Assembly (NCBI GenBank): GCA_038209415.1
Contig: JBBQXT010000001.1
Location: 7,844 to 71,843 of the forward strand
Reading direction: 5' to 3'
Origin: Geobacterales bacterium
GTDB lineage: Bacteria; Desulfobacterota; Desulfuromonadia; Geobacterales; Pseudopelobacteraceae
Length of the DNA: 64,000 bases
Shown here: positions 1-64,000 of the stretch, one piece after another
How the letters are laid out: each line of letters starts with the position of its first letter
Numbering within the stretch: the stretch's first letter is position 1
The notes under the pieces: generated by a model
Databases searched by the model: none
What the model was told of the DNA's origin: nothing
The model's input: only the letters and a program-made list of their open reading frames with translations
Program-made: the position numbers and the translations under genes

Positions 1-1082
1 CTTTTGCTGTTTCCATGCTGATTATTCGCTATGCCCATCTGCATAATCGTGTAACCAATAATCATCCTGCCAACGGCCCCCAGCAGTCCCATGTCGGTAG
101 CACGCCACGCATCGGCGGGGTTCCGCTTGCCTTGGGCATCCTCCTGGGCGTGGCGCTGCTTAGCCCGAAATTCAACATCCCCTGGCAGACTGAAGTGCTG
201 TGGCTTGCCGCTGCCGCTCCCGTCTTCCTGGCCGGCCTGGCAGAAGATCTTACAAACAAGATTGGGGCCAACTGGCGCTTGCTGGCCGCTTTTGTCTCGG
301 CGGGCATTGGTGTGTGGCTGATGCATGCCCGGTTTGTCCGTTTGGGCATTGCAGGGATCGATCAATTGTTGCTGATATCACCCCTGTTTGCTATTGCCCT
401 GACGATTTTTGCCGTCGGGGGAGTGTGCCATTCAATGAATATCATTGATGGCTATAATGGTCTGGTTGGCGGGGTAAGCAGCATTATTCTTGTTGCGCTT
501 GGATTTATATCGTGGAAAGTGGGAGACGCCGAACTCTATATCGTCTGCATAGCCGCGGTTGCGGCAATCGCGGGCTTTCTGTTCTGGAACTATCCACGCG
601 GCCTCATTTTTGCCGGTGATGGTGGCGCATACCTGCTGGGTTTCATTATTGCCGAGGTCTCGGTTTTGCTGGTTTCGCGTCACCCCGAGGTCTCCCCCTG
701 GTTTCCGCTTATGCTGGTGATTTATCCGGTCTGGGAAACGATTTTCTCCATCTATCGACGCAAGATAATCAAAGGCCAGTCGTCAGCACTGCCGGATGCC
801 CTCCACCTGCATCAGATCCTCTTCAGCCGGATTGTGCGTTGGATGGTCGGGAAACAAGAGGCAAAACACCTTCTGAAACGCAACTCCCTGACAACACCAT
901 ATTTGTGGGGCATGGGAATTGTTACGGTTTGCCCGGCTCTCGCTTTCTGGCATAATACCTTGGTATTGCAATGTGGCTGTCTCTGCTTTGCTGTTCTGTA
1001 TGTGTGGTTGTACTCCCGAATCGTACACTTCAAATCACCCCGCTGGATGATGCTCAGAAACAGGGGCGCTAATCATGAATGA
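1..1082 (+). CDS. Glycosyltransferase family 4 polyprenyl-phosphate sugar-1-phosphate transferase (MraY/WecA/WbpL-like), 5' partial
   Basis: The reading frame is open to the window edge. It carries NIIDGYNGL and HVGSTPRIGG motifs and many hydrophobic segments typical of the MraY/WecA family. The listed ATG at 15 is probably internal. Confidence 0.75.
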   Translation, partial: FAVSMLIIRYAHLHNRVTNNHPANGPQQSHVGSTPRIGGVPLALGILLGVALLSPKFNIPWQTEVLWLAAAAPVFLAGLAEDLTNKIGANWRLLAAFVSAGIGVWLMHARFVRLGIAGIDQLLLISPLFAIALTIFAVGGVCHSMNIIDGYNGLVGGVSSIILVALGFISWKVGDAELYIVCIAAVAAIAGFLFWNYPRGLIFAGDGGAYLLGFIIAEVSVLLVSRHPEVSPWFPLMLVIYPVWETIFSIYRRKIIKGQSSALPDALHLHQILFSRIVRWMVGKQEAKHLLKRNSLTTPYLWGMGIVTVCPALAFWHNTLVLQCGCLCFAVLYVWLYSRIVHFKSPRWMMLRNRGANHE

Positions 1083-1962
1083 CCATATTGTCCGTGCCTT
1101 GAGTTCGGCGGGGGGGATCCGGATACTTACCTGCAGTACAAACCACCTGGCCCGTGAAATCTGCAGGCTGCAGGCTGCTTCCCCAACGGTAAGCATCGCC
1201 CTCGGGCGGGGACTGGCAGGCGGGGCACTGATGGGTGCGCTGCTTAAACCGGGGCAACGGGTTGCCATGAAATTCGAGGGCAACGGTCCTCTGCAAAAGA
1301 TGATTATCGAGGCCGATGCAGATGGGGCTGTGCGAGGCTGCACCGGCAACCCTGCCGCCGAGGCAGAACCGCTTGAGGGGCGCTGGAACGTGCCGGGAAT
1401 TCTCGGGCGGGCAGGTTTTCTGACCGTTAGCAAAGATATCGGAATAGGAGGTGAGCCCTATCATGGCATGGTGCAACTCCAGAGCAGTGAGATCGGTGAA
1501 GACCTGGCCTTCTATCTGACCGAATCCGAACAAGTGCCGTCGGCCGTTGGCCTGGGTGCGAGCCTTGACGAGACTGGTCGGATATCATTCTGCGGCGGTT
1601 TCCTGGTACAGGCGCTCCCACTGGCTGCAGAATCCGAGATCGAGGCGGTCATGGCAAACATAGCTGCACTTCCCCCGCTGGCCGACATGCTGAAGGAAGG
1701 TCCCGAAGCGCTGCTGGGGCAGATATTCGGAGACACGCCCTACACCCTGCTGGAGAGTCACGACCTCTTTTTCCGCTGCGGCTGCAGCCGCGAAAAGGTG
1801 GAACGCGCCCTGATGACGTTTACTCCTGAAGAAATTCATGACATGGTCGAAAAAGACAGCGGTGCTGAAGTAACCTGCGAATTCTGCCGCCAGTCCTACA
1901 GCTTCAATGCGGAAGATTTGGGGATACTGTCCGGATCATCTGCAGAACCCAGGGATTCGTAA
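1075..1962 (+). CDS. hslO: Redox-regulated chaperone Hsp33
   Basis: 295 aa with the C-terminal zinc centre CGCSREK...CEFCRQSY (CXC...CXXC). It overlaps the upstream stop by 8 nt. Confidence 0.85.
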   Translation: MNDHIVRALSSAGGIRILTCSTNHLAREICRLQAASPTVSIALGRGLAGGALMGALLKPGQRVAMKFEGNGPLQKMIIEADADGAVRGCTGNPAAEAEPLEGRWNVPGILGRAGFLTVSKDIGIGGEPYHGMVQLQSSEIGEDLAFYLTESEQVPSAVGLGASLDETGRISFCGGFLVQALPLAAESEIEAVMANIAALPPLADMLKEGPEALLGQIFGDTPYTLLESHDLFFRCGCSREKVERALMTFTPEEIHDMVEKDSGAEVTCEFCRQSYSFNAEDLGILSGSSAEPRDS

Positions 1963-1964
1963 CC

Positions 1965-2744
1965 ATGCGAATGATCCGCCTGACAATCGAATATGACGGC
2001 ACCGCCTACTCGGGTTGGCAACGGCAACCCAACGGTTTGGCTGTACAGCAGGTTGTCGAAGAGGCATTGTTTAAGCTGCTTGGACAGCATGTCGATCTGC
2101 GTTCATCCGGCCGCACCGATGCCGGAGTACATGCCCGTGGCATGTCAGCAGCATTCAGGACATCGTCCAACCTGCCCCTGAAGGCCTTTGTTGATGGCAC
2201 AAACAGTTTTCTGCCGCCCGACATTGCCGTTCTGGATGCCATTGAGGTCCCGGCAGACTTCAGGCCGATTGGTGACGCTTTGGCCAAACATTACCGCTAC
2301 ACGATCCTGGCAGCAGGCGTCCGTTCCCCCCTGAGACGTTTTCATGCCTGGCACATTCGTGAAGACCTTGATCTGAAAGCCATGCAGGAGGCTGCTGCCT
2401 GTTTTGTGGGCCGTCACAACTTTGCTGCCTTCCGGGCCTCGAACTGCGCGGCAAAAACAACCGTTCGACGGATCGATTCGGTGAAGGTCACCCGCGCGGG
2501 TGATACTATCACCATTGATGTGGTCGGCGGCGGCTTTCTGAAGAACATGGTGCGGGTAATGGCCGGGACACTTGCAGAAATTGGCAGGGGTCGATTTGAG
2601 CCGGGCCACATAACCTGGCTGCTGCAGAACGGAGACCGAAAAAAGGCCGGCGTAACGGCGCCGGCCTGTGGATTATGTCTGATAAAGGTCTATTACCCGG
2701 AGATCAACCGGACAGATGTCATTTCTCAGCCAGAAGTTTCTTGA
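1965..2744 (+). CDS. truA: tRNA pseudouridine(38-40) synthase TruA
   Basis: IEYDGTAYSGWQRQ N-terminus and catalytic GRTDAGVHA motif; 259 aa. Confidence 0.9.
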   Translation: MRMIRLTIEYDGTAYSGWQRQPNGLAVQQVVEEALFKLLGQHVDLRSSGRTDAGVHARGMSAAFRTSSNLPLKAFVDGTNSFLPPDIAVLDAIEVPADFRPIGDALAKHYRYTILAAGVRSPLRRFHAWHIREDLDLKAMQEAAACFVGRHNFAAFRASNCAAKTTVRRIDSVKVTRAGDTITIDVVGGGFLKNMVRVMAGTLAEIGRGRFEPGHITWLLQNGDRKKAGVTAPACGLCLIKVYYPEINRTDVISQPEVS

Positions 2745-3237
2745 TTAGCTGCTCTGAAGAGCGGCCTACCTCTTCCGTAAAACCCCGGAACACTTCAGCT
2801 ACCCGCCCCCGCTTGTCAATCACAAACATAACCGGTACCGAGCGTACGCCGAAATCCACCAGGGTTGACTCGCCTGCCAGCGCTACGGGATAGCTGATGC
2901 GGTTCTGCTCGGCAAAGGTCTTGACAGCCCGCTCACCGTCCTCATCGGCACTCATGCCGAGTATCTGCAGCCCCTGTTTGCCATATTTCCGGTTCAGTTC
3001 AACCAGGTGAGGGATCGAGTCGCGACATGGATGGCACCAGGTCGCGAAGAAATCCAGTACCAGTACATACCCGCGGTAGTTTTCCAGGGAAACCGGCTGA
3101 CCTGAAGTCGTAACAACCTTGAAGTTCGGTGCGGCCTGGCCAACCCGCGCTACGGCATACGACCTGACAGGACCGAGTGCGAAACCTGCGAGCAAGAGTG
3201 CCGGCAGCAGTCGATACAGCGCTGTAAAGTATTTCAT
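2719..3237 (-). CDS. Secreted TlpA/ResA-like thiol:disulfide oxidoreductase (redoxin fold)
   Basis: N-terminal signal peptide and FFATWCHPC (CXXC) thioredoxin-fold motif; 172 aa. Confidence 0.75.
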   Translation of the reverse strand: MKYFTALYRLLPALLLAGFALGPVRSYAVARVGQAAPNFKVVTTSGQPVSLENYRGYVLVLDFFATWCHPCRDSIPHLVELNRKYGKQGLQILGMSADEDGERAVKTFAEQNRISYPVALAGESTLVDFGVRSVPVMFVIDKRGRVAEVFRGFTEEVGRSSEQLIKKLLAEK

Positions 3238-3242
3238 GCCAC

Positions 3243-3572
3243 CTAGAGCGCCTTGGCGAGCAGGGCATCCAGTTGCGATTTGGGCACATGACCGACAATC
3301 TGGTCAAGAACGGCGCCATCTTTGAACAAAATCAGGGTCGGGATACCACGCACACTGTATTTGGCGGGTATCGCCTGATTCTCATCCACATTAACCTTGC
3401 CAACCTTGACCCGGCCGGCATATTCATCGGCTGCGGCATCAACAAGCGGTGCAATGGCCTTGCAGGGAGCGCACCAGGTAGCCCAGAAATCTACAAGAAC
3501 GGGGATGTCCGATTTGAGGACCTCCTGGTCAAAATTGGCATCGGTAAATGCCATCACTTTTTCGCTGGCCAT
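3243..3572 (-). CDS. trxA: Thioredoxin
   Basis: WATWCAPCK active site. I moved the start to the internal ATG at 3572, which is preceded by AGGAG and gives a canonical 109-aa protein. The longer 145-aa ORF is an upstream extension. Confidence 0.85.
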   Translation of the reverse strand: MASEKVMAFTDANFDQEVLKSDIPVLVDFWATWCAPCKAIAPLVDAAADEYAGRVKVGKVNVDENQAIPAKYSVRGIPTLILFKDGAVLDQIVGHVPKSQLDALLAKAL

Positions 3573-3726
3573 AAAGTAAAGTCTCCTTTTTAAAAGTTGA
3601 AATGGTCTGAATGATATACCAGGCCATGAAAAAATCAAGAGCAATCTCGGCTGCGCGGCGTTTAGTTGAAATGACGTCAAGATCGGAGTATGCTACGGAA
3701 ACTTCAGCTGGGTCGAGGAGAACAAG

Positions 3727-4323
3727 GTGCCGCATCTACCCCTGAATATTGACGTACGTGGCTTGACCATCCTTGTCGTCGGCGGTGGTGCCGTAGCCGG
3801 CCGCAAGATCACGCAACTACTGGATGCAGGAGCAGTGGTAAGGGTTGTCTCGCCGAAAATAACGCCGGAAATCCGCCGTCTTGCGGAGAGCGGTGTAGTC
3901 GGAATAAAAATCAGCAATTTCGAACCGTGCGACCTGAATGATGTCTTTCTGGCGGTGGCTGCCACCAACGATCCGGAAACGAATAGCAGGATCGCCATCG
4001 AGGCCCGCCTGCGAAGTCTCCTGGTCAGCGTGGCAGATAATCCGGAATCAGGCAATTGCAGCTTTCCTGCGCTGTTGCGCCGCGGGAACCTGGAGGTAGG
4101 CATTTCCACCAATGGCACCTGCCCAGGATTCGCTGCAGTGGTTCGAGATCAGATCGCTACGGTCATCGGCGAGGAGTACGGCACAATCCTCGAAACTCTT
4201 GCAGCGGAACGTGAAAAGCTGTTGACTGAGGGCAGCCACAGCATTTACAATAATCAAGTTTTGCGCTCCCGTGCCAGGGAGCTGATCAACGAGCTTACTC
4301 AATGTAAGGATTGTGTGCCATGA
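3727..4323 (+). CDS. Precorrin-2 dehydrogenase / sirohydrochlorin ferrochelatase-like protein (SirC / CysG N-terminal domain type)
   Basis: Rossmann motif LVVGGGAVAGRK near the N-terminus and about 200 aa, with a GTG start after GAGGAG. Length and motif fit the siroheme synthase N-terminal domain family. Confidence 0.7.
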   Translation: MPHLPLNIDVRGLTILVVGGGAVAGRKITQLLDAGAVVRVVSPKITPEIRRLAESGVVGIKISNFEPCDLNDVFLAVAATNDPETNSRIAIEARLRSLLVSVADNPESGNCSFPALLRRGNLEVGISTNGTCPGFAAVVRDQIATVIGEEYGTILETLAAEREKLLTEGSHSIYNNQVLRSRARELINELTQCKDCVP

Positions 4324-5120
4324 CGCACTTATTTTTTTATCTGACCCTTGGATTTTACGTCTGCGCCACTGCGACCTACTTCGCCTGTCTGTTCCGCACG
4401 TCAGCCGGCTTGGCGCTGTGGGCCAGTCGCTTGCTGACAGCCGGCTGCATTGCCCATATTCTTTCCACAGTCCATCTGGCCAATAAGGCGAAACATCTGC
4501 CCCTGACCAACCTGCAGGAGTCACTGTCATTCTTCAGCCTGATGATCATCGGCGCCTTTCTGATTTTTGAGCGTCGTTACAAGGTAACCACCCTCGGTTC
4601 ATTTGTCACCCCGGTCGCCTTGGTGATGCTGATCGGCTCCAGCGCCATGCACTCAGAGTTGCGCCAGCTTCCTCCAATCCTGCAAAGCAACTGGTTCTGG
4701 TTCCATGCCCTGCTGGCCTTTGTCAGCTATGCCGCTTTCGCCATCGCATTCGGCGTTGCCGTGATCTACCTGATTCAGCGTCATTTCCTCAAGACCAAGC
4801 ATTTCGGGGTGCTGTTCCAGAGACTTCCTCCGCTGGACACCCTTGATGATATCAGTTATCGCTGCCTTGCCGTAGGTTTCCCTTTGCTGACAATTGCCAT
4901 TATTTCGGGCGCCATCTGGTCTGAAAAAACTGTAGGAAGCTACTGGGTTTGGGATCCAAAACAAACCTGGTCGCTGATCACCTGGCTCATCTACGCAGCT
5001 CTTCTGCATGGGCGCCTGACCATCGGCTGGCGAGGGAAACGCGCCGCCATACTTTCAATCGTGGGTTTCGTCGTTCTTCTGATCACCTTTTTCGGCATGA
5101 AACACAGCATCACCTGGTAG
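4320..5120 (+). CDS. CcsA-family cytochrome c assembly protein (HemX-like position in the hemA operon)
   Basis: Polytopic membrane protein with the Trp-rich WVWDPKQTWSLITW (WWD-like) motif. The ATG at 4320 forms an ATGA overlap with the upstream stop. It sits directly before hemA, as hemX does in Bacillus hemAXCDBL. Confidence 0.7.
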   Translation: MTHLFFYLTLGFYVCATATYFACLFRTSAGLALWASRLLTAGCIAHILSTVHLANKAKHLPLTNLQESLSFFSLMIIGAFLIFERRYKVTTLGSFVTPVALVMLIGSSAMHSELRQLPPILQSNWFWFHALLAFVSYAAFAIAFGVAVIYLIQRHFLKTKHFGVLFQRLPPLDTLDDISYRCLAVGFPLLTIAIISGAIWSEKTVGSYWVWDPKQTWSLITWLIYAALLHGRLTIGWRGKRAAILSIVGFVVLLITFFGMKHSITW

Positions 5121-5169
5121 CCTTTTACAGGCACCAGGACATCGTTAACAGCATGGAAGCCTCTGCCCA

Positions 5170-6474
5170 ATGAACATTATCGTCATCGGTCTTTCCCACA
5201 AGACCGCAACAGTTGAGATCCGAGAGAGAGTTGCCTTTTCTCCCAACCTGATCGAAAAGCCATTGCGCGACCTGGTCGCTTTGGACGGTATCAACGAAGG
5301 CGTAATCATCTCCACCTGCAACCGGGTCGAGATCTATGCGACCACGCACGACATCGCCGGCGGCATCGCCCGCATCAAACGTTTTCTGGCTGACCACCAC
5401 CGTATCCCCCTGGAAATACTTGAACCGCATCTTTACAGCTATCATTCCGAGGCCGCTATCCGGCATGTTTTCCGAGTGGCTTCCAGCCTTGATTCCATGA
5501 TCGTGGGTGAACCCCAGATACTGGGCCAGATCAAGACATCCTACGGATTTGCCGCTGAGTACAAAACATCCGGCATCATCCTCAACCGATTCCTGCACAA
5601 GGCCTTTTCTGTCGCCAAGCGCGTGCGGACCGAGACAAGAATCGCTTCTTCCGCCGTTTCAGTGGCATTTGCCGCAGTGGAACTGGCCAAGAAAATTCTG
5701 GGAGACCTGTCGGATAAGACCGTCATGCTGATCGGCGCCGGCGAAATGTGTGAGCTGGCGGCCAAACACTTTATAAACAGCGGGGCCAAAGGTGTCATGG
5801 TGACCAACCGCACCTTCGAGAGGGCTGAGCGCCTGGCCGAAGAGTTCTGCGGAGAAGCGATACGCTTTGAAGAGCTGTTCCAGCACCTGCATAAAGCGGA
5901 TATCGTTCTCTCCTCCACCGGAGCCCCGCACGTCATCATCGGGCCCAAGGATGTGGAGGATGCTGTCAAGCGCCGCAGGTTCAAGCCGATGTTCTTCATC
6001 GACATTGCCGTACCACGCGACATTGACCAGAAAGTGGATGATGTTGAAAGTGCCTATCTATTCACGGTGGACGACCTGCAGGAAATCGTCCAGGCCAATC
6101 TGGCCCAACGGAATCTGGAGGCAGAAAAAGCCGAGGAGATCGTCGATCAGGAGATCGGTCAGTTTTTTAAATGGATCTCCGCGCTGAATGTAACCCCGAC
6201 CATCGTTGCCCTGCGTAACAGGTTTGACGAGATCCGGCGGGCCGAACTGGAAAAGACCTGCTCCAACTGGAAAGACCTGCCGCCCGATGCAGAAAAGCGG
6301 CTGGAGGCCCTGACCACGTCCATCATGAACAAGCTGCTGCATGCCCCGACTGCCGCACTCAGAAAGGCTGGACAAGGTGGGCGTGTAGACCTGTATGTGG
6401 ATGCCCTGCGTCAGTTGTTCGAGCTTGAGGCCGCGCCGGAGCAGAGCGATGAACTGGAACTGGAGGAGTCTTGA
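5170..6474 (+). CDS. hemA: Glutamyl-tRNA reductase
   Basis: STCNRVEIY catalytic Cys region and GAGEM NADPH-binding motif; 434 aa. Confidence 0.92.
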
Positions 6475-6620
6475 GACTTCCCCCGCTCGCCCCTGGCATC
6501 CTGATCAAACGCTACAAACGCTTCCTCGCTGATGTTGCCCCCGCCTATCGCGCTACGGTAACGCCCGAAGAATTCAGGCTGACGGAACGTCTGCACATAG
6601 TTGTATAAACTTTCAACTTT
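6471..6620 (+). pseudogene. Remnant of an sfsA-like gene (N-terminal about 25 codons, then a degenerate or frameshifted tail)
   Basis: Translation from 6471 reads [23 protein letters not shown], matching the characteristic SfsA N-terminus (E. coli PPLQRATLIQRYKRFLADV). The frame then diverges and stops at 6606-6608. A shifted frame gives ADGTSAHSC, reminiscent of the next SfsA block (DG...HCPN). A full SfsA is about 235 aa. Confidence 0.5.
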
Positions 6621-7589
6621 ATGAATCCACAAAAGAAACGGAGAATGGATATGCCACCCAAGCAACTGAGAATCGGCACACGTGCCAGCCAGCTGGCCCT
6701 CTGGCAGGCCAACTGGGTCAAGTCGGAGCTGGAGAAGAGATATCCCGGCATGGAGGTCTCCCTGACCAAGATCAAGACCATCGGCGACAAGATCCTGGAT
6801 GTTCCGCTGGCCCAGGTGGGCGGCAAGGGGCTGTTTGTCAAGGAGATCGAAGAGGCCATGCTGCGGGACGAGATCGATATCGCTGTACACAGCATGAAGG
6901 ATGTGCCAACCGACTTTCCTGAAGGTCTGGGTCTGCACTGCATCACTGAGCGGGAAGACCCCCGTGATGCCCTCATCTCTCGAAATGTCAAATTTGCCGA
7001 CCTGCCCCAGGGAGCGCGTATCGGCACCTCGGCGCTGCGTCGGCAGGCCCAGCTGCTCAAGCTGCGGCCAGACCTGCAGATGGTCATCATCCGCGGAAAT
7101 GTGGAAACCCGCATCCGTAAACTGGAAGACGACAAACTGGATGCCGTCATCCTGGCTGCCGCCGGTCTGAAACGGCTCGGTTTTACCGATAAAGTGGCCG
7201 AGTATCTGGATACAGAGCTGTCCATCCCGGCCATCGGCCAGGGAGCACTTGGCATCGAATGCCGTCTGGCCGACCCGATTATTACCAAAACGATAGCCTT
7301 CTTCAATCACCCTGAGACGGCTTATGCGGTCCGCGCCGAACGTGCCTTGCTCAAGCGCTGTGAAGGCGGCTGTCAGGTTCCGATTGCGGCTTACGGCACC
7401 ATCTCCGGCGGGCAACTGAAGCTGGTCGGTTTCATCGCGGCGGTTGACGGCAGCCGTTCCGTGCGCGGTGAACTCAGCGGGCCAATGACAGAATGTGTAA
7501 ATATCGGTATTCAGCTTGCGGACCAGTTACTGGCCGCTGGCGGCAAGGTCATCCTTGAAGAAGTCTATCAACGGGAAATCAGTGTCTAG
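6621..7589 (+). CDS. hemC: Hydroxymethylbilane synthase (porphobilinogen deaminase)
   Basis: RIGTRASQLALWQA N-terminal motif; about 310-322 aa. The true start may be the ATG at 6651, 7 nt after GGAGA. Confidence 0.9.
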   Translation: MNPQKKRRMDMPPKQLRIGTRASQLALWQANWVKSELEKRYPGMEVSLTKIKTIGDKILDVPLAQVGGKGLFVKEIEEAMLRDEIDIAVHSMKDVPTDFPEGLGLHCITEREDPRDALISRNVKFADLPQGARIGTSALRRQAQLLKLRPDLQMVIIRGNVETRIRKLEDDKLDAVILAAAGLKRLGFTDKVAEYLDTELSIPAIGQGALGIECRLADPIITKTIAFFNHPETAYAVRAERALLKRCEGGCQVPIAAYGTISGGQLKLVGFIAAVDGSRSVRGELSGPMTECVNIGIQLADQLLAAGGKVILEEVYQREISV

Positions 7590-9111
7590 CGGCATCATAT
7601 ACCTGGTAGGGGCCGGCCCCGGAGACCCTGGGCTGATAACCCTGCGTGGTGTTGAGTGCCTGCGGCAGGCACAGGTGGTTGTGTATGACTATCTTGCCAA
7701 TGAGCAACTGCTCAACCATGCACCTGAGGATGCAGAGCGGATTTATGCCGGAAAGATCGGCGGCCGCCACAACCAGGACCAGGAAGAGATCAACAAGCTC
7801 TTGGTTGAAAAGGGCAGGCAAGGTAAGGTCGTTGTCCGCCTTAAAGGTGGAGACCCCTTTGTTTTCGGGCGGGGAGGCGAAGAATGTGAAGCGCTTGCTT
7901 TAGCAGGCTTGCCCTTCGAGGTCGTACCCGGTGTCACAGCTGCGGTGGGTGCCGCTGCGTATGCCGGCATACCCCTGACTCACCGTGATTTTACTGCGTC
8001 CGTTGCCTTTGTTACCGGCCAGGAGGGCAAGGATAAGAACGAATCCAACATCGACTGGGATCGTCTGTCTTTGGGAAACGGCACCGTTGTTTTTTACATG
8101 GGCATCACCTCTCTTCGCCGCAACATGCTGCGCATGGCAGAACATGGCAGAAGCCCTCACACACCGGTGGCTCTCGTGCGGTGGGCCACTACCACCGGTC
8201 AGCAGGTACTGACCGGCACACTGGCTGACATTGCCGACAAGGCGGAAAACGCTGCTTTCAAGCCCCCTGCGATCACCATTGTCGGAGAAGTCGTCAACCT
8301 TCGTGGACAGCTGCGCTGGTTCGACAACCGCCCCCTCTCAGGCCGCAAAATCATTGTCACCCGTGCCGCTGATCAAGCCAGCGAATTTTCCGCTCAGCTG
8401 ACCAGCCTCGGCGCAGAAGTTTTTGAGTGCCCCACAATCAAACTGGTTGAACCGTTGAGCTGGGACGAGCTGGACATTGCCATTGCCAAGCTGGCCGACT
8501 TTGACTGGCTTGTGCTGACATCAGTCAACGCAGTGCGTTTCTTTTTTCAACGGCTTGATCTTATTGGTTTGGACGCCAGAGCGCTCGGTGGCTGCAAGGT
8601 ATGCGCGGTGGGACCGAGAACTGCCGAAGCACTCGTGCTGCATGGCATTCGGCCCGACTTGATACCGGCCGACTATAAGGCGGAAGGTGTGGTTTCAGGG
8701 TTTGCCAAGCTGGGTATTGCTGGGAAAAAAGTACTTTTCCCCCGTGCAGACCGCGCACGAGAGGTCATTCCGCACGATCTGGAACAGATGGGCGCCTTCG
8801 TAACCGCTCCGGTTACCTACCGCAACATCCTTCCCGAACGGCTTTGTCCTGAAGCGCTTCTGGCGCTGGAAAAACGCTGCATAGATTGCATCACCTTTAC
8901 CTCTTCCTCAACCGTACTCAACTTGGCTGAACTGCTTGGCGCAGACCTGCTGGCAGACATGCTGCAAGGCGTCGCAGTCGCTTCCATCGGTCCGATCACC
9001 TCCAGAACGTGCCGGGGTCTCGGCTTAAAAGTTGATATTGAACCCAAAGAATATACCCTCTCTGCACTGACTGCCGCCATTCAACAGCACTTTCTCAATC
9101 CCGGGCGATAA
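7582..9111 (+). CDS. cobA: Fused uroporphyrinogen-III C-methyltransferase / uroporphyrinogen-III synthase (CobA-HemD)
   Basis: N-terminal VGAGPGDPGLITLRG SUMT motif, followed by a C-terminal half of about 250 aa with HemD-like organisation. The GTG at 7582 overlaps the hemC stop. The ORF-track start at 7516 lies inside hemC. Confidence 0.85.
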   Translation: MSSGIIYLVGAGPGDPGLITLRGVECLRQAQVVVYDYLANEQLLNHAPEDAERIYAGKIGGRHNQDQEEINKLLVEKGRQGKVVVRLKGGDPFVFGRGGEECEALALAGLPFEVVPGVTAAVGAAAYAGIPLTHRDFTASVAFVTGQEGKDKNESNIDWDRLSLGNGTVVFYMGITSLRRNMLRMAEHGRSPHTPVALVRWATTTGQQVLTGTLADIADKAENAAFKPPAITIVGEVVNLRGQLRWFDNRPLSGRKIIVTRAADQASEFSAQLTSLGAEVFECPTIKLVEPLSWDELDIAIAKLADFDWLVLTSVNAVRFFFQRLDLIGLDARALGGCKVCAVGPRTAEALVLHGIRPDLIPADYKAEGVVSGFAKLGIAGKKVLFPRADRAREVIPHDLEQMGAFVTAPVTYRNILPERLCPEALLALEKRCIDCITFTSSSTVLNLAELLGADLLADMLQGVAVASIGPITSRTCRGLGLKVDIEPKEYTLSALTAAIQQHFLNPGR

Positions 9112-9243
9112 CTCTCTCCATCCAAATTTTATTTAGATTGCGTTATACAGTTCGAGGGTCTTCTCTGTCTGCAAGCGACTAATTAAAATAAGATTTAATA
9201 GATAGCGCTGTTATTGTCAAGAAGGCATCAGTCCGCACAACGT

Positions 9244-9279
9244 AAAAAAGCCTGACAGTATTAGCTGTCAGGCTTTTTC
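9244..9279. terminator. Bidirectional rho-independent terminator between convergent genes
   Basis: Stem GCCTGACAG (9250-9258) / CTGTCAGGC (9265-9273), flanked by an A-run on one side and a T-run on the other. Confidence 0.6.
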
Positions 9280-9313
9280 TTACCTATTAACTCAAGTCAT
9301 TTAATTCTATTAA

Positions 9314-12300
9314 CTACCATTTAGGCGTTTTCTGGAAATGGCAGGCAATATTGGAACAATTACCTGACACGTGCAGAGCACCATCCAGACCATTTGATGT
9401 GTATTTAGCAGGCCTATCTACCGAGAATTTATACTCATGGTCTATATTGACCTTGATATTGCTGCTCGGATTGAAAGCCAATGGACTCATTGCATGATCA
9501 TTTTGATTATGACAGTTCGTACAGTTGGCCCATGCCTGGCTTGGATTCGCTGTAGGAGGAATGTGGCCGGCAACGGTATGTGCCCCACCGCCGCCTGAGT
9601 AATTCTCCTGACGCGCACTCGACCAGTTGTTCTGCGTGCCCTTGAAGCGCTTGTTGGACGGCGGATACCCATGGCATCCGTTACAACTACCACCGGTAGA
9701 ATTAACTACCCCATTAATGTGTAGCGTTTTGTCCACGAAAATATTGGCATAGGTTGTACCAGTTGCACTTATATTCGGATGACATCCGCTGCAATCTGAC
9801 GTTGGAAAACTTGTTGGAGACGCGAGAACAGGATGGTTGGCATTTACCGGCGGGAAGCCGTGACATGATTTACATGACTCTGGAGTCAATGTAGCAGGCA
9901 TGAACGGTGTTTTCCATGACGGAGTTTTATTGTTTCCACTTGTGTCTGAACCAGGCATAGCAGCTCCATGGCAGTAGACATTAGAACATGTTCCAGTAGA
10001 TGTGTTGTAGCTAGGAGTGAGTCCACCCGTCTTAGCGAGTACGCTCCAGTTGAAGTTGGAGACACCGTTCATATGAGTCGCGTCTTTCAGTGCTACTGTT
10101 CCGTGGCAATCTGTGCAGACCAGTGATGCGTTCATTACATTTATATTCGTGAGATGCAATGTATGAGCGCCAACCTTAGCATTTAGATTTGAGGTCTGTT
10201 TTGTCGGGTACTCCGTTGAGTAGAACGGGTTCCCAGCTGATACAGCGGCAGCGGCGGTGCTGCTGTGGCAGGTTGTACAGTGATCACCACCGGTCTGCCA
10301 GATGGTCCCATTATTCCAGATCAGGCCGGTTGCACTGCCATGACATTTGCTCGTTGAACAGGTGCCCCAGGCGCCGCCGGCCGGCATCGGAGACACTTTC
10401 GAGTATCCGGTCACAGCGCCGTTCAGCTCAACCAACTTGTTCGCGTGTGTCGTGCCATTGGTTGACGTCGCAGTGTAGCCGGTGTGACAGGCAGAGCAGT
10501 CAAATGCCGGACCTGATGTATTGCCAGTGCTGGAATGCTTGAAGTGACCGCCATTCGCAGCAGGAGTAGTAGCCATATTTGCATGACAACTGCCGCAGTT
10601 GAGAGATGCACCGCCCCAGGTCATGGTTGTATAAGCTATGGCTGCACCGTTAGGCCCGCCGTTGCTGTGGCAATAGATATTCGAACAGGTTCCATACGCA
10701 GCACTCGGTGCCAGGCGGCCTGTTGAACCACTGATGGTGTAGAAACGACCGCTCGGTGTTTTGTACTGACCACCGTTCAGCGCAGCGAAATTCCACTTTA
10801 CATTGCCATTCACGTGCTTGTTGTCTGTATGTAGACCATGGCAATTGGCACAAGCAATCTGCAACTGACCGACGCCTGCGCCGGCATGACGCGCATGGCT
10901 GGCAGTTGTGGGCGGTGTCGAAGCTGATGCGCCATGGCACGTTCCGCAAGCGACCTGACTTATACCGCCAACCCATGAGGGGCTTAAATTTGAACCACCG
11001 GTCAGGGTGGAGCCATGGCAATAGATTGCACTACAGGTCTGATTTGGACCAGCCCCGACAGGACCGGTGAAGGTATAGCCGTTTGAAAGCGGATTGTTAT
11101 TATTATAGGTACCGGAGATCGGTACATTAGTGAAACCAGGGACGTTTACACCGTTGACGGCAAAACCGATATCAATAGTCTTACTCGGCATAACCCTGTT
11201 TGCATAGCCTTCATGGCAGCCGTTACACTCCATCTTCAGGCCGCTAGTCACGTGCGCAGCATGTGCACCGACCGCACCAGCGAGGAGAGCGCCCGTGGCA
11301 GGTAATGCCAAACCGCCTGGTCCGGGTGTCGCACTGTTTGGAGGCATTCCATGGCACTGTCCGCACGAGCCGGAAAACGATCCGGCCTGGCTTGAGTGGA
11401 AGTGGCAATTTTTACAGTCGCTGGCTTTGTTACTGTCGTGCTCTGGGGGATATTTACCGCCCGCTTCGGGTACCTTGTGACAACCCTGACAGACACCGGT
11501 ACCCTGAGCGTTTTTATATTCTCTCTGGCTGCCGGTGTAACGGAAGTATATCTTACTGGGCGTTCCATGGTTATTAACGTTACGACGAACCAGGTATACG
11601 TTGGTTAAATTCTGAGGGTTCAACACCGGTGAATTGGTAGCATCGTACTCAACATGGGCGCCATGGCAATCCACACACTGTACATCCTGATCCTTGGCGT
11701 TATGGCTCTTTTTATTGGCATGACAGTTTGTACAGATGTTGAGTTTATCAGGAGTTCCACTGGATACTTTTGAACCGCGACGGTCAGTGCGTAGCTGATA
11801 GCCGTCACCGGAGCTTAAATTGACATAGTTGCCTCTGCCTTTTGCCGTCGAAGAACCATCGAACGTTGAACTGCGTGAATCGGTATAATGTACACCATGG
11901 CAGGTTGAACAAATAATAGTACGGTCAGGGACAGGGACTGAAGGAGCCAGTGGAATTGCTTGAGTAAAGCCCCCTTTTGTAAACCTCTTACTCAGGTCAG
12001 AGGTCGGGTTGGCTGGGTTGGCATTTAACGGTGGGTTATTAAAGTTGCCTTTGGCTGCAGCAGTATCGTAATTAACCCCAATCGGGTGAGTGCCGGACAG
12101 GTGCGACTGCTGATCACGAGTACGGTGACAGTCGCGGCACAGCTGGTCATTCTCGACACCCATACGAAGCATGGCGCCGGGGGCTCCAGACAGATGTGGC
12201 GAGTGACAGCGGACACATGCCAATTGATTGCCTGTACGGCCGCGCAGGTTGAGAACACCATTTGTGTTGGTCGTCATGGCCGCTTGTACAGGTGCCAATG

Positions 12301-12688
12301 CACCGGCGGCAGGGTTTGTGTCGGAGCCATCCCAGCGATGTGAAGTCTGGCGTAACTTGCCGAAACCTGCCGTCGAATGATCACCAAAAATGGACGACGT
12401 ATCAACCAGTGCCATGGGCTTGGCTTTCGCAAAACCATCACCTGGTCTATGGCATGTTTGGCAGATATTGTTAAAAACAGCTGGTGAGGTTCTTATGATA
12501 GGAACCGTTTTATCGGGCAAAAGCTGACTATTACTGGGGCCAAGTGTGCGGTGCGGCTGGTGGCACGAAGCACAGTTTATACCGATAGCCAAACCGAAAT
12601 GGCTGGGAGGGTCTACTGCCTCCGCAGTTAACGGCAGGATAATGGCAAAGAGCGCTAAAGCCCAGATAACGACACATGTTCTCTTCAT
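9314..12688 (-). CDS. Secreted giant multihaem c-type cytochrome (21 CXXCH plus 5 CXXXXCH sites)
   Basis: Signal peptide ending LTAEA-VD. I counted 21 CXXCH motifs and 5 CX4CH motifs (CSAIYCH, CSNIYCH, CSTSKCH, CSNVYCH, CSNIACH). These are arranged as repeated CX4CH...CXXCH modules like the Geobacter CxxxxCH...CXXCH paralogous domain (TIGR01904, from memory). Confidence 0.9.
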   Translation of the reverse strand: MKRTCVVIWALALFAIILPLTAEAVDPPSHFGLAIGINCASCHQPHRTLGPSNSQLLPDKTVPIIRTSPAVFNNICQTCHRPGDGFAKAKPMALVDTSSIFGDHSTAGFGKLRQTSHRWDGSDTNPAAGALAPVQAAMTTNTNGVLNLRGRTGNQLACVRCHSPHLSGAPGAMLRMGVENDQLCRDCHRTRDQQSHLSGTHPIGVNYDTAAAKGNFNNPPLNANPANPTSDLSKRFTKGGFTQAIPLAPSVPVPDRTIICSTCHGVHYTDSRSSTFDGSSTAKGRGNYVNLSSGDGYQLRTDRRGSKVSSGTPDKLNICTNCHANKKSHNAKDQDVQCVDCHGAHVEYDATNSPVLNPQNLTNVYLVRRNVNNHGTPSKIYFRYTGSQREYKNAQGTGVCQGCHKVPEAGGKYPPEHDSNKASDCKNCHFHSSQAGSFSGSCGQCHGMPPNSATPGPGGLALPATGALLAGAVGAHAAHVTSGLKMECNGCHEGYANRVMPSKTIDIGFAVNGVNVPGFTNVPISGTYNNNNPLSNGYTFTGPVGAGPNQTCSAIYCHGSTLTGGSNLSPSWVGGISQVACGTCHGASASTPPTTASHARHAGAGVGQLQIACANCHGLHTDNKHVNGNVKWNFAALNGGQYKTPSGRFYTISGSTGRLAPSAAYGTCSNIYCHSNGGPNGAAIAYTTMTWGGASLNCGSCHANMATTPAANGGHFKHSSTGNTSGPAFDCSACHTGYTATSTNGTTHANKLVELNGAVTGYSKVSPMPAGGAWGTCSTSKCHGSATGLIWNNGTIWQTGGDHCTTCHSSTAAAAVSAGNPFYSTEYPTKQTSNLNAKVGAHTLHLTNINVMNASLVCTDCHGTVALKDATHMNGVSNFNWSVLAKTGGLTPSYNTSTGTCSNVYCHGAAMPGSDTSGNNKTPSWKTPFMPATLTPESCKSCHGFPPVNANHPVLASPTSFPTSDCSGCHPNISATGTTYANIFVDKTLHINGVVNSTGGSCNGCHGYPPSNKRFKGTQNNWSSARQENYSGGGGAHTVAGHIPPTANPSQAWANCTNCHNQNDHAMSPLAFNPSSNIKVNIDHEYKFSVDRPAKYTSNGLDGALHVSGNCSNIACHFQKTPKW

Positions 12689-12772
12689 AAAAGCTCCTTA
12701 ACTACGCTGGAAACTCTTTTAACTTGATATAGTTGATAAAAGTCTCTTTAACCATGCATCACAACGGTGCAG

Positions 12773-12802
12773 GATGCTACAGCAAACATCTGCTGCAGCA
12801 TC
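12773..12802 (-). terminator. Intercistronic stem-loop between the NHL-repeat gene and the giant cytochrome gene (attenuator or RNA-stability element; no U-run)
   Basis: GATGCTACAGCA (12773-12784) pairs with TGCTGCAGCATC (12791-12802), 11 of 12 positions. It lies 13 nt beyond the NHL gene stop. Confidence 0.3.
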
Positions 12803-12814
12803 AGTGTATGGATC

Positions 12815-14668
12815 TTATTTCACCTTGAACTGCTTCATGACGACCTTGCCACTATTCAGGTTGGTCCTTCCGACAACGACACTCGATGCACCCGAATTAC
12901 TGGTGAATGTTCCGTCGTAACCGCCCTCGATAGTGACTGATTTCGCCTGCCATGCGGTGTTGTATTCTGTCGTCGAATTTGTTGACGGCCATGTACCGGC
13001 AAGCACCTTGATCACTGAGCCATCGGAAGCAGCATTATAGGCAGACTGCAGATTGTCGAAGTAGACCCCATCTACGCGGAATGCAAGTTTTGCTGAGAAG
13101 AAGGCAGTTACTAATTTGGCTGAATCCATTGTTACTATACAGGTTTCAGCGGTGGTAAAACAATCACCAGTCCATCCTTCAAACACCGATTGACCTGAAG
13201 CCGTTGCAGTCAATGTAATCAGAGCATCTGAATTCTGTGATGATACACAGGTTCCGCTCGGGCAGGCGGCACTACCATTTACGGAACCATTACCATTTAA
13301 GTTAATTGAAAGGTTGAACAGACCCGTTGTTTTAGCAGAAACCTGGCTGATGTTGGTGGTCTCTGTATTTGAACCGTAGACTGCCCGTACCGTGTAATAG
13401 TAGGTCGTATACTGCAATAACGCCGTGTCAGTATACGAAACCGCCGTACTGGGCAGAATCCCGCTGACATTGGTACCCAGGGCTCCGGCTGTAGTGGATC
13501 TGTAAATACGTATACCAGTAATTGATGCACTGGCAGAATTCAACCAGTTCACGCGCAATGTCGTATTTTGTACGTTGTCTATCGTGACATTAAACGGCTG
13601 CAGATTGGCGAGACCGAAAACCGTCAACGAACCAAAACCGTTAGATACAAACAGGTGGCTGTTGTTCGGATTTACGGAATCGACCAATAAATCGGAGGGA
13701 GCTATCAAATCACCATTATCATGGCCATACAGACTTATATCCTCGAGCCATGTCCACGCAGGCGCGGCAGTTGTTGCATCAAGCACCATAACGTAACTCT
13801 GAAACGTATCCAGTATGTAGGCGCGGTCCAGTACTCCGGTAGCAGTATATTCAAAGTCTACAGATTGCGGATAGGTAAACCTGATGAATTGGTGGTTTAC
13901 GTCGTAACCTTGTGAACCTATTGTAGCGAGGTAATTTCCAGCCTGGTCAAAAAACTTGAGTTTGCCGCTCAGTGAATCTACAACGACCAGATTCCCGGAG
14001 TTTTTCTCGATGGCCACGCCGGCCGGGCGGTTGAAGGTTGTGTTTTTGACTCCCCAGATATTCTGGTTATCACCGATGAAATTGGCCCGGTAATCTCTGT
14101 ACCACTTGGCATTGCCGGGTATGTCCTGTGCATTGTGAGCAGTGCCGGCGCTGACATCCACGTCAGCGTAGGCATTATCAAAGACCTGAACAACATAGTC
14201 TTTAATATCACTTACAAAGATCTTGCCCGAGGCCGCACGGACAGGATTCGTGCTATCTGTCCTGTCAACCGTAATATAAAATGCTGACAGAAACGACCCG
14301 AAACGCCTCTTTTCCGCACCCGTGGCAGGGTCTAGCGCGACAACATATGTTCCCTGCGTAACAAGCAAATCACCGTTTTTCGCAAAGGCGATGCCACCCG
14401 GTTCAACGGCTGTAACAAATTTATTCACCAGTTTCCCGACACCGTTATACACGTTAATTCCTTCGGCATGCGGGTCCGTCACGTAGATATTGCCAAGGCC
14501 ATCTTCAGCAAGCCTGGTCGGCGTGACAGCCCCTTCCTTGAAAACCGGAAGCACGGTAACAATCGGCGGGGTAGAAGCACCGAAAGCTACACCGCCAAAT
14601 AGCGACCCAATACAGCAAAAGGACGTCGCCAAGCTAACGATACATATGAACTTGTTCCAATGTTTCAT
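12815..14668 (-). CDS. Secreted NHL-repeat beta-propeller protein with a fibronectin type III domain and an InlB B-repeat-like domain
   Basis: Signal peptide, then repeated NHL-like blades (GNIYVTDPHAEGINVYN, GKIFVSDIKDYVVQVFD, GNLVVVDSLSGKLKFFD and others). An FN3-like segment follows (LRVNW...YRS...YYYTVRAVY), then FNLSINLNGNGSV...LTATA...FEGWTGDC...VTAFF, typical of divergent InlB B-repeats. ATG at 14668, 10 nt after GGAGG. Confidence 0.8.
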   Translation of the reverse strand: MKHWNKFICIVSLATSFCCIGSLFGGVAFGASTPPIVTVLPVFKEGAVTPTRLAEDGLGNIYVTDPHAEGINVYNGVGKLVNKFVTAVEPGGIAFAKNGDLLVTQGTYVVALDPATGAEKRRFGSFLSAFYITVDRTDSTNPVRAASGKIFVSDIKDYVVQVFDNAYADVDVSAGTAHNAQDIPGNAKWYRDYRANFIGDNQNIWGVKNTTFNRPAGVAIEKNSGNLVVVDSLSGKLKFFDQAGNYLATIGSQGYDVNHQFIRFTYPQSVDFEYTATGVLDRAYILDTFQSYVMVLDATTAAPAWTWLEDISLYGHDNGDLIAPSDLLVDSVNPNNSHLFVSNGFGSLTVFGLANLQPFNVTIDNVQNTTLRVNWLNSASASITGIRIYRSTTAGALGTNVSGILPSTAVSYTDTALLQYTTYYYTVRAVYGSNTETTNISQVSAKTTGLFNLSINLNGNGSVNGSAACPSGTCVSSQNSDALITLTATASGQSVFEGWTGDCFTTAETCIVTMDSAKLVTAFFSAKLAFRVDGVYFDNLQSAYNAASDGSVIKVLAGTWPSTNSTTEYNTAWQAKSVTIEGGYDGTFTSNSGASSVVVGRTNLNSGKVVMKQFKVK

Positions 14669-14867
14669 ATACAATTGCCTCCAGACAAAAACGGATTGCC
14701 ATGTGTTTCCGATGAAATCCGATAACGTTACTACCTCTGACAGACCTTGACCAAGCTACTCGCAGGTAACGTAATCCTTGCGTTTTCATTTGAGTGAGAA
14801 TGAAAGATGCAATTTTATGGCCACTTTTAGAATCACTTACGATATTTCTTTCCACAGTACGACCGAA

Positions 14868-16706
14868 TCATTTGTACCAAGATCTGGAAGGAAGCGAATT
14901 ATGGCAACCTCTCCCCGAAGGGGATGTGCTGGCAGTAATAAAACATGAACTGCTTTGTGAGCTCGTGAATGTATAGGTTGCCACAGCCGTGCCTGGCCCG
15001 CCTACCGTGCTCGCGGCAAAAGCGCCTGGAAGCAGGGGGCGCCTGCCAAGCAAGATATTTTGGTAGTGCTTCCCGTTGGATATGTTGTGACAATCCGTGC
15101 ATAAGATATTATTGCCAACAACATGAAACAAGTGCAGATTCTGGCCAGTCAGTGGGTATGTAACAGGGTCACTATTATTTCCGCTAAATGGTCCGATGTA
15201 AGGCACGCCACTGTATAGGGCTGGCTCAACTTGCGAGACAACGTGGCAGTTAGTTGCGCAATCGGTTGCGATAAGTGACCCGGTTTTTTTCCAATCCATA
15301 TTTGGTATCGAGAGAAACGCGTCACCGCCAATAGAACCTCCATGGCAGCTTACGTTGGTACATTTCTGAGTGGAAGTATTATAGGCGGCCGGACCGCCAT
15401 CATTGAACTGAGCCGGACCGGTTTGCAGAATGGCCACCGGAGCTGTGACAGCAGCGAATACGACCCTTGCGGAGTGGCTAACTTTACCAGTTCCAAAACC
15501 GTTATGGCAGATGCCGCACGTAAGACCGGTGATCGCATTGAAATGCTTCGAGTGCCTGAAATCACGATTTGGTGCCGTGCTGCCGATCGGCTGACCGCTT
15601 GATGGGATTAATGGGGTCGGCGCAGCACCGTGGCACGAACTGCAACCAACCGTTATACCTTGAGCGTTAATCGGTTTGGTGAAATGGCAGGCTGTGGCGC
15701 CAACCGCCGCTCCCGGGGTTGAGAAGCAGGCCGGCGGTGCAATTCCACCCGGGTAAGCAGTTCCGCCACCCGTGAGTGCTGCCCCACCGTGACACAGGCC
15801 ACATGACGCAACCACGTTCTGGGCGTTGGCGTGGCTGGCTGTGTTCGTCGCTTCAAGCGTTCTTGGCCGACCCGGCAGCCACATAAAGGGATGAGCCAGA
15901 CCAGGTTTGGCATGACACTTTTCACATCCACCAGGTGTAAGGGTAGCGTTCTTCTCAATGGTAAATCTAGGATTGGAGCCTGCTGAAGGCGTTGCATGAC
16001 AGGTTTGGCAGCTGGCAAGATTGGATCGCGCAGAGACCATATGATCTACGACAGTAAACGCATGACCGGCTGCATTGTGGCACAGAGTCCCGTTGAAACA
16101 CTGCGGAGCAGTTCCGGCTGCGGCAGGGACAGGTGCTGGATGTGAAAAACTCCCGCCAAGATGGCACTGGGCACAGGCCGGGGCATTGCTGGGATCGGTT
16201 GTGCTGTGCTTGAGGCCGTTGGCATTCCCGCTAACCCAGTTGGCGGCATGCGGTGCATTCGAAGCCGGATTTGTCTGTTGGTGGCAGCCGATACAATTTG
16301 GAGCTGCGCCATTGCCGGTGTAGATGGTGCCATGACACTTCTGGCAGTGTGCCATGCCGGTAACTCCTAATGCCTGAGCTTTAGCGGAATTTCCGTGCAG
16401 GGCAAAAGCTTTAAATCCGAGCACATGCGGAAAGCTGGAGTGGCAAAGGACACCGCTCCTGCCCGGATTTGAGCAACTGACCTGGCTGATGCCGCCCTTC
16501 AGGTCCGTGCCGTGGCACTCTTTGCAACCATTCGGGTTGCTGAAATATACATCGGGATGCGCTCCACCGCTACCGTTGGCGGCCCATCCGGCGACATGCT
16601 TGCCGGTGGTCGGGTCAATCGCGGCCGGGGCAGCTGAATTGCCCGAACTGCAGCCCCACAGTGTCACAGAAAAGAGTAGTACAAGAGCATAGTATAATAT
16701 CTTCAT
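14868..16706 (-). CDS. Outer-membrane-type lipoprotein multihaem c-type cytochrome (10 CXXCH plus atypical sites)
   Basis: Lipobox LWGC-SS. It has 10 canonical CXXCH motifs, CTNVSCH (CX4CH), CATNCH (CX3CH), and four long-spaced C-Xn-CH segments. A GGAGA ribosome-binding site precedes it, and it starts 9 nt after the upstream gene. Confidence 0.9.
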   Translation of the reverse strand: MKILYYALVLLFSVTLWGCSSGNSAAPAAIDPTTGKHVAGWAANGSGGAHPDVYFSNPNGCKECHGTDLKGGISQVSCSNPGRSGVLCHSSFPHVLGFKAFALHGNSAKAQALGVTGMAHCQKCHGTIYTGNGAAPNCIGCHQQTNPASNAPHAANWVSGNANGLKHSTTDPSNAPACAQCHLGGSFSHPAPVPAAAGTAPQCFNGTLCHNAAGHAFTVVDHMVSARSNLASCQTCHATPSAGSNPRFTIEKNATLTPGGCEKCHAKPGLAHPFMWLPGRPRTLEATNTASHANAQNVVASCGLCHGGAALTGGGTAYPGGIAPPACFSTPGAAVGATACHFTKPINAQGITVGCSSCHGAAPTPLIPSSGQPIGSTAPNRDFRHSKHFNAITGLTCGICHNGFGTGKVSHSARVVFAAVTAPVAILQTGPAQFNDGGPAAYNTSTQKCTNVSCHGGSIGGDAFLSIPNMDWKKTGSLIATDCATNCHVVSQVEPALYSGVPYIGPFSGNNSDPVTYPLTGQNLHLFHVVGNNILCTDCHNISNGKHYQNILLGRRPLLPGAFAASTVGGPGTAVATYTFTSSQSSSCFITASTSPSGRGCHNSLPSRSWYK

Positions 16707-16715
16707 TTTCTTCTC

Positions 16716-17192
16716 CTATCGGTGGCAGGTGATGCAGCGTTCGTTATTGGCACGGCCATGACAGCGGTAGCAGCTGGCCGGGTCGAGCTTGCCTTCGATC
16801 TTGTGCATGGTCATGAAGTTGCCGCGGTGCGGCATTTCACGGTCGGGACGGTTGCCGTACTTTAACGAGGGTTTCATTTCTACTTGATTTGTGTGGCAGT
16901 CGTTGCAGAAAGAGCTCTTGTGGCAGGTTGAACAAAGCCTCTCATCTGAAGATGCGTAGAAACGATGGTTTTTGACAAAGCCCGGTGAATGGCTGAATGC
17001 GTCAAAGGCCTTCAAGGTGCCTTTTTGCTGGTCCTCGTGACATTCGGCACAACTGACCTGCTGACCAGCAGCCAAAGTTTCAGAATGGGAGGCGGGCAGA
17101 CCGGGAATGGCCTTCATCTGGGCACATGCCGCAAGTATCATGATCAGTCCGGCCAGGGCCAGTGCGGGGAATATCTGCTGGAAAAATCTCAT
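16716..17192 (-). CDS. Small pentahaem c-type cytochrome (periplasmic or lipid-anchored)
   Basis: 158 aa with 5 CXXCH motifs (CAECH, CSTCH, CNDCH, CYRCH, CITCH). The signal sequence has a lipobox-like LAAC. An ATGA overlap links it to the upstream barrel gene. Confidence 0.85.
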   Translation of the reverse strand: MRFFQQIFPALALAGLIMILAACAQMKAIPGLPASHSETLAAGQQVSCAECHEDQQKGTLKAFDAFSHSPGFVKNHRFYASSDERLCSTCHKSSFCNDCHTNQVEMKPSLKYGNRPDREMPHRGNFMTMHKIEGKLDPASCYRCHGRANNERCITCHR

Positions 17193-18526
17193 TTCATCCC
17201 TCCTTTGCTATCAAAATTCATATTGTAGGTCAGGCGGACGAGGCCTCTTGTCTCTTCGGTGAACTGGGGATTCCTGCCGTAGCTGATATCACCAGAAGCT
17301 GCCAGGTCAGGAGTGATATGGTAACCCAGGGAGAGGGTCCCTTCCCAGGCGGCCTGCTCATTATAAACCTTTTCTTTAAAGATGTAGCCGATCGCATCCA
17401 GCGCGGCAAAATAGGTCTTGGTATCATGCATGACATAGCCGCGCAGCTGATGGAAAGAGGCGCTTGGGGTACCAACAATGGCAAATTGCTGGTCGGCACG
17501 CAGATAGTGGTAGCCAAGGCCGCTTCGAACAGAGTTTTCCATGAAGGAAAGCTTCAGGTCAGCGCCATAGCGGTCGGCATTGCCCATGTCACGGGTGTAG
17601 CGTTTGTAGTCAGCTGCAATTTCGACTCCCTTGCCGATTCCGTAAGAAGCACTGCCGCCCAGGGAGCGTGATCGTTCGGCAGGATTCAGAGCCGTTTCGG
17701 AGAACCTGAGCCCTGTGTACAGGTAATTCAGTTGCCGTTGTTCATTGTATTCACCGGTCAATACCAGGTGCTGCAGCGGCTTAATATTCATCAGGTAGCT
17801 GTGCTCCGCCACTCCCTTGGTTTCCGTGTTGTAGCTGGTGTGCCCCATGAGTTCGACAGCCTTGTGCGGGCTGAACCAGATATCACCACCCACCAGCCGG
17901 TGATTGTGTTTGGTTGGCGGATTCAGGGGGTTTAGGAGATCAATCATAGCGGGGGCATCGGTTTCATACTGCCCGGAAGCACCGAGCTCCAGTACCCCTT
18001 TGTAGCGGTAGTTCAAGCGACCGCCGAAGTTGCCATCGCCTTTGCCGTCACTGTTTTGTCCCTTCAGATTTATGGTGTGCACATTTGCGCCGCCGAAGGC
18101 GGAAAAACCAAAACCGAGCGGCAGGTCGGTACGGAGACCGGCACCGTCGATCTGTTCGTTTACAATACCCTCGTGCACGAAGAATCGTCCGGCCCGCATA
18201 TCAGCGTTGGCGACCTTGAAACGGTACTGCAGGTATCCGTAGGTCAGGCTGCCGGCCAGTTGATCGTCGTTATAGCTCTTGTCCTCGATATCAGCGCGCC
18301 CCCAGCCGTAAACGTGCAGGGAGAGGTTTCCGTCAGCCAGCTTGTTTGCATCCAGCCCCAAAAACTGTGTGGCCGGGGCAATATTCTGCTTGTTAAAACC
18401 AGGATCGGCGCGCTGTTCAATGCGCACGATACTGGTGGCATCAACAGATATTTCCGCAGATAACGCAGCCCCCGGAAGGGCCAGAAGGAAGCAGGCGGGG
18501 ATCAGGCGGGTGCATGATAATTTCAT
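17189..18526 (-). CDS. Outer-membrane beta-barrel (porin-like) protein
   Basis: The internal ATG at 18526 gives the signal peptide MKLSCTRLIPACFLLALPGAALSA. The mature part shows alternating hydrophobic/polar strand-like segments rich in Y/G/N/D, with a terminal strand LVRLTYNMNF near the C-terminus. No haem or cofactor motifs. Confidence 0.65.
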   Translation of the reverse strand: MKLSCTRLIPACFLLALPGAALSAEISVDATSIVRIEQRADPGFNKQNIAPATQFLGLDANKLADGNLSLHVYGWGRADIEDKSYNDDQLAGSLTYGYLQYRFKVANADMRAGRFFVHEGIVNEQIDGAGLRTDLPLGFGFSAFGGANVHTINLKGQNSDGKGDGNFGGRLNYRYKGVLELGASGQYETDAPAMIDLLNPLNPPTKHNHRLVGGDIWFSPHKAVELMGHTSYNTETKGVAEHSYLMNIKPLQHLVLTGEYNEQRQLNYLYTGLRFSETALNPAERSRSLGGSASYGIGKGVEIAADYKRYTRDMGNADRYGADLKLSFMENSVRSGLGYHYLRADQQFAIVGTPSASFHQLRGYVMHDTKTYFAALDAIGYIFKEKVYNEQAAWEGTLSLGYHITPDLAASGDISYGRNPQFTEETRGLVRLTYNMNFDSKGGMK

Positions 18527-18787
18527 GAAGGCGCTCCTGTTGTTGTAGTGAGAAAACGCTGCAAATATATGTTGTAATGATATAAACAAAACCCCTGAAT
18601 AATGCAATAGGAATTGTTTACATTATTCACCGCGTTACACGCGCCAGCGGGATAGGCAGCACTCTTCCGCAGCACTTGGCGAGGCAGACACAGCAGGTCG
18701 TCATGGAAATTGCTTCCATGCCATAGATGGGCTACACTTTAGCAATTAAGTCTGGAAATCCCCTTATATATTCAAATCAGGTCAAGC

Positions 18788-20554
18788 TTGCAGACTCACT
18801 TCCGTGAAGGGATATACACCATCAAAGACCTAACACTCCTGAATAGTTACCTGTATACGCTTCGTTGGCGTTACGCAGCAGGCGGCTGTTTTCTGCTTGC
18901 AACCAACGGTTTTGCACTGTTGATACCCTGGTTTATGAAACTTGCTGTGGAAGGGCTACAACATCCCGCTTCGGCCCGTTTTTCTCCGGCAACCTGCGCC
19001 CTGGTCATCGCCTTACTGGCCTTGCTGCACTGCGTGACCAGGATTTTTTCCCGCACCCTGATTCTTAACGCCGCCCGCATCATCGAGTTCCGCATCCGGA
19101 CCGACCTTTTTCGCCGTCTGATGCTGCTCGACCAGCATTACTTCTCAACCAGCCGCACCGGCGACATCCTTTCCCGTTTTTCAAACGACCTGACCAATGT
19201 CCGTATGCTGACCGGCTTTGGTGCCATGAGCGCCATGAATACGCTGATCATCTATACGGCTGCGGTATCCCTGATGCTGCGCATTCACCCCTGGCTGACG
19301 ATATGGGCGATTCTGCCCTTTCCGCTGATGGTGCTGGTTGTCAAGAAGGTCAGCCATAGACTGTTTCAGCGGTCACTGGAGGCGCAGGAAGAGCTGGCCC
19401 GGCTGTCAAGCCTGTCCGAGGAAACGATCTCGGCGGTACGACTGATCAAGTCTTATTGCCGTGAGGAACATTTCCAGGGGCAATTCGGGCAGACCGCTGG
19501 CCGCTATCTGCATCACAACCTGCGTCTGGCCAGACTGCGCGGACTGATCATCCCGGTTATGGCTGCTGCGACAGGGGCCGGAACGCTGGTGGTACTGTTC
19601 ATGGGTGGGCGGCTTGTGATTGACGGCAGCATCACCCTGGGCGATTTCGTGGCCTTCAGCGGTTATCTGGCCATGTTGGTCTGGCCCACGGCGGTGATGG
19701 GCTGGATTCTGACTCTGGCGCAGCGCGGAGCGGCCTCCATGTCTCGCCTGGCTACGATTCTTGCGGCCGAACCGGGTGTGGCCGATGAAAAAGGGGCAGA
19801 GCCGCTTGATGAAATCCGCGAAGGGATCGAATTTCGTAGGCTTTCTTTCAGTTATGGATCCACACGGATATTGGACGGGATCTCGTTTCGAATAAAGGTC
19901 GGAGAAAAAGTAGGCATCACCGGCACTGTGGGCAGCGGAAAAACCACCCTGATCAAATTAATGCCGCGTTTGTTGCCGGTTGCACAGGATATGCTCTTCA
20001 TCGACGGACGGGACATCAACGGCATCACCCTGGCCAGCCTGCGGCGACTGGTCGGCTACATCCCCCAGGAGGCGTTTCTTTTTTCCCGCAGCATCCGCGA
20101 GAATATTGCCTATGGCCTGGCGGATCATGACGAGAATACTATTAGCGAGGCCGCTCGCCAGGCAGGTTTTAGCGACGATGTCGAGAAGTTCCGTGAAGGG
20201 CTGGATACAATGGTGGGAGAAAAAGGAGTCACACTGTCCGGCGGCCAGAAGCAACGCCTGGCCATTGCACGTGCCCTGGCCACCGATCCGCCGCTGCTGC
20301 TGCTTGACGACCCGCTCTCCGCAGTGGATGCCGGCCGTGAGGAGGAGATTTTGGCTGAACTGGGACACTTTTACGCTAACCGGACCGTGCTGATCGTTTC
20401 CCAACGTGTTTCCGCATTCCGCGATTGCGACCGGGTCATCGTGCTGGAAAACGGGAGAATTGCGGAGGAGGGGCCACCCGCTGAGCTGCTGGAGCGCGGG
20501 GGACTGTATGCCGAGATGAGCCTCCGCCAGCGCTTGCAGGAAGAGCTGGGCTAG
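18788..20554 (+). CDS. ABC exporter, fused permease/ATPase (MsbA/MdlB-like)
   Basis: N-terminal six-helix transmembrane domain, Walker A GTVGSGKTT, signature LSGGQKQRLAIARAL, Walker B LLLLDD. Confidence 0.85.
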   Translation: MQTHFREGIYTIKDLTLLNSYLYTLRWRYAAGGCFLLATNGFALLIPWFMKLAVEGLQHPASARFSPATCALVIALLALLHCVTRIFSRTLILNAARIIEFRIRTDLFRRLMLLDQHYFSTSRTGDILSRFSNDLTNVRMLTGFGAMSAMNTLIIYTAAVSLMLRIHPWLTIWAILPFPLMVLVVKKVSHRLFQRSLEAQEELARLSSLSEETISAVRLIKSYCREEHFQGQFGQTAGRYLHHNLRLARLRGLIIPVMAAATGAGTLVVLFMGGRLVIDGSITLGDFVAFSGYLAMLVWPTAVMGWILTLAQRGAASMSRLATILAAEPGVADEKGAEPLDEIREGIEFRRLSFSYGSTRILDGISFRIKVGEKVGITGTVGSGKTTLIKLMPRLLPVAQDMLFIDGRDINGITLASLRRLVGYIPQEAFLFSRSIRENIAYGLADHDENTISEAARQAGFSDDVEKFREGLDTMVGEKGVTLSGGQKQRLAIARALATDPPLLLLDDPLSAVDAGREEEILAELGHFYANRTVLIVSQRVSAFRDCDRVIVLENGRIAEEGPPAELLERGGLYAEMSLRQRLQEELG

Positions 20555-20562
20555 CGCATCCA

Positions 20563-20597
20563 TAGACCTCCGAGGATTCCAAAATCTCGGAGGTCTG
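20563..20597. terminator. Hairpin terminator between convergent genes (copy 1 of a two-copy hairpin family)
   Basis: AGACCTCCGAG (20563-20573) / CTCGGAGGTCT (20585-20595), with an 11-nt loop. Confidence 0.5.
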
Positions 20598-20625
20598 TTG
20601 AAATTTGAGTGCAACCGTGACTTTT

Positions 20626-21900
20626 TTAAAACGGATACCCCAAACCTACAAACACCGCCGGGCCGTCTTTGCCGAAGCCGACATCGACTCTCCCGATAAT
20701 ATTTGGCCGGACCACAGCCCGGACACCAATACCGGGATTGAACTCGAACTGCCTGGTGCTTGACCGGTCGAGCCGCTCCATGACAGCCCCCAGGTCTATG
20801 AAAGGCGCCAGTTCCCAGTCGGCCTTGACGTTGAAAATCTCCCAGCGGAAAAGCCGGATGCGCTCTTCGAGGTTCAGCAGAAAATAGCTGTTATCGATAA
20901 AGCGGTTGCGACCGTATCCTCGCAAGGTGTTTTCGCCTCCCAGGCTACTCTGCTCCAGAAAAGGGACTTTTTCACCGAGGGTCTGGTTGTAGACCAGGCG
21001 AAAGACGCTGATGTAGCGGGCGTTGTCAAGGGGAATGAAACCCTTGAGTTCGCCTTCGTAGTGCCGGTAATCGGCGGAGCTGCCCAAATCCTTCGAGCTG
21101 TTTTCAATTGAGACCTTGGCAAACCCGCCGAAGGTCGGCGCAGTCAGGGAATCCAGCGTACTGTAGACCAGTGAGATGCGCTGGGCATGAGCGTCAAAAC
21201 CGTTGATTCCCGGAACATTTCTTCCCCTGAAGCGCTTGCGAATGAATGGAATGCTTGTAACAGCTCCCGGTTCGATTTCAACGTCGCGGTAACGCTCACC
21301 CAGAATAAATTGAATGTGCCGGCCGATATCATAGCCGGCTGAAAGATTGAAGCCGATTTCCTTATCGGTGTAATTGGTCTCACGCTGGCGGGGTGTTTTG
21401 GCATCGAATCCGAAAAAACGCGCTGAGCCGTCACTGAAAGCAAAGGCGAACAGGTTGATTTCCAGTTTCTTGTCGAGGAAGTTCTTGTCGCGCAGCTTGA
21501 GCTCGTAATCCTCGTTGATGATGGTCGATTTGGAAAGATTTATTTCCCAGGAGCGGTCCGGCGAGGGGTAGAAGGCTCCGTAGAACGTTGAAGTGATGCC
21601 GAAGTTTTTGTTGTAGTTGACCTGCGGCGCCAGCAGTGTGCTGATATTGTCATTACTGTCATGTAGCAGAAAGGCCGACAGGGCACCGACTGTTATACCC
21701 TCGTTGGGACTGGAAGCAATTACCGGCAGGGGGATGGTGACAACCTTGACCTGCCTGTCGAAGGTATCATTGGTCAACGGGTACGGCAGACGGTCATGCG
21801 CTATATAGCTTGTGCAGCCCGTCAGTAAAAGGAGCAGCAGCGGAGCCAGATAACGGGGATATGCGGCGAGATACGAAATCATAGCAGAAGTATGTAGCAT
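20626..21900 (-). CDS. Omp85/BamA-TamA family outer-membrane protein (surface antigen D15 barrel domain)
   Basis: The C-terminal barrel signature ends ...GVRAVVRPNIIGRVDVGFGKDGPAVFVGLGYPF. The N-terminal hydrophobic leader carries LLTGC. Start assigned to the ATG at 21900; 21882 or 21942 are also possible. Confidence 0.7.
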   Translation of the reverse strand: MLHTSAMISYLAAYPRYLAPLLLLLLTGCTSYIAHDRLPYPLTNDTFDRQVKVVTIPLPVIASSPNEGITVGALSAFLLHDSNDNISTLLAPQVNYNKNFGITSTFYGAFYPSPDRSWEINLSKSTIINEDYELKLRDKNFLDKKLEINLFAFAFSDGSARFFGFDAKTPRQRETNYTDKEIGFNLSAGYDIGRHIQFILGERYRDVEIEPGAVTSIPFIRKRFRGRNVPGINGFDAHAQRISLVYSTLDSLTAPTFGGFAKVSIENSSKDLGSSADYRHYEGELKGFIPLDNARYISVFRLVYNQTLGEKVPFLEQSSLGGENTLRGYGRNRFIDNSYFLLNLEERIRLFRWEIFNVKADWELAPFIDLGAVMERLDRSSTRQFEFNPGIGVRAVVRPNIIGRVDVGFGKDGPAVFVGLGYPF

Positions 21901-21951
21901 TGTGCCGCCAGGGGTGTCAACTGCCCTGTATCCACAGCGCATCCTTAGCGC

Positions 21952-21980
21952 TTGTCTCTGCCTTCACCCTGCGCTATAAT
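21952..21980 (+). promoter_or_regulatory. Sigma-70-like promoter for the histidine kinase / NtrC-type regulator operon
   Basis: TTGTCT (21952-21957), a 17-nt spacer, then TATAAT (21975-21980), about 29 nt upstream of the ATG at 22009. Confidence 0.45.
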
Positions 21981-22008
21981 CCAGCCACTTTTTCGAACAA
22001 AGGCCGCC

Positions 22009-23439
22009 ATGAAGCTCAATTCCAAGCTCATCATAATAATGCTCTCCCTGCTGGGTCTGACCATGCTGACCCTCTTCTCCCTCAATCAGTATGCCCAGAA
22101 TGATCTGGTGCGCGAGATACAGGAAAGTTCGCAGGAAATCTCGAAGGCTGTCCAGATGAGTATCGAAGACCTTACCTCCGAGGCCGAAACCTCCCGCCTG
22201 ACCGAATACCTCAGCAAGGCCCGTGAAAAGGGTATCAACGAGATAAATATCATCAACAGTGAAGGGGAGATCATCGACTCCTCGGATCCGGAAAAAATCG
22301 GCAAAAAACGCGAGCTGAAAAAACTGGAGAAGGGTGTCCACGCCGCACCGGCCTCCAGCCGGGGTGCCTCGATCCTTTCCCAGAAACCATACGAAGTGCT
22401 TGTTCCGGTTATCGTCGGTGATGAACTTTTGGGCTACGTCCAGATCAACATGCTGCTGGACAATATCCGCGACCTCCAGCACGCCAATTTTATCCGCCGC
22501 CTGTTTGCAACCAGTATGGTCTTTGCGGTCGGTATAGCCCTGATCATTTTTTTGGCCAGACGATATACCGATCCGATCCATCGCCTGGTCGGAGATTTCA
22601 AGCGAGTCTCGGCCGGTGATCTATCGGTTACCATACCGGTTGAAAGCCATGACGAGATCGGTGAACTGGCCGAAGGTTTCAACAACATGGTCGAGAAGCT
22701 GCGCGAGCGGGAGGCGCTGGAAAAGAGACTCTACGAAGCCGAGCACCTTTCCCGTGTCGGGCAACTGGCCTCGGGCATCGCCCATGAGATCCGTAACCCG
22801 CTCAATTACATCAGCCTGGCCATTGACCATCTCAAGTCGGAACTGCTCCCAAGCTGCGGCGACAAATTTTCAGAACTGACTGAATTGACTGATAAAATCA
22901 AGGAAGAGGTCCGTCGCGCCAACTACATGGTGCTCAATTTCATGAACTATGGCCGACCGCTCAAGCTGCGCCGGGCACTGGTTGCCTATGCTGAAATCCT
23001 GTCCAAGGTACTACCGCTCTTAGACGACCGACTGTCAGAACAGGGGGTTCGCGTAGAGCAGGAGATTGATGCCGGCCTGCCGCTTCTGTGGGTAGACCAG
23101 GAACTGCTGCGCAACTGTATCCTCAATTTCATCAATAACGCTGCCCAGGCCATGAACGATGGCGGAATCATACGTCTGGGGGCCGCTCTGGATAAAAGCG
23201 CCAACCGGGTACGGCTGACCTTTGCCGACCAAGGCAGCGGCATCCAGCAAGAGGACATCTCCAAGATCTTCCAGCCGTACTTTACGACCAAAGATGTCGG
23301 CATCGGTCTGGGTCTGGCCATTACCGAGCGGATCATCAAGGAGCACGGCGGCGAGATCCTTGTGGAGAGCAGACCGGGTGAAGGCACGAAATTCACGGTA
23401 GTGCTGCCGCTTCAGCAGGAACAACAGGAGGCGACCTAA
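22009..23439 (+). CDS. Membrane sensor histidine kinase with HAMP domain
   Basis: N-terminal TM helix, a periplasmic segment of about 150 aa, a second TM helix, a HAMP domain, H-box [14 protein letters not shown], and ATPase G-box GIGLGLAI. Confidence 0.85.
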   Translation: MKLNSKLIIIMLSLLGLTMLTLFSLNQYAQNDLVREIQESSQEISKAVQMSIEDLTSEAETSRLTEYLSKAREKGINEINIINSEGEIIDSSDPEKIGKKRELKKLEKGVHAAPASSRGASILSQKPYEVLVPVIVGDELLGYVQINMLLDNIRDLQHANFIRRLFATSMVFAVGIALIIFLARRYTDPIHRLVGDFKRVSAGDLSVTIPVESHDEIGELAEGFNNMVEKLREREALEKRLYEAEHLSRVGQLASGIAHEIRNPLNYISLAIDHLKSELLPSCGDKFSELTELTDKIKEEVRRANYMVLNFMNYGRPLKLRRALVAYAEILSKVLPLLDDRLSEQGVRVEQEIDAGLPLLWVDQELLRNCILNFINNAAQAMNDGGIIRLGAALDKSANRVRLTFADQGSGIQQEDISKIFQPYFTTKDVGIGLGLAITERIIKEHGGEILVESRPGEGTKFTVVLPLQQEQQEAT

Positions 23440-24833
23440 TGGCTGACATGAAGGGCAGAATACTTATTGTCGATGATGAAAAACTTCAGCGAGAGATCAT
23501 CATCCTGACCCTCAAGAAAGTAGGGCATGAACTGGCTGAAGCAGCCAGTGTCCGCGAGGCGCTGTCGTTGCTGGAAAAGCGTGAGTTCGATCTTATCCTG
23601 ACGGACCTCATGATGCAGGGCCAGACCGGGATGGACCTGCTGGAACTGGTTCAGCAGGTTGATGCAGAACAGTGTATCATCATGATGACGGCCCACGGCT
23701 CGATCAAGACCGCTGTCGAGGCCATCCAGAAGGGTGCCTTCAATTATCTCGAAAAACCGATCGAAGGCGATCAGCTGGTTCTGGCGGTCAGCAAGGCGTT
23801 GGAACACATCGGCCTGGTCCGGGAAAACCGTGTCCTGCGTAAACGTCTGGAATCGGTCCAATCCATACCGTACATACACGGAGAACACCCCAAGATGAAA
23901 GAGGTGTTCCGGATCATCTCCAAGATTGCCGCGTCCAGTTCAAGTGTGCTGATCGTAGGTGAATCGGGCACCGGCAAGGAACTTGTGGCACGGGCCATCC
24001 ACGACGGCAGCCATCGCAAGGACAAACCCTTCATGGCCATCAACTGCGCAGCCATCCCCGACACCCTGATCGAGAGCGAGCTGTTCGGCCACGAAAAAGG
24101 CAGCTTTACCGGAGCCAATACCCGCGAGATCGGCATCTTCGAGGCCGCCAATGGCGGCACCGTTTTTCTGGACGAGATCGGCGAAATGAATGTGGCCATG
24201 CAGGCCAAGCTGCTGCGGGCTATCCAGGAGAAGGAGATCAGGCGGGTGGGCGGCAAGGTCAATATTTCGCTGGACCTGCGCATACTGGCTGCCACCAATC
24301 GGGAACTGGAGCAGGAGATCAAGCGCGGAGCATTCCGCGAAGACCTGTTCTACCGCCTGAACGTGATCCGGATCAGCCTGCCCCCGCTACGTGAACGCGG
24401 CAGTGACCTGAAAACCCTGGCAGAGTATTTCGTCAAAAAATACAGCGAGATCTCGGGAATCGAGGTCGAGGGCATCTCGAAACCAGCTCTGCGGCTGATC
24501 ATGAATTATGCCTGGCCGGGCAATGTGCGCCAGCTTGAGTCGGTTATAGAGCGTTCGGTGCTGATGGCGGAAAGCAATATCATCCAGCCTGAAGACCTGC
24601 CGGCCGAAATCAGCTCCACGATAGGCCTGACCGGCGGCATCAACGTCGACCTGCCGCCGGACGGCATCGACTTTGAAGAACTGGAAAAGGGGATGATCAT
24701 CAAGGCCATGGAGCGGGCCGACTGGATTATCGGCAAGGCGGCGCCGCTCTTGGGGATGAGTTACAAGACCCTGCAATACCGTCTGGAGAAATTCGAGATC
24801 GACCGGCCTGAAAAACGCTCCAAGGCTACATGA
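23439..24833 (+). CDS. Sigma-54-dependent response regulator (NtrC family enhancer-binding protein)
   Basis: REC domain (ILIVDDE...TDLMM), AAA+ domain with GESGTGKE and ESELFGHEKGSFTGA, and a C-terminal Fis-type HTH. The start overlaps the kinase stop (TAATG). Confidence 0.9.
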   Translation: MADMKGRILIVDDEKLQREIIILTLKKVGHELAEAASVREALSLLEKREFDLILTDLMMQGQTGMDLLELVQQVDAEQCIIMMTAHGSIKTAVEAIQKGAFNYLEKPIEGDQLVLAVSKALEHIGLVRENRVLRKRLESVQSIPYIHGEHPKMKEVFRIISKIAASSSSVLIVGESGTGKELVARAIHDGSHRKDKPFMAINCAAIPDTLIESELFGHEKGSFTGANTREIGIFEAANGGTVFLDEIGEMNVAMQAKLLRAIQEKEIRRVGGKVNISLDLRILAATNRELEQEIKRGAFREDLFYRLNVIRISLPPLRERGSDLKTLAEYFVKKYSEISGIEVEGISKPALRLIMNYAWPGNVRQLESVIERSVLMAESNIIQPEDLPAEISSTIGLTGGINVDLPPDGIDFEELEKGMIIKAMERADWIIGKAAPLLGMSYKTLQYRLEKFEIDRPEKRSKAT

Positions 24834-25110
24834 CGGTCAGGCTGTAACCCTGCCCCTTCAGGTAGCTCACAATTTCCTGGATGTGCTCATAGCCGCGTGT
24901 TTCCAGTTTCAGGGAGACATCTTCCTCCTCCACCTGCACGATCTCGTCAACACAGCCGCAGATGATCGGAACCGTCAGTGTCCCAGGCAGCTTGACGGCA
25001 GTACCATCGGTCAATGTTACGCTGGCTGGACGTTCTGTCGGCCTCCCTGCCGCACAGGATGCCGAGAATGCAACCCCGTGGGCATTCATAAGCTTCATTG
25101 ATGAGTTCAT
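24826..25110 (-). CDS. Hypothetical 94-aa protein with an ACT-like C-terminal segment (possibly a gene fragment)
   Basis: The C-terminus VSLKLETRGYEHIQEIVSYLKGQGYSL resembles the end of the regulatory domain of short threonine ammonia-lyases. The N-terminal half has no recognisable motif. The 3' end overlaps the NtrC-type gene by 8 nt. Confidence 0.3.
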   Translation of the reverse strand: MNSSMKLMNAHGVAFSASCAAGRPTERPASVTLTDGTAVKLPGTLTVPIICGCVDEIVQVEEEDVSLKLETRGYEHIQEIVSYLKGQGYSLTVM

Positions 25111-25148
25111 TGGGATGCATTGGCAAGGACTCTCTCTGTTTAGGGTGA

Positions 25149-26213
<1,065 letters not shown>

Positions 26214-26227
26214 ATAGGGGCTACACC

Positions 26228-26392
26228 ATGGCGGAAGCGCCGGATGATCTGGAAATACTTATCTCGGAGGTCCGCAAAACCATCTCCGACAACAGGCAGT
26301 TTCTGAAAAAACTTGTGGATGAGGCGGATGGGGATATTTCAGAGGACGAGGACGAAGAGGTCAGCGCAGAAGAGGATTTTGAAGAACTCTAG
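26228..26392 (+). CDS. Small acidic hypothetical protein (54 aa)
   Basis: Manually translated as MAEAPDDLEILISEVRKTISDNRQFLKKLVDEADGDISEDEDEEVSAEEDFEEL. It lies 15 nt after trxB and is followed by a strong terminator. It is below the ORF-track length cut-off. Confidence 0.4.
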   Translation: MAEAPDDLEILISEVRKTISDNRQFLKKLVDEADGDISEDEDEEVSAEEDFEEL

Positions 26393-26412
26393 CTGTTTTT
26401 TTCACATGCGAC

Positions 26413-26451
26413 AAAAAAGTCCCCGGAGTTTTTCCGGGGACTTTTTTTTTC
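26413..26451. terminator. Bidirectional rho-independent terminator
   Basis: GTCCCCGGA (26419-26427) / TCCGGGGAC (26433-26441), with an A-run before it and a 9-nt T-run after it. It sits between convergent genes. Confidence 0.65.
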
Positions 26452-26459
26452 GTTTCCAA

Positions 26460-28007
26460 TCAGTATTTCGGTTTCTCTGTGCCTTCACCGGGAACGTCGT
26501 GGCCGCCAGCGGAGTGGCACTCACTGCAGTTGGTCTTGTAGAGTTCGTCGCCGATATCAACCGGATGGACAAAATTCCTGACTTCAGTGCCAACGGGAAT
26601 GTTCTCCTGGGTCTGGCCGAGAACGTCATGGCAGATCTTACAGTCCTTGGAGATGATCCTGCCTTCGGCTGATTTGTGTTTTCCGTCGTGGCAGCGGAAA
26701 CAGCCGGGAGTGTAAAAGTGACCGATGTAGTTGGGATAGGTGTTCCACTTGACTTTCATCTTCGGGAAATAGTTCTGCCCGTAAATGTCTTTTACACGGT
26801 CAACAGCCTGGCTGATCGCAGCAGCCTTCTCTTGAGCAACCTTGGGGTAGTTTTTTGCATAATAGATCGGAATTTCCTTGGTAATGCTTGCAATGGCCTC
26901 TTCTTTTGTCTTGTAGGGTCGTTCAAGTATTTCGACAGCCACTTTTTTGATGTACGGGAGTGAACGGTCTATATTGTTTGAGATGAAATTAAAGTCCATT
27001 TCCTCACCCGGTGAGTGATAGATGTGGGTTGGCCGGTTGTGACAATCGGTGCAGTCCATCAAGCGCTTGTTCCCTTTTGCAATCTCGTCCTTGGTAAGCG
27101 GGGTTTCTATGTTTGAGTATTCAGTCAGCTTGCCGTCCTTACCCTTGACTGCGATATAGGGGATATCAAGTCTTTTCTTGTCGCGGGCTATAAAGGTAAC
27201 CTCCTTGCCGATGTGCCAGTGAATACCGTTGATATTGGGGTTCTTGGGATTTCCTCCAATATGAATCAGCATATCGACCATGCGGGGCGAGTTTTCCTCG
27301 TTGGGAGCGTAATGGTTGAAAATCTTTTGACGACCGACGTAAAACTTCTCCGGCCAGTGACAATGCTCACAGGTTTCTCGCGCCGGACGAAGATTTTCAA
27401 TCGGGGTTTCAATGGGGGCCGGGTAGGTGCTGAACGCCACCGCATACAGCTGCCGCAGACCGGAGATTTTAGCTTTTACGTACCAGGCAGCACCAGGACC
27501 AACGTGGCACTCAACGCATTTCACCTTGGCGTGGGGGGAATTCTGCCAGGCGGTGTGTTCGGGCTCCATGACCACATGACAGATCTCACCACAAAAAACG
27601 GTCGATTCGGTGAACTCAAAGCCCTTGATGGAGGCGATAGCTACGATAACGACAAAAAGCACGCTGGCCAGGATAAAGAAGATGAACAGGCGGCGGCGGT
27701 GGGGGTCGTTCAGGTCGAGCCGCGGGAATTTGGGGATCTCTTCTTCAAGTGAGATCATCCCGTCAATGGCTGCCTTGCGGCGTTCGTTGCGCACCCGCCA
27801 GGCCCCGAAGGGAACCAGCAGCAAGCCGAAGATCAGCATGCCGGGGAACATGAAGTAGGTCATAATGCCCAGATAGGCGTGTTCAACGCCGGTAATCGTT
27901 TCCAAAGCAAAAAAGACAACGATGAGACCAGCTGCGGTCATTGCCAGGACCATGCCGATGAGACTGATCAGGTTCCAAGCATAGCCGGCGGTTTTACGAA
28001 TGGCCAT
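26460..28007 (-). CDS. imcH: Inner-membrane multihaem c-type cytochrome with three N-terminal TM helices and a NapC/NirT-like region (ImcH-like)
   Basis: Three hydrophobic helices in the first 140 aa. It has 6 CXXCH motifs (CVECH, CEHCH, CTDCH, CFRCH, CKICH, CSECH) plus one CX3CH (CGEICH), giving 7 candidate sites. This matches the published architecture of G. sulfurreducens ImcH. ATG at 28007 after AAGGAGA. The call is architecture-level only. Confidence 0.7.
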   Translation of the reverse strand: MAIRKTAGYAWNLISLIGMVLAMTAAGLIVVFFALETITGVEHAYLGIMTYFMFPGMLIFGLLLVPFGAWRVRNERRKAAIDGMISLEEEIPKFPRLDLNDPHRRRLFIFFILASVLFVVIVAIASIKGFEFTESTVFCGEICHVVMEPEHTAWQNSPHAKVKCVECHVGPGAAWYVKAKISGLRQLYAVAFSTYPAPIETPIENLRPARETCEHCHWPEKFYVGRQKIFNHYAPNEENSPRMVDMLIHIGGNPKNPNINGIHWHIGKEVTFIARDKKRLDIPYIAVKGKDGKLTEYSNIETPLTKDEIAKGNKRLMDCTDCHNRPTHIYHSPGEEMDFNFISNNIDRSLPYIKKVAVEILERPYKTKEEAIASITKEIPIYYAKNYPKVAQEKAAAISQAVDRVKDIYGQNYFPKMKVKWNTYPNYIGHFYTPGCFRCHDGKHKSAEGRIISKDCKICHDVLGQTQENIPVGTEVRNFVHPVDIGDELYKTNCSECHSAGGHDVPGEGTEKPKY

Positions 28008-28303
28008 TGAACTTCTCCTTGAATACGGTATGATGTATTGCACTGCTGAATTTCAGTTTTTAATCTTTATCTATTTAGCTTTCATCAGCATGATTTGTCA
28101 AAGTTTTTTTGCCAGGTTCCGCATGTCGCAGATCGTTTCGAGCAGTTTTGCCCGTCTACACGATCCAGCAGGAAACATTTCTTGACAAGTACAGTCAAGA
28201 CCTTTATTTTTAAACATCGTTATACATTTGGCAGGCCATGTTCAGGATGCATCAATACTGGGGTGAGCTCCTCTTGCCCAACTCTACCAAGGAGGTGCGT
28301 ACA

Positions 28304-28801
28304 TTGAAGAATCATGTTTGGCGACCACTGTTTATTGTACTGGCAATTGTCGCAGGGATCCTGATCGCTAGAACACTGTTAGTGCCTGAAGACTTCGGTG
28401 TCTGGGAGCGTGGCTACATGTACGGCTGGCACCGCAAGTCCAACGAGGCCGAATGGAAAAAGTATCCCGTTAAATACAAAACAGCGAAAGTCTGCAAAGA
28501 ATGCCACAAAGACAAGTATGACGACATCAAGGACTCTCCTCACGCGTCAATAAGCTGCGAGAACTGTCATGGCCCGAATTATGATCATCCCAATGACCCC
28601 AAGAGATTGGACATCGATCGCCGACGAGATCTGTGCATCCGCTGCCATGCCTATCTTCCCTACCGGGACAGCGCCCGGGCGAAGATCCCGGGCATTGACC
28701 CCCAGACGCATTATCCCACGGAGGAATGCATCTTGTGCCACTATCCGCATAATCCTGTGAAACCGAATCCGAAGTACCACAAAGCAGAGGTGAAACCATG
28801 A
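28304..28801 (+). CDS. Membrane-anchored tetrahaem c-type cytochrome (NrfH/Cbc-type small subunit)
   Basis: One N-terminal TM helix (PLFIVLAIVAGILIA) and 4 CXXCH motifs (CKECH, CENCH, CIRCH, CILCH). A TTG at 28304 lies 7 nt after AGGAGG and is the likely start. Confidence 0.75.
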   Translation: MKNHVWRPLFIVLAIVAGILIARTLLVPEDFGVWERGYMYGWHRKSNEAEWKKYPVKYKTAKVCKECHKDKYDDIKDSPHASISCENCHGPNYDHPNDPKRLDIDRRRDLCIRCHAYLPYRDSARAKIPGIDPQTHYPTEECILCHYPHNPVKPNPKYHKAEVKP

Positions 28802-29583
28802 TTAACCGCCGGGAATTCTGCAAGAAGGCGATGATTATAGCGGGCGGGCTGGTAATACCTCTGACCGCCCTGGAGATATTCGACCCGCGCAGACTCCATG
28901 CCGAAAAAGACGGCAAGGGCAAGGTCCGCTGGGTCTTCCTGGTTGACGTCCACAAGTGCGTCGGCTGCGGATTATGCGTCAAGGCCTGCAAGATAGAGAA
29001 CGACGTCGACTGGGATGCAAATGTTACCAGAACCTGGGTGGAACGTTATGTAGTCACCAAGGATGGCCATACGTACATCGATTCTCCCAAGGGCGCCCGG
29101 GACGGTTTCACCAACCAGAAGATCGACCAGGCCAGTCAGGGTTTCAAGGAGATCAAGCCCGAGGATATCAACAAGGGGTTCTTCGTTCCCAAGCTCTGCA
29201 ACCATTGCGAGAATCCGCCCTGCGTGCAGGTCTGTCCGGTAGGCGCCACCTACCAGACCCAGGAGGGGGTGGTGCTGGTTGACCGTACCTGGTGCATCGG
29301 CTGCGGCTATTGCATCATGGGCTGTCCGTACGGCGTGCGCTACTTCCACCCGGAGCTACACGTGGCCGAGAAGTGCACCCTCTGCTATCATCGGCTTTGC
29401 AAAGGGATGATGCCTGCATGTGTGGACGCCTGCCCGTTTGGTGCGCGCCTAGCCGGCAACATCAGGGACCCGGATGACCCGGTCACCAAGATCATCACCA
29501 AGGAACAGGTCAATGTGTTGAAAGAGGAATTCGGCACCAAGCCGCAGGTATTCTACCTGGGACTCTCAATGGAGGTAAAATAG
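28798..29583 (+). CDS. Tat-exported 4Fe-4S ferredoxin-type subunit (NrfC/PsrB/DmsB-like)
   Basis: Twin-arginine leader MINRREFCKKA and four Cys clusters (CVGCGLCVKAC, CNHCENPPCVQVCP, CIGCGYCIMGCP, CTLC...CVDACP). ATGA overlap with the cytochrome gene. Confidence 0.88.
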   Translation: MINRREFCKKAMIIAGGLVIPLTALEIFDPRRLHAEKDGKGKVRWVFLVDVHKCVGCGLCVKACKIENDVDWDANVTRTWVERYVVTKDGHTYIDSPKGARDGFTNQKIDQASQGFKEIKPEDINKGFFVPKLCNHCENPPCVQVCPVGATYQTQEGVVLVDRTWCIGCGYCIMGCPYGVRYFHPELHVAEKCTLCYHRLCKGMMPACVDACPFGARLAGNIRDPDDPVTKIITKEQVNVLKEEFGTKPQVFYLGLSMEVK

Positions 29584-29585
29584 CC

Positions 29586-30839
29586 ATGGTACACGGTGAA
29601 GCTTGGACCTTGAAGGAATTTTTCGTCTATCCCAATGAGTACATCTACTGGTCGATCCAGATCGTCATGTATCCCTTCATGACCGGTCTCGTGGCCGGGG
29701 CCTTCGTACTCTCGTCCCTCTATCACGTGTTCGGCGTCAAGCAGTTGAAGGATATCGCCCGCTTTTCGCTGGTCTTCTCCCTGGCCCTGCTGCCGGTCGC
29801 TATGTTGCCGCTGATGCTGCACCTGCAGCAGCCGCTCAGGGGCATCAACGTCATGATGACCCCGCATTTCACCTCGGCCATCGCCGCTTTCGGCATTGTC
29901 TTTACAACCTACGGCTTTATCGTGGCGTCGGAAATCTGGTTCGTCTATCGTCAGTTCATTGTAGAAACAGTCCTGGAACTGCGCGCAAAACCACAACGGA
30001 CAACGGTTGAGTCGCTACAGCTCGTCATGTATTCGGCTCTCTCCCTGGGAGCCATGGATATCGGCCCAAAGGCCCTGCACAAGGATGAACGGGCGGTAGG
30101 GATACTGGCAGGTATCGGCATCCCGGTTGCCTGCTTCCTGCATGGTTACGCCGGGTTCATCTTCGGCTCGGTCAAGGCCAATGCCCTCTGGATGACGCCG
30201 CTCATGCCGGTCATCTTCATCTGCTCGGCGATCGTATCGGGGATTGCACTCTGCATTGCAACTTACATCATCACCATGGAAATCCGTAAACGGATCTTCG
30301 CCCGGAAAAGTAAAAACAATCCGAATCTCCCTTCCATCGAGGAACTCAAGAGTGCCGAGATCAACGTGGTTACCATTACCGTCAAATATCTGGTCATGTT
30401 CCTGATCCTGGCCATCACCCTGGAGATGCTCGACCTGATCTTCCGTTCCTACACGGCGGTCAAATCCTGGGATATCCTGCGTCGCATAATCTACGAAAGG
30501 GACTTTTTCAAGATATTTATCCTGCAGTACGGTCTGGGAAATCTTGTTCCATTCATCATCTTCCTATGGCCGGGGCTTACTATCCGGCGGGCCCTGATTG
30601 GCACCTTGCTGGTACTGATGGGGGTCTTCATGATGCGCTGGAATGTCGTTATCGGCGGCCAGGCCTTCTCGGCCTCTTTCTCCGGGTTCATGGATTATCA
30701 ACTCCCCTTCTGGCCGAGCAGCCTCGAATTGTTCAAAGAAGGCTTTTTTGGAGCACTAACAGTTATTACCACGCCATTCGTGCTCTTCTACATGGTCACC
30801 AGGGTCCTGCCGGTCTTCGGGGTCAAGGATTCCCATTGA
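29586..30839 (+). CDS. NrfD/PsrC-like polytopic quinone-interacting membrane subunit
   Basis: 417 aa with about 10 hydrophobic helices. It starts 2 nt after the FeS subunit gene, the typical third gene of NrfCD/Psr/Cbc-type modules. Confidence 0.8.
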   Translation: MVHGEAWTLKEFFVYPNEYIYWSIQIVMYPFMTGLVAGAFVLSSLYHVFGVKQLKDIARFSLVFSLALLPVAMLPLMLHLQQPLRGINVMMTPHFTSAIAAFGIVFTTYGFIVASEIWFVYRQFIVETVLELRAKPQRTTVESLQLVMYSALSLGAMDIGPKALHKDERAVGILAGIGIPVACFLHGYAGFIFGSVKANALWMTPLMPVIFICSAIVSGIALCIATYIITMEIRKRIFARKSKNNPNLPSIEELKSAEINVVTITVKYLVMFLILAITLEMLDLIFRSYTAVKSWDILRRIIYERDFFKIFILQYGLGNLVPFIIFLWPGLTIRRALIGTLLVLMGVFMMRWNVVIGGQAFSASFSGFMDYQLPFWPSSLELFKEGFFGALTVITTPFVLFYMVTRVLPVFGVKDSH

Positions 30840-30931
30840 TGCGTGGCCAGAATATCTGTCCTCATGTGCCGTAGCGGGTAAATACCGGTTAGGATCCGGT
30901 GCTGATAATGTCTGTAGGCGGGAGCCAGAGT

Positions 30932-32743
30932 ATGTCAACACCGGATCAAACCCTTGAAAACCGGGAGAAGGAGCTTGAAAGCCGCATACAGAAGCTTGAG
31001 AAACGGCTGGAGCGGCTGACCGCCAGCATAAGTGACGATGATCCTGTTCCTGCTGCGGCTCCAGCATCCAAGCCGGCTGCACAGCAGAATAAGGTCTATT
31101 CAGACGAGGAGATGCCAGAACTTTCGGAGGAGCTGTTGGGCTGGGTCAGCCGGAATGCCGTCCTGCCTCGCCTCGCTACGGTCTGCTTCCTGATGGTCAT
31201 TGCACTTGTCCTGCGGACCATCACCGACAGCGGTCTTGTCAACAATCTGCTTGGCTCGGGGATCGGCATGGCCTATGCTGCGGGGCTGATGGCCTTCGGC
31301 TGGTACAAATACGGCATGGACAGCCCGCTTGCCCCGGTCTTCGCCGTCTGCGGAACCATACTCATGTCGACCATCGTGGTCGAGACGCACATGCACTTCA
31401 AGGCGCTGCCGCTGGTGCCCGCCTACCTCACGCTGATGGCGACCGGAGTCGGAATGGCGTTCATGAGCCGCCGTTTTAACGCCTTTGTCCCGATTTCGGT
31501 GGGCATTCTCGGCATGTGCTTTGCCGGTGCCGCGATCGACTATCCCAGCCCCTTTTTCCCCTATCTCTCACTGGTTCTTTTCACCGCCAACGTGCTCGGC
31601 TATTTTGCCGCACAGCTGAAGCGCTGCTCATGGTTGCGCTGGTCCGTTATGCTGGTCACCATGGTCATGCTCCAGCTCTGGGGAATCAGGTTGAGTATGC
31701 TGGTGAACAAGGGCGATGCCATCCCGGCTGACCTGGCCCTAGCCTGGTATCTGCCGGTGCTGGTGATTTTCTGCCTGACCTTCACCGCCCTGGCTCTGCT
31801 CGGTATAGTCCGCGGAGCTTCTTCAAAGATTTCAAAATTCGATTTCAGCCTGCCAACCCTCAACGTGATCTGGGCGTTTTCGGCATCCCACCACATGATC
31901 ACCGCCTGGAAAGCGAATGTTTATCTGCTGGGAGTTATCGGGATTCTCTTTGCGGTATGTCATTTCGCACTATCTTTCTGGTTTGCAAAACGCGCCACCG
32001 CAGGGGCACCCGGCACAAACACCTTTGCCTTTGCGGGAGGCACACTCCTGGCCCTGGCTCTTCCGCCCGCAACCGGTACATTCCTTCTGTCGCTGCCGGC
32101 GGTCTCACTGGTAGCCATTACCATGGCGATCGTATCGAGGGTCTGGGAGAACGGTGGTGTCCGTGTAACCACATACCTGATGAACATTTACGCCTGCGGG
32201 ACTTTGGCATTTATGCTGCGCGGCGAGGGGCCGGGAGCCACCGACGTTATCAATATGCTTCCGGCCGGTCTTCTGGCGGTCATCTCCATTTACCACTACC
32301 AATGGTGCCGACAATGGCCGGTCCCACCCAATTCTGCCCTGTTTAATGCCTTTGACCGCAACGACCGGAGCGCGGTCCTGCTTCTGCTGGGTGGGCTCGC
32401 CAGCGGTTTCTTCATGATCAGGATCGCCATATTCCAGGTCATACCCTACATTCCCCAGGCGATGCAGCGAGACATGTTCCGCTGTGGTCAGTCGGTTGTC
32501 ATCAACCTCTCGGTCATCGCCCTGATCACAATCGCCTACCTCAGGCAAAACCGTGAGATTCGCAACGTGGCAATCCTGGTCACCGTGGTCGGAGCGGTAA
32601 AGGTTTTCCTGTACGATCTCCTCGGGACCCATGGCCTGCCGCTGGTCTTCAGTCTATTTTCGTTTGGTATGGCTGCTACCGTGGAATCCGTTGCACTGGG
32701 TAGATGGCAGAAACAGCCAGCGACGCAGGAGAAGACGGTCTAA
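30932..32743 (+). CDS. Large polytopic membrane protein with N-terminal coiled coil (DUF2339-like)
   Basis: N-terminus TPDQTLENREKELESRIQKLEKRLERL, then an Ala/Pro linker and at least 14 hydrophobic helices. The family name is from memory of that architecture, not from a search. Confidence 0.65.
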   Translation: MSTPDQTLENREKELESRIQKLEKRLERLTASISDDDPVPAAAPASKPAAQQNKVYSDEEMPELSEELLGWVSRNAVLPRLATVCFLMVIALVLRTITDSGLVNNLLGSGIGMAYAAGLMAFGWYKYGMDSPLAPVFAVCGTILMSTIVVETHMHFKALPLVPAYLTLMATGVGMAFMSRRFNAFVPISVGILGMCFAGAAIDYPSPFFPYLSLVLFTANVLGYFAAQLKRCSWLRWSVMLVTMVMLQLWGIRLSMLVNKGDAIPADLALAWYLPVLVIFCLTFTALALLGIVRGASSKISKFDFSLPTLNVIWAFSASHHMITAWKANVYLLGVIGILFAVCHFALSFWFAKRATAGAPGTNTFAFAGGTLLALALPPATGTFLLSLPAVSLVAITMAIVSRVWENGGVRVTTYLMNIYACGTLAFMLRGEGPGATDVINMLPAGLLAVISIYHYQWCRQWPVPPNSALFNAFDRNDRSAVLLLLGGLASGFFMIRIAIFQVIPYIPQAMQRDMFRCGQSVVINLSVIALITIAYLRQNREIRNVAILVTVVGAVKVFLYDLLGTHGLPLVFSLFSFGMAATVESVALGRWQKQPATQEKTV

Positions 32744-32789
32744 TCAGGCGAACCCTGTTATCAATCTATCGGATGATGCGGAAAATCAA

Positions 32790-32818
32790 GGGGTGCTTTT
32801 TTCGCACCCCTTTTACTT
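32790..32818 (+). terminator. Rho-independent terminator after the DUF2339-like gene
   Basis: GGGGTGC (32790-32796) / GCACCCC (32804-32810), followed by TTTT. Confidence 0.45.
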
Positions 32819-32875
32819 TGGGTTGGCACCGGCGGATCGGGACAGTTGAACATATGGCGCTTACGTAGCACCATA

Positions 32876-32901
32876 AAAAAGGGGGAGCGTAAGCCCCCCC
32901 T
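32876..32901 (-). terminator. Rho-independent terminator after the CbcL-like gene
   Basis: On the minus strand a GGGGG...CCCCC stem (32882-32886 / 32895-32899) is followed by a U-run (plus-strand A-run 32876-32881). Confidence 0.45.
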
Positions 32902-32929
32902 GTAACATTCCTTCAGTGCAAGATTCCGA

Positions 32930-34819
32930 TCAGTGTCCCCCGCCTCCCATAAAAGCCAGGATCATCAGCAGGAGCAGGCCGATGCCGATCATGAGGGCGG
33001 TGAAGCCAAAGCCCTTGACCAGGAAGTCGTAGACCACTCCGCTGGTCCGCTTGCAGGCGAACTGCTCGGTGATACCTGCTTCTTCATAGCGTTTCCACTG
33101 GTCGCCACGCTCATCGAGCATCTCTTCCTTGGAGATCTGACCATTGAAGATGACGAAGTCCATCGGGAACTTCTCGGGACGTCCATGGGTATTGAAGAAG
33201 TGGACCGTGAAGATGAAGCCGGTGGCCAGGAGCGCCTCATCCGAGTGGATGATGGTTGCTACGTTGAAGGCCCAGCCGGGCAGGAACATGCCGAAGAGCT
33301 CGGGGAACCAGAGCATCAGGCCCGATCCGCCGATGGCGAACATACCCCAGAAGACCGCGACAAAGTCAAATTTTTCCCAGTACGTCCAGCGCTCAAAGGT
33401 CGGCTTAGGCCCTTTAAAGAAGAACCATCTGACCATGCGATAGACATCCACGATATCGCGCAGGTTGAAGCAGAGCGAATCCGTCCCGAAGAGGCGCTGG
33501 AGCGGGTTGCCCTTGATGTCCTTTCGGATGAACAGGAAGTTTATGCTCATGGCGATGGCCGAGCCGAAGTAGATAAAGGTGATCACGGCGCCGATGCGGT
33601 GCAGCAGGCCGGCGTTAGCCGATCCACCATACATGTTCATCATGGCAATGGCCCAGGGCTGGGAGTTGAACTTGAGCGGCAGGCCGGTCAGGGCCAGTAG
33701 CAGAAAGCTGGTGATGACCAGGATATGCAGGAAGATGTGCAGCCTGTTGAAACGGCGATATTGTTTGTGCGCATCCGGAATGACATGTACATGCGTACCT
33801 GCAGCAGTGGCGTGGACATGGTGATGTGCGCCGTTGGCCAGTTTTTCAGCCTTCTCACGATTCTCGACGAAGCCGCGGAACATCCAGAGCAGGGTGTGCA
33901 CCCAGAAGACAGCGAAGGTCGACAGCAAGAGGCCGGTCATGGCGATGAAAGTGTAGAACAGGATCGGATACTTCTCGCGGTCGGTCATCTCGCCGTGAGC
34001 ATAGAATTTTGTGAACAGCACTGTTGCATTCTTATGGCACTGCCCGCAACTCTTGACCAGGTTGGCCGGGTTGACACTGGAGGCCGGGTCGCTCGCGGGG
34101 AGCACCGAGTGAGCCGTATGGCAGTCTGCGCAACCGGCTACCTTCTCCGGGAAGCCGAGGCGGTAGTTCTTGCCATGATAGCTCTCCATGTAGGACTTGA
34201 CGGCTACATTGGTTACATTATTACGCGCCATCATCTTTGCATCACTATGGCACTTCATGCATACCTTGGTGTGAAACTCGCGCTCGTTGTGAGAACCTTT
34301 TGCGCCAAGGGCCTTGATTTCGTGCAGGTTATGACAATCGTGGCAGGCGGCCGAATCCTTATTGCCGCTGGCCACGGCCTTGCCATGCACCGATTTCTGG
34401 TAGACCGCTTCCTTGTCGTGGCACTGGATGCACATGGCAACCGCGATGCGTTTGTCGTTCTTCCAGTAGTTGTGGATATGAACATCGGTGTGGCAGTTGG
34501 CGCAGGTTACACCCTTCTCGGCATGCACACTGGCGTAATGTTCAGCGTTCTGTTTCTTGTGACAGCGTTCGCACTGGACCTTCTGAACCTTGATTTCACC
34601 TTTCATGTGTTTGGCGAGGTCGGTGATATCCACATGGCAGCTGGTACAGGCGTTTTTGCCATGAACCGACGCGGCAAAGGCCTGAACAGAAAATTTGTTG
34701 CTGTGGCATCCCAGACAGGTAGCCGGATCAATGGCCATCCCCTGTTCTGCGAAGGCAGATGCAGAAAAAGAGACCAGCATACTCAGTAACAACAACAGAT
34801 GTTTTCCGTACAAGACCAT
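32930..34819 (-). CDS. cbcL: Fused periplasmic nonahaem c-type cytochrome / HydC-FdnI-like membrane b-type cytochrome (CbcL-like)
   Basis: Signal peptide, then 9 CXXCH motifs in the first 265 aa (CLGCH, CTSCH, CERCH, CANCH, CIQCH, CHDCH, CMKCH, CADCH, CGQCH), then about 6 TM helices with conserved His residues. This matches the published CbcL architecture. The probable start is the second ATG (34819), 6 nt after AGGAGG. Confidence 0.8.
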   Translation of the reverse strand: MVLYGKHLLLLLSMLVSFSASAFAEQGMAIDPATCLGCHSNKFSVQAFAASVHGKNACTSCHVDITDLAKHMKGEIKVQKVQCERCHKKQNAEHYASVHAEKGVTCANCHTDVHIHNYWKNDKRIAVAMCIQCHDKEAVYQKSVHGKAVASGNKDSAACHDCHNLHEIKALGAKGSHNEREFHTKVCMKCHSDAKMMARNNVTNVAVKSYMESYHGKNYRLGFPEKVAGCADCHTAHSVLPASDPASSVNPANLVKSCGQCHKNATVLFTKFYAHGEMTDREKYPILFYTFIAMTGLLLSTFAVFWVHTLLWMFRGFVENREKAEKLANGAHHHVHATAAGTHVHVIPDAHKQYRRFNRLHIFLHILVITSFLLLALTGLPLKFNSQPWAIAMMNMYGGSANAGLLHRIGAVITFIYFGSAIAMSINFLFIRKDIKGNPLQRLFGTDSLCFNLRDIVDVYRMVRWFFFKGPKPTFERWTYWEKFDFVAVFWGMFAIGGSGLMLWFPELFGMFLPGWAFNVATIIHSDEALLATGFIFTVHFFNTHGRPEKFPMDFVIFNGQISKEEMLDERGDQWKRYEEAGITEQFACKRTSGVVYDFLVKGFGFTALMIGIGLLLLMILAFMGGGGH

Positions 34820-35054
34820 TGACATCCTCCTGAATCTACAATGAATTTAGCCACACTAAAACCTGCGTAGTGTATACATAAAGACGGCATGGCGCAATAA
34901 AAAAATTGGACACAGTATACAGATTCATGGAGCAATAAATACGATTTTCAATATGTTACTGCAATTGTGCCTTGACCGGAATAATACACGGATCTACACG
35001 GGAATCTCAAGCGAGTTTACAAGTCGGCAGATATGGCTTGCTTGACTTTGCAGT

Positions 35055-35098
35055 TACCATTTGCTAGCGTCTTTTGAATTGTCTTCGTACCATTTTGC
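35055..35098 (+). promoter_or_regulatory. Direct repeat TACCATTTGC / TACCATTTTGC upstream of the aminotransferase gene (candidate regulator site)
   Basis: Copies lie at 35055-35064 and 35088-35098, 33 nt apart start to start. The second ends 19 nt before the ATG at 35117. Confidence 0.25.
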
Positions 35099-35116
35099 CG
35101 TTTACCGGAGTAATCC

Positions 35117-36190
35117 ATGCACAAAAAACTTTTCATTCCCGGCCCCGTCGAGGTTCATCCGGATATCCTGGCTGCCATGGCAACCCCCATGATTGGCCAT
35201 CGCATGAAGGAGTATGCCGAATTGCACGGCAGGGTCACCTCGGGACTAAAAAAACTGCTCTTCACCAGTGACAGGGTATTTCTGGCCACCTCCAGCGCCT
35301 TCGGCGTCATGGAGGGCGCGGTGCGCAACCTGGTCGGCACACGTTGCGCCAACTTCTGTAACGGTGCCTTTTCCGACAAATGGCACGATGTCACCCTGCG
35401 CTGCGGCAAACAGGCCGACGCCATCCGTTTCGACTGGGGCCGACCGGTCACCCCCGAGGCCGTTGAACAGGCCTTGTCCACCGGAAAGTACGACAGCATG
35501 ACCATGATCCATAACGAGACCTCGACCGGGGTCATGTCACCCCTGCCTGAAATCGCCGAGGTCATGCGGAAGTTTCCGGAGGTCATGTTCATCGTGGATA
35601 CGGTGTCGTCCATGAGTGCCTTGAAGGTACCGGTGGATGAACTGGGGATCGACAGCTGCATTTTCGGCGTCCAGAAGGCCTTTGCCCTGCCGCCGGGACT
35701 GACAGTGTTCACCGCCAGCGAGAAAGCCCTCCAGCGTGCCGCCGGTATGGAAGGGCGCGGCTATTACTTTGATTTCATGGAATTTGCCGCCAGTGATGCC
35801 AAGGACAACACCCCCTCTACCCCCTGTATCTCATTAATTTATGCCATGGACCGTCAACTGGAGCGCATCTTCGCCGAAGGGCTTGAGGCCCGCTGGGCCA
35901 GACACGCCAACCTGGCCGGCTACGTGCGGGACTGGGTCACCTCCCGCGGTTTCGAACTCTTCCCCGAAGCCCGTTACTGCTCACAGACACTGACCTGCAG
36001 CCGTAACAGCCGCGGCATCGACCTGGCAACACTCAAGAAAAAACTTGCCGAAGCCGGCTTCGCCTTTGACGACGGATACGGAAAGATCAAAGGGCAGACC
36101 TTCCGCATCGCCCATATGGGAGACATGACCAGAGTCGATCTTGATGAGCTATTATGCGCAATAACAACCATCATGCCTGAGTTGGCATAA
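35117..36190 (+). CDS. Class V PLP-dependent aminotransferase (serine-pyruvate / alanine-glyoxylate aminotransferase family)
   Basis: 357 aa. It has a FGVQKAF lysine region typical of the AGXT family, and its overall length and N-terminus (LFIPGPVEV) fit class V aminotransferases. Confidence 0.8.
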   Translation: MHKKLFIPGPVEVHPDILAAMATPMIGHRMKEYAELHGRVTSGLKKLLFTSDRVFLATSSAFGVMEGAVRNLVGTRCANFCNGAFSDKWHDVTLRCGKQADAIRFDWGRPVTPEAVEQALSTGKYDSMTMIHNETSTGVMSPLPEIAEVMRKFPEVMFIVDTVSSMSALKVPVDELGIDSCIFGVQKAFALPPGLTVFTASEKALQRAAGMEGRGYYFDFMEFAASDAKDNTPSTPCISLIYAMDRQLERIFAEGLEARWARHANLAGYVRDWVTSRGFELFPEARYCSQTLTCSRNSRGIDLATLKKKLAEAGFAFDDGYGKIKGQTFRIAHMGDMTRVDLDELLCAITTIMPELA

Positions 36191-36223
36191 ACATCACACT
36201 GTAGAAGATACGGAGGTAGTACC

Positions 36224-36403
36224 ATGAAGTGCCCCAATTGCGGCGACAGAACAGCGGTGGATCTGGATACTCATTCTGGCGGATTCACGTCCGAAGAGTC
36301 ACCGGTCAAGGAATGCGGGGCCTGCGGTTTGGTCTGGCGGGTCAAAATGGAGAGTGGAGAATCAACGGTCGACATCATCAAGCCGGCGGACAAAAAGAAG
36401 TAG
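36224..36403 (+). CDS. Small zinc-ribbon protein (59 aa)
   Basis: Manually translated as MKCPNCGDRT...ECGACGLVW...KKK, with two CXXC pairs. A GGAGG lies 7 nt upstream. It is below the ORF-track cut-off. Confidence 0.5.
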   Translation: MKCPNCGDRTAVDLDTHSGGFTSEESPVKECGACGLVWRVKMESGESTVDIIKPADKKK

Positions 36404-36427
36404 AGACGCGAAATTCTGCGTCTCTAC
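36400..36427. terminator. Hairpin between convergent genes
   Basis: GTAGAGACGC (36400-36409) / GCGTCTCTAC (36418-36427), a perfect 10-bp stem. No clear U-run. Confidence 0.4.
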
Positions 36428-36438
36428 CGAGTACCGGA

Positions 36439-36597
36439 CTATTCCTTTTCAAAGACATCCTTGCCGGCGCCGCACAGGGGGCAGACCCAGTCATCGGGCA
36501 GAGACTCAAAGGGCGTTCCGGCCGGGATGCCCCTGTCCGGGTCGCCTGTTGCAGGGTCGTAAACGTACTGACAGATGGTGCAGATCCAACGTTCCAT
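36439..36597 (-). CDS. Rubredoxin
   Basis: Manually translated 52 aa: [52 protein letters not shown], with canonical CXXC...CPXCG motifs. It is absent from the ORF track because of its length. Confidence 0.85.
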
Positions 36598-36616
36598 GAT
36601 GTAGCTCCTTTTCGTT

Positions 36617-36808
36617 TTAGGGTTCCCAGCTGATACACTGGACCGGACAGCCGTCTATCGCCTGCTGAATGTCCTTTTCCGGGGCACCGCTGGGATCAAA
36701 ACATTCTGATTTCCCGGCACTGTTAAAACGGAAAACATCAGGACAGGTAGATATGCAGAGGCCGCAGCTGATACAGTTTTCCTGGTCAACAACAGGTTTT
36801 TTATTCAT
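36617..36808 (-). CDS. Small single-cluster ferredoxin
   Basis: 63 aa with [12 protein letters not shown] ... CP, as in monocluster 4Fe-4S/3Fe-4S ferredoxins. An AAGGAG ribosome-binding site precedes it. Confidence 0.8.
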
Positions 36809-36834
36809 ACTGGTCTCCTTGCTAGTGGTGAGCT

Positions 36835-36862
36835 ATTGTACCAGCATAAAAAAAGATGTCAA
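36835..36862 (-). promoter_or_regulatory. Sigma-70-like promoter for the ferredoxin-rubredoxin pair
   Basis: The minus strand reads TTGACA (36857-36862), a 16-nt spacer, then TACAAT (36835-36840), about 27 nt upstream of the ATG at 36808. Confidence 0.55.
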
Positions 36863-36878
36863 TCGAGTGGAGAAGCCG

Positions 36879-37502
36879 ATGATATTTGAAACCTTGGAAG
36901 TCGGCCCGCTGGGCGTCAACTGTTTCATACTGGGATGCGCAGCCTCCCACGAAGGAGTGGTGATAGACCCAGGTGGCGATGTGGATCGAATCGCTGAAAT
37001 AGTCCGCAAGCATGACCTGAAAATCCGTTACATAATCAATACCCACGGCCATTTCGATCATGTCGGAGGAAATCTTCAGGCCGTCAGGGCCTTTGGTGCG
37101 CAGCTTTTGATTCACGAAAATGATGCCGCCATGCTCGGCCGGGCCGCCGAGGTCGCCGGCATGTATGGCATGCAGGGCGAAAATTCACCTGCCCCTGACA
37201 GTTTTCTTGCAGAAGACCTGGAGATCGTCTTCGGTAGCCACCGGATAAAAGTACTACACACCCCCGGGCATACCCAAGGCGGCTGTTGTCTCTACCTGGA
37301 GGCTGAAAACAAGATCATCACGGGCGACACACTCTTTGCCGATTCCATCGGTAGGACCGACTTGCCCGGCGGGTCCCATGAACAGCTGCTGCAATCGATC
37401 CGCAGCAAGCTCTTTACCCTGCCGGACAATGTGACAGCCTATCCGGGCCATGGTCCGCACACAACCATCGGGCACGAGAAACGTAACAATCCGTATTTTT
37501 AG
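36879..37502 (+). CDS. MBL-fold metallo-hydrolase (hydroxyacylglutathione hydrolase-like)
   Basis: INTHGHFDHVGG metal-binding motif. I used the internal ATG at 36879; the longer ORF-track version overlaps the ferredoxin gene on the opposite strand. Confidence 0.85.
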   Translation: MIFETLEVGPLGVNCFILGCAASHEGVVIDPGGDVDRIAEIVRKHDLKIRYIINTHGHFDHVGGNLQAVRAFGAQLLIHENDAAMLGRAAEVAGMYGMQGENSPAPDSFLAEDLEIVFGSHRIKVLHTPGHTQGGCCLYLEAENKIITGDTLFADSIGRTDLPGGSHEQLLQSIRSKLFTLPDNVTAYPGHGPHTTIGHEKRNNPYF

Positions 37503-37556
37503 CACGGCGGGGAACGGTCGTCTATTTTCTTAAATGCTTCCGCCCTCACACTATCC

Positions 37557-38789
37557 ATGGATCAGGTACAGGGATCACAGCCCATGCTCAAGGGAAAACA
37601 GATAGTTCTGGGAGTTAGCGGCGGCATTGCCGTCTACAAGGCCGTTGAGCTGCTCCGTCTGCTCACCAAGGCCGGCGCCGATGTTCAGGTCATCATGACC
37701 CGGGCCGCCCAAAAATTCGTAACCCCGCTCACGTTTCAAACACTATCCGCCAACCCAGTCCATACTGAGCTCTTCAACCTGATCGCGGAACGGGAGATCG
37801 GCCATATTACACTGGCCGACCGGGCTGACCTGTTTATCATCGCCCCGGCCACGGCCAACGTCATCGGCAAGATTGCCTCCGGCATCGATGACGACATGCT
37901 CACCACCACGATTATGGCCACCAAGGCGCCCGTATTGATTGCCGCCGCCATGAATGTCAACATGTACACAAACCCGATCTACCTCGAAAACGAGGACCGG
38001 CTGCGGCGGCACGGCTACCTGTTCGTGCCGCCGGAAAAGGGCGCACTGGCCTGCGGCTGGGAGGGTGACGGCAAACTGGCAGCGCCCGAAACGATCTTCG
38101 AGGCGGCTGTGGCAACTCTTTCGCCCCAGGATCTCCGCGGGCAGACCATCATGATCACCGCCGGGCCGACCCGTGAGGAGATTGATCCGGTCCGTTTTAT
38201 CAGTAATCATTCTTCAGGCAAGATGGGCTATGCCTTGGCGCGGAATGCACAGCGGCGGGGGGCGCGGGTGATCCTTGTCAGCGGTCCGGTGAACCTTGCG
38301 GCACCATGTGGGGTCGAACTGGTGAACGTCGCAAGTGCCCGCGAGATGCATGCGGCAGTCATGGAACGTGTCGCCGACTGCACCGCCATCATCAAGGCGG
38401 CCGCAGTTGCCGATTACTGTCCCGCGCAGCGCAGCGGAGTAAAGCTCAAGAAGCAGAATACCGAACTATCACTGCTGCTGGTCAGGACACCCGATATTCT
38501 TGCCGGGCTGGGCAGGTTGGAGAAGCGACCGTTTCTGGTGGGTTTTGCAGCGGAAACCTGCAATCTCGATCAGTTTGCCGCCGGGAAACTGGAAGGCAAG
38601 AATGCGGATATGATCGTTGCAAATGACGTCAGCCAGGCCGATGCCGGCTTTCATGTGGACACCAACCGGGCCAAGCTGTTCTTCCGGGATGGGCGGAGTC
38701 TGGAGTGTGCGCTGATGACCAAGGATGCACTGGCTGCCGTGATCCTTGACCACATCGTTGCAGAATCGGAGGCACGCAAGAACGGCTGA
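37557..38789 (+). CDS. coaBC: Bifunctional phosphopantothenoylcysteine decarboxylase / phosphopantothenate-cysteine ligase
   Basis: N-terminal flavoprotein motif GVSGGIAVYKA and CoaB-domain motif NHSSGKMGYALA; 410 aa. An alternative start lies at 37584. Confidence 0.9.
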   Translation: MDQVQGSQPMLKGKQIVLGVSGGIAVYKAVELLRLLTKAGADVQVIMTRAAQKFVTPLTFQTLSANPVHTELFNLIAEREIGHITLADRADLFIIAPATANVIGKIASGIDDDMLTTTIMATKAPVLIAAAMNVNMYTNPIYLENEDRLRRHGYLFVPPEKGALACGWEGDGKLAAPETIFEAAVATLSPQDLRGQTIMITAGPTREEIDPVRFISNHSSGKMGYALARNAQRRGARVILVSGPVNLAAPCGVELVNVASAREMHAAVMERVADCTAIIKAAAVADYCPAQRSGVKLKKQNTELSLLLVRTPDILAGLGRLEKRPFLVGFAAETCNLDQFAAGKLEGKNADMIVANDVSQADAGFHVDTNRAKLFFRDGRSLECALMTKDALAAVILDHIVAESEARKNG

Positions 38790-38796
38790 CCTGCTT

Positions 38797-38920
38797 ATTC
38801 CAATTTCAAATCAAGGATGAAATCAAGGCGGTGAGGATTGAGGCGACGAAGGCATACAGGTAAGTATGTTGAGGAGCCGAAGACGAGCCAACGCAGATAG
38901 CGCCTTGATTTGGAATTGGA
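38797..38920 (+). repeat. Intergenic element bounded by a 19-nt inverted repeat (18 of 19 positions; the mismatch is a G-U pair on a plus-strand RNA)
   Basis: TTCCAATTTCAAATCAAGG (38797-38815) against CCTTGATTTGGAATTGGAA (38902-38920). The interior holds the imperfect direct repeat TTGAGGCGACGAAGGC / TTGAGGAGCCGAAGACG. Confidence 0.4.
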
Positions 38921-38921
38921 A

Positions 38922-39830
38922 TTATCCGTTATAGATCTCATCCAGCAACTCCGGCTTATCCAGCGCCTGACGGAGCTTCAGCCTCAGCAGCTCCACCTGC
39001 TCCAAACCCTCCGCTTTTGTCACTCTCCCGTTTTTGTACAGCAGCCGCAGGTTTTTCCGTACCGCCTCGGCCATGGCCAGCGCACGCTCACCGGTGGGAT
39101 CCGCAATCAGCAACTCAGACTCCTGCGGCTGCTGCAGAAAACCGAACACCGCATCCTCGGTCAGCTTAAGGTATTCATCCCGGTCCGTTTCCGCCAGTAC
39201 ATAGCGCGATTTGTCGGACAGCGTCTGCATCACCTTCTGCCATTTTTCCAGACGCGACAACAGCATGATCGAGTTGAAGATGCGCTTGTTGGTGCCGAAT
39301 GAGAAGATGGTATTGGACAGCACACTTCGCATGAGCGCATCGTTGGCCCGCTGGTCCGTGCGGCAAACCTCCTGCGCCGTCTCCCAGATATCCCTGGCTA
39401 CAAAGGTTTCAAAGCGCATCTCCCAGTAGGCATGCTTCATGGTTATCGTTGCAAAAGAACGCATGATCTTGTAAGGCACGTAGTAATTGTGGGCAATGAC
39501 ATCTGCCGCCAGGTGACAGAGATAGCCATAGGCGCAAGCTCGTTCGCTGTCTGTACGGGCGGCCTGCAGCACCTTCCGGCCGATCCGCCAGCGGTGGCAG
39601 TTCAGCATATAGTGGGTGAATTTCTTGCCCAGCGTGATGTCTGCCGAGATGCAGCCATACAGAAAATCGCGCGGATGGCTCGCCAGCACGGCAGCCACAT
39701 CAGGCGACAGAGCGAAAAGATTGTTAAGTACGGACACACCCAGCTGCAGATGAATCCCGCCACCCCAGGCGAAAGCCTGGTGGGGAATCAGCAGGGTGAC
39801 AACGGCTGTGATCAGTAGGCAGAAGAGCAT
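38922..39830 (-). CDS. Secreted zinc-dependent phospholipase C / S1-P1 nuclease-like family protein
   Basis: The internal ATG at 39830 gives a signal peptide ending AFA-WGGGIH, with a Trp at the mature N-terminus as in Zn-dependent PLCs. There is also a GYLCHLAADVIAHN His/Asp motif. Confidence 0.5.
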   Translation of the reverse strand: MLFCLLITAVVTLLIPHQAFAWGGGIHLQLGVSVLNNLFALSPDVAAVLASHPRDFLYGCISADITLGKKFTHYMLNCHRWRIGRKVLQAARTDSERACAYGYLCHLAADVIAHNYYVPYKIMRSFATITMKHAYWEMRFETFVARDIWETAQEVCRTDQRANDALMRSVLSNTIFSFGTNKRIFNSIMLLSRLEKWQKVMQTLSDKSRYVLAETDRDEYLKLTEDAVFGFLQQPQESELLIADPTGERALAMAEAVRKNLRLLYKNGRVTKAEGLEQVELLRLKLRQALDKPELLDEIYNG

Positions 39831-39905
39831 GGTGCTTCTTTCATTTTGACAGATACCGGGGCTTGCTGTTAGAGTCCCTGAAAAGATGTTACTCCAGTTC
39901 GTGCA

Positions 39906-40709
39906 ATGATTCAACAGGAGCAATCTATAGTGTCCCCCAATCCTGATCCGGCAATACTCAGATCGTCTCTCAACGCCTATCTGGAAGAACTTCGCGAGAG
40001 CGGAATTGATGGTTTCCCGAACGATGTCTCCAGTGCTTCTCCACAGCCTGCCATGCCCGCCGCAGCCGTCAAGAGCACGAGGCCGCAGCCCCTGGCCAAG
40101 CCGCCCGAGGACACTGCCGCTCACCACGAAACCCTTGAACATATCAGAAAGAACCTGGGTGAATGTCAGCGCTGCAAGCTGGGCAAGACGAGGAAAAACC
40201 TGGTATTCGGCGTCGGCAATCCCAACGCCCGGCTGGTATTTGTGGGGGAAGGCCCGGGGGCGGATGAGGATGAAAAGGGAGAACCCTTTGTCGGGGATGC
40301 CGGCCGGATGCTCAATCGCATCATCACAGCCATGGGGATCACACGCGAAGAGGTCTACATCTGCAACGTAGTCAAGTGCCGGCCACCCGGAAACCGCAAT
40401 CCCGAGCCGGACGAAATCGAGGCCTGCTCTCCATTTCTGATACGCCAGCTGAAATCAATCCAACCGGAAGCCATCGTGGCGCTGGGCAAATTCGCCTCCC
40501 AGACCCTACTGGAGACAAAGGAGCCGATTTCAAAGCTGCGCGGCAGGTTCCGCAACTTTCACGGGATCCCGCTCATGCCGACCTACCACCCGTCCTATCT
40601 GCTGCGCACTGGTGGAAATTCCGATTCATTCTGGGATGTGTGGGATGATATGACCCAGGTGCTACAGTTACTCAAACTGCCGGTGCCCGATAAGAGCAGG
40701 AAAAAGTAG
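39906..40709 (+). CDS. Uracil-DNA glycosylase, family 4
   Basis: CQRCKL Fe-S Cys pair, the family-4 motif [20 protein letters not shown], and HPSYLLR near the C-terminus. Confidence 0.85.
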
Positions 40710-40716
40710 CCCGTTC

Positions 40717-41592
40717 TCAGGGAGCAACCCATCTCCGGACCACAAATATATCCCGCTGCTTCCCGGCGGCCGGCCAGCTATCCACCGGCCGCCGGGTGCG
40801 TATAATCTCCTGCAGCCGCTGCCGGAGCGGAGTCGTCATCACCCCGCCGGCACCCGGCTTGCCGCATTCCAGCCTGCTCTCGATGATTGTGTCCCGGTCC
40901 AGCACGATCAGCACATGCCCGCTCCAGACAATCAGGTCCAGCGCTTCCAGCAGCCCCGCAATCTCATCAGAGCTTTTTCCCGCAACGTGAACAGCCTTTC
41001 CGTATGAAACCAGCCGCGAGGTATTGCGAGGCGTCCAGCCGCCGGTAGCCTGGTAGAGCAGCCCCGAGCAGTCCAGCCCGGCCAGGGTCAATCGGCTTCT
41101 GTTCACGGCCGGAATTCCGGCGCCGTAGAACAGCTCGACCAGCTCAGGCACGCCATCCTGAAGATTTCCTCCCCACACATACGGGCTGCCAACGGAGGCC
41201 CTCAGAGCAGCAATGATCTCCTGAGAGGCCGGCAGCCTGCGGGCACGCTGTGGGGGTTTTTCCTGGCGGGTTTCGAGGAAGCGGCTGTCCACGTAGAGTT
41301 TCGCTCCGGCCGGTCGGGGATAGTCATCCGTCTCTACCGAGAGTGCCGTTGCCGCTCCGTCGCGCAGCTCGCCACGAACCCTGAACACCGTTCCCGGCAG
41401 GGCGATGAATTCCAGCTCTCGCACCTGTCCGCAGCGGTCTGTTTTCAGTGTCCTGCCATCGATGCCGCCGAAGACCGAACGGAAGGCCGGTGTGTTGAGA
41501 ACCGGCGCGGCACTGCGTGCAATGCCGTAGGGGGCCGCGTCAACCGGCAAGGTGCAGCAGCAGACCCACAGCAGGAGCAACAGCGCACGCAT
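40717..41592 (-). CDS. Secreted NlpC/P60 (C40) family peptidase-like protein
   Basis: Signal peptide from the ATG at 41592, then SPYVWGGN...GLDCSGLLY catalytic Cys motif and a downstream GHVLIV His. Confidence 0.65.
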   Translation of the reverse strand: MRALLLLLWVCCCTLPVDAAPYGIARSAAPVLNTPAFRSVFGGIDGRTLKTDRCGQVRELEFIALPGTVFRVRGELRDGAATALSVETDDYPRPAGAKLYVDSRFLETRQEKPPQRARRLPASQEIIAALRASVGSPYVWGGNLQDGVPELVELFYGAGIPAVNRSRLTLAGLDCSGLLYQATGGWTPRNTSRLVSYGKAVHVAGKSSDEIAGLLEALDLIVWSGHVLIVLDRDTIIESRLECGKPGAGGVMTTPLRQRLQEIIRTRRPVDSWPAAGKQRDIFVVRRWVAP

Positions 41593-41594
41593 TT

Positions 41595-42395
41595 TCACAG
41601 GGAGGAATGCCGACAGCCCAACGCCTTGCGTAGCAGCTCTTTTTGGGCAAAGGTCAGTCGCGGCACGCACAGCAAATCCTTGATTGTGCTCTGGGGGAGG
41701 CCCGGCAGGAACAGGGTGTACCAGATACTCGGCGTACGCGGGTTTTTGAGGATCGCCAGGCGGATATTGGGTCGCCCTTTCCAGCGTCCGCTGCGGGCAA
41801 TCATCGAGATTGTCTCGGCTGTAGAGGTGGGTGCGGTTATGAACTGGTGTACGGAACCCTCATTCAGGTGCGGATTGTCAAGGCAGGCCTCCACCAGCGG
41901 CGGCAGCCCTTCCCGCAGAAGCGACTCGACGATGGCGGAAGTCCCGCGCCGGGCCAGGGTTATCTTGTTTCCCAGAGGTTGGGTCGGAATACGCTGAATG
42001 ATGACCCGTTCTGCCAACATACGCTGATCAGGTGCAATTCCGGGTATCAGACAGATTTTCAGAAGCTCGAATACCGTGAGCAGCGGCAGCAGCGAGGCGG
42101 CTATGTGCGCGGGGGTTTCCGGGTTGATAATCAGGGCGAACTTGACTGGGGTGCCTGCAATGAGATGTTTGTTGGCGTAGATCGCACTGAATACATCCGC
42201 CACCAGACCGCGCTGCTTCAGAAGCGCCAAGAGGTGGTGCTCATCAAAGACCGGATTTCGCAAGACCATCAGCAGCACCTCCACAGGCGCTCCCTGCAGT
42301 ATCAGGAACAATTCGTCCTTGTCTGCAGTCAGGGCGCGCTGCTGGCGTTGTGACAAAATTTGATCAATCCCCGCAAATTTTGCAGAATCTTCCAT
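41595..42395 (-). CDS. Hypothetical helical-repeat protein (leucine-rich-repeat-variant-like NPxTP repeats)
   Basis: Repeated motifs VLRNPVFDEHHLLALL, LIINPETPAHIAASLL, CLDNPHLNEGSV and AILKNPRTPSIW. The start is uncertain: the frame stays open up to 42644, but codon usage upstream of the ATG at 42395 looks non-coding. Confidence 0.5.
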   Translation of the reverse strand: MEDSAKFAGIDQILSQRQQRALTADKDELFLILQGAPVEVLLMVLRNPVFDEHHLLALLKQRGLVADVFSAIYANKHLIAGTPVKFALIINPETPAHIAASLLPLLTVFELLKICLIPGIAPDQRMLAERVIIQRIPTQPLGNKITLARRGTSAIVESLLREGLPPLVEACLDNPHLNEGSVHQFITAPTSTAETISMIARSGRWKGRPNIRLAILKNPRTPSIWYTLFLPGLPQSTIKDLLCVPRLTFAQKELLRKALGCRHSSL

Positions 42396-42634
42396 GAGGG
42401 TTCCAACTTGCCGGAGGCCTTGTATGAAGCATTTCAACGGACTTCTAATATTCACATGCGGTTTCAGTATGTGACTTTGCAAACACCTTGCCATTCTGTC
42501 AACAAGCGTACGACTGCTTTCTGATTGTTGCACCGTCAACAGCTTCGTGGTAGAGGTACTGACGATACTTTCCGGGAGAGATATTTGCATGTCGGTAACT
42601 TTCTTTAACTGCTCTGGCAAAAAGGACGGCCCCT

Positions 42635-43489
42635 GTGGCGGCAATCCCTGTTTACAATACGTTAGCCGTGCATTCAGAGATCAGCGACGACGAACTGGCG
42701 GAGATCAGCACCATCCTGAGCATGTGGCGCCCGATCAACATGTCCGTCTACAAGGACAAGTGCATGAAGCGGCGCGTTGCCATCCGGATGCGTTCCACGC
42801 ACTGCCGCGATGCAGGCGAATACTGCAACCTGTTGCGGCAGAGTCCCCTTGAGCTGGATCTGCTCCAGAAGGCACTTACCATCCATGTCAGCCAGTTTTT
42901 TCGGAACCCTTCCATGTTCGAGAAGCTGCGCGCGGAGGTGCTCCCCGGGCTGATTCATTCCCGTAAAAACAACGGCAGCGGCGTGCTGCGCCTCTGGTGC
43001 CTGGGATGTGCCGGCGGCGAGGAACCCTTCAGTCTGGCAATTCTCCTGCGCGAATATTTCGGCAATGAACTGCGCACGATGCAGTCCGTCATTCTCGGCA
43101 TCGACATTGATGCAGAGACCATTCGGGTCGCGCAACTGGCTGAATATAATGAGGATCGGCTCAAGGATGTCCCCTCAGAACTCAGGGAGCGTTATTTCCG
43201 CCAGAACGAATCCCGGTTTCGCCTGGTGCAAGAGATACGCGACATGGTGACGTTTCAGCAAGGCGATATCACCAACATTGCCGGGCATGTTCCCAGCGAC
43301 CTGGTTGTGTGCCGTAACACCCTGATCTATTTTACCCGGCCGCATCAGGAAAGAATTCTGCACGGTGTTGCTGACATCCTTCTGGAAGGCGGTATACTCG
43401 TGTTGGGCAAGTCCGAAACCCTGGTAGGCGATGTCCGGCGGCGCTTTGAGGCGGTCTGCCCCGTGGAGCGGATTTACCGCAGGAAATGA
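42635..43489 (+). CDS. cheR: Chemotaxis protein methyltransferase CheR
   Basis: N-terminal YK...RRVAIRM helix region and SAM-binding LRLWCLGCAGGEEPFSLAILL. The start is a GTG at 42635, or alternatively a GTG at 42668. Confidence 0.85.
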   Translation: MAAIPVYNTLAVHSEISDDELAEISTILSMWRPINMSVYKDKCMKRRVAIRMRSTHCRDAGEYCNLLRQSPLELDLLQKALTIHVSQFFRNPSMFEKLRAEVLPGLIHSRKNNGSGVLRLWCLGCAGGEEPFSLAILLREYFGNELRTMQSVILGIDIDAETIRVAQLAEYNEDRLKDVPSELRERYFRQNESRFRLVQEIRDMVTFQQGDITNIAGHVPSDLVVCRNTLIYFTRPHQERILHGVADILLEGGILVLGKSETLVGDVRRRFEAVCPVERIYRRK

Positions 43490-43538
43490 ATCAGGTTTTG
43501 TCAGGCTTACTATCTGGAATTGAATGTGGAGGGGCACT

Positions 43539-44819
43539 ATGCGGATTCCCATGGGTTATAAATTCATCATCGGTTTTATTGTCGTTATTGCGGCGGTAGT
43601 CTTCAGCCCGAAGCTGGTAGCGGATCTTGGATATTCTGCCGAAATGTCCGGCCTTCTGGCCTATGCGGTTGCCATGACGTTCGGTCTCATCCTGGGCTGG
43701 CTCTTCTCAAAGGGTTTTACCGCCAACATCGCCAGACTGGCCGAGTCAGCCGAGGCCATCAGTCGCGGCGATCTGACCCGTGATGTAATTCTCCGGCCGT
43801 CGATCATCCCCGACGAAACCCACGAACTGGCAGGGCTGATCAATCAGATGGTTCAAAATCTGCGCGATCTGGTGGGGCACATCAAGAAGACCTCCGGGCA
43901 GCTATCCGATTCGGCCCTGGAAATCAACTCAACCGCACTGGAAATCAACGCCTCCACCGAGGAGGTGGCCCAAGCTATCGAATCCATCTCCCGCGGCGCC
44001 GAGACCCAGGCCGAGATGGCAGAGAAAAGCTCCGATACCATCCGTGAGATGGCTATCTCCATCGATCTGGTAGCCACCCGCGCCCGGGAAACGGCTAAAG
44101 CCGCACGGGAAACAAGCTTGACCGCCCAGCAGGGCGGCAGTCTGGCCAACAATTCCCTGGAGCGGATGAAAGTTTTTTTTGAACAACAGGAAATGATCGC
44201 CAGCCAGTTTGCCGTATTTAACAGCAAACTGCAAAAGGTAGGGAAAATTGCCGACTTCATCGGTGTTGTAGCCCGCCAGACAAATCTGCTGGCACTGAAC
44301 GCTTCCATCGAGGCTGCCCGTGCCGGGGAATACGGCAAGGGATTCGCCGTAGTGGCCGAAGAGGTGCGCAAGCTAGCCGACGGTTCCGCGAAATCGGCTT
44401 CTGATATCAACGAGATGATCGATAATCTGCGGGAGGAGAGCCGCCAGATGCACGACGTCATTCTGGAGAGCTCTCGTACCATCAAGGAAGGCAAGAAGAA
44501 CATTGATGTAACCGCCAGCGCCTTTCAGGAAATCCTCAAAACCGTGCTCGAGACTGAGCGCAAAGCGATCAGCATCGCCGATCTTTCCCAGATGCAGCTG
44601 GAAGGTTCAGAAAAGATGGTCAAGGTGGTGGAAGAGATTGCCAAGGTAGCCGATGACAATGCCGCCTCCACCGAGCAGGTTTCTGCCGCAACCGAACAGC
44701 AACTGGCAGCCATGCAGGATATGGCCTTGGCGACCAAAGAGTTGACACAGCTGGCGGAAGTGCTCCTGACCATTGTGGAACGTTTTCAGGTCAACAGGGG
44801 AGAGCAGCGTCAAGCATGA
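43539..44819 (+). CDS. Methyl-accepting chemotaxis protein with minimal periplasmic loop
   Basis: Two TM helices about 16 aa apart, a HAMP domain, and the conserved signalling hairpin [35 protein letters not shown]. Confidence 0.85.
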
Positions 44820-45244
44820 CTGAAGACGTACGCAAATATCTGATCTTCACACTGGCCGGCCGACGTTACGCCTTTGATCTGGCCCAGGTGGCAGAGGTGG
44901 TGGAGCAGCCCGCCACCTGGCCGATTCCGCTTGTCCCCCCCTGTTACCCCGGTGCGATGAACTTCCACGGCACCATCGTAGCAGTTATGGATCTGGCGAT
45001 GTTTTTCGGGCTTCCCGGCTGCCATGGTGCGGAGAAGGTGATCGTTCTCGACACCCGCATTGCAGCACTGGCCTTTGTTGTCGAAAGCATCATCAGGATC
45101 ACTCCACTGAATCGGGCCGAACTCACACCCACTCCCTGCGATGATGCCTTTGCCAGCGAAGACTTTATCCTGCCCGAAGGGAAAATCACCCTGCTGGATG
45201 CTTCGGCCATTGCAGTACACGCAGCCGAAACCATCAACACCTGA
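44816..45244 (+). CDS. cheW: Chemotaxis coupling protein CheW
   Basis: 142 aa with an [18 protein letters not shown] CheW-like fold signature. ATGA overlap with the MCP gene. Confidence 0.85.
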
Positions 45245-45363
45245 GGCGTTTGCCGACGGTTACCTTGTCCCCTGCGTTGGAGCAAACACCCCGGCGCAGC
45301 GTCGTTTTTACGTTCAAGGTTCACGTCTCCTGCATTGACGAGGCCGCATCGACATGCACAGAA

Positions 45364-45401
45364 CAAAAAAAGGCCGCATCTTTCGATGCGGCCTTTTTTT
45401 A
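45364..45401. terminator. Bidirectional rho-independent terminator
   Basis: AGGCCGCATC (45371-45380) / GATGCGGCCT (45385-45394), with flanking A- and T-runs. It sits between convergent genes. Confidence 0.65.
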
Positions 45402-45417
45402 CTTCGGTGAAAAAAAA

Positions 45418-45669
45418 TTACTTGGCTGCAGGAGCTTCCATAGCAGCAGGAGCGGCTTCTTTCTTCACGGTTTTTTTGGCTTTTTTGGCTTTTTTGGCTT
45501 TTTTAGCTTTCTTGGCAGGCTTAGCTACTTCTTTCTTCTCAGCAGCAGGAGCTGCAACTTCAGGAGCTGCTGCAGGAGCTGCGGTTTTAGCGGCGTCAGC
45601 AGCGAATACAACTGCGGAGAAGGAAACTGCTACGAGGGTGGCGATGATGCTGGCGATGATTTTTTTCAT
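45418..45669 (-). CDS. Small secreted Lys/Ala/Pro-rich repeat protein (83 aa precursor)
   Basis: MKKIIASIIATLVAVSFSAVVFA-ADA signal peptide, then AAPAAAPEVAAPAAEKKEVAKPAKKAKKAKKAKKAKKTVKKEAAPAAMEAPAAK. A GGAGG lies 8 nt before the ATG at 45669. Confidence 0.6.
   Translation of the reverse strand: MKKIIASIIATLVAVSFSAVVFAADAAKTAAPAAAPEVAAPAAEKKEVAKPAKKAKKAKKAKKAKKTVKKEAAPAAMEAPAAK
45472..45516. repeat. 9-bp tandem repeat (TTTTTTGGC, 3 perfect and 2 variant units) encoding the (KKA)n tract
   Basis: Units at 45472, 45481 and 45490 are perfect; those at 45499 (TTTTTTAGC) and 45508 (TTTCTTGGC) are variants. Confidence 0.8.
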
Positions 45670-45710
45670 GGGTCTGGCCTCCAAAGGGAATATGTTTCTT
45701 GCTCATCTTA

Positions 45711-45726
45711 TTGCATTGTATGTGCC
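45711..45726 (-). promoter_or_regulatory. Near-consensus sigma-54 (-24/-12) promoter upstream of the small Lys/Ala-rich protein gene
   Basis: The minus strand reads TGGCACATACAATGCA, against the consensus TGGCAC-N5-TTGCA. The GG-to-GC spacing is exact, and the -12 GC lies about 43 nt upstream of the ATG at 45669. Confidence 0.6.
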
Positions 45727-45959
45727 AACACACAACAGCTATTGTAACTATCTAAAATAACTATACTGACACTTTAAAATTTCGAAATACGCACGCCACA
45801 TCGGCCAATGCTCCACCTCATTTCAGGTATATCCTGCCGATTCAGAGCATAAAACCACCTGCCAGGCCTGTAAAATATCAGGCTTTGTGATTGCCTTCGT
45901 TATGGATTGTGAGTAAAAGTAAGGAACTTTGAAGAGATCGTTGCAGCAGGAGCACGGCA

Positions 45960-47168
45960 ATGGAACGCTCAGGTGAATGGATAATCGGACCGGAATCCGT
46001 CAGAATGGTGGAGCTGGGACATCCCTGGATCATCGCTGACAGCTATACGAAACGCTGGCCGACGAGTCAGGCAGGGCAGGTCGTGGATTTGACCGATGAC
46101 ACGGGGCGTTTCCTCGCATCAGCGCTGCTTGATCCCCAGGACCGTATCGTGGCACGGGTGCTGGCACGCGAACGGATGCTGCTTGATCTAACCTGGCTGA
46201 CCACACGTGTTCAGGCTGCCATTGATCTGCGCAGTCAGCATGCCGGGCTTGGCGATACGACCGCATTCCGGCTGGTGAACGGCGAAGGGGACGGCTTGCC
46301 TGGTCTGACGGTGGACCGCTACGGCGATTACTTGATGGTGCAGCTCTACTGCAATGGCTGGCGTACACACCTGAAGCTGATAACCCAGGTTCTGCAGAAT
46401 CTACTGGAACCGTCCGGGATCTATGAAAAAGCCCGTCCGCAGAATACACGTGAGCTTGAGGCCGCCAGCGAAACCAAGCGCTATGGTCGGCTGCTGGCGG
46501 GAATACCTGCACCGCAGCAGTTGCAGGTGCGGGAAAATGGACTCCTTTTTCTGGTCAGCCTGGAGAATGGCTTGAATACCGGGCTGTTTCTGGACCAACG
46601 CCGCAACCGTCGTGACCTGATGAACCGCGCCGCAGGCAAACGGGTGCTCAACCTGTTTGCGTATACCGGGGCATTTTCCGTTGCGGCCGCTGCCGCCGGA
46701 GCAGGCCTGGTGACGGGTGTGGATGCCTCGCCTGGTTATACCGAATGGGCCAAGGCCAATTTCGGGGCCAACCGGCTCAATCCAGGGCAGCATGAGTTCA
46801 TCGTGGGCGACTGCCTGGAAGTCCTGGCTGACCTGGCCCGCCGGCGGAAACGCTATGATATTATTCTGATGGATCCGCCATCTTTTTCAACCACCGCCAA
46901 AAGCCGTTTCACGACGCGAGGTGGCACTTCCGATCTTGTGGCAGCATCACTGCCGCTGCTCTCAACCGGTGGACTTCTGATTGCCTCATCCAATCACCAG
47001 AAGGTGGATGTGGCCGACTACCTCAAGGAATTGCGGCGCGGCGCCATCCATGCCGGCAGCAACCTGCGCGTCATCTCCCTGGTTGGTCAAGCAGAGGATT
47101 TCCCGTATCCGGTCACGTTTCCCGAGGGGCGTTATCTGAAATACGCTGTTTGCGTGAAGTCGGCCTGA
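45960..47168 (+). CDS. rlmI: 23S rRNA (cytosine-C5)-methyltransferase RlmI-like class I SAM methyltransferase with PUA-like N-terminus
   Basis: 402 aa with the SAM-binding motif LNLFAYTGAFSVAAA and the DPPSF motif. Confidence 0.75.
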   Translation: MERSGEWIIGPESVRMVELGHPWIIADSYTKRWPTSQAGQVVDLTDDTGRFLASALLDPQDRIVARVLARERMLLDLTWLTTRVQAAIDLRSQHAGLGDTTAFRLVNGEGDGLPGLTVDRYGDYLMVQLYCNGWRTHLKLITQVLQNLLEPSGIYEKARPQNTRELEAASETKRYGRLLAGIPAPQQLQVRENGLLFLVSLENGLNTGLFLDQRRNRRDLMNRAAGKRVLNLFAYTGAFSVAAAAAGAGLVTGVDASPGYTEWAKANFGANRLNPGQHEFIVGDCLEVLADLARRRKRYDIILMDPPSFSTTAKSRFTTRGGTSDLVAASLPLLSTGGLLIASSNHQKVDVADYLKELRRGAIHAGSNLRVISLVGQAEDFPYPVTFPEGRYLKYAVCVKSA

Positions 47169-47191
47169 AACCGCTGACATCTCCATAATAA

Positions 47192-47226
47192 CAAAAGCGC
47201 CCCGTAACGTTACGGGGCGCTTTTGT
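47192..47226. terminator. Bidirectional rho-independent terminator
   Basis: Perfect palindrome GCGCCCCGTAAC/GTTACGGGGCGC (47197-47220), with flanking AAAA and TTTT. Confidence 0.65.
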
Positions 47227-47252
47227 TATAAAGAGACACATGCCTGGCGACC

Positions 47253-48350
47253 TTACTTATCCGTCAGAATCCTCATCATGCGGCGCAGCGGCTCTGCCGC
47301 ACCCCACAGGAGCTGGTCGCCGCAGGTAAAGGCCGACAGGTACTGCGGCCCCATCCGCATCTTGCGGACACGGCCGACAGGCACGCTCAGGGTACCGGAG
47401 ACCGCCGCCGGTGTGAGCCCGGCCAGGGTTTCGGCCTTGGTGTTGGCTACCAGCTTGACCCACTGATTGTCATTCATGATCAGATTTTCTAGATCACTGA
47501 TCGGAACGTCCCTGTTCAGCTTGATGGTCAGCGCCTGGCTGTGGCAACGCATGGCACCTACCCGCACACAGATACCATCAACCGGGATCGGGGTGACCGT
47601 ACCAAGGATCTTGTTGGTCTCGGCAAAACCCTTCCACTCTTCGCGGCTCTGGCCGTCCTCCACCTCGCGGTCGATCCAGGGCAGCACATTGCCGGCCAGC
47701 GGGAAGCCAAACTCCTTGGTCGGCATGGAGCCGTCACGCAGGGCGGTGGTGACCTTCTGATCAATCTCCAGAATGGCGGAACCGAGGGTTTTCAATTCCT
47801 CTGCCACGGTTCTGTTCAGTACGCCCATCTGGGAAAGCAGTTCGCGCATGTTGGGAGCTCCGGCACCGGAGGCAGCCTGATAGGTCATGGAAGTGGCCCA
47901 TTCCACCAGACCGGCGCGGAACAGGCCGCCCAGGCCCATCAACATCAGACTGACGGTACAGTTGCCGCCGATGAAGTCCTTCCGGCCGTTGGCCAGGGCG
48001 GCATCGATGACAGTGCGGTTGACCGGATCGAGGATGATGACCGCATCGTCCTCCATGCGCAGAGTACTGGCCGCATCGATCCAGTAGCCGTTCCAGCCCT
48101 GTTTGCGCAATTCCGGGTGGACCGCCTTGGTGTAATCGCCCCCCTGACAGGTGATGATGATATCGAGCTTTTTCAGCTCAGTGATGTCCGAGGCGTTCTT
48201 CAGCGTCCCGGCATTCATGGGTGCCTCCTGCCCGGTCTGGGAAGTGGAGAAGAATACCGGCTCAATGCCGGCGAAATCGTTTTCCTCTAGCATCCTCTGC
48301 AGGAGAACCGAGCCTACCATGCCGCGCCAACCGACTATTCCGACTTTCAT
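47253..48350 (-). CDS. asd: Aspartate-semialdehyde dehydrogenase
   Basis: [16 protein letters not shown]-terminus and GGNCTVS active-site Cys region. Start at the ATG at 48350. Confidence 0.92.
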
Positions 48351-48380
48351 GGTGTGTTCCTTTTCTGACATAGATGTTAG

Positions 48381-49469
48381 TTAAAGGGCTGCTATTATTG
48401 CGTCACCCATTTCTTTGGTGTTGACCAGTTTCTCGTCCGACTTGTTCTGGTAAATGTCACGGGTGCGGTAGCCCTGATCCAGCACCTTGGCCACGGCATT
48501 GTCGATGGCGTCGGCCGCATCCAGCATCCCGAAGGAGAACTTGAGCATCATCCCCATGGAGAGGATCTGGGCGATCGGGTTGGCGATACCCTGGCCGGCG
48601 ATGTCCGGAGCCGAACCGCCGGAGGGTTCGTACATGCCGAAGGTCCCCTCGGCCAGCGAGGCGGAGGGCAGCATCCCCAGTGAGCCGGTCAGCATGGCGG
48701 CCTCGTCGGAGAGGATATCGCCGAACATGTTCTCACACAGGATCACGTCAAACTGCTTGGGCCACTTGACCAGCTGCATGGCGGCATTGTCCACGTACAT
48801 GTGGGTCAGTTCCACATCCGGATACTCCCTGGCGATGCCGATGACCACCTCGCGCCAGAGCACCGAGGTGGAAAGGACGTTGGCCTTGTCAATGGAGCAG
48901 ACCTTCCTGCCGCGCTTGCGGGCCGCCTGGAAAGCGACATGGGTTATGCGCTCGATCTCCGGCACCGAGTAACGCATGGTGTCAACGCCGACCCGCTCAC
49001 GCCCGACCCCGTCGATACCCTTGGGCTGGGAAAAATAGATGCCGCCGGTCAGTTCACGGATCACCAGGATATTGAAACCGCCGCCAATGACCTCTTCCTT
49101 GAGCGACGAGGCGCCGGTCAGGGAGGGGAAGATAATGGCCGGCCGCAGGTTAGCGTAGAGGCCGAAAATCTTGCGCAACGGCAGCAGCGCACCACGTTCG
49201 GGCTGCTCGTCCGGCGGCAGGCTCTCCCACGTGGGTCCGCCCACCGAGCCAAACAGGATGGCATCACTGGACTTGCAGATGTTGACGGTCGTATCGGGCA
49301 GGGCCGTGCCCTCCTTGTCGATAGCGGCCCCCCCCACGTTGGCAGGCGTGCGCTCGAACGTGACGCCGAACTTGGCCTCGACAGCATCCAACACGCGTAG
49401 CGCCTCGGCCATAACCTCCGGACCGATACCGTCACCCGCCAGGACCGCTATTTTATATGTTTTGGACAT
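48381..49469 (-). CDS. leuB: 3-isopropylmalate dehydrogenase
   Basis: [14 protein letters not shown] and [12 protein letters not shown] motifs. Start at the ATG at 49469. Confidence 0.92.
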
Positions 49470-49499
49470 AGTGCTTGCTCTCCTCACCCCGCAAATGAA

Positions 49500-50666
<1,167 letters not shown>

Positions 50667-50751
50667 GGTGTAACTCCTCTCATTCCTGTTTCTATCGTGA
50701 TTTTTGGATCGACTGTACAGTAAACCCGTTACGTGCGTTTGAATTGTTGAA

Positions 50752-50778
50752 TTTATAGGCAGGTGCCTGTTTTGTCAA
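50752..50778 (-). promoter_or_regulatory. Possible sigma-70-like promoter for metK
   Basis: The minus strand reads TTGACA (50773-50778), a 15-nt spacer, then TATAAA (50752-50757). The spacer is short, so this is tentative. Confidence 0.3.
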
Positions 50779-50957
50779 GCAAAGATAGCTTTGCAACATG
50801 CAGGCGATGCTCGCGGTATTACCACAAGCCGGGATTCTGCCACGAAAGCCGCTCCGCGCGGGCCTGCCGGGAAAAATTTTATTGAAGTTTACATCCAAAC
50901 CCCGTAAAGTACCGCTACTTTTGGCACGGCAACCAAAGCAGGAAAGGATCTACTCAA

Positions 50958-51824
50958 ATGTCAGACCGAAACACCATCGGAGTCATCGGCGGAAGCGGCC
51001 TCTATGATATGGAAGGCCTGGAAGGGGTCCAGCGGATCCGGGTGACGACTCCTTTTGGTGATCCTTCTGACGAATATGTTACCGGTGAGCTGAACGGTGT
51101 GCGCATGGTATTCCTGCCGCGCCACGGACGCGGCCACCGCTACCTGCCGTCGGAGGTCAACTACCGCGCCAACATCTATGGCATGAAGGAACTCGGCGTA
51201 CAACGGGTCATCTCCGTTTCTGCCGTCGGCAGTCTGAAAGACGTCATCGCCCCCGGCCACATCGTCATCCCCGACCAGTTTATCGACCGCACCAAGGGCA
51301 TCCGCAAGGACACCTTCTTCGGAGAAGGCATCGTGGCCCACGCCGGCTTTGCCGACCCGGTCTGTAGCTGCCTTTCAAACGCCCTGCATGCCGCAGCACT
51401 GAAAGCCGGGGCTACAACCCACAAGGGTGGTACCTACATCTGCATGGAAGGTCCCGCCTTTTCAACACGAGCCGAATCTTTCTCGTATCGTGCACTGGGG
51501 GCAGCGGTGATCGGCATGACCAACCTGACCGAGGCCAAGCTGGCCCGCGAAGCGGAACTCTGCTACGGCATAATCGCCCTTTCTACCGACTATGACTGCT
51601 GGCACGAACACCATGACGATGTAACGGTCGAGGCGATCATCCAGATCATCCACCAGAATGTCGCCATGGCCAAAAACATCATCCGCCATGCCGTTGCGGA
51701 AATCTCCTCGGAACGGACCTGCAGTTGCGGCAGAGCCATGCAGTTCGCCATCATTACCGATAAAGTGGTTATCCCCGAAGAAACCCGGCAAAAGCTTGGA
51801 CCGATTGTCGGGAGATACCTCTAA
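50958..51824 (+). CDS. mtnP: S-methyl-5'-thioadenosine phosphorylase
   Basis: IGVIGGSGLY N-terminus and overall MTAP/PNP-family pattern; 288 aa. Confidence 0.85.
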   Translation: MSDRNTIGVIGGSGLYDMEGLEGVQRIRVTTPFGDPSDEYVTGELNGVRMVFLPRHGRGHRYLPSEVNYRANIYGMKELGVQRVISVSAVGSLKDVIAPGHIVIPDQFIDRTKGIRKDTFFGEGIVAHAGFADPVCSCLSNALHAAALKAGATTHKGGTYICMEGPAFSTRAESFSYRALGAAVIGMTNLTEAKLAREAELCYGIIALSTDYDCWHEHHDDVTVEAIIQIIHQNVAMAKNIIRHAVAEISSERTCSCGRAMQFAIITDKVVIPEETRQKLGPIVGRYL

Positions 51825-51845
51825 ACCAGACAGGAGAAGAACCGA

Positions 51846-52763
51846 ATGAGCATCGTCGTTGTCGGAACCGTTGCCTTTGATACCGTGGAAACACCCTTCG
51901 GAAGGGGAGAGAATGTCCTGGGGGGCTCGGCCACCTATTTCGCCACCTCGGCCAGCTTTTTTACCGATGTCTCGCTGGTTGCGGTGGTTGGCGAGGATTT
52001 CCCCGAAGAGCATGTCCGCTTTCTGCAGTCCCGCGACATCAACACCGACGGCCTGCAGCGCATCCCCGGCAAGACCTTCCACTGGAGCGGGAAGTATGGC
52101 TATGACCTGAACGAGGCCCAGACTCTGGACACCCAGCTCAACGTGCTGATGGAATTCAAGCCGGACCTGCCCGATTCTTACCGCGATGCCGAGTACCTGT
52201 TTCTGGCCAACATAGACCCGGATCTCCAGATGGAGGTGCTTGGGCAGGTACGCCAACCGAAACTGGTGGCCTGCGACACCATGAACTTCTGGATTTCATC
52301 CAAACCCGAAGCCCTGCGCAAGGTTCTGCAGAAGGTCGATATCTGCGTGATCAACGAAGGAGAGGCACGCCAGTTTACCGGTGAACCCAATCTTGTGAAG
52401 GCTGCCCGGCAGATAATCACTCTTGGATGCAAACGCCTGGTGATCAAGCGCGGCGAATACGGCGTACTGATGTTCACCAGCGATACGGTTTTTGCTGCCC
52501 CGGCCTACCCGCTGGAGGAGGTCTTCGATCCGACCGGCGCAGGCGACACCTTCGCCGGCGGTTTCATGGGCTATTTGGCCAATTCCGGCGACCTTTCCGA
52601 AGAGGGCATCCGTCAGGCGATCGTGTTCGGTTCGGTGATGGCTTCTTTCAACGTGGAGGATTTCAGCCTCGACCGCATGAAACGCCTGGATTACAAGGAA
52701 ATTGAGGCGCGCTACAGGAGCTTCAAGGCACTGACCAGTTTCCGCGATGTCGCTCAGCTCTAA
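51846..52763 (+). CDS. PfkB-family carbohydrate/nucleoside kinase
   Basis: DPTGAGDTFAGGF signature near the C-terminus; 305 aa. Confidence 0.8.
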   Translation: MSIVVVGTVAFDTVETPFGRGENVLGGSATYFATSASFFTDVSLVAVVGEDFPEEHVRFLQSRDINTDGLQRIPGKTFHWSGKYGYDLNEAQTLDTQLNVLMEFKPDLPDSYRDAEYLFLANIDPDLQMEVLGQVRQPKLVACDTMNFWISSKPEALRKVLQKVDICVINEGEARQFTGEPNLVKAARQIITLGCKRLVIKRGEYGVLMFTSDTVFAAPAYPLEEVFDPTGAGDTFAGGFMGYLANSGDLSEEGIRQAIVFGSVMASFNVEDFSLDRMKRLDYKEIEARYRSFKALTSFRDVAQL

Positions 52764-52774
52764 CCCTTTGTTTT

Positions 52775-52803
52775 ATTGACATTGTACGGCTAATTTGCTA
52801 ATT
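52775..52803 (+). promoter_or_regulatory. Sigma-70-like promoter for the TPR lipoprotein / RodZ-like pair
   Basis: TTGACA (52775-52780), a 17-nt spacer, then TAATTT (52798-52803). Confidence 0.4.
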
Positions 52804-52859
52804 TTTGCCAACCTTCAGGGCAGATTTCCTCCCGATCGGGATACTTCAGGAACCAGCGC

Positions 52860-53612
52860 ATGAAACGTCTCATCACCCTCCTTCTTCTGCTGGTCATAGC
52901 CGGCTGTGCCAGCGGGAGCGATCAGCTGCGGTTCGGCAAGAGCAACCCTGCCGCATACCACTACCAGATGGGACTTTCCTACCTGGGAGAGAGAAACTAC
53001 ACCTCTGCCTTGATCGAATTGACCGAGGCGGAAAAGCTCGATCCCGAAAACCCGGAACTGCTCTACAACCTCGGCCTGGCCTTCATCGGCAAGAAGCGGC
53101 CCGACCTGGCCGAGCAAAGATTCCAGAAAGCCATCATGCTCAAGCCGAATTATACCACGGCCCGCAATGATCTGGGTTTTGCCTACCTCGAACTGAAACG
53201 CTGGGACAGTGCCATCCAGCAGTTCAAAATCGTCAAGGACGACATCTTTTACGAAAACAACGAAAATGCCACCATCAACCTGGGGTTGGCCTACCTGGGC
53301 AAGGGAGACTATCCCAAGGCACTGGAAGAGTTGCGATCAGTGGCTGCCGCCAATCCGCGAAATCCGGTAATTCGCCTTTCTCTGGGCCGGGTCTGGTTTG
53401 CCATGGACAGGACCGAACAGGCCATTGTCGAGTACAAAAAAGCTCTGGAGATCTTCCGTGACTATGGCGATGCCCACTACTACCTCGGCCTGGCCTACCT
53501 CAAACTCAACAATGTGTCTGCCGCCCGGGCATCTTTCAAGGAGACCGTCCGTATCATCCCTGACACGGAGCGCGGCCGTTCTGCCCTTGACTATCTGGAC
53601 CTTCTGAAGTAA
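52860..53612 (+). CDS. TPR-repeat lipoprotein (PilW/PilF-like)
   Basis: Lipobox LVIAGC-AS, followed by about 6 TPR units (YHYQMGLSYL, LYNLGLAFI, RNDLGFAYL, TINLGLAYL and others). Confidence 0.7.
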   Translation: MKRLITLLLLLVIAGCASGSDQLRFGKSNPAAYHYQMGLSYLGERNYTSALIELTEAEKLDPENPELLYNLGLAFIGKKRPDLAEQRFQKAIMLKPNYTTARNDLGFAYLELKRWDSAIQQFKIVKDDIFYENNENATINLGLAYLGKGDYPKALEELRSVAAANPRNPVIRLSLGRVWFAMDRTEQAIVEYKKALEIFRDYGDAHYYLGLAYLKLNNVSAARASFKETVRIIPDTERGRSALDYLDLLK

Positions 53613-53623
53613 TCGAGGCACAC

Positions 53624-54472
53624 TTGTCAGAGATCGAAACAAACCTGGTTGATCCTTCAGCCGCCTCACCGGGCGCCATACTCAAGCGTTGTCGTGAATA
53701 CCGCGGTTTATCGCTGGAAGAGGCCGAAGTAGCGACAAAAGTCGGAGTTGTCTATCTTAACGCCCTTGAAGAAGACCAGATCGGCCAATTTGCAAGCCTG
53801 GCCTATCTCAAGGGCTTTTTACGGATCTACGCCACATATCTCGGCCTCAATCCCGATGACATGATCCGGCTGTACGACAAGCTCTATGCCTCCGGCAACG
53901 GGAGCAGCACCGCCGGCGCCACTGACAAGGCCCCGCGCAAGAAATTTCCGCTTCAGAAGCTGGCCATGCCGGCTGTCCTCCTGGTCCTGATCCTTGTTAC
54001 CGCGGCCATCGTCAACCGCTCACCCGCCCCTCCCGTCCGCCAGAATCAGCCGGCATCCGTCACACCCTCGGCAGCAGCACCGGTCGTTCAGCAGATTCAT
54101 TCCTCTGCCAGGCCGGCCCGGCCGCCTGTAAAGGTGGATGATGCCGCTGTTGAACACTCTCGGGGCGATGCGCCGCCCGCGCCAAAAACCGGAGCCCAGA
54201 AAGCTGCGACTGAAAATTCCAGAGGCGTCATCATCCGTTTGAAAGTCACTCAAAGCGGTACCCTGTCAGTGACCATTGACGGTTCCACATCACAGGCATA
54301 CGACCTGGTCGTTGGTGACAGTATCGAGTGGAAGGCAGACCGCACCATTTCTCTTGAACTGTCCAATTCCGGCGGAGTTGAAGCCGAGCTGAACGGCAGG
54401 CCGCTGAAGCCATTCGGCCCGTCGGGCAAACCAGCCATCGTCCTTCTCGACTCCGAGGGAGTCAGGCCTTGA
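53624..54472 (+). CDS. rodZ: RodZ-like cytoskeleton protein (HTH + TM + DUF4115-like C-terminus)
   Basis: N-terminal XRE-type HTH (GAILKRCREYRGLSLEEAEVATKVGVVYLNALEE), one TM helix, a Pro/Ala-rich linker and a C-terminal beta domain. The start is a TTG after GAGG. Confidence 0.65.
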   Translation: MSEIETNLVDPSAASPGAILKRCREYRGLSLEEAEVATKVGVVYLNALEEDQIGQFASLAYLKGFLRIYATYLGLNPDDMIRLYDKLYASGNGSSTAGATDKAPRKKFPLQKLAMPAVLLVLILVTAAIVNRSPAPPVRQNQPASVTPSAAAPVVQQIHSSARPARPPVKVDDAAVEHSRGDAPPAPKTGAQKAATENSRGVIIRLKVTQSGTLSVTIDGSTSQAYDLVVGDSIEWKADRTISLELSNSGGVEAELNGRPLKPFGPSGKPAIVLLDSEGVRP

Positions 54473-54539
54473 TCCTCTCCGTCATCAGGCTTTGCCAGAG
54501 ATGGCCGTTTAAAAAACATGCATAAAAAACTTACGCGGC

Positions 54540-54567
54540 TTGACAGTGTTGCGCTCCGTGCTAGACT
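54540..54567 (+). promoter_or_regulatory. Sigma-70-like promoter for the REC/USP/kinase cluster
   Basis: TTGACA (54540-54545), a 16-nt spacer, then TAGACT (54562-54567). This implies the ORF-track start at 54540 is not coding. Confidence 0.4.
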
Positions 54568-54596
54568 TCCAGTTACAGTCAAAGCAGGAGCACTCC

Positions 54597-55010
54597 GTGG
54601 CAGAAAAGATGAAACGCATACTGGTGGTGGACGACGAAGAGAATGCGCGCATTGCCCTCTCCAAGATTTTGACCCATGAAGGGTACGATGTCGCTTCGGC
54701 CGGCAACGGCCACGAGGCACTCAATTATCTGCGAGGCAACGAGGTGGAGTTGATCATAACCGACATCAACATGCCGGAGATGAACGGCATGGCCTTTCTG
54801 AGGGAGTTGAACCGCAGCCACCCGGCCAGCAACGTGATCATGATCACCGCCTATGGCGAGGTGGAATCCTATATAGAGGCCATGAACCTGGGCGCTTTTG
54901 AATACATCAACAAACCGGTTAAACTGGAAGAACTCAACAAAATCATCAATAAAATTTTCAAGCACACATCAAACGTTAAACCCAAGGAGATACACCATGA
55001 AGCCGTTTGA
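54597..55010 (+). CDS. Single-domain response regulator (CheY-like receiver)
   Basis: ILVVDDEENARIAL...ITDINMPEMNG receiver motifs. The GTG at 54597 lies 6 nt after AGGAG; an ATG at 54609 is the alternative. Confidence 0.85.
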   Translation: MAEKMKRILVVDDEENARIALSKILTHEGYDVASAGNGHEALNYLRGNEVELIITDINMPEMNGMAFLRELNRSHPASNVIMITAYGEVESYIEAMNLGAFEYINKPVKLEELNKIINKIFKHTSNVKPKEIHHEAV

Positions 55011-55452
55011 AAAGATTCTGACCGCCATCGACTTCTCGGAAAGTTCCGACTTCGCCTTTGAGTACGCCCTGACGCTGGCCACGCAATTCCAGGCTGAACT
55101 GACCGTCATGCACGTCATCAACGAGCCGGTTGACCTGCGGGGTTTCTATGTCCCGCATATCTCATTCGAACAACTGGAAAAAGAGATTGAAGAGGGTGCT
55201 GAAAAGATGATGGTCAAGTTCTGCCAAACAAAACTGGGGGACTTTACCAGATATAAGACCGCCATTGTCACCGGTATCCCCTATGAAGAAATCATCAGAA
55301 AAGCGGAAGAGACCGGCGCCTCATTGATCGTGCTTGGCACCCATGGCCGCACCGGGATCGATCATCTCATTTTCGGCAGTACCGCGGAACGCGTCGTCCG
55401 CAGCGCGGCCTGTCCCGTTCTTACTATCCGCATGCCCGCTGCCGCAAAGTAA
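54997..55452 (+). CDS. Universal stress protein (UspA family)
   Basis: ILTAIDFSE N-terminus and C-terminal LVLGTHGRTGIDHLIFGSTAERVVRSAACPVLTI. The ATG at 54997 follows AAGGAGA and overlaps the receiver gene by 14 nt. Confidence 0.85.
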   Translation: MKPFEKILTAIDFSESSDFAFEYALTLATQFQAELTVMHVINEPVDLRGFYVPHISFEQLEKEIEEGAEKMMVKFCQTKLGDFTRYKTAIVTGIPYEEIIRKAEETGASLIVLGTHGRTGIDHLIFGSTAERVVRSAACPVLTIRMPAAAK

Positions 55453-55475
55453 GCGCCCCGCATGTATTCACCGCG

Positions 55476-56675
55476 ATGCAGCATGCCATGAACGAAAGCA
55501 TCCCACAGAACAGCAAGGCGACTGTTGTCGTCATCGATGATGACATCCATATTCTTGAGTTGACCGGCCTTATTCTCTCCAAGCGCGGCTATCAGGTATT
55601 CACGGCGACTTCGGCGGGTATCGGCATGGAGATCATAGCCGAACGTATGCCGGAGCTGGTTCTGCTTGACTACATGTTGCCCGGGATGGACGGCCTGACC
55701 GCACTGCGCGAGATTCGTACCCGCTTCCCGAACACGTATGTCGTCATGTTCACGGGCAAAGGCAGCGAGGAGATCGCGGTCGAACTGATGAAAGGCGGCG
55801 CCTCGGAGTATATACTCAAGCCCTTCAACAACCGTGATCTGTGCGAACGCCTTGACAACATCCTGCGTATCCGCGAGATCGAGATCCACAACAAGTCGCT
55901 CCAGCTGGAGCAGGTGCGCCTGCTCCAGGAGATAAATAATTGGAACCAGAATCTGCAGAAACGGGTTCGTGAAAAAACTGATGCGCTTCAGAAAGTCCAG
56001 TCCGAGATCGCTCAGTCTGAAAAGCTGGCGGCCCTGGGGTATCTCTCTGCCGGTATGGCCCATGAAATCCGCAATCCGCTCAACTCAATCTCGCTCTTCG
56101 TCCAGCTTATGCGTCAGAACACGACCGATCCCGAGCAGCTGGACTACCAGGGGAAGATCCTCAAGGAAATTGACCGGATTGATGCCATTATCCGTAAACT
56201 GCTGGACGCCTCCCACCGTACCCGAACCATCACGAATGACATCTCCATAGAGCGGGTCATTGACGATGCCCTGGATGTTTTTTCACTACAGATCGAAACC
56301 GCCAAGATCAGGGTAACACGCTCCTACTGTGATTCACCGCGCACCATCAAGGCCGACGCGGCAGAACTGGAACAGATCTTCACCAACCTGTTCCTGAACG
56401 CGCTGGATGAAATGCACACCGGCGGTCACCTTGACCTCCGGACCTGTGAAGAAAACGGGCGGGTAGTGATCAGGGTCGGCGACAGCGGCGGCGGGATACC
56501 AGCCGAAACACTGCCCCGCATCTTCGACCCGTTTTTCAGCACCAAGGCGCGCAGTACCGGTATGGGTCTGCCGGTAGTCCAGCGCATCGTCCGCATCTAT
56601 GAAGGAAACATCTCCGTCGAGAAAACCTCCCCGGAAGGAACCGTTTTCCGCCTTGATTTTCCTGTATATGCTTAA
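55476..56675 (+). CDS. Hybrid receiver-histidine kinase (N-terminal REC, coiled coil, HisKA, HATPase)
   Basis: VVVIDDD...[11 protein letters not shown] receiver domain, H-box [14 protein letters not shown], and ATPase G-box STGMGLPVV. Confidence 0.85.
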
Positions 56676-56735
56676 AGCGTATTCCCCTTTCCTTTTCGAT
56701 CCGGCTTAGTGTATTATTTCCCCTCAATCCTGCTC

Positions 56736-57146
56736 ATGAGAAAGATTATGCATACTTCACCTGGTAAAGTTCTGATCATAGACGATGACCCGTTTTTTCT
56801 GAAAGTGCTCAGCGATGCCTTTATCGAGAACGGTTTCAGCGTGTTTACCGCGCATGACGGCATCGAAGGCGTCAAGGCCTTCCTGGAGAAGGCTCCCGAT
56901 GCGGTCATCTGCGATCTGGTCATGCCTCGCATGGGCGGCGTCAGCACCTGCATAGAGATCAGCCGGCTGGCCGGCGACAAACCTCCGATCATCGCGCTGC
57001 TCACCTCCATGTTTCAGGAGTCCCCGCATGAACATGACGTTCCTGAAATGGGGGCCAAAGTTCATATCCCCAAGTCCACCAAGCCCACGGATATCGTCAT
57101 CATCATCGAACAGCTTCTGGCCCGAAATAGATACCAGCAGAACTGA
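56736..57146 (+). CDS. Single-domain response regulator
   Basis: VLIIDDDPFFLKVL...ICDLVMPRMGG receiver motifs. An alternative start lies at 56748. Confidence 0.8.
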   Translation: MRKIMHTSPGKVLIIDDDPFFLKVLSDAFIENGFSVFTAHDGIEGVKAFLEKAPDAVICDLVMPRMGGVSTCIEISRLAGDKPPIIALLTSMFQESPHEHDVPEMGAKVHIPKSTKPTDIVIIIEQLLARNRYQQN

Positions 57147-57155
57147 TCATCATCC

Positions 57156-58742
57156 ATGCCGTTCATTTACCGTAATCTAGCCGTTTCTCCGCAGATCGGA
57201 GAGGAAAGTCTGTTGCCATTGGTGGCCTCTCTGATCGGGCTTCCGGCGGCGGTGCTCTCCGAATTTCACATTGTCCGCAAAGGTGTCGACGCCCGCCGCA
57301 AACCCCGCATCAAGCTGATTTACACCGTCTCGTTCACGACTTTGGAAAGAGATCCTCTTCTTTCCCGGATCAATCAGATCCCAGGGTTGGAATGGCAGGC
57401 GGAACAACCGCCGGTAATATTTTCTCCGCTCCGCTCCGGTCAGCGGATTGTCATTGCCGGCAGCGGACCTGCCGGACTGTTTACCGCCTTGCGTCTGGCG
57501 GAATACGGGCTGACGGCCACGATTATCGAGCGGGGACAGCCGGTGGAGCAGCGTGCTCTGGATGTGCAGCAGTTCTGGCGGAACGGGCTGCTAGACCCGG
57601 AGAGCAACGTCCAGTTCGGCGAAGGGGGGGCCGGGACCTTCTCCGACGGCAAGCTGACCTGCCGCTCCAAAGATCCCCTGGTGCCCTGGATACTGGAACG
57701 GCTGGCGGTATTCGGGGCGCCGCCGGAAATCCGCTACCTGGCCAAACCACACATTGGAACCGACCGTCTGCGGCTGGTGGTCAGCGCCATCAGGAACCAC
57801 CTTCTGGAGCGCGGATTCAGCATCCGTTTCGGTTGTCGCCTGAGCGACATCGTTGTGCAGGGCGGGGCCGTTTCCTCGGTTATCGTCAACGACGATCAGG
57901 AACTCCCCTGCGACCGGCTGATCCTGGCGGTCGGCCACAGTGCGCGCGACACCTATGAGATGCTGGCACAGAAAGGCATAGCGCTGGAGCGCAAGCCCTT
58001 CGCCATGGGGCTGCGGGTGGAGCATCCCCAGGAACTGATCGACCGGATCCAGTATGGCGGCGCCCGGCATCCAAACCTGCCGGCAGCTGACTACGCCGTC
58101 ACCTTTAACAACACCGCCAGCGGCCGCAGTGCCTATTCCTTCTGCATGTGCCCCGGCGGCATCGTCATCGGCGGTACCTCGGAAGCGGGCGGGGTAGTCA
58201 CCAACGGCATGAGCGGTCAAAGGCGCAATTCCCCTTTTGCCAACAGCGCCCTGGTAGTCAACGTAACCACGGCTGATTTCGGCGGTGACGATCCCCTGTC
58301 GGGCGTCCGTTTCCAGCGCCGCTGGGAACAGCAGGCCTTCCTGGCCGGCGGCAGCGACTACCGCGCCCCGGCCCAGAACATGCTTGCATTCCTGCGGCAA
58401 CCCGGCAAAGGGACGGCCTCCAGCAGCTATCGCCCCGGTATTGTCGAAACAGAAATGGACCCGGTCCTGCCGGCCTTCATCATCCAGACCCTGCGTGAAG
58501 GCATCCCTGAATTCGGGCGCACAATGCGCGGATTTGTCAGTGCCGAAGCGACCCTGATCGGCATCGAATCACGCACCTCGGCCCCGCTGCGGGTGTTACG
58601 CAATGAACAGTTCGAATCCATCGGGCTGAAAGGACTGTACCCGGCTGGAGAAGGCGCCGGTTACGCCGGCGGCATCATGAGCTCGGCGGTGGACGGGGTA
58701 AAGATAGCTGATATGATCGCCGGGAAATTAACAGCGCAGTAA
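57156..58742 (+). CDS. FAD-dependent oxidoreductase of the uncharacterised COG2509-like dehydrogenase type
   Basis: Dinucleotide-binding motif IVIAGSGPAGLFTAL. The 528-aa length and C-terminal GEGAGYAGGI motif are typical of this family. Confidence 0.75.
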   Translation: MPFIYRNLAVSPQIGEESLLPLVASLIGLPAAVLSEFHIVRKGVDARRKPRIKLIYTVSFTTLERDPLLSRINQIPGLEWQAEQPPVIFSPLRSGQRIVIAGSGPAGLFTALRLAEYGLTATIIERGQPVEQRALDVQQFWRNGLLDPESNVQFGEGGAGTFSDGKLTCRSKDPLVPWILERLAVFGAPPEIRYLAKPHIGTDRLRLVVSAIRNHLLERGFSIRFGCRLSDIVVQGGAVSSVIVNDDQELPCDRLILAVGHSARDTYEMLAQKGIALERKPFAMGLRVEHPQELIDRIQYGGARHPNLPAADYAVTFNNTASGRSAYSFCMCPGGIVIGGTSEAGGVVTNGMSGQRRNSPFANSALVVNVTTADFGGDDPLSGVRFQRRWEQQAFLAGGSDYRAPAQNMLAFLRQPGKGTASSSYRPGIVETEMDPVLPAFIIQTLREGIPEFGRTMRGFVSAEATLIGIESRTSAPLRVLRNEQFESIGLKGLYPAGEGAGYAGGIMSSAVDGVKIADMIAGKLTAQ

Positions 58743-58753
58743 AGGAGCATGAC

Positions 58754-59854
58754 ATGCCAAAGCAATTCGTAGCGGAAATCAAGGATCGCGAGTCGGTCAA
58801 TGCCGTTTTTCTGGTCAAGGACAAGATCATGGCTATGGCCAAGAACGGCAAACCCTATATGAACCTGCGTTTTATGGACAAGAGCGGCGAGATCGAGGCC
58901 AAGGTCTGGGACAATGTGGACCTGCTGGACAAGCAGTTCGACAAGGACCACTTCGTCCAGGTGCGCGGCAAGGCCTCGGTCTATATGAACAAGATGCAGA
59001 TCGTGGTGGCCGAGATCACCAAAATCTCCGAAGGACAGGTCAACCTGGCCGATTTCCTGCCTGAATCGCCCCGCGACAGCGACGAGATGCGCCGGGAGCT
59101 GCTGGAGATCATTGGCGGGCTGGGCAACCCCTTCCTGCGCCGACTGATGGAATCGTTCTCAGGGGATGCGGCATTCATGGACCAGTACTGCATGGCACCA
59201 GCCGCCAAGGGGATGCACCACGTCTACCTGGGCGGACTGCTGGAGCATTCCCTGGCGCTGGTCAGACTGGCCAAAGCCATCGTCCCGATGTACAACAATA
59301 TCAACGAGGACCTGCTGATCGTCGGGGCACTGCTGCACGATGTGGGCAAGATCCACGAGATGAGTTATGAACGGGCCTTCGACTATACCGACGAGGGCAA
59401 GCTGATCGGGCACATCAGCATCGGTGTCGAGATGGTCAGCGACCGGATCAGGGAGATCGAAGGTTTTCCCCGTGAATTGGCCATGCTGCTCAAACACATG
59501 CTGCTGTCCCATCACGGCCTGTATGAATACGGCTCGCCCAAGCGCCCCAAGACCGTCGAGGCCACCATTCTCAACTACCTGGACGACATGGACTCCAAGA
59601 TCAACGGCATCCAGGCCCATATTGCCAAGGAGAATGCCAGCACGTCGCGCTGGACGGCCTATCACCGTCTGTACGACCGCTATTTCTTCAAATGCAACGG
59701 CATGGATGGAGAGCAGGAGGTGGAGCGGGTGTGCGATGAGACCAGCGAGCCGCCGCAGGAAGAAAAACCCGCAGAGGAAACCGCGGCAAGGAAGGAACGT
59801 AAGGACTTCGGCACTCAGCCTTTCAAGAAGCTGGAGAATCTGGATCTGTTCTGA
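58754..59854 (+). CDS. OB-fold + HD-domain phosphohydrolase (YhaM-like 3'-5' exoribonuclease family)
   Basis: N-terminal OB-fold pattern (VFLVKDK...NGKPYMNLRFMDKSGEIEAKVW) and HD motifs HHVYLGGLLEHS and LLHDVGK. Confidence 0.8.
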   Translation: MPKQFVAEIKDRESVNAVFLVKDKIMAMAKNGKPYMNLRFMDKSGEIEAKVWDNVDLLDKQFDKDHFVQVRGKASVYMNKMQIVVAEITKISEGQVNLADFLPESPRDSDEMRRELLEIIGGLGNPFLRRLMESFSGDAAFMDQYCMAPAAKGMHHVYLGGLLEHSLALVRLAKAIVPMYNNINEDLLIVGALLHDVGKIHEMSYERAFDYTDEGKLIGHISIGVEMVSDRIREIEGFPRELAMLLKHMLLSHHGLYEYGSPKRPKTVEATILNYLDDMDSKINGIQAHIAKENASTSRWTAYHRLYDRYFFKCNGMDGEQEVERVCDETSEPPQEEKPAEETAARKERKDFGTQPFKKLENLDLF

Positions 59855-59884
59855 TTCCACGTTGTGAGCACGTTTAGAAGTGAC

Positions 59885-59922
59885 AAACCTCCGAGGTTTC
59901 AAAAACCGCGGAGGTTTTTTTT
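59885..59922 (+). terminator. Rho-independent terminator (copy 2 of the hairpin family)
   Basis: AACCTCCG (59886-59893) / CGGAGGTT, followed by an 8-nt T-run. It matches the hairpin at 20563-20597 at 27 of 33 positions, loop included. Confidence 0.6.
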
Positions 59923-59935
59923 CATAACGGGATTT

Positions 59936-60787
59936 CTACCCCACCAACCCCCGCAGTATCCCCAGATTGACCCCGTCCATCTCATCGTGGTCCCCTTTTG
60001 GGGTCTCCAGGATCTTGGGGACCTTCGCAAAGCGCGGATCATTGAGGATGAATCGGAATGGATTCAATCCCAAAGCCCCTTGGCCGATATGCTCGTGGCG
60101 GTCAACGCGTGAGCCGAGACCCTTCTTGGAATCGTTGAAATGGAAGCACTGCAGCCGGTCGATACCGATGACCCGGTCGAACTGCGCCATGGTGTCGCGG
60201 TAGCCTTCCTCCGTGGCAGTGTCGTAACCGGCGGCAAAGGTATGGCAGGTGTCGAAGCAGACCCCGAATTTGTCCGGGAATTTCGACCCGCTGATAATGG
60301 TCTGCAGCTCCTCGAAGGTCCGCCCCAGATTGCTGCCCTGCCCGGCGGTCGTTTCGATCAGTACCCGTCCCTCGAACTGCGGCACCTCGCCAAAGAGCTG
60401 ATCAAAGGCCTCGACCACCCGCCCCAGGCCGACCGCGGGCGTGTCCGTCAGGTGTGAACCGGGGTGCATGACCACCTTCTGGATGCCGAGTCGGGCACAG
60501 GTCTCCAGCTCATCACGGAAGGCGGCCAGGCTCTTGTCGCGGGTATCACCCGGCGGGCCGGCCAGGTTGATCAGGTAGATGTCGTGGGAGACGACTTCAT
60601 GCAGGCCGGAGGCGGAGAATTTCTCACGGAACAGGGCCGTATCGGCCTCGCTGACCGGCTTGCCCCGCCACTGGTTGGAGTTGCGGGTAAAGATTTGCAG
60701 TACGCCGCACCCGGCGGCCACGGCCCGGTCAATGGCCAGGTGCAGGCCGCCGGAGATGGACATATGTGCTCCAAGGTAATCGTTCAT
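59936..60787 (-). CDS. nfo: Deoxyribonuclease IV (endonuclease IV)
   Basis: LGAHMSISGG N-terminus and AP endonuclease family 2 His/Asp/Glu pattern (HPGSH, ETTAGQG, CFDTCH). Confidence 0.9.
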   Translation of the reverse strand: MNDYLGAHMSISGGLHLAIDRAVAAGCGVLQIFTRNSNQWRGKPVSEADTALFREKFSASGLHEVVSHDIYLINLAGPPGDTRDKSLAAFRDELETCARLGIQKVVMHPGSHLTDTPAVGLGRVVEAFDQLFGEVPQFEGRVLIETTAGQGSNLGRTFEELQTIISGSKFPDKFGVCFDTCHTFAAGYDTATEEGYRDTMAQFDRVIGIDRLQCFHFNDSKKGLGSRVDRHEHIGQGALGLNPFRFILNDPRFAKVPKILETPKGDHDEMDGVNLGILRGLVG

Positions 60788-62010
60788 TGCGGCGCCTCCA
60801 CCAGCTCGATATAGTTCCCGTAGAAATGCACATCCACCTCCGCGCCAACGGCGAAATCCGTGCTCCCGGCCGGCAGTACGGCGATGGCTTGCGCATCGAC
60901 CATGGTCTTCAGGATGGCGGTCTGCTGATTGCCGGACGAGGTGGCATACCAGCGGCCGGCCTCCCGCTCCAGCCGCAACCGCACGATCTGCACCTTGCCC
61001 GCTTTCTTTTTCATCCCTTCGCGCAGAATGGCCTTGAAAAGCGGCCGCACTACCCGCTGATGCCCCTGCATGCGAAGCAGCGCGGGACGGACGAACTCCT
61101 CGAAGGTGATCATGGTCGAAACCGGATTGCCCGGCAGGGAGAAGACCGGCGTCGTGCCGTGCAGGGCATAGGCGGTCGGTCCGCCCGGCTTGATGCCCAC
61201 CTTCCAGAACAGCTGTCTGGCACCCAACTCCGCCAGTATGTCCCGCACCAGGTCGCAGTCGCCAGCCGAGACGCCGGCCGAGGTGACCAGCACATCGGCC
61301 CGCAAGCCGTCCTTCATCTTGGCGATATGGCTCTCGCTGTTATCGCGGGCAATGCCGATAATGCGCGGGATGCAGCCGCACTCCGTCACCGCGGCCGCCA
61401 GCGAGAGGGTGTTGCTGTTGATGATCTCGCCCGGCCCGGGTGTCCGGCCCAACTCCACCAGTTCGTCACCGGTGGAAAGTATCGCCACAATCGGACGACG
61501 GTAGACCGGCACCAACGCCAGGCCGAACCCGGCCAACATGTTGACCTCCGGCGGACGGATGATCGTTTTGGCACGGACGAAGGTCACACCAACGGCCACA
61601 TCTTCGCCCCGGAAACGGATATGCTGCCCCATTTTGACCGGCTCAAGCAGCGTTACCTCCTGCCGGCCGTCATCGGTCTCCTCCACCGGCACCACCGCAT
61701 CGCAGCCGGCCGGGGTCGGCGCACCGGTCATGATCCGCACAGCGCAGCCGGGTTCGACCGTCACGTCATCGGCTCGGGCACCGGCCGGCAGAAAGCCGGC
61801 CACACGCAACCGGCAAGGGATGTTCCCACAATCCTCCGACCGCACGGCATAGCCGTCCATGGCCGAATTGTCCCACAGCGGCAGATCCCAGGGGGCCGTC
61901 ACATCCGCCGCCAGAACCCGTCCAATCGCTTCCAGAAGATGGATCTGTTCCGTGCCGACCGGCTGAACGCTATCTAGGATGATCGTACGGGCCTCTTCAA
62001 ATGAAACCAT
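60784..62010 (-). CDS. moeA: Molybdopterin molybdotransferase MoeA
   Basis: MVSFEEAR N-terminus, SLPGNPVST motif, and 408 aa from the ATG at 62010 (after GAGGA). ATGA overlap with nfo. The ORF-track N-terminal extension was rejected. Confidence 0.88.
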   Translation of the reverse strand: MVSFEEARTIILDSVQPVGTEQIHLLEAIGRVLAADVTAPWDLPLWDNSAMDGYAVRSEDCGNIPCRLRVAGFLPAGARADDVTVEPGCAVRIMTGAPTPAGCDAVVPVEETDDGRQEVTLLEPVKMGQHIRFRGEDVAVGVTFVRAKTIIRPPEVNMLAGFGLALVPVYRRPIVAILSTGDELVELGRTPGPGEIINSNTLSLAAAVTECGCIPRIIGIARDNSESHIAKMKDGLRADVLVTSAGVSAGDCDLVRDILAELGARQLFWKVGIKPGGPTAYALHGTTPVFSLPGNPVSTMITFEEFVRPALLRMQGHQRVVRPLFKAILREGMKKKAGKVQIVRLRLEREAGRWYATSSGNQQTAILKTMVDAQAIAVLPAGSTDFAVGAEVDVHFYGNYIELVEAPQ

Positions 62011-62154
62011 GCTGTTCCTCCACAACCCGGATGCACAGGATAAGTGCGTTAACGAAGTATTTATACTAGAAATGCGCAGATAAATAACTTCTAGCTTACT
62101 AAACGTAGCTGTATGCACCACAATAGCGGCAACCGCCCAAAAAGACAATATCGA

Positions 62155-62182
62155 TTGCCAATGTCTGCCTGATCGGTATAAT
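62155..62182 (+). promoter_or_regulatory. Sigma-70-like promoter for the NUDIX gene
   Basis: TTGCCA (62155-62160), a 16-nt spacer, then TATAAT (62177-62182), 31 nt before the ATG at 62214. Confidence 0.5.
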
Positions 62183-62213
62183 GCATCCTTCAATCCCCTG
62201 ATGGAGAAACCCG

Positions 62214-62666
62214 ATGAGTACAACAAACCATCCCGCACCCCACGTCCATGTTGCCTGCGCCATCATCCGGCAGGACGGCCTCGTACTGGCCGCCCAGCGC
62301 AGCGCAAACATGAACCTGCCGCTGAAATGGGAATTCCCCGGCGGCAAGCTGGAAGCGGGGGAAACCCCTGCCCAGTGCCTGAAACGGGAACTGGTCGAGG
62401 AGCTGGACATTCAGATCCGGGTCGGGTGGGAGCTGCCTCTGTATACCCACCACTACCCGAGCTTCACCGTTACCCTGTATCCATTTGCCTGCAGCATCGA
62501 ATCGGGTGAGATCACCCTGCATGAACACGCCGCCATGGTCTGGCTGGCGCCGGAGAAGCTGCACACCCTCGACTGGGCCGAAGCTGATCTTCCGCTGATC
62601 GGTGAGTACCTGCGCCGGGTCAAGGGGCAACCCCTTGCGGCAGGAGAAACCGTTGCATATATCTGA
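62214..62666 (+). CDS. mutT: NUDIX hydrolase (MutT-like 8-oxo-dGTP diphosphatase family)
   Basis: Nudix box GGKLEAGETPAQCLKRELVEELDI; 150 aa. Confidence 0.8.
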   Translation: MSTTNHPAPHVHVACAIIRQDGLVLAAQRSANMNLPLKWEFPGGKLEAGETPAQCLKRELVEELDIQIRVGWELPLYTHHYPSFTVTLYPFACSIESGEITLHEHAAMVWLAPEKLHTLDWAEADLPLIGEYLRRVKGQPLAAGETVAYI

Positions 62667-62679
62667 AACATCACGGTTC

Positions 62680-62986
62680 AAAGGCTTCCCGCTCTTCGAC
62701 AGCCATTTGACCTCAGCTTTCCGCTGTTCCCAAACAACGGTTACCCGCCGAATGACCTGACCTGCAGCGACTACCTGTCACAGACAGCGCATTACAACCT
62801 GCGTGGCGGGAGCTGTACGCGGCTAATCCGGCCTGCCTGATGTTCGGCACGGACCTGCCATCCACCCGGGCAGCGCGCCCCTACCGCGATAAGGATTTCC
62901 TGCTGGTGGTGGAGACATTGGGCGATGAGGCCGCCTTGGCGGTTTTTTATGACAATACGGCGGAGTTCTATTGGGTTTTCAGATAA
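62680..62986 (+). pseudogene. Degenerate amidohydrolase-family gene remnant (N-terminal FDSHL segment and C-terminal LMFGTDLP...YDNTAEFY segment; middle missing, frameshifted)
   Basis: One frame gives FPLFDSHL (HxH-like metal motif region), then a stop. A second frame, open from 62756 to 62986, gives PAWRELYAANPACLMFGTDLPSTRA...LAVFYDNTAEFYWVFR, resembling the C-terminus of PF04909-type amidohydrolases. The two together span about 100 codons, against about 270 expected. Confidence 0.4.
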
Positions 62987-63019
62987 TAGTGACGTGGTCC
63001 CACACAAAAGGAGCTAGCA

Positions 63020-63442
63020 ATGCAATCCACTAAATCAGCCTCGTGGTTTACCATTTTCGCAAAGTCAACGGCACGGGCTACCGGAAAGCCGGCGGCTTTC
63101 GTTGTAGCGGCCGGAGTCATTCTGGTCTGGATTATCACTGGTCCCTTGTTCGGATTTAGTGATACGTGGCAGCTGGTAATCAACACGGGCACGACCATTG
63201 TGACCTTTCTGATGGTTTTTCTTATCCAGAACACCCAGAACCGCGATTCGGAAGCGGTCCAAGTAAAACTGGACGAGTTGATCCGCGTCACGGAAGGGGC
63301 GCATAATGCGCTTTTGAATCTGGAGGAACTGGAAGAAAAGGAATTGGACCTGATCCGCGCCAAATACGGGCGCTTGGCCGAGATCGCCCGGGCAGAATTG
63401 AAAAGCGGGCAATCGGATACCGGCGCCCCTGACGTGGGATAG
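63020..63442 (+). CDS. Low-affinity iron permease family membrane protein (Fet4-like small bacterial homologue)
   Basis: 140 aa with two TM helices and WQLVINTGTTIVTFLMVFLIQNTQNRDSEAVQVKLDELIR, characteristic of this family (from memory). Confidence 0.65.
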   Translation: MQSTKSASWFTIFAKSTARATGKPAAFVVAAGVILVWIITGPLFGFSDTWQLVINTGTTIVTFLMVFLIQNTQNRDSEAVQVKLDELIRVTEGAHNALLNLEELEEKELDLIRAKYGRLAEIARAELKSGQSDTGAPDVG

Positions 63443-63569
63443 GTATTTCCCCAAGGAATACCGATCTCCCGCCATAAGATTCCCACGCCTCTTCAAGGGG
63501 GAGGAACCGTTAACAGCAATAGATTGATTCTAATCCGAAAAGCAATTCTCTCTCAAAAGGTTTGTATTC

Positions 63570-64000
63570 ATGGACATCCTTATCGGCACCTTCACCATGC
63601 GTCCCTATGTGTTCGCCTTCTTCGCCGCGTTCCTGCTGGCTTGCGTTCCCCATGTCGGTTGGCGGCGGACGCTGACCTTTACGGTTTCCGGCTACCTGAT
63701 CGCCTTTTCCTCGGAGTGGCTCTCGATCAACACCGGCTTTCCCTACGGCTGGTACTACTACATTGAGACCACCAAAAACCGGGAACTGTGGGTGGCCGGG
63801 GTGCCTTTCTTCGACTCGCTCTCCTACGTTTTCCTGGCCTACTGCAGTTACACCACGGCGCTCCTGATCCTGTCGCCGCTCAAGGCCTGGCGCTGGAATG
63901 TGGCAACGCTGGAGACGCGCCGCATCCGCCGTTCCGTTTCTGCGCTGATTCTGGGGGCCTTCCTGCAGACCTTCCTGGACATTGTCATCGATCCGGTGGC
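63570..64000 (+). CDS. Polytopic membrane protein, carotenoid-biosynthesis-protein/DUF422-like, 3' partial
   Basis: The ATG at 63570 opens a frame that runs to the window end: MDILIGTFTMRPYVFAFFAAFLLA...FPYGWYYYIE...GVPFFDSLSYVFLAY. It is not in the ORF track because there is no stop inside the window. Confidence 0.5.
   Translation, partial: MDILIGTFTMRPYVFAFFAAFLLACVPHVGWRRTLTFTVSGYLIAFSSEWLSINTGFPYGWYYYIETTKNRELWVAGVPFFDSLSYVFLAYCSYTTALLILSPLKAWRWNVATLETRRIRRSVSALILGAFLQTFLDIVIDPV

Follow-up and report, generated by a model that had tools for sequence, protein, structure and literature searches.

We propose, with moderate confidence, that the cytochrome gene block at positions 9314 to 18526 of the window (the whole 64,000-nucleotide stretch of DNA analyzed) is made up of two neighboring modules of familiar kinds: an Ext/Oet-type conduit (module A) and a separately regulated pair of genes for an NHL propeller protein and a 26-heme cytochrome (module B). 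Both family placements, of module A with Ext and of module B with Gmet_0556-0558, are made by architecture, and on that footing the locus looks like an uncharacterized variant of known Geobacter-type systems rather than a new kind of conduit. An earlier note on this DNA had described five minus-strand open reading frames (ORFs), their heme motifs, and a terminator, all of which were confirmed. The note had also named no characterized conduit of such a composition; published systems already join such parts (ExtBCD/ExtEFG, and NHL proteins with large cytochromes).

Module A starts with an outer membrane beta-barrel gene (17189..18526, minus strand), which has an ATG start codon with an AGGAG ribosome-binding site and encodes a 445-aa protein with a type I signal peptide. 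Its AF2 model contains 22 strands (pLDDT, 72), above the limit of 16 set in the earlier note, and the top Foldseek matches of this model were the 24-strand FimD/PapC usher barrels (TMq of ~0.5). No family scored above the cutoff in Pfam or NCBIfam searches with the barrel, and its profile found no significant relative in the PDB; among its 563 homologues, every named one is from Geobacteraceae/Desulfuromonadales.

The second gene (16716..17192, minus strand) encodes a 158-aa pentaheme lipoprotein cytochrome with five CXXCH motifs and the lipobox LAAC. The start codon of this gene and the stop codon of the barrel gene overlap as ATGA, as had been noted earlier, indicating translational coupling, and it lies directly 3' of the barrel gene in all 57 related loci with downstream sequence (61 loci in total). 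The pentaheme protein is the most conserved part of module A, above the barrel, with 65 to 93% identity across near-full-length homologues (at least 84% coverage) and one outlier at 48% (L057). Five extra histidines (H36, H68, H76, H122, and H130) are invariant and, as putative distal ligands, would fit five bis-His hemes. The protein is a member of a broad family of 145- to 165-aa pentaheme proteins, the majority of which have a lipobox; its AF2 model had a pLDDT of 50, and its profile gave nonsignificant matches only in the PDB (best E value, 0.018).

It is very improbable that the barrel serves as a plain solute porin whose gene just happens to adjoin cytochrome genes, with no conduit formed. 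The start/stop overlap and the invariant adjacency with the pentaheme gene argue against it, as do a strand number larger than the 16 to 18 of porins and top structural matches to translocation barrels, although general porins were also among the Foldseek matches, one source labels a homologue an "OprD family" porin, and the barrel's OMP_b-brl match was subthreshold only. In the conduit that we favor, the pentaheme lipoprotein would sit inside the barrel and form a membrane-spanning heme wire.

The third gene (14868..16706, minus strand) follows after a gap of 9 nt, as the earlier note had read, and encodes a 612-aa lipoprotein cytochrome (lipobox LWGC) with 12 candidate heme sites, namely, 10 CXXCH motifs plus a CX3CH (residue 483) and a CX4CH (residue 449); the previous estimate had been at least 10. 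This gene is hypervariable and the least conserved part of module A (26 to 47% identity). At L003 and L007, which are true orthologous loci, its product is 47% and 32% identical, respectively, while the remaining four proteins of the block are 64 to 92% identical, and in other loci the slot is filled by cytochromes with 7 to 26 candidate sites, the majority with a lipobox. This fast-evolving lipoprotein may act as a surface-exposed hand-off cytochrome. No periplasmic ExtA/OmaB-type multiheme cytochrome is encoded among the cluster genes surveyed. With a barrel of about 22 modeled strands and an always adjoining pentaheme lipoprotein, the first three genes match the porin-cytochrome blueprint, as originally suggested.

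Known conduits of this type include ExtBCD (with ExtA) and ExtEFG of Geobacter sulfurreducens, PccH in G. metallireducens, and the Oet-type systems in syntrophic sulfate reducers. ExtBCD comprises a barrel, a 5-heme lipoprotein, and a 12-heme lipoprotein, and ExtEFG comprises a barrel with 21 predicted strands, a 5-heme lipoprotein, and a 12-heme cytochrome (PMC6148476). Module A has a like gene content and order (barrel, small pentaheme lipoprotein, and ~12-heme cytochrome), and its barrel falls in the size class of ExtE (~22 versus 21 predicted strands). In ext clusters the inner parts are conserved and the surface lipoprotein is replaced (PMC6148476), and module A likewise has a conserved inner pair and an often replaced outer lipoprotein. 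Unlike the ext clusters, the locus studied here lacks an ExtA-like periplasmic cytochrome, and neither YedY nor Hox hydrogenase genes follow it. As a published table has no ExtE homologue of >40% in its Geomonas-type (Geobacter bemidjiensis group) genomes and other Geomonas species carry the module A barrel type, this barrel lineage is probably a paralogue distinct from ExtE. MtrCAB of Shewanella shares the design of a barrel round a heme wire with a surface lipoprotein cytochrome, but PDB searches found no sequence relationship with module A, the Mtr barrel has 26 strands against ~22 here, and MtrA is a soluble decaheme protein whereas the proposed wire of module A is lipidated and has 5 hemes.

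Module B comprises two genes for exported proteins. The first (12815..14668, minus strand) encodes a nonheme NHL protein of 617 aa with a signal peptide, a six-bladed NHL propeller (residues ~45 to 343), an FN3 domain (357 to 436), an InlB-type B-repeat (453 to 527), and a short C-terminal domain. All three domain types named in the earlier note were found in the Pfam search (NHL, 6.5e-07; fn3, 2.5e-06; Flg_new_2, the InlB B-repeat, 8.1e-07), the six blade motifs are readable in residues 45 to 343, and the PDB sequence matches were solely NHL propellers of TRIM71/Brat. The second gene (9314..12688, minus strand) encodes a giant multiheme cytochrome of 1,124 aa, in which the predicted 26 heme sites were confirmed as 21 CXXCH and 5 CX4CH motifs. 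Its C-terminal half consists of TIGR01904 three-heme units, in four stretches with the five CX4CH sites; the protein matched TIGR01904 at 5.3e-42 and also PF09698, and its match to the DmsE family was far below the cutoff. It carries a type I signal peptide without a lipobox and is never a lipoprotein among its homologues, which are 29 to 74% identical and have 22 to 34 candidate sites in those counted.

Given their separate conserved promoter elements and the independent occurrence of the modules, we predict two transcription units rather than a single operon. Module A would be transcribed from its own sigma-70-like promoter (18579..18607, minus strand), with a -35 element TTGCAT (18602 to 18607), a 17-nt spacer, and a -10 element TATATC (18579 to 18584), followed by a conserved 5' untranslated region and the AGGAG site. 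The hexamers are weak consensus matches (3/6 and 4/6); 12 loci, including some with unrelated genes upstream, retain a TTATTGC-N17-19-TTATA block ~55 to 75 nt 5' of the start of the barrel gene. For module B, a sigma-54-type -24/-12 element, TGGCCATAAAATTGCA (14808..14823, minus strand), lies 139 nt 5' of the NHL start codon. The pattern TGGC-N7-TTGCA recurs 110 to 160 nt 5' of the NHL gene in six loci (L003, L004, L007, L060, L066, and L079) and as the variant CGGC..TTGCA in L001, and such an element is found 76 to 89 nt 5' of the NHL gene in seven conduit-free loci (L095, L101, L118, L123, L134, L137, and L141). The surrounding sequence varies among loci while the position of the element is conserved, and since the pattern occurs twice in the window against 1.0 expected, its weight rests on this positional conservation and not on the match. 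A histidine kinase (21952-23439, plus strand; Pfam domains sCache_3_2, HAMP, HisKA, and HATPase) and, at 23439-24833 on the same strand, a sigma-54-dependent response regulator (assigned by Pfam domains) are encoded nearby, are 86 to 93% conserved beside the cluster in L001, L004, and L007, and have counterparts of like architecture directly 5' of conduit-free NHL/4-heme/27-heme modules. This kinase-regulator pair (21952-24833) probably controls module B.

According to the earlier note, all five genes would form one operon and one extended conduit, in which the propeller, as an adaptor, docks the 26-heme chain on the barrel complex. The genes are co-oriented, and no intrinsic terminator was found between the 12-heme and NHL genes or anywhere before positions 9244 to 9279, so that cotranscription by read-through is possible. 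The terminator there, which a simple pattern scan overlooked, is bidirectional and shared with a convergent heme biosynthesis operon; it reads AAAAAGCCUGACAG-CUAAUA-CUGUCAGGCUUUUUU, and its perfect 9-bp G+C-rich stem, bordered by runs of A and T, has a dG of -22.9 kcal/mol (z, -5.6). Just past the stop codon of the NHL gene lies a hairpin (12773..12802, minus strand) with a 13-bp stem and no T-run, which is not a canonical terminator; the 66-nt fragment containing it has a minimum free energy (MFE) of -23.9 kcal/mol (z, -2.0). Of the two intergenic gaps reported previously, that of 126 nt between the NHL and giant genes stands, whereas the gap between the 12-heme and NHL genes is 199 nt from the ATG at 14668 and 193 nt only from a TTG at 14674.

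The synteny comparison gave the single-operon model some further support: at least 21 other Geobacteraceae genomes or metagenome-assembled genomes (MAGs) carry the same five genes together, in several contexts, and the arrangement is not due to chance. Among the genome loci, 21 of 42 have the block, as do 14 of 38 metagenome loci, and its genomic surroundings are of at least three different kinds. Even in L057, where the barrel belongs to a divergent lineage (42% identical), an NHL gene and a giant come next. We nevertheless consider the model unlikely. Beyond the conserved sigma-54 element 5' of the NHL gene and the sigma-70-like promoter of the barrel, half of the loci have the conduit core without the NHL/giant pair, and 21 of the 35 NHL-containing metagenome loci have no barrel or pentaheme gene. 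These conduit-free loci are often trios of NHL, 4-heme, and 27-heme genes behind their own histidine kinase and sigma-54 regulator. Elsewhere, the same core bears other accessories (ResB/CcsA, or CarboxypepD_reg repeats with an 887-aa cytochrome). The NHL and giant genes, in turn, are linked to each other: the 42 genome loci have both (21 loci) or neither (21 loci) and never one alone, and in giant-anchored metagenome loci the NHL gene lies upstream in 35 of 38. On this co-occurrence, the two genes appear to be an obligate pair with their own predicted sigma-54 promoter rather than integral parts of the conduit.

Within the two-module reading, it is plausible from signal peptides, domain types, and amino acid composition that the NHL protein and the giant are extracellular. 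As a nonredox scaffold or chaperone, the propeller would then fold, export, or position the long cytochrome, and the 26-heme cytochrome might carry electrons tens of nanometers beyond, or up to, the conduit. A periplasmic location, in which the 26-heme protein would feed the conduit from inner membrane quinol oxidases, either as an analogue of ExtA/OmaB or as a wire across the periplasm, with the propeller as its chaperone, seems quite unlikely, even though all homologues checked have type I signal peptides (Sec only) without a lipobox or transmembrane helix, the missing periplasmic multiheme cytochrome would thereby be supplied, ImcH-like and Cbc-like inner membrane complexes are encoded nearby (26460-30839), and Skennerton et al. 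predicted a periplasmic site for homologous core proteins (PMC5539420). Charged residues make up 8 to 14% of the 12-heme (only 8%), NHL, and giant proteins versus 21 to 24% of the barrel and the pentaheme protein, and this low-charge, Ser/Thr/Asn/Gly-rich composition likens module B to the surface-type 12-heme lipoprotein and not to the pentaheme protein. Moreover, homologous propeller proteins bear FN3, B-repeat, Big, or Glucodextranase_B domains, propellers and large cytochromes of D. ferrophilus were detected in the extracellular fraction (PMC8322314), and the literature treats Gmet_0558/OmcO as an outer surface cytochrome.

NHL propellers beside very large cytochromes are known from Gmet_0556-0558 of G. 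metallireducens (PMC10989804; 10.1101/2022.05.06.490989), which encode an NHL repeat protein, a 4-heme cytochrome, and a 27-heme cytochrome 67% identical to OmcO, respectively (PMC10989804); for Fe(III) oxide reduction, Gmet_0557 and Gmet_0558 were reported to be required and Gmet_0556 to be important. In both systems an NHL gene lies immediately 5' of a very large TIGR01904-type cytochrome gene. Metagenome loci with exactly this layout of NHL, 4-heme, and 27-site genes have giants 30 to 32% identical over the full length to the 26-site protein and share the sigma-54 element and regulator types of module B. Unlike that system, the cluster here has no 4-heme partner and its pair is docked behind a conduit; its NHL protein is shorter, with FN3 and B-repeat domains in place of Glucodextranase_B/Big.

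Operons combining a six-bladed beta-propeller with 26-heme and 16-heme cytochromes and a PPIase have been described in SEEP-SRB1, "Ca. Desulfofervidus," Geobacter, and Anaeromyxobacter (Skennerton 2017). According to that study, those of Geobacter were not expressed during metal respiration (PMC5539420). Likened by description, this operon and DFE_0448-0465 of D. ferrophilus share with module B a six-bladed propeller with a 26-site cytochrome, Sec signals without a membrane anchor, and smaller cytochromes nearby, including a pentaheme lipoprotein in D. ferrophilus; the PPIase and 16-heme cytochrome are absent from the cluster here. Further published combinations of such parts are those of D. 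ferrophilus (PMC8322314), Uet (10.1101/2022.05.06.490989), and omcS/GSU2505 (PMC9070056). In G. sulfurreducens, GSU2505, an NHL repeat protein encoded next to omcS, was proposed to aid OmcS assembly or expression (PMC9070056), and a role in the folding of OmcS has been suggested for OscH of the osc operon (PMC13194489). By description, the omcS locus resembles module B in that an NHL repeat gene adjoins an extracellular cytochrome gene, whereas OmcS is a 6-heme filament-forming cytochrome and the giant of module B is a 26-heme TIGR01904 protein.

ORF listing and translation reproduced five minus-strand genes at the coordinates proposed in the earlier note, each preceded by a good ribosome-binding site. 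The first encodes a β-barrel protein with a signal peptide (17189 to 18526); its ATG start, preceded by AGGAG, was preferred to a longer TTG ORF because the latter enters the promoter region and misfits the 438- to 447-aa homologues. The ATG of the second gene overlaps the barrel stop codon as ATGA, as had been described, and opens a 158-aa cytochrome (16716 to 17192) with five CXXCH motifs and the lipobox LAAC. The third product is a 612-aa cytochrome (14868 to 16706) with the lipobox LWGC, to which at least 10 haems had been ascribed and in which 12 candidate sites were counted (10 CXXCH, one CX3CH, and one CX4CH). These three genes are referred to here as module A. Module B comprises a 617-aa protein (12815 to 14668) with six blade motifs and Pfam matches to the NHL, fn3, and InlB B-repeat families, as previously called, and a “giant” 1124-aa cytochrome (9314 to 12688) with four TIGR01904 units, in which the expected 26 sites were found (21 CXXCH and 5 CX4CH). 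The gap before the NHL gene exists, although it measures 199 nt to the NHL ATG rather than 193 nt. A bidirectional terminator of textbook form follows at 9244 to 9279 (dG −22.9 kcal/mol, z −5.6), as reported; it was missed by a simple promoter/terminator scan, which returned no more sites than expected by chance.

The AF2 model of the barrel (pLDDT 72) has about 22 strands and is thus not a barrel of fewer than 16 strands, a case that the earlier note had considered. The folds most similar to it are those of the 24-strand FimD/PapC translocation barrels. A plug of about 150 residues is accommodated inside 22-strand TonB-dependent receptors, so the mature pentahaem protein (about 135 residues) could fit inside the barrel. 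The pentahaem protein itself was modeled with a pLDDT of 50, too low for the model to be used. It belongs to a broad family (341 clusters in a search of cluster representatives), whose small members of 145 to 165 aa share 30 to 57% mutual identity and which has five invariant histidines beyond those of the CXXCH motifs, consistent with five bis-His haems. In PDB sequence and profile searches, the barrel, the 12-haem protein, and the giant had no match and the pentahaem protein had only nonsignificant profile matches (best E value, 0.018); among the five proteins, only the propeller was matched. The rival reading of the barrel as a plain porin has to be set against its predicted size and against its genomic company, as a pentahaem gene lies directly 3′ of the barrel gene in every related locus whose sequence extends beyond the barrel.

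These related loci, at least 61 in number, were obtained by scanning species-representative genomes with two strict barrel peptide patterns, and identities were determined by tblastn of the five window proteins against all loci. The pentahaem protein is 65 to 93% identical in near-full-length matches, with a single outlier at 48% (locus L057), and barrel identity is mostly 53 to 78%, with 42% in L057. Identity of the third gene product is 26 to 47%. In L003 and L007, which are true orthologous loci with flanks in common with the window, the third product is only 47% and 32% identical, respectively, and the other four proteins are 64 to 92% identical. The third position in other loci is occupied by cytochromes, mostly with a lipobox, that have 7 to 26 candidate sites. 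In this comparison, the invariant core is the barrel with its pentahaem lipoprotein, and the outer parts are exchangeable.

The earlier proposal that the first three genes follow a conduit blueprint holds, as a large barrel, a 5-haem lipoprotein, and a 12-site lipoprotein are all present. Among known conduits, the closest likeness is to the Ext/Oet systems of Geobacter. One Ext set combines the barrel ExtB with the lipoproteins ExtC (5 haems) and ExtD (12 haems); another combines the 21-strand barrel ExtE with the 5-haem lipoprotein ExtF and the periplasmic 12-haem cytochrome ExtG, and ExtF is a paralogue of ExtC (49% identical) (PMC6148476). The window shares with them a large barrel beside multihaem genes (about 22 strands, versus 18 to 21 predicted in Ext/Oet), an adjoining ExtC/ExtF-type pentahaem lipoprotein, and a dodecahaem partner with 12 candidate sites that resembles ExtD in its anchoring (LWGC). 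Unlike Ext/Oet, the cluster contains no periplasmic ExtA/OetA cytochrome; in some extBCD loci, extA is located elsewhere in the genome (PMC6148476). Further, Jimenez Otero et al. found that the inner ext components are conserved and that the surface lipoprotein is replaced nonorthologously (PMC6148476), the same pattern as the variability of the third gene and conservation of the inner pair seen here. On the basis of architecture and literature, module A is therefore probably a member of the Ext-type family.

Named Ext proteins, among them the barrels GSU2644 and GSU2726 and the pentahaem proteins GSU2643 and GSU2725, did not surface in our searches. NCBIfam has no ExtB, ExtC, ExtE, or ExtF model among its families; homologue searches with one pentahaem representative and with a 16-member profile (built from 15 representatives and a sequence taken from one of the loci) found neither G. 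sulfurreducens nor G. metallireducens proteins; the barrel-pattern genome scan gave no G. sulfurreducens locus among the matches listed; and none of the 30 pentahaem cluster representatives (of 341) that were looked up by exact sequence bears the name of an Ext protein or of a cultured organism. In a published table, the Geomonas-type genomes covered (the Geobacter bemidjiensis group) have no ExtE homologue above 40% identity (PMC6148476), and yet other Geomonas species carry the barrel type of the window, which suggests that this type is a distinct paralogous lineage.

Other conduits differ more. MtrCAB combines an MtrB-family barrel of 26 to 28 strands with an MtrA/DmsE decahaem cytochrome, and neither is found here: the barrel and its profile had no PDB sequence match, TIGR03508 scored only 50.8 bits on the giant (cutoff, 192) and matched none of the other proteins, and the pentahaem profile had no significant match to MtrA in the PDB. 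A set of proteins of about 350 aa with a pentahaem-like C-terminal half was also considered for membership in the MtrA/DmsE family and rejected. In OmaB/OmbB/OmcB clusters, a gene for a periplasmic octahaem OmaB-type cytochrome lies between the barrel and lipoprotein cytochrome genes, whereas here a gene for a 5-haem lipoprotein takes that place.

Module B behaves as a unit. Among 42 genome loci, drawn from the matches listed, in which 9 kb or more of sequence follows the barrel, 21 have homologues of both the NHL protein and the giant, 21 have neither, and none has only one; a duplicate Pelotalea locus (L002/L013), which likewise lacks both, was removed from this count. A metagenome scan anchored on the giant yielded 38 nonredundant loci with at least 7.5 kb upstream, and an NHL gene occurs within 6 kb upstream of the giant in 35 of them, 14 with the barrel and pentahaem genes and 21 with neither (“conduit-free”). 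The propeller protein and the giant are thus an obligate pair. In several conduit-free loci the pair is part of a trio, in which an NHL protein (about 900 to 1300 aa) is encoded with a 4-haem cytochrome (about 280 to 300 aa) and a 27-site cytochrome; immediately upstream of the trio are genes for a histidine kinase and a sigma-54-dependent response regulator.

This trio has the published layout of Gmet_0556 to Gmet_0558 of G. metallireducens, which encode an NHL protein, a 4-haem cytochrome, and a 27-haem cytochrome that is 67% identical to OmcO; both Fe(III) oxide reduction and interspecies electron transfer to G. sulfurreducens reportedly require Gmet_0557 and Gmet_0558, and Gmet_0556 is described as important for extracellular iron reduction (PMC10989804; 10.1101/2022.05.06.490989). 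As in that system, the NHL gene of the window is directly upstream of a cytochrome of similar haem content (26 sites, versus about 27), but the intervening 4-haem membrane-associated cytochrome is absent and had no tblastn match in the window. Compared with the window, loci with the Gmet-like architecture encode giants that are 30 to 32% identical over their full length and NHL proteins that are 30 to 36% identical over the propeller. A second relative is the operon core described by Skennerton et al. in SEEP-SRB1, Desulfofervidus, Geobacter, and Anaeromyxobacter, which comprises a six-bladed propeller, 26-haem and 16-haem cytochromes, and a peptidyl-prolyl isomerase (PMC5539420). The six-bladed propeller and the 26-haem cytochrome, with signal peptides and no anchor, recur here, but the 16-haem cytochrome and the isomerase do not, and the neighbors of the window cluster are instead an ABC transporter, an Omp85 protein, a kinase/regulator pair, and haem-biosynthesis genes. 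NHL propellers have also been reported beside multihaem cytochromes in Dethiobacter, at GSU2505/omcS (PMC9070056), in D. ferrophilus (PMC8322314), and in Uet (10.1101/2022.05.06.490989). On the basis of architecture and literature, module B probably belongs to an OmcO-type family.

The two modules appear to be transcribed separately. A sigma-54 −24/−12 element with correct GG-N10-GC spacing (TGGCCATAAAATTGCA, minus strand, 14808 to 14823) lies in the 199-nt gap before the NHL gene. With two occurrences of the pattern TGGC-N7-TTGCA in the window, versus 1.0 expected, the match alone proves little, and the evidence is its conservation: the element recurs 110 to 160 nt upstream of the NHL gene in six loci (L003, L004, L007, L060, L066, and L079), as a CGGC variant in L001, and 76 to 89 nt upstream of the NHL gene in seven conduit-free modules, and the sequence around it is not conserved across loci. 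The barrel gene has its own conserved sigma-70-like block (TTATTGC-N17-19-TTATA plus 5′ UTR), which is retained even beside different upstream genes. Genes for a histidine kinase and for a sigma-54 activator are also present in the window (21952 to 24833), and both are 86 to 93% conserved beside the cluster in L001, L004, and L007. Together, these features lead us to predict two transcription units, the first running from the sigma-70-like promoter through the barrel, pentahaem, and 12-haem genes and the second from the sigma-54 promoter through the NHL and giant genes to the terminator. The single five-gene operon of the earlier note is therefore not upheld, and of that note as a whole the observations were confirmed and the interpretation was supported in part. 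The rival reading, one integrated five-protein conduit, draws on the possibility of read-through between the units, as no terminator separates the 12-haem and NHL genes; all five genes also occur in unchanged order on a complete 4.2-Mb metagenome-derived chromosome (L001/L018; OW818669). Against it stand the conserved sigma-54 element and the loci in which each module occurs without the other. The NHL stop codon is followed by nothing more than a hairpin that lacks a T-run. The sole other TGGC-N7-TTGCA match in the window is at 42478 to 42493 on the minus strand (TGGCAAGGTGTTTGCA). A candidate sigma-54 promoter upstream of the barrel (TGGCGC-N-ACGC, 18632 to 18646) was rejected, as it is not conserved in orthologues.

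By their lipoboxes, the pentahaem and 12-haem proteins are lipoproteins, and type I signal peptides are found in the NHL protein and the giant and in all of their homologues checked. Charged residues make up 8 to 14% of the 12-haem, NHL, and giant proteins and 21 to 24% of the barrel and pentahaem proteins; Ser, Thr, Asn, Gly, and Gln account for 38.5 to 42.4% of the 12-haem, NHL, and giant proteins. The propeller proteins bear FN3, B-repeat, Big, or Glucodextranase_B domains, and propellers and large cytochromes are among the extracellular proteins of D. ferrophilus (PMC8322314). A periplasmic module B would also be exported by such signal peptides; composition, domains, and the D. ferrophilus proteins favor a location at the outer surface or outside the cell. 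In the mechanism proposed, a lipid-anchored pentahaem chain within the barrel would carry electrons through the outer membrane to the variable 12-haem lipoprotein as the exposed hand-off, and the propeller protein would act as a nonredox scaffold or chaperone for the 26-haem cytochrome, which would lengthen the reach of electron transfer and be turned on separately through sigma-54. A bolder version, which we regard as unlikely, is that one Geobacteraceae lineage recruited a separately regulated extension to an Ext-type conduit, such that a sigma-54 signal would lead the NHL/FN3 protein to dock or assemble the 26-haem cytochrome on the surface lipoprotein. Its haems would then join those of the 5- and 12-haem proteins in an unbroken, switchable chain of about 43 haems that starts in the periplasm and reaches tens of nanometers beyond the cell; if true, such a chain would offer a modular counterpart to cytochrome filaments.

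The cluster is thus a conserved but uncharacterized juxtaposition of two known kinds of module and does not point to a new principle of electron transfer. What is new and useful is that the barrel and pentahaem genes form an invariant core, that the NHL and giant genes are perfectly coupled, and that a conserved sigma-54 promoter splits the supposed operon. These findings make testable which part of an Ext-type conduit crosses the membrane and what NHL propellers do beside multihaem cytochromes, a long-standing loose end in Geobacter, Desulfovibrio, Tenderia, and the partners of methane-oxidizing archaea. Barrel homologues are detectable in 563 cases, and all named ones are from Geobacteraceae or Desulfuromonadales. 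The loci of the genome scan come from MAGs and from cultured Pelotalea chapellei, Oryzomonas japonica, and three Geomonas species; the closest among the matches listed is 78% identical, which points to an uncultured Geobacteraceae lineage as the source of the window. Clusters of this type are common among freshwater Geobacteraceae that have not been cultured, as well as in these cultured genera, and so may matter for iron cycling in their habitats.

Several loci vary the accessory genes. In L030, the three-gene core is followed by a ResB-like and CcsA-like pair (cytochrome c maturation system II; 15241 to 17387) and no NHL or giant gene; the pair was identified by Pfam in L030 only, and L020 and L033 have ORFs of matching size. 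Downstream YedY or Hox genes of the extEFG kind were considered and rejected, as the alternative loci have ResB/CcsA instead, and positional orthology to Gbem_3373 (near omcB) was rejected because no omcB-type cluster lies near the Geomonas loci L030, L054, and L064. L064 (Geomonas silvestris BLXX01000009, 4242 to 16778) has a second, divergent core of barrel, pentahaem, and 625-aa cytochrome genes, preceded by genes for an FN3 protein and a 706-aa cytochrome and followed by those for a 520-aa CarboxypepD_reg-repeat protein and an 887-aa cytochrome, another accessory pair of a nonhaem β-rich protein and a large cytochrome. L050 is a tandem locus (about 11440 to 19000), in which the first core set is followed by a 453-aa ORF, likened to the barrel by size alone, a second pentahaem gene (50% identical), a second cytochrome gene, and an NHL gene. 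In the conduit-free modules L077, L080, and L083 (about 9160 to 9930), a 175- to 179-aa lipoprotein is encoded between the NHL gene and the giant; a Pfam scan of the L080 copy found no family. The histidine kinases upstream of the trios in L137 (3294 to 4796), L118, L125, and L141 each contain one CXXCH and are possibly haem-based redox sensors; the window kinase has none.

Around the window cluster, a convergent plus-strand operon for haem biosynthesis and cytochrome assembly (3727 to 9111; sirohaem-synthase-like, CcsA-like, hemA, hemC, and a cobA/hemD fusion) has its terminator in common with the cluster and is kept in L003, L004, and L007 only. Between the cluster and the kinase/regulator pair lie genes for an ABC exporter (18788 to 20554, plus strand) and an Omp85-family protein (20626 to 21942, minus strand), a block that accompanies the cluster in L001, L004, and L007 and, in part, in L003 and L066. 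Farther away, an ImcH-like inner-membrane cytochrome with a NapC/NirT N-terminal region, c3 domains, and six CXXCH motifs (26460 to 28043, minus strand) is encoded divergently from a Cbc-like set comprising a 4-haem cytochrome (28238 to 28801), a 4Fe-4S protein (28798 to 29583), and an NrfD membrane subunit (29586 to 30839); these proteins (26460 to 30839) are candidate quinol oxidoreductases that may feed the periplasm. A 631-aa cytochrome with a signal peptide, nine CXXCH motifs, Cytochrom_c3_2, and an MtrC/F-like domain (32930 to 34825, minus strand) might be a periplasmic partner.

What the first reader, a model, noticed from the sequence alone, without database searches (positions are those of the whole stretch)
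26460..34819. Three different quinol-to-periplasm electron-export modules clustered in one 8.4-kb island
**Seen.**
- An ImcH-like gene (3 TM helices plus 7 haem sites) lies on the minus strand.
- Diverging from it is an operon of a TM-anchored tetrahaem cytochrome, a Tat-exported 4-cluster FeS protein and a NrfD-like membrane subunit. Its gene junctions are a 4-nt overlap and a 2-nt gap.
- A DUF2339-like membrane protein follows.
- Converging on that is a CbcL-like fusion of 9 c-type haems with a HydC/FdnI-like membrane domain.

**Established.** In G. sulfurreducens, ImcH is needed for high-potential acceptors and CbcL for low-potential ones. From memory, they are encoded at separate loci (GSU3259 and GSU0274). 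Several Cbc complexes of NrfCD-like composition are additional candidates.

**Inference.** Bringing all three architectures together suggests a redox-potential switchboard that could be inherited or regulated as one unit. Spot checks suggest the ImcH-like gene has a visibly lower G+C than the cbc-like operon.
Basis: partly seen in the sequence, partly recalled or inferred. Interest (0 to 1): 0.75.

Follow-up and report, generated by a model that had tools for sequence, protein, structure and literature searches.

The report
Conserved cluster of respiratory quinol oxidases

Summary
Window 26460-34825 encodes an ImcH orthologue, a CbcSTU (Cbc4)-like operon, a DUF2339 membrane protein and a CbcL-family fusion.

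- **ImcH:** 68% identical to G. sulfurreducens ImcH, with 3 TM helices, one CX3CH and six CX2CH.
- **CbcSTU-like operon:** a 1-TM tetrahaem cytochrome, a Tat-exported 4x[4Fe-4S] protein and a NrfD-like subunit.
- **CbcL:** 9 CxxCH plus a b-type membrane domain with four invariant His.

- **Synteny:** The locus sits between the same trxB and aminotransferase genes in many Geobacteraceae. Two long metagenome contigs have exactly this order. Six GTDB species carry all modules within 10 kb.
- **G. sulfurreducens:** It keeps only the aminotransferase-imcH junction.
- **Composition:** imcH G+C is within the window's normal range, and imcH orthologues are also slightly G+C-poor.
- **Transcription:** The genes form three units with their own predicted terminators.
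- **Other phyla:** In 37 of 58 species, a CbcL-type gene lies immediately upstream of imcH on the same strand.

The locus therefore looks like an expanded, ancient cbcL-imcH pair. The families are known. The wide cbcL-imcH(-DUF2339) linkage appears undiscussed in the literature I could search. Interest is moderate to low.

The parts
25182..26213 (+). trxB (thioredoxin-disulfide reductase); conserved left-hand synteny anchor of the locus
   Evidence: NCBIfam TIGR01292 scores 382.6 bits against a cut-off of 343. A trxB gene sits next to imcH in L001, L002, L004, L006, L011, L017-L020, L022, L089 and L090.
26413..26447 (.). Strong bidirectional hairpin terminator between trxB and the 3' end of imcH
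   Evidence: A 16-bp stem followed by a T-run; the stem is flanked by A-runs and T-runs on both sides.
26460..28007 (-). imcH orthologue: 3 TM helices, a NapC/NirT-like region, one CX3CH and six CX2CH (the ORF as listed extends to 28043)
   Evidence: It is 68% identical over 507 aa to the G. sulfurreducens ImcH cluster, and the alignment starts at M13.
28008..28303 (.). Divergent promoter region between imcH and cbcS
   Evidence: TTGACA-type -35 boxes are conserved on both strands, and a GGAGGTG ribosome-binding site is conserved, in the alignment with L089, L090, L004 and L001. A promoter-like site lies at 28182-28210.
28304..28801 (+). cbcS-like membrane-anchored tetrahaem cytochrome c (TTG start; the ORF as listed starts at 28238)
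   Evidence: It has 4 CxxCH and 1 TM helix. Homologues are 157-168 aa. The conserved ribosome-binding site and TTG start are shown. The layout (anchor, about 30-residue linker, first haem motif at residue 64) matches published CbcS.
28798..29583 (+). cbcT-like Tat-exported 4x[4Fe-4S] protein (NrfC/DsrO/TtrB-like)
   Evidence: Pfam Fer4_11 gives E=1.6e-24. NCBIfam TtrB, DsrO and NrfC all score below their cut-offs. The RREF motif and four Cys clusters are visible in the sequence. The gene overlaps cbcS by 4 nt.
29586..30839 (+). cbcU-like NrfD-family integral membrane quinol-interacting subunit
   Evidence: Pfam NrfD gives E=8.5e-35. About 10 hydrophobic helices are predicted. The gene starts 2 nt after cbcT.
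30899..32743 (+). DUF2339 polytopic membrane protein with an N-terminal coiled-coil helix; function unknown; probably co-transcribed with cbcSTU
   Evidence: Pfam DUF2339 scores 29.9 bits, below the cut-off. All 17 homologues hit only DUF2339. No terminator was predicted between cbcU and this gene. Homologues lie next to imcH or cbcL in 15 of 84 loci scanned, and also in L089 and L090.
32788..32812 (+). Terminator-like hairpin after the DUF2339 gene
32880..32901 (-). Terminator-like hairpin after cbcL
32930..34825 (-). cbcL orthologue: signal peptide, 9 CxxCH, and a C-terminal dihaem-b-type membrane domain
   Evidence: It is 73-88% identical to Geobacteraceae homologues. Haem-motif spacing equals that of published CbcL entries. 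Four His are invariant: H367, H409, H527 and H542. PF01292 gives E=0.004.
35117..36190 (+). Class-V aminotransferase; conserved right-hand synteny anchor, and the same gene that flanks imcH in G. sulfurreducens
   Evidence: Pfam Aminotran_5. It is 74.8% identical to the gene next to imcH in L082. It lies next to cbcL in L003, L011, L014, L085, L087 and L090; in L089 one extra cytochrome gene separates them.

Best explanation
This is a vertically inherited chromosomal locus of a Geobacteraceae bacterium. It encodes three independent menaquinol:periplasmic-cytochrome oxidoreductases plus one uncharacterised membrane protein.

1. **ImcH** is a NapC/NirT-like, 7-haem protein. By homology it oxidises menaquinol on the periplasmic side and reduces PpcA-type cytochromes. 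In G. sulfurreducens it is needed for acceptors above about -0.1 V.
2. **A Cbc4-type CbcSTU complex.** A haem-less NrfD-like subunit contacts quinol. Electrons then pass through a Tat-exported four-cluster FeS protein to a membrane-anchored tetrahaem cytochrome, which hands them to periplasmic cytochromes.
3. **CbcL** is a dihaem-b membrane domain fused to a 9-haem periplasmic domain. In G. sulfurreducens it is needed below about -0.1 V.

The genes form three transcription units: imcH, cbcSTU-DUF2339 and cbcL. The arrangement is best read as an ancient cbcL-then-imcH tandem, into which a cbcSTU/DUF2339 unit is inserted on the opposite strand. The model organism G. sulfurreducens has secondarily dispersed these genes.

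**Shown here:** the architectures, the orthology of ImcH and CbcL, the synteny and the predicted terminators.

**Inferred from published work on G. sulfurreducens:** the redox-potential roles and the electron paths.
For: **Architecture and family assignment**
- ImcH is 68% identical to the cluster that contains PCA ImcH. The published GSU3259 complementation primer matches just upstream of that gene in L082.
- CbcL is 75% identical to Gura_0125 and 78% identical to the DSM 9736 protein. Both are listed as CbcL homologues, with the same nine haem-motif spacings.
- The Cbc4 composition, gene order and CbcS domain layout match the literature.

**Synteny**
- L089 (a 3.69-Mb contig) and L090 have the same gene order and the same flanks.
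- L002, L003, L005, L006, L011 and L017 hold all modules within 10 kb.
- G. sulfurreducens keeps the aminotransferase-imcH junction. Pelotalea chapellei and a Desulfuromonadales genome assembled from a metagenome keep the aminotransferase-cbcL junction.
- In all 10 Geobacteraceae-like loci that hold cbcL, it lies upstream of imcH on the same strand.
- In 37 of 58 species of other phyla, a CbcL-type ORF lies directly upstream of imcH on the same strand, with gaps from -47 to 407 nt.

**Composition and transcription**
- G+C is ordinary.
- Terminators bound three units.

**Published functions:**
Against: - Orthology of the middle operon to GSU0068-0070 was not tested by sequence. I could not retrieve those proteins, and some relatives carry a second, paralogous tetrahaem/FeS/10-TM module beside it (L002, L005, L006).
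- No expression or phenotype data exist for this organism.
- The direction of evolution (ancestral cluster versus repeated assembly, or transfer of a whole operon between phyla) is a parsimony argument, not a tree-based test.
- The DUF2339 assignment of the window protein itself is below Pfam's threshold.
- Promoter and terminator calls are consensus matches. The promoter count is not above the shuffled expectation.
Confidence: 0.8

Rival explanations
1. This is a recently assembled or horizontally acquired 'redox-potential switchboard' island. It brings together three modules that are normally separate and is regulated as one unit.
For: - The modules are at separate loci in G. sulfurreducens, G. 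uraniireducens, G. soli, M18 and M21.
- imcH and cbcS have the lowest G+C of the six genes.
- L017-L019 carry a divergent ImcH (57-58% identity) at the same locus, although their CbcL is 86% identical. This shows that imcH can have a separate history.
Against: - The same flanks and the same order occur in several related genomes.
- imcH G+C lies at z=-1.5 and GC3 at z=-0.5 within the window, and orthologues show the same slight dip.
- No mobile-element genes lie at the borders.
- There are three units on alternating strands with separate terminators.
- No sigma-54 site or riboswitch was found.
- No conserved operator appears in the imcH/cbcS intergenic alignment.
- imcH and cbcL are reported as constitutive in G. 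sulfurreducens.
Confidence: 0.08
2. ImcH and the CbcL-type cytochrome, possibly with the DUF2339 protein, are functional partners rather than mere alternatives. They could form a physically associated or obligately co-expressed two-gear quinol oxidase. This would explain why the genes are kept adjacent across phyla.
For: - There is tight same-strand adjacency in 37 of 58 non-Geobacteraceae species. The gaps run from -47 nt, several are 0-30 nt or overlapping, and only two exceed 160 nt.
- The orientation is invariant in Geobacteraceae.
- DUF2339 recurs in imcH clusters of Geobacteraceae, KSB1, Ignavibacteriota and Bacteroidota.
- Levar et al. 2014 state that the partners of ImcH are unknown.
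Against: - Published G. sulfurreducens genetics, as summarised, show each protein is needed in a different potential window. The genes work while unlinked.
- In this window the two genes are separate transcription units.
- DUF2339 has no invariant His or Cys, so it is unlikely to be a redox protein.
- Adjacency of alternative respiratory enzymes can reflect co-regulation or co-transfer alone.
Confidence: 0.2
3. The middle operon is not an electron-export (Cbc) complex. Instead it is the membrane-anchor module of a periplasmic reductase system (Nrf-, Psr/Ttr-, Dsr- or Qrc-like), and it lies beside imcH and cbcL by chance.
For: - The best NCBIfam hits of the FeS subunit are TtrB (211 bits), DsrO (183 bits, cut-off 200) and NrfC.
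- The membrane subunit weakly hits NrfD, DsrP and QrcD.
Against: - All these hits are below the curated cut-offs.
- No molybdopterin, NrfA, DsrMK or QrcB catalytic gene lies adjacent.
- The tetrahaem/FeS/NrfD composition and order equal published Cbc4.
- The operon keeps its place next to imcH, DUF2339 and cbcL in many genomes.
Confidence: 0.07

Closest known systems
ImcH (GSU3259) of Geobacter sulfurreducens
   Same: It has 3 TM helices, a NapC/NirT-like region, one CX3CH plus six CX2CH, and about 510 aa. It is 68% identical to the window protein. The gene appears monocistronic, and in both genomes the same aminotransferase gene forms one edge of the locus.
   Different: The window protein has a 7-residue insertion in the loop before TM3. 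Here imcH is separated from the aminotransferase by cbcSTU, the DUF2339 gene and cbcL, and its other flank is trxB rather than glycogen-metabolism genes.
CbcL (Cbc1, GSU0274) of G. sulfurreducens
   Same: It has nine CxxCH at the same spacing as GSU0274 in Table S2 (window positions are all +3). It also has six predicted or near-predicted TM helices and conserved His ligands. The window protein falls well inside the published 57.6-100% identity range of the Geobacter group.
   Different: Direct identity to GSU0274 was not measured. Here the gene lies 4.9 kb upstream of imcH, whereas the two are far apart in G. sulfurreducens.
Cbc4 complex CbcSTU (GSU0068-0070)
   Same: The gene order is S-T-U. 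CbcS has an N-terminal anchor, a roughly 30-residue linker and four CxxCH, with enough extra His for bis-His ligation. CbcT has four [4Fe-4S] motifs. CbcU is a haem-less integral membrane subunit.
   Different: Sequence orthology was not tested. Here the operon is followed by a DUF2339 gene and embedded between imcH and cbcL. The physiological role of Cbc4 is unknown even in G. sulfurreducens.
imcH/cbcL neighbourhoods already present in published data
   Same: In 'Desulfuromonas soudanensis', DSOUD_0207 (ImcH) and DSOUD_0214 (CbcL) are drawn in one figure. Zhong & Shi 2018 Tables S2 and S3 give adjacent locus tags for Syntrophus sp. GWC2_56_31, Syntrophobacterales GWC2_56_13 and Desulfuromonadaceae GWB2_53_15. 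The tags are near-adjacent for Geobacteraceae GWB2_52_12 and GWC2_55_20 and for Geoalkalibacter ferrihydriticus.
   Different: Those papers do not comment on the adjacency in their text. They do not mention the Cbc4-like operon or DUF2339 in between.
Rhodoferax ferrireducens cluster with two cymA genes plus mtrH
   Same: Several alternative quinol oxidases are encoded in one gene cluster, and the authors proposed that they serve acceptors of different potential.
   Different: The families differ (CymA and MtrH with MtrABC), and that cluster includes the outer-membrane conduit.
NrfCD-type quinone modules (alternative complex III ActABC core, Qrc, DsrJOP, NrfBCD)
   Same: All share the triad of cytochrome c, a periplasmic four-cluster FeS protein and a NrfD-family membrane subunit.
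   Different: All equivalog models score below their cut-offs. No catalytic or extra subunits of those complexes are encoded nearby.

Membership tests
ImcH | Three N-terminal transmembrane helices | tested here: met
   The hydropathy scan finds segments at 22-53, 57-82 and 115-146.
ImcH | NapC/NirT-like region around TM3 and the first haems | tested here: met
   PF03264 gives E=1.9e-9 and 37.9 bits against a cut-off of 24.1, over residues 119-207. NrfH in the PDB gives E=3e-5.
ImcH | One atypical CX3CH followed by six CX2CH | tested here: met
   CGEICH lies at residue 151, and CxxCH motifs lie at 176, 225, 331, 448, 468 and 506. The spacing parallels Table S3 entries.
ImcH | At least 53.6% identity to Geobacter-group ImcH, including the characterised GSU3259 | tested here: met
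   The protein is 68% identical to P0113, whose 90% cluster contains AAR36650.1, 'Cytochrome c-type protein ImcH'. It is 76% identical to Gura_0861, which is listed in Table S3.
ImcH | Required for reduction of high-potential acceptors | not testable with these tools
   This needs genetics and electrochemistry.
CbcL (Cbc1) | Periplasmic N-terminal domain with nine CxxCH after a signal peptide | tested here: met
   There are nine CxxCH at 37, 60, 85, 108, 132, 161, 189, 232 and 260. GSU0274 has 34, 57, 82, 105, 129, 158, 186, 229 and 257. A signal-like N-terminus ends in AFA-EQ.
CbcL (Cbc1) | C-terminal HydC/FdnI-like dihaem cytochrome b domain with about six TM helices | tested here: inconclusive
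   Five to six hydrophobic segments are predicted. PF01292 reaches only E=0.004 and 17.4 bits against a cut-off of 30.1. A 49%-identical split homologue (L078 9097-9945) passes at 30.8 bits.
CbcL (Cbc1) | Conserved histidine ligands in the membrane domain | tested here: met
   H367, H409, H527 and H542 are invariant in 16 CbcL-type sequences from several phyla.
CbcL (Cbc1) | Sequence orthology to GSU0274 | tested here: inconclusive
   The GSU0274 sequence was not obtained. The window protein is 75% identical to Gura_0125 and 78% identical to the DSM 9736 protein, both published CbcL homologues.
Cbc4 (CbcSTU) | Membrane-anchored tetrahaem CbcS: anchor of about 29 residues, linker to about residue 58, four CxxCH | tested here: met
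   With the TTG start, the TM helix spans residues 3-31 and the first CxxCH is at residue 64. There are four motifs and nine His in total.
Cbc4 (CbcSTU) | CbcT iron-sulfur protein with four [4Fe-4S] clusters | tested here: met
   Four Cys-cluster motifs and an RREF Tat motif are in the sequence. Fer4_11 and Fer4_7 hits are.
Cbc4 (CbcSTU) | CbcU integral membrane subunit, with gene order S-T-U | tested here: met
   Pfam NrfD gives E=8.5e-35.
Cbc4 (CbcSTU) | Sequence orthology to GSU0068-0070, as opposed to other NrfCD-type modules | not tested
   The G. sulfurreducens proteins were not among the 120 listed hits. A paralogous module exists beside it in L002, L005 and L006.
DUF2339 (PF10101) | Match to the Pfam model above the gathering score | tested here: inconclusive
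   The window protein scores 29.9 bits against 33.6. All 17 aligned homologues hit only DUF2339, with a best E of 7e-20. A local profile links them.
Nrf / Psr-Ttr / Dsr / Qrc anchor modules | Curated equivalog score reached and catalytic partner genes adjacent | tested here: not met
   TtrB scores 211 against a cut-off of 416, DsrO 183 against 200, NrfC 150 against 378, NrfD 31 against 348 and QrcD 23 against 570. No catalytic subunit genes lie nearby.

The most novel reading that the evidence does not exclude
cbcL-type followed by imcH is an ancient gene pair that is inherited together. It is found as a tight same-strand tandem in Acidobacteriota, Ignavibacteriota, Bacteroidota, Nitrospirota and Binatia, and in expanded form here. 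A DUF2339 membrane protein is a recurrent third partner. The two cytochromes may therefore act as a coupled 'two-gear' quinol oxidase, or even as a complex. On this reading the unlinked layout of the model organism G. sulfurreducens is the exception, and it has hidden the partnership. DUF2339 would then be the first accessory factor assigned to this system.
Probability: 0.2. Interest if true: 0.6.

Novelty: new member of a known kind. Interest (0 to 1): 0.35.

Why it matters
ImcH, CbcL and the Cbc complexes decide how much energy Geobacter-type bacteria conserve at a given acceptor potential. They are also used as marker genes for extracellular electron transfer in metagenomes.

- **Ancestral linkage.** The three modules form one conserved locus in many relatives, and cbcL-imcH adjacency extends across phyla. 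Linkage is therefore probably the ancestral state. Synteny could be used to call true orthologues where sequence alone is ambiguous.
- **Unstudied candidates.** The Cbc4-like operon and the DUF2339 protein are embedded in the locus but have not been studied in this context. They become candidates for genetic tests.
- **No new respiratory module.** The finding does not reveal a new kind of module.

Tried and rejected
- **Exact look-up of the window CbcL.** The sequence is not on record.
- **GSU3259 primers.** The reverse complementation primer did not match L082 within 1 mismatch. The forward primer matched exactly.
- **G. sulfurreducens CbcL and CbcS.** Direct orthology tests for these two were therefore impossible.
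- **Local iterative profile for the CbcL membrane domain.** It drifted to 255 ORFs and was discarded. It was replaced by non-iterative tblastn and blastp.
- **Sigma-54 promoter scan.** There was no site near the cluster, and the window as a whole was below expectation.
- **Rfam.** No riboswitch or RNA family was found in the window.
- **Intergenic palindrome at 28180-28200.** It is not conserved in relatives, so it was not taken as an operator.
- **PDB sequence searches.** For ImcH, CbcS, CbcL and the DUF2339 profile, the only hits were a weak NrfH match and coiled-coil noise.
- **Structure prediction of DUF2339.** The single-sequence model had pLDDT 46.7, so no fold search was run.
- **Foreign origin of imcH.** This was rejected on composition.
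- **DUF2339 as a redox protein.** This was rejected for lack of invariant His or Cys.

Full report
**1. What is in the sequence**

- **ImcH-like gene.** The minus-strand gene at 26460-28043 has six CxxCH and one CGEICH motif. It has three N-terminal hydrophobic helices and a NapC/NirT Pfam match above the gathering score. Its alignment with G. sulfurreducens ImcH begins at Met13, so the real start is probably 28007.
- **Divergent operon.**
  - The first gene encodes a one-helix tetrahaem cytochrome.
  - The second encodes a protein with an RREF twin-arginine signal and four Cys clusters (Fer4_11, E=1.6e-24).
  - The third encodes a NrfD-family membrane protein (E=8.5e-35).
  - The 4-nt overlap and the 2-nt gap are as stated.
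- **Start of the tetrahaem gene.** Homologues are 157-168 aa. An alignment of the intergenic region with four related loci shows a conserved GGAGGTG ribosome-binding site followed by TTG-AAA-AAC-CAT. The gene therefore starts at 28304 and encodes 165 aa.
- **DUF2339 gene.** The next gene (30899-32743) scores 29.9 bits on DUF2339, just below the cut-off. All 17 homologues I aligned hit only that family.
- **CbcL-like gene.** The converging gene (32930-34825) has a signal peptide, nine CxxCH and five to six hydrophobic helices.

**2. Family assignment**

*ImcH.*
- The protein is 68% identical (345/507) to P0113.
- The 90%-identity cluster of P0113 contains AAR36650.1, named 'Cytochrome c-type protein ImcH' of strain PCA.
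- The published GSU3259 complementation primer matches exactly, 8 nt upstream of that gene, in a 3.79-Mb genome (L082).

*CbcL.*
- The protein is 73-88% identical to Geobacteraceae proteins.
- These include Gura_0125 (75%) and the Geobacter sp. DSM 9736 protein (78%). Both are listed as CbcL homologues in Table S2 of Zhong & Shi 2018.
- The nine haem motifs have exactly the spacing of GSU0274, shifted by three residues.
- Four histidines in the membrane domain are invariant across 16 CbcL-type sequences from several phyla.
- The HydC/FdnI-type Pfam model is hit only weakly (E=0.004). A 49%-identical split homologue passes it.

*Middle operon.*
- Its composition and order are those published for Cbc4: CbcS GSU0068, CbcT GSU0069 and CbcU GSU0070.
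- With the corrected start, CbcS has the published layout: an anchor of about 29 residues, a linker to about residue 58, and then four haems.
- I could not obtain the GSU0068-0070 sequences, so orthology is not proven. Some relatives have a second, paralogous tetrahaem/FeS/10-TM module next to it.
- Nrf, Ttr, Dsr and Qrc equivalog models all score below their cut-offs, and no catalytic partner genes are nearby.

**3. Is it an island?**

Composition says no.
- Against 48 genes of the window, imcH has z=-1.5 for GC and z=-0.5 for GC3. cbcS is equally low.
- In most of the related loci compared, imcH and cbcS are slightly poorer in G+C than their neighbours, so this is a property of the genes.

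Synteny says no as well.
- A scan of one genome per GTDB species with an ImcH profile gave 80 loci.
- Among the 22 Geobacteraceae-like loci, L002, L003, L005, L006, L011 and L017 carry imcH, the cbcSTU-like operon, DUF2339 and cbcL within 10 kb. These usually lie between the same trxB and aminotransferase genes as in the window.
- A 3.69-Mb closed metagenome contig (L089; ImcH 89.5% and CbcL 87.8% identical) and a 557-kb contig (L090) have exactly the window's order and flanks.
- G. sulfurreducens retains the aminotransferase directly beside imcH.
- Pelotalea chapellei and a Desulfuromonadales genome assembled from a metagenome retain the aminotransferase beside cbcL, without imcH.
- Both junctions of one ancestral block thus survive separately in different lineages.
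- Geotalea toluenoxydans and another contig have cbcL alone.
- Locus tags in the published tables tell the same story:
  - Adjacent in Syntrophus sp. GWC2_56_31, Syntrophobacterales GWC2_56_13 and Desulfuromonadaceae GWB2_53_15.
  - One to four genes apart in Geobacteraceae GWB2_52_12 and GWC2_55_20 and in Geoalkalibacter ferrihydriticus.
  - Far apart in G. sulfurreducens, G. soli, G. pickeringii, G. uraniireducens, M18 and M21.
- 'Desulfuromonas soudanensis' has the two genes seven tags apart, and they are drawn in one figure.
- None of these papers comments on the adjacency.

**4. Beyond Geobacteraceae**

- In all 10 Geobacteraceae-like loci that contain cbcL, it lies upstream of imcH on the same strand. 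The same is true in the window.
- Among the 58 loci from other phyla, 42 contain a CbcL-type b-domain.
- In 37 of the 58, a CbcL-type ORF lies directly upstream of imcH on the same strand, with gaps of -47 to 407 nt. By phylum the counts are:

| Phylum | Loci with the adjacency |
|---|---|
| Acidobacteriota | 14 of 27 |
| Ignavibacteriota | 10 of 12 |
| Bacteroidota | 8 of 9 |

  The adjacency also occurs in Nitrospirota and Binatia.
- These neighbours are of two kinds:
  - fusions of 11-13 haems with a cytochrome b561 domain;
  - a 19-haem cytochrome followed by a separate protein of about 283 aa with 46-50% identity to the window's membrane domain.
- In an Ignavibacteriaceae genome assembled from a metagenome (L078), the imcH neighbourhood holds two CbcL-type modules, ImcH, a Rieske/cytochrome b/11-haem set and a DUF2339 protein.
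- DUF2339 occurs in 15 of the 84 loci scanned, including four outside Geobacteraceae, and also in L089 and L090, which were fetched afterwards. It has no invariant His or Cys and no relative in the PDB.
- The simplest reading is that the window shows an old cbcL-imcH pair, with a cbcSTU/DUF2339 unit inserted on the opposite strand. This is a parsimony inference, not a reconciled phylogeny.

**5. Regulation**

- Predicted terminators lie after imcH (26413-26447, shared with trxB), after DUF2339 (32788-32812) and after cbcL (32880-32901). None lies between cbcU and DUF2339.
- This gives three units: imcH, cbcSTU-DUF2339 and cbcL.
- Conserved TTGACA-type -35 boxes face both ways in the imcH/cbcS spacer. 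The local palindrome is not conserved.
- No sigma-54 promoter and no Rfam element was found.
- In G. sulfurreducens, imcH and cbcL are reported to be constitutively expressed, with only cbcBA induced.
- Inheritance as a unit is therefore supported, but regulation as a unit is not.

**6. Mechanism (from the literature, not tested here)**

- **ImcH** oxidises menaquinol at the periplasmic side, reduces PpcA, and is required above about -0.1 V.
- **CbcL** is required below that potential.
- **CbcS** reduces PpcA in vitro, and its deletion has no Fe/Mn-oxide phenotype.

**7. Verdict**

The gene identities are right for ImcH and CbcL and very probably right for Cbc4. The 'assembled switchboard' idea is replaced by a conserved, probably ancestral locus that the model organism has broken up. 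The families are known, and many public genomes share the arrangement, so this is a new member of a known kind. The broad cbcL-imcH(-DUF2339) linkage, which I did not find discussed in the searchable literature, is the only part with some novelty.

Noticed in passing
One search hits P0025, P0035, P0043, P0047-P0050, P0054, P0059, P0060 and P0073: Many close ImcH homologues (69-75% identical, about 655 aa) carry a C-terminal extension of about 140 residues with Cache sensor domains (PF08269, PF17200). In P0025 the extension follows the last haem motif. This looks like ImcH fused to a periplasmic ligand-binding domain. The window protein lacks it.
   Followed up: partly
L017, L018 and L019 compared with window 26460-28043: These loci have CbcL 86% and TrxB about 83% identical to the window, at the same chromosomal site. 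Their ImcH is only 57-58% identical to every other Geobacteraceae ImcH. This suggests either a distinct ImcH subclade or a replacement of the gene in place.
   Followed up: partly
window 9314-18607 (-): A cluster here resembles a porin-cytochrome outer-membrane conduit. It comprises:
- a 21-haem, 1124-aa cytochrome with Geobacter CxxxxCH/CxxCH domains;
- an NHL/fn3 protein;
- a 10-haem cytochrome with a lipoprotein-like N-terminus;
- a 5-haem cytochrome;
- a 472-aa protein with a weak beta-barrel hit.
   Followed up: partly
window 3727-9111: A haem-supply block lies in the same window as six multihaem cytochrome genes that carry 56 haem sites. Only one gene has a family hit: a CcsA-type cytochrome c assembly gene at 4311-5120 (Pfam). 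Three calls rest on N-terminal sequences alone: a HemA-like gene (5170-6474), a HemC-like gene (6621-7589) and a CobA/HemD-like gene (7516-9111).
   Followed up: no
window 21952-24833 and 24826-25110: - A Cache/HAMP histidine kinase and an NtrC-type sigma-54 response regulator lie two genes from imcH.
- NtrC-type activators also occur near imcH clusters in about a dozen loci of other phyla. The family is too abundant for this to mean much.
- The 94-aa ORF at 24826-25110 resembles only a fragment of threonine ammonia-lyase, matching positions about 188-240 of a 380-position model. L089 and L090 have a full-length PALP gene beside trxB there. This suggests a rearrangement breakpoint.
   Followed up: partly
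L002 5892-8910, L005 6518-9426 and L006 6053-8973: In three related species, a second, paralogous module sits between imcH and the cbcSTU-like operon. It comprises a 4-haem 1-TM protein, an FeS protein of about 310 aa (34% identical to CbcT) and a 10-TM protein. These genomes therefore have four quinol-oxidase-type modules in a row.
   Followed up: no
L091 11933-12608; L017 and L019 upstream of cbcL: Small trihaem (PpcA-like) genes lie directly beside cbcL in these loci, and L017-L019 also have 12-haem cytochrome genes there. The window has no trihaem gene.
   Followed up: no
L078 11656-14672, and similar sets in L040, L045, L048, L054, L059 and L073: In Ignavibacteriota and Bacteroidota, imcH is followed by a Rieske protein, a bc1-type cytochrome b and an 11-haem cytochrome (Pfam confirmed for L078 only). 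This is a further putative quinol:cytochrome c module in the same cluster.
   Followed up: partly
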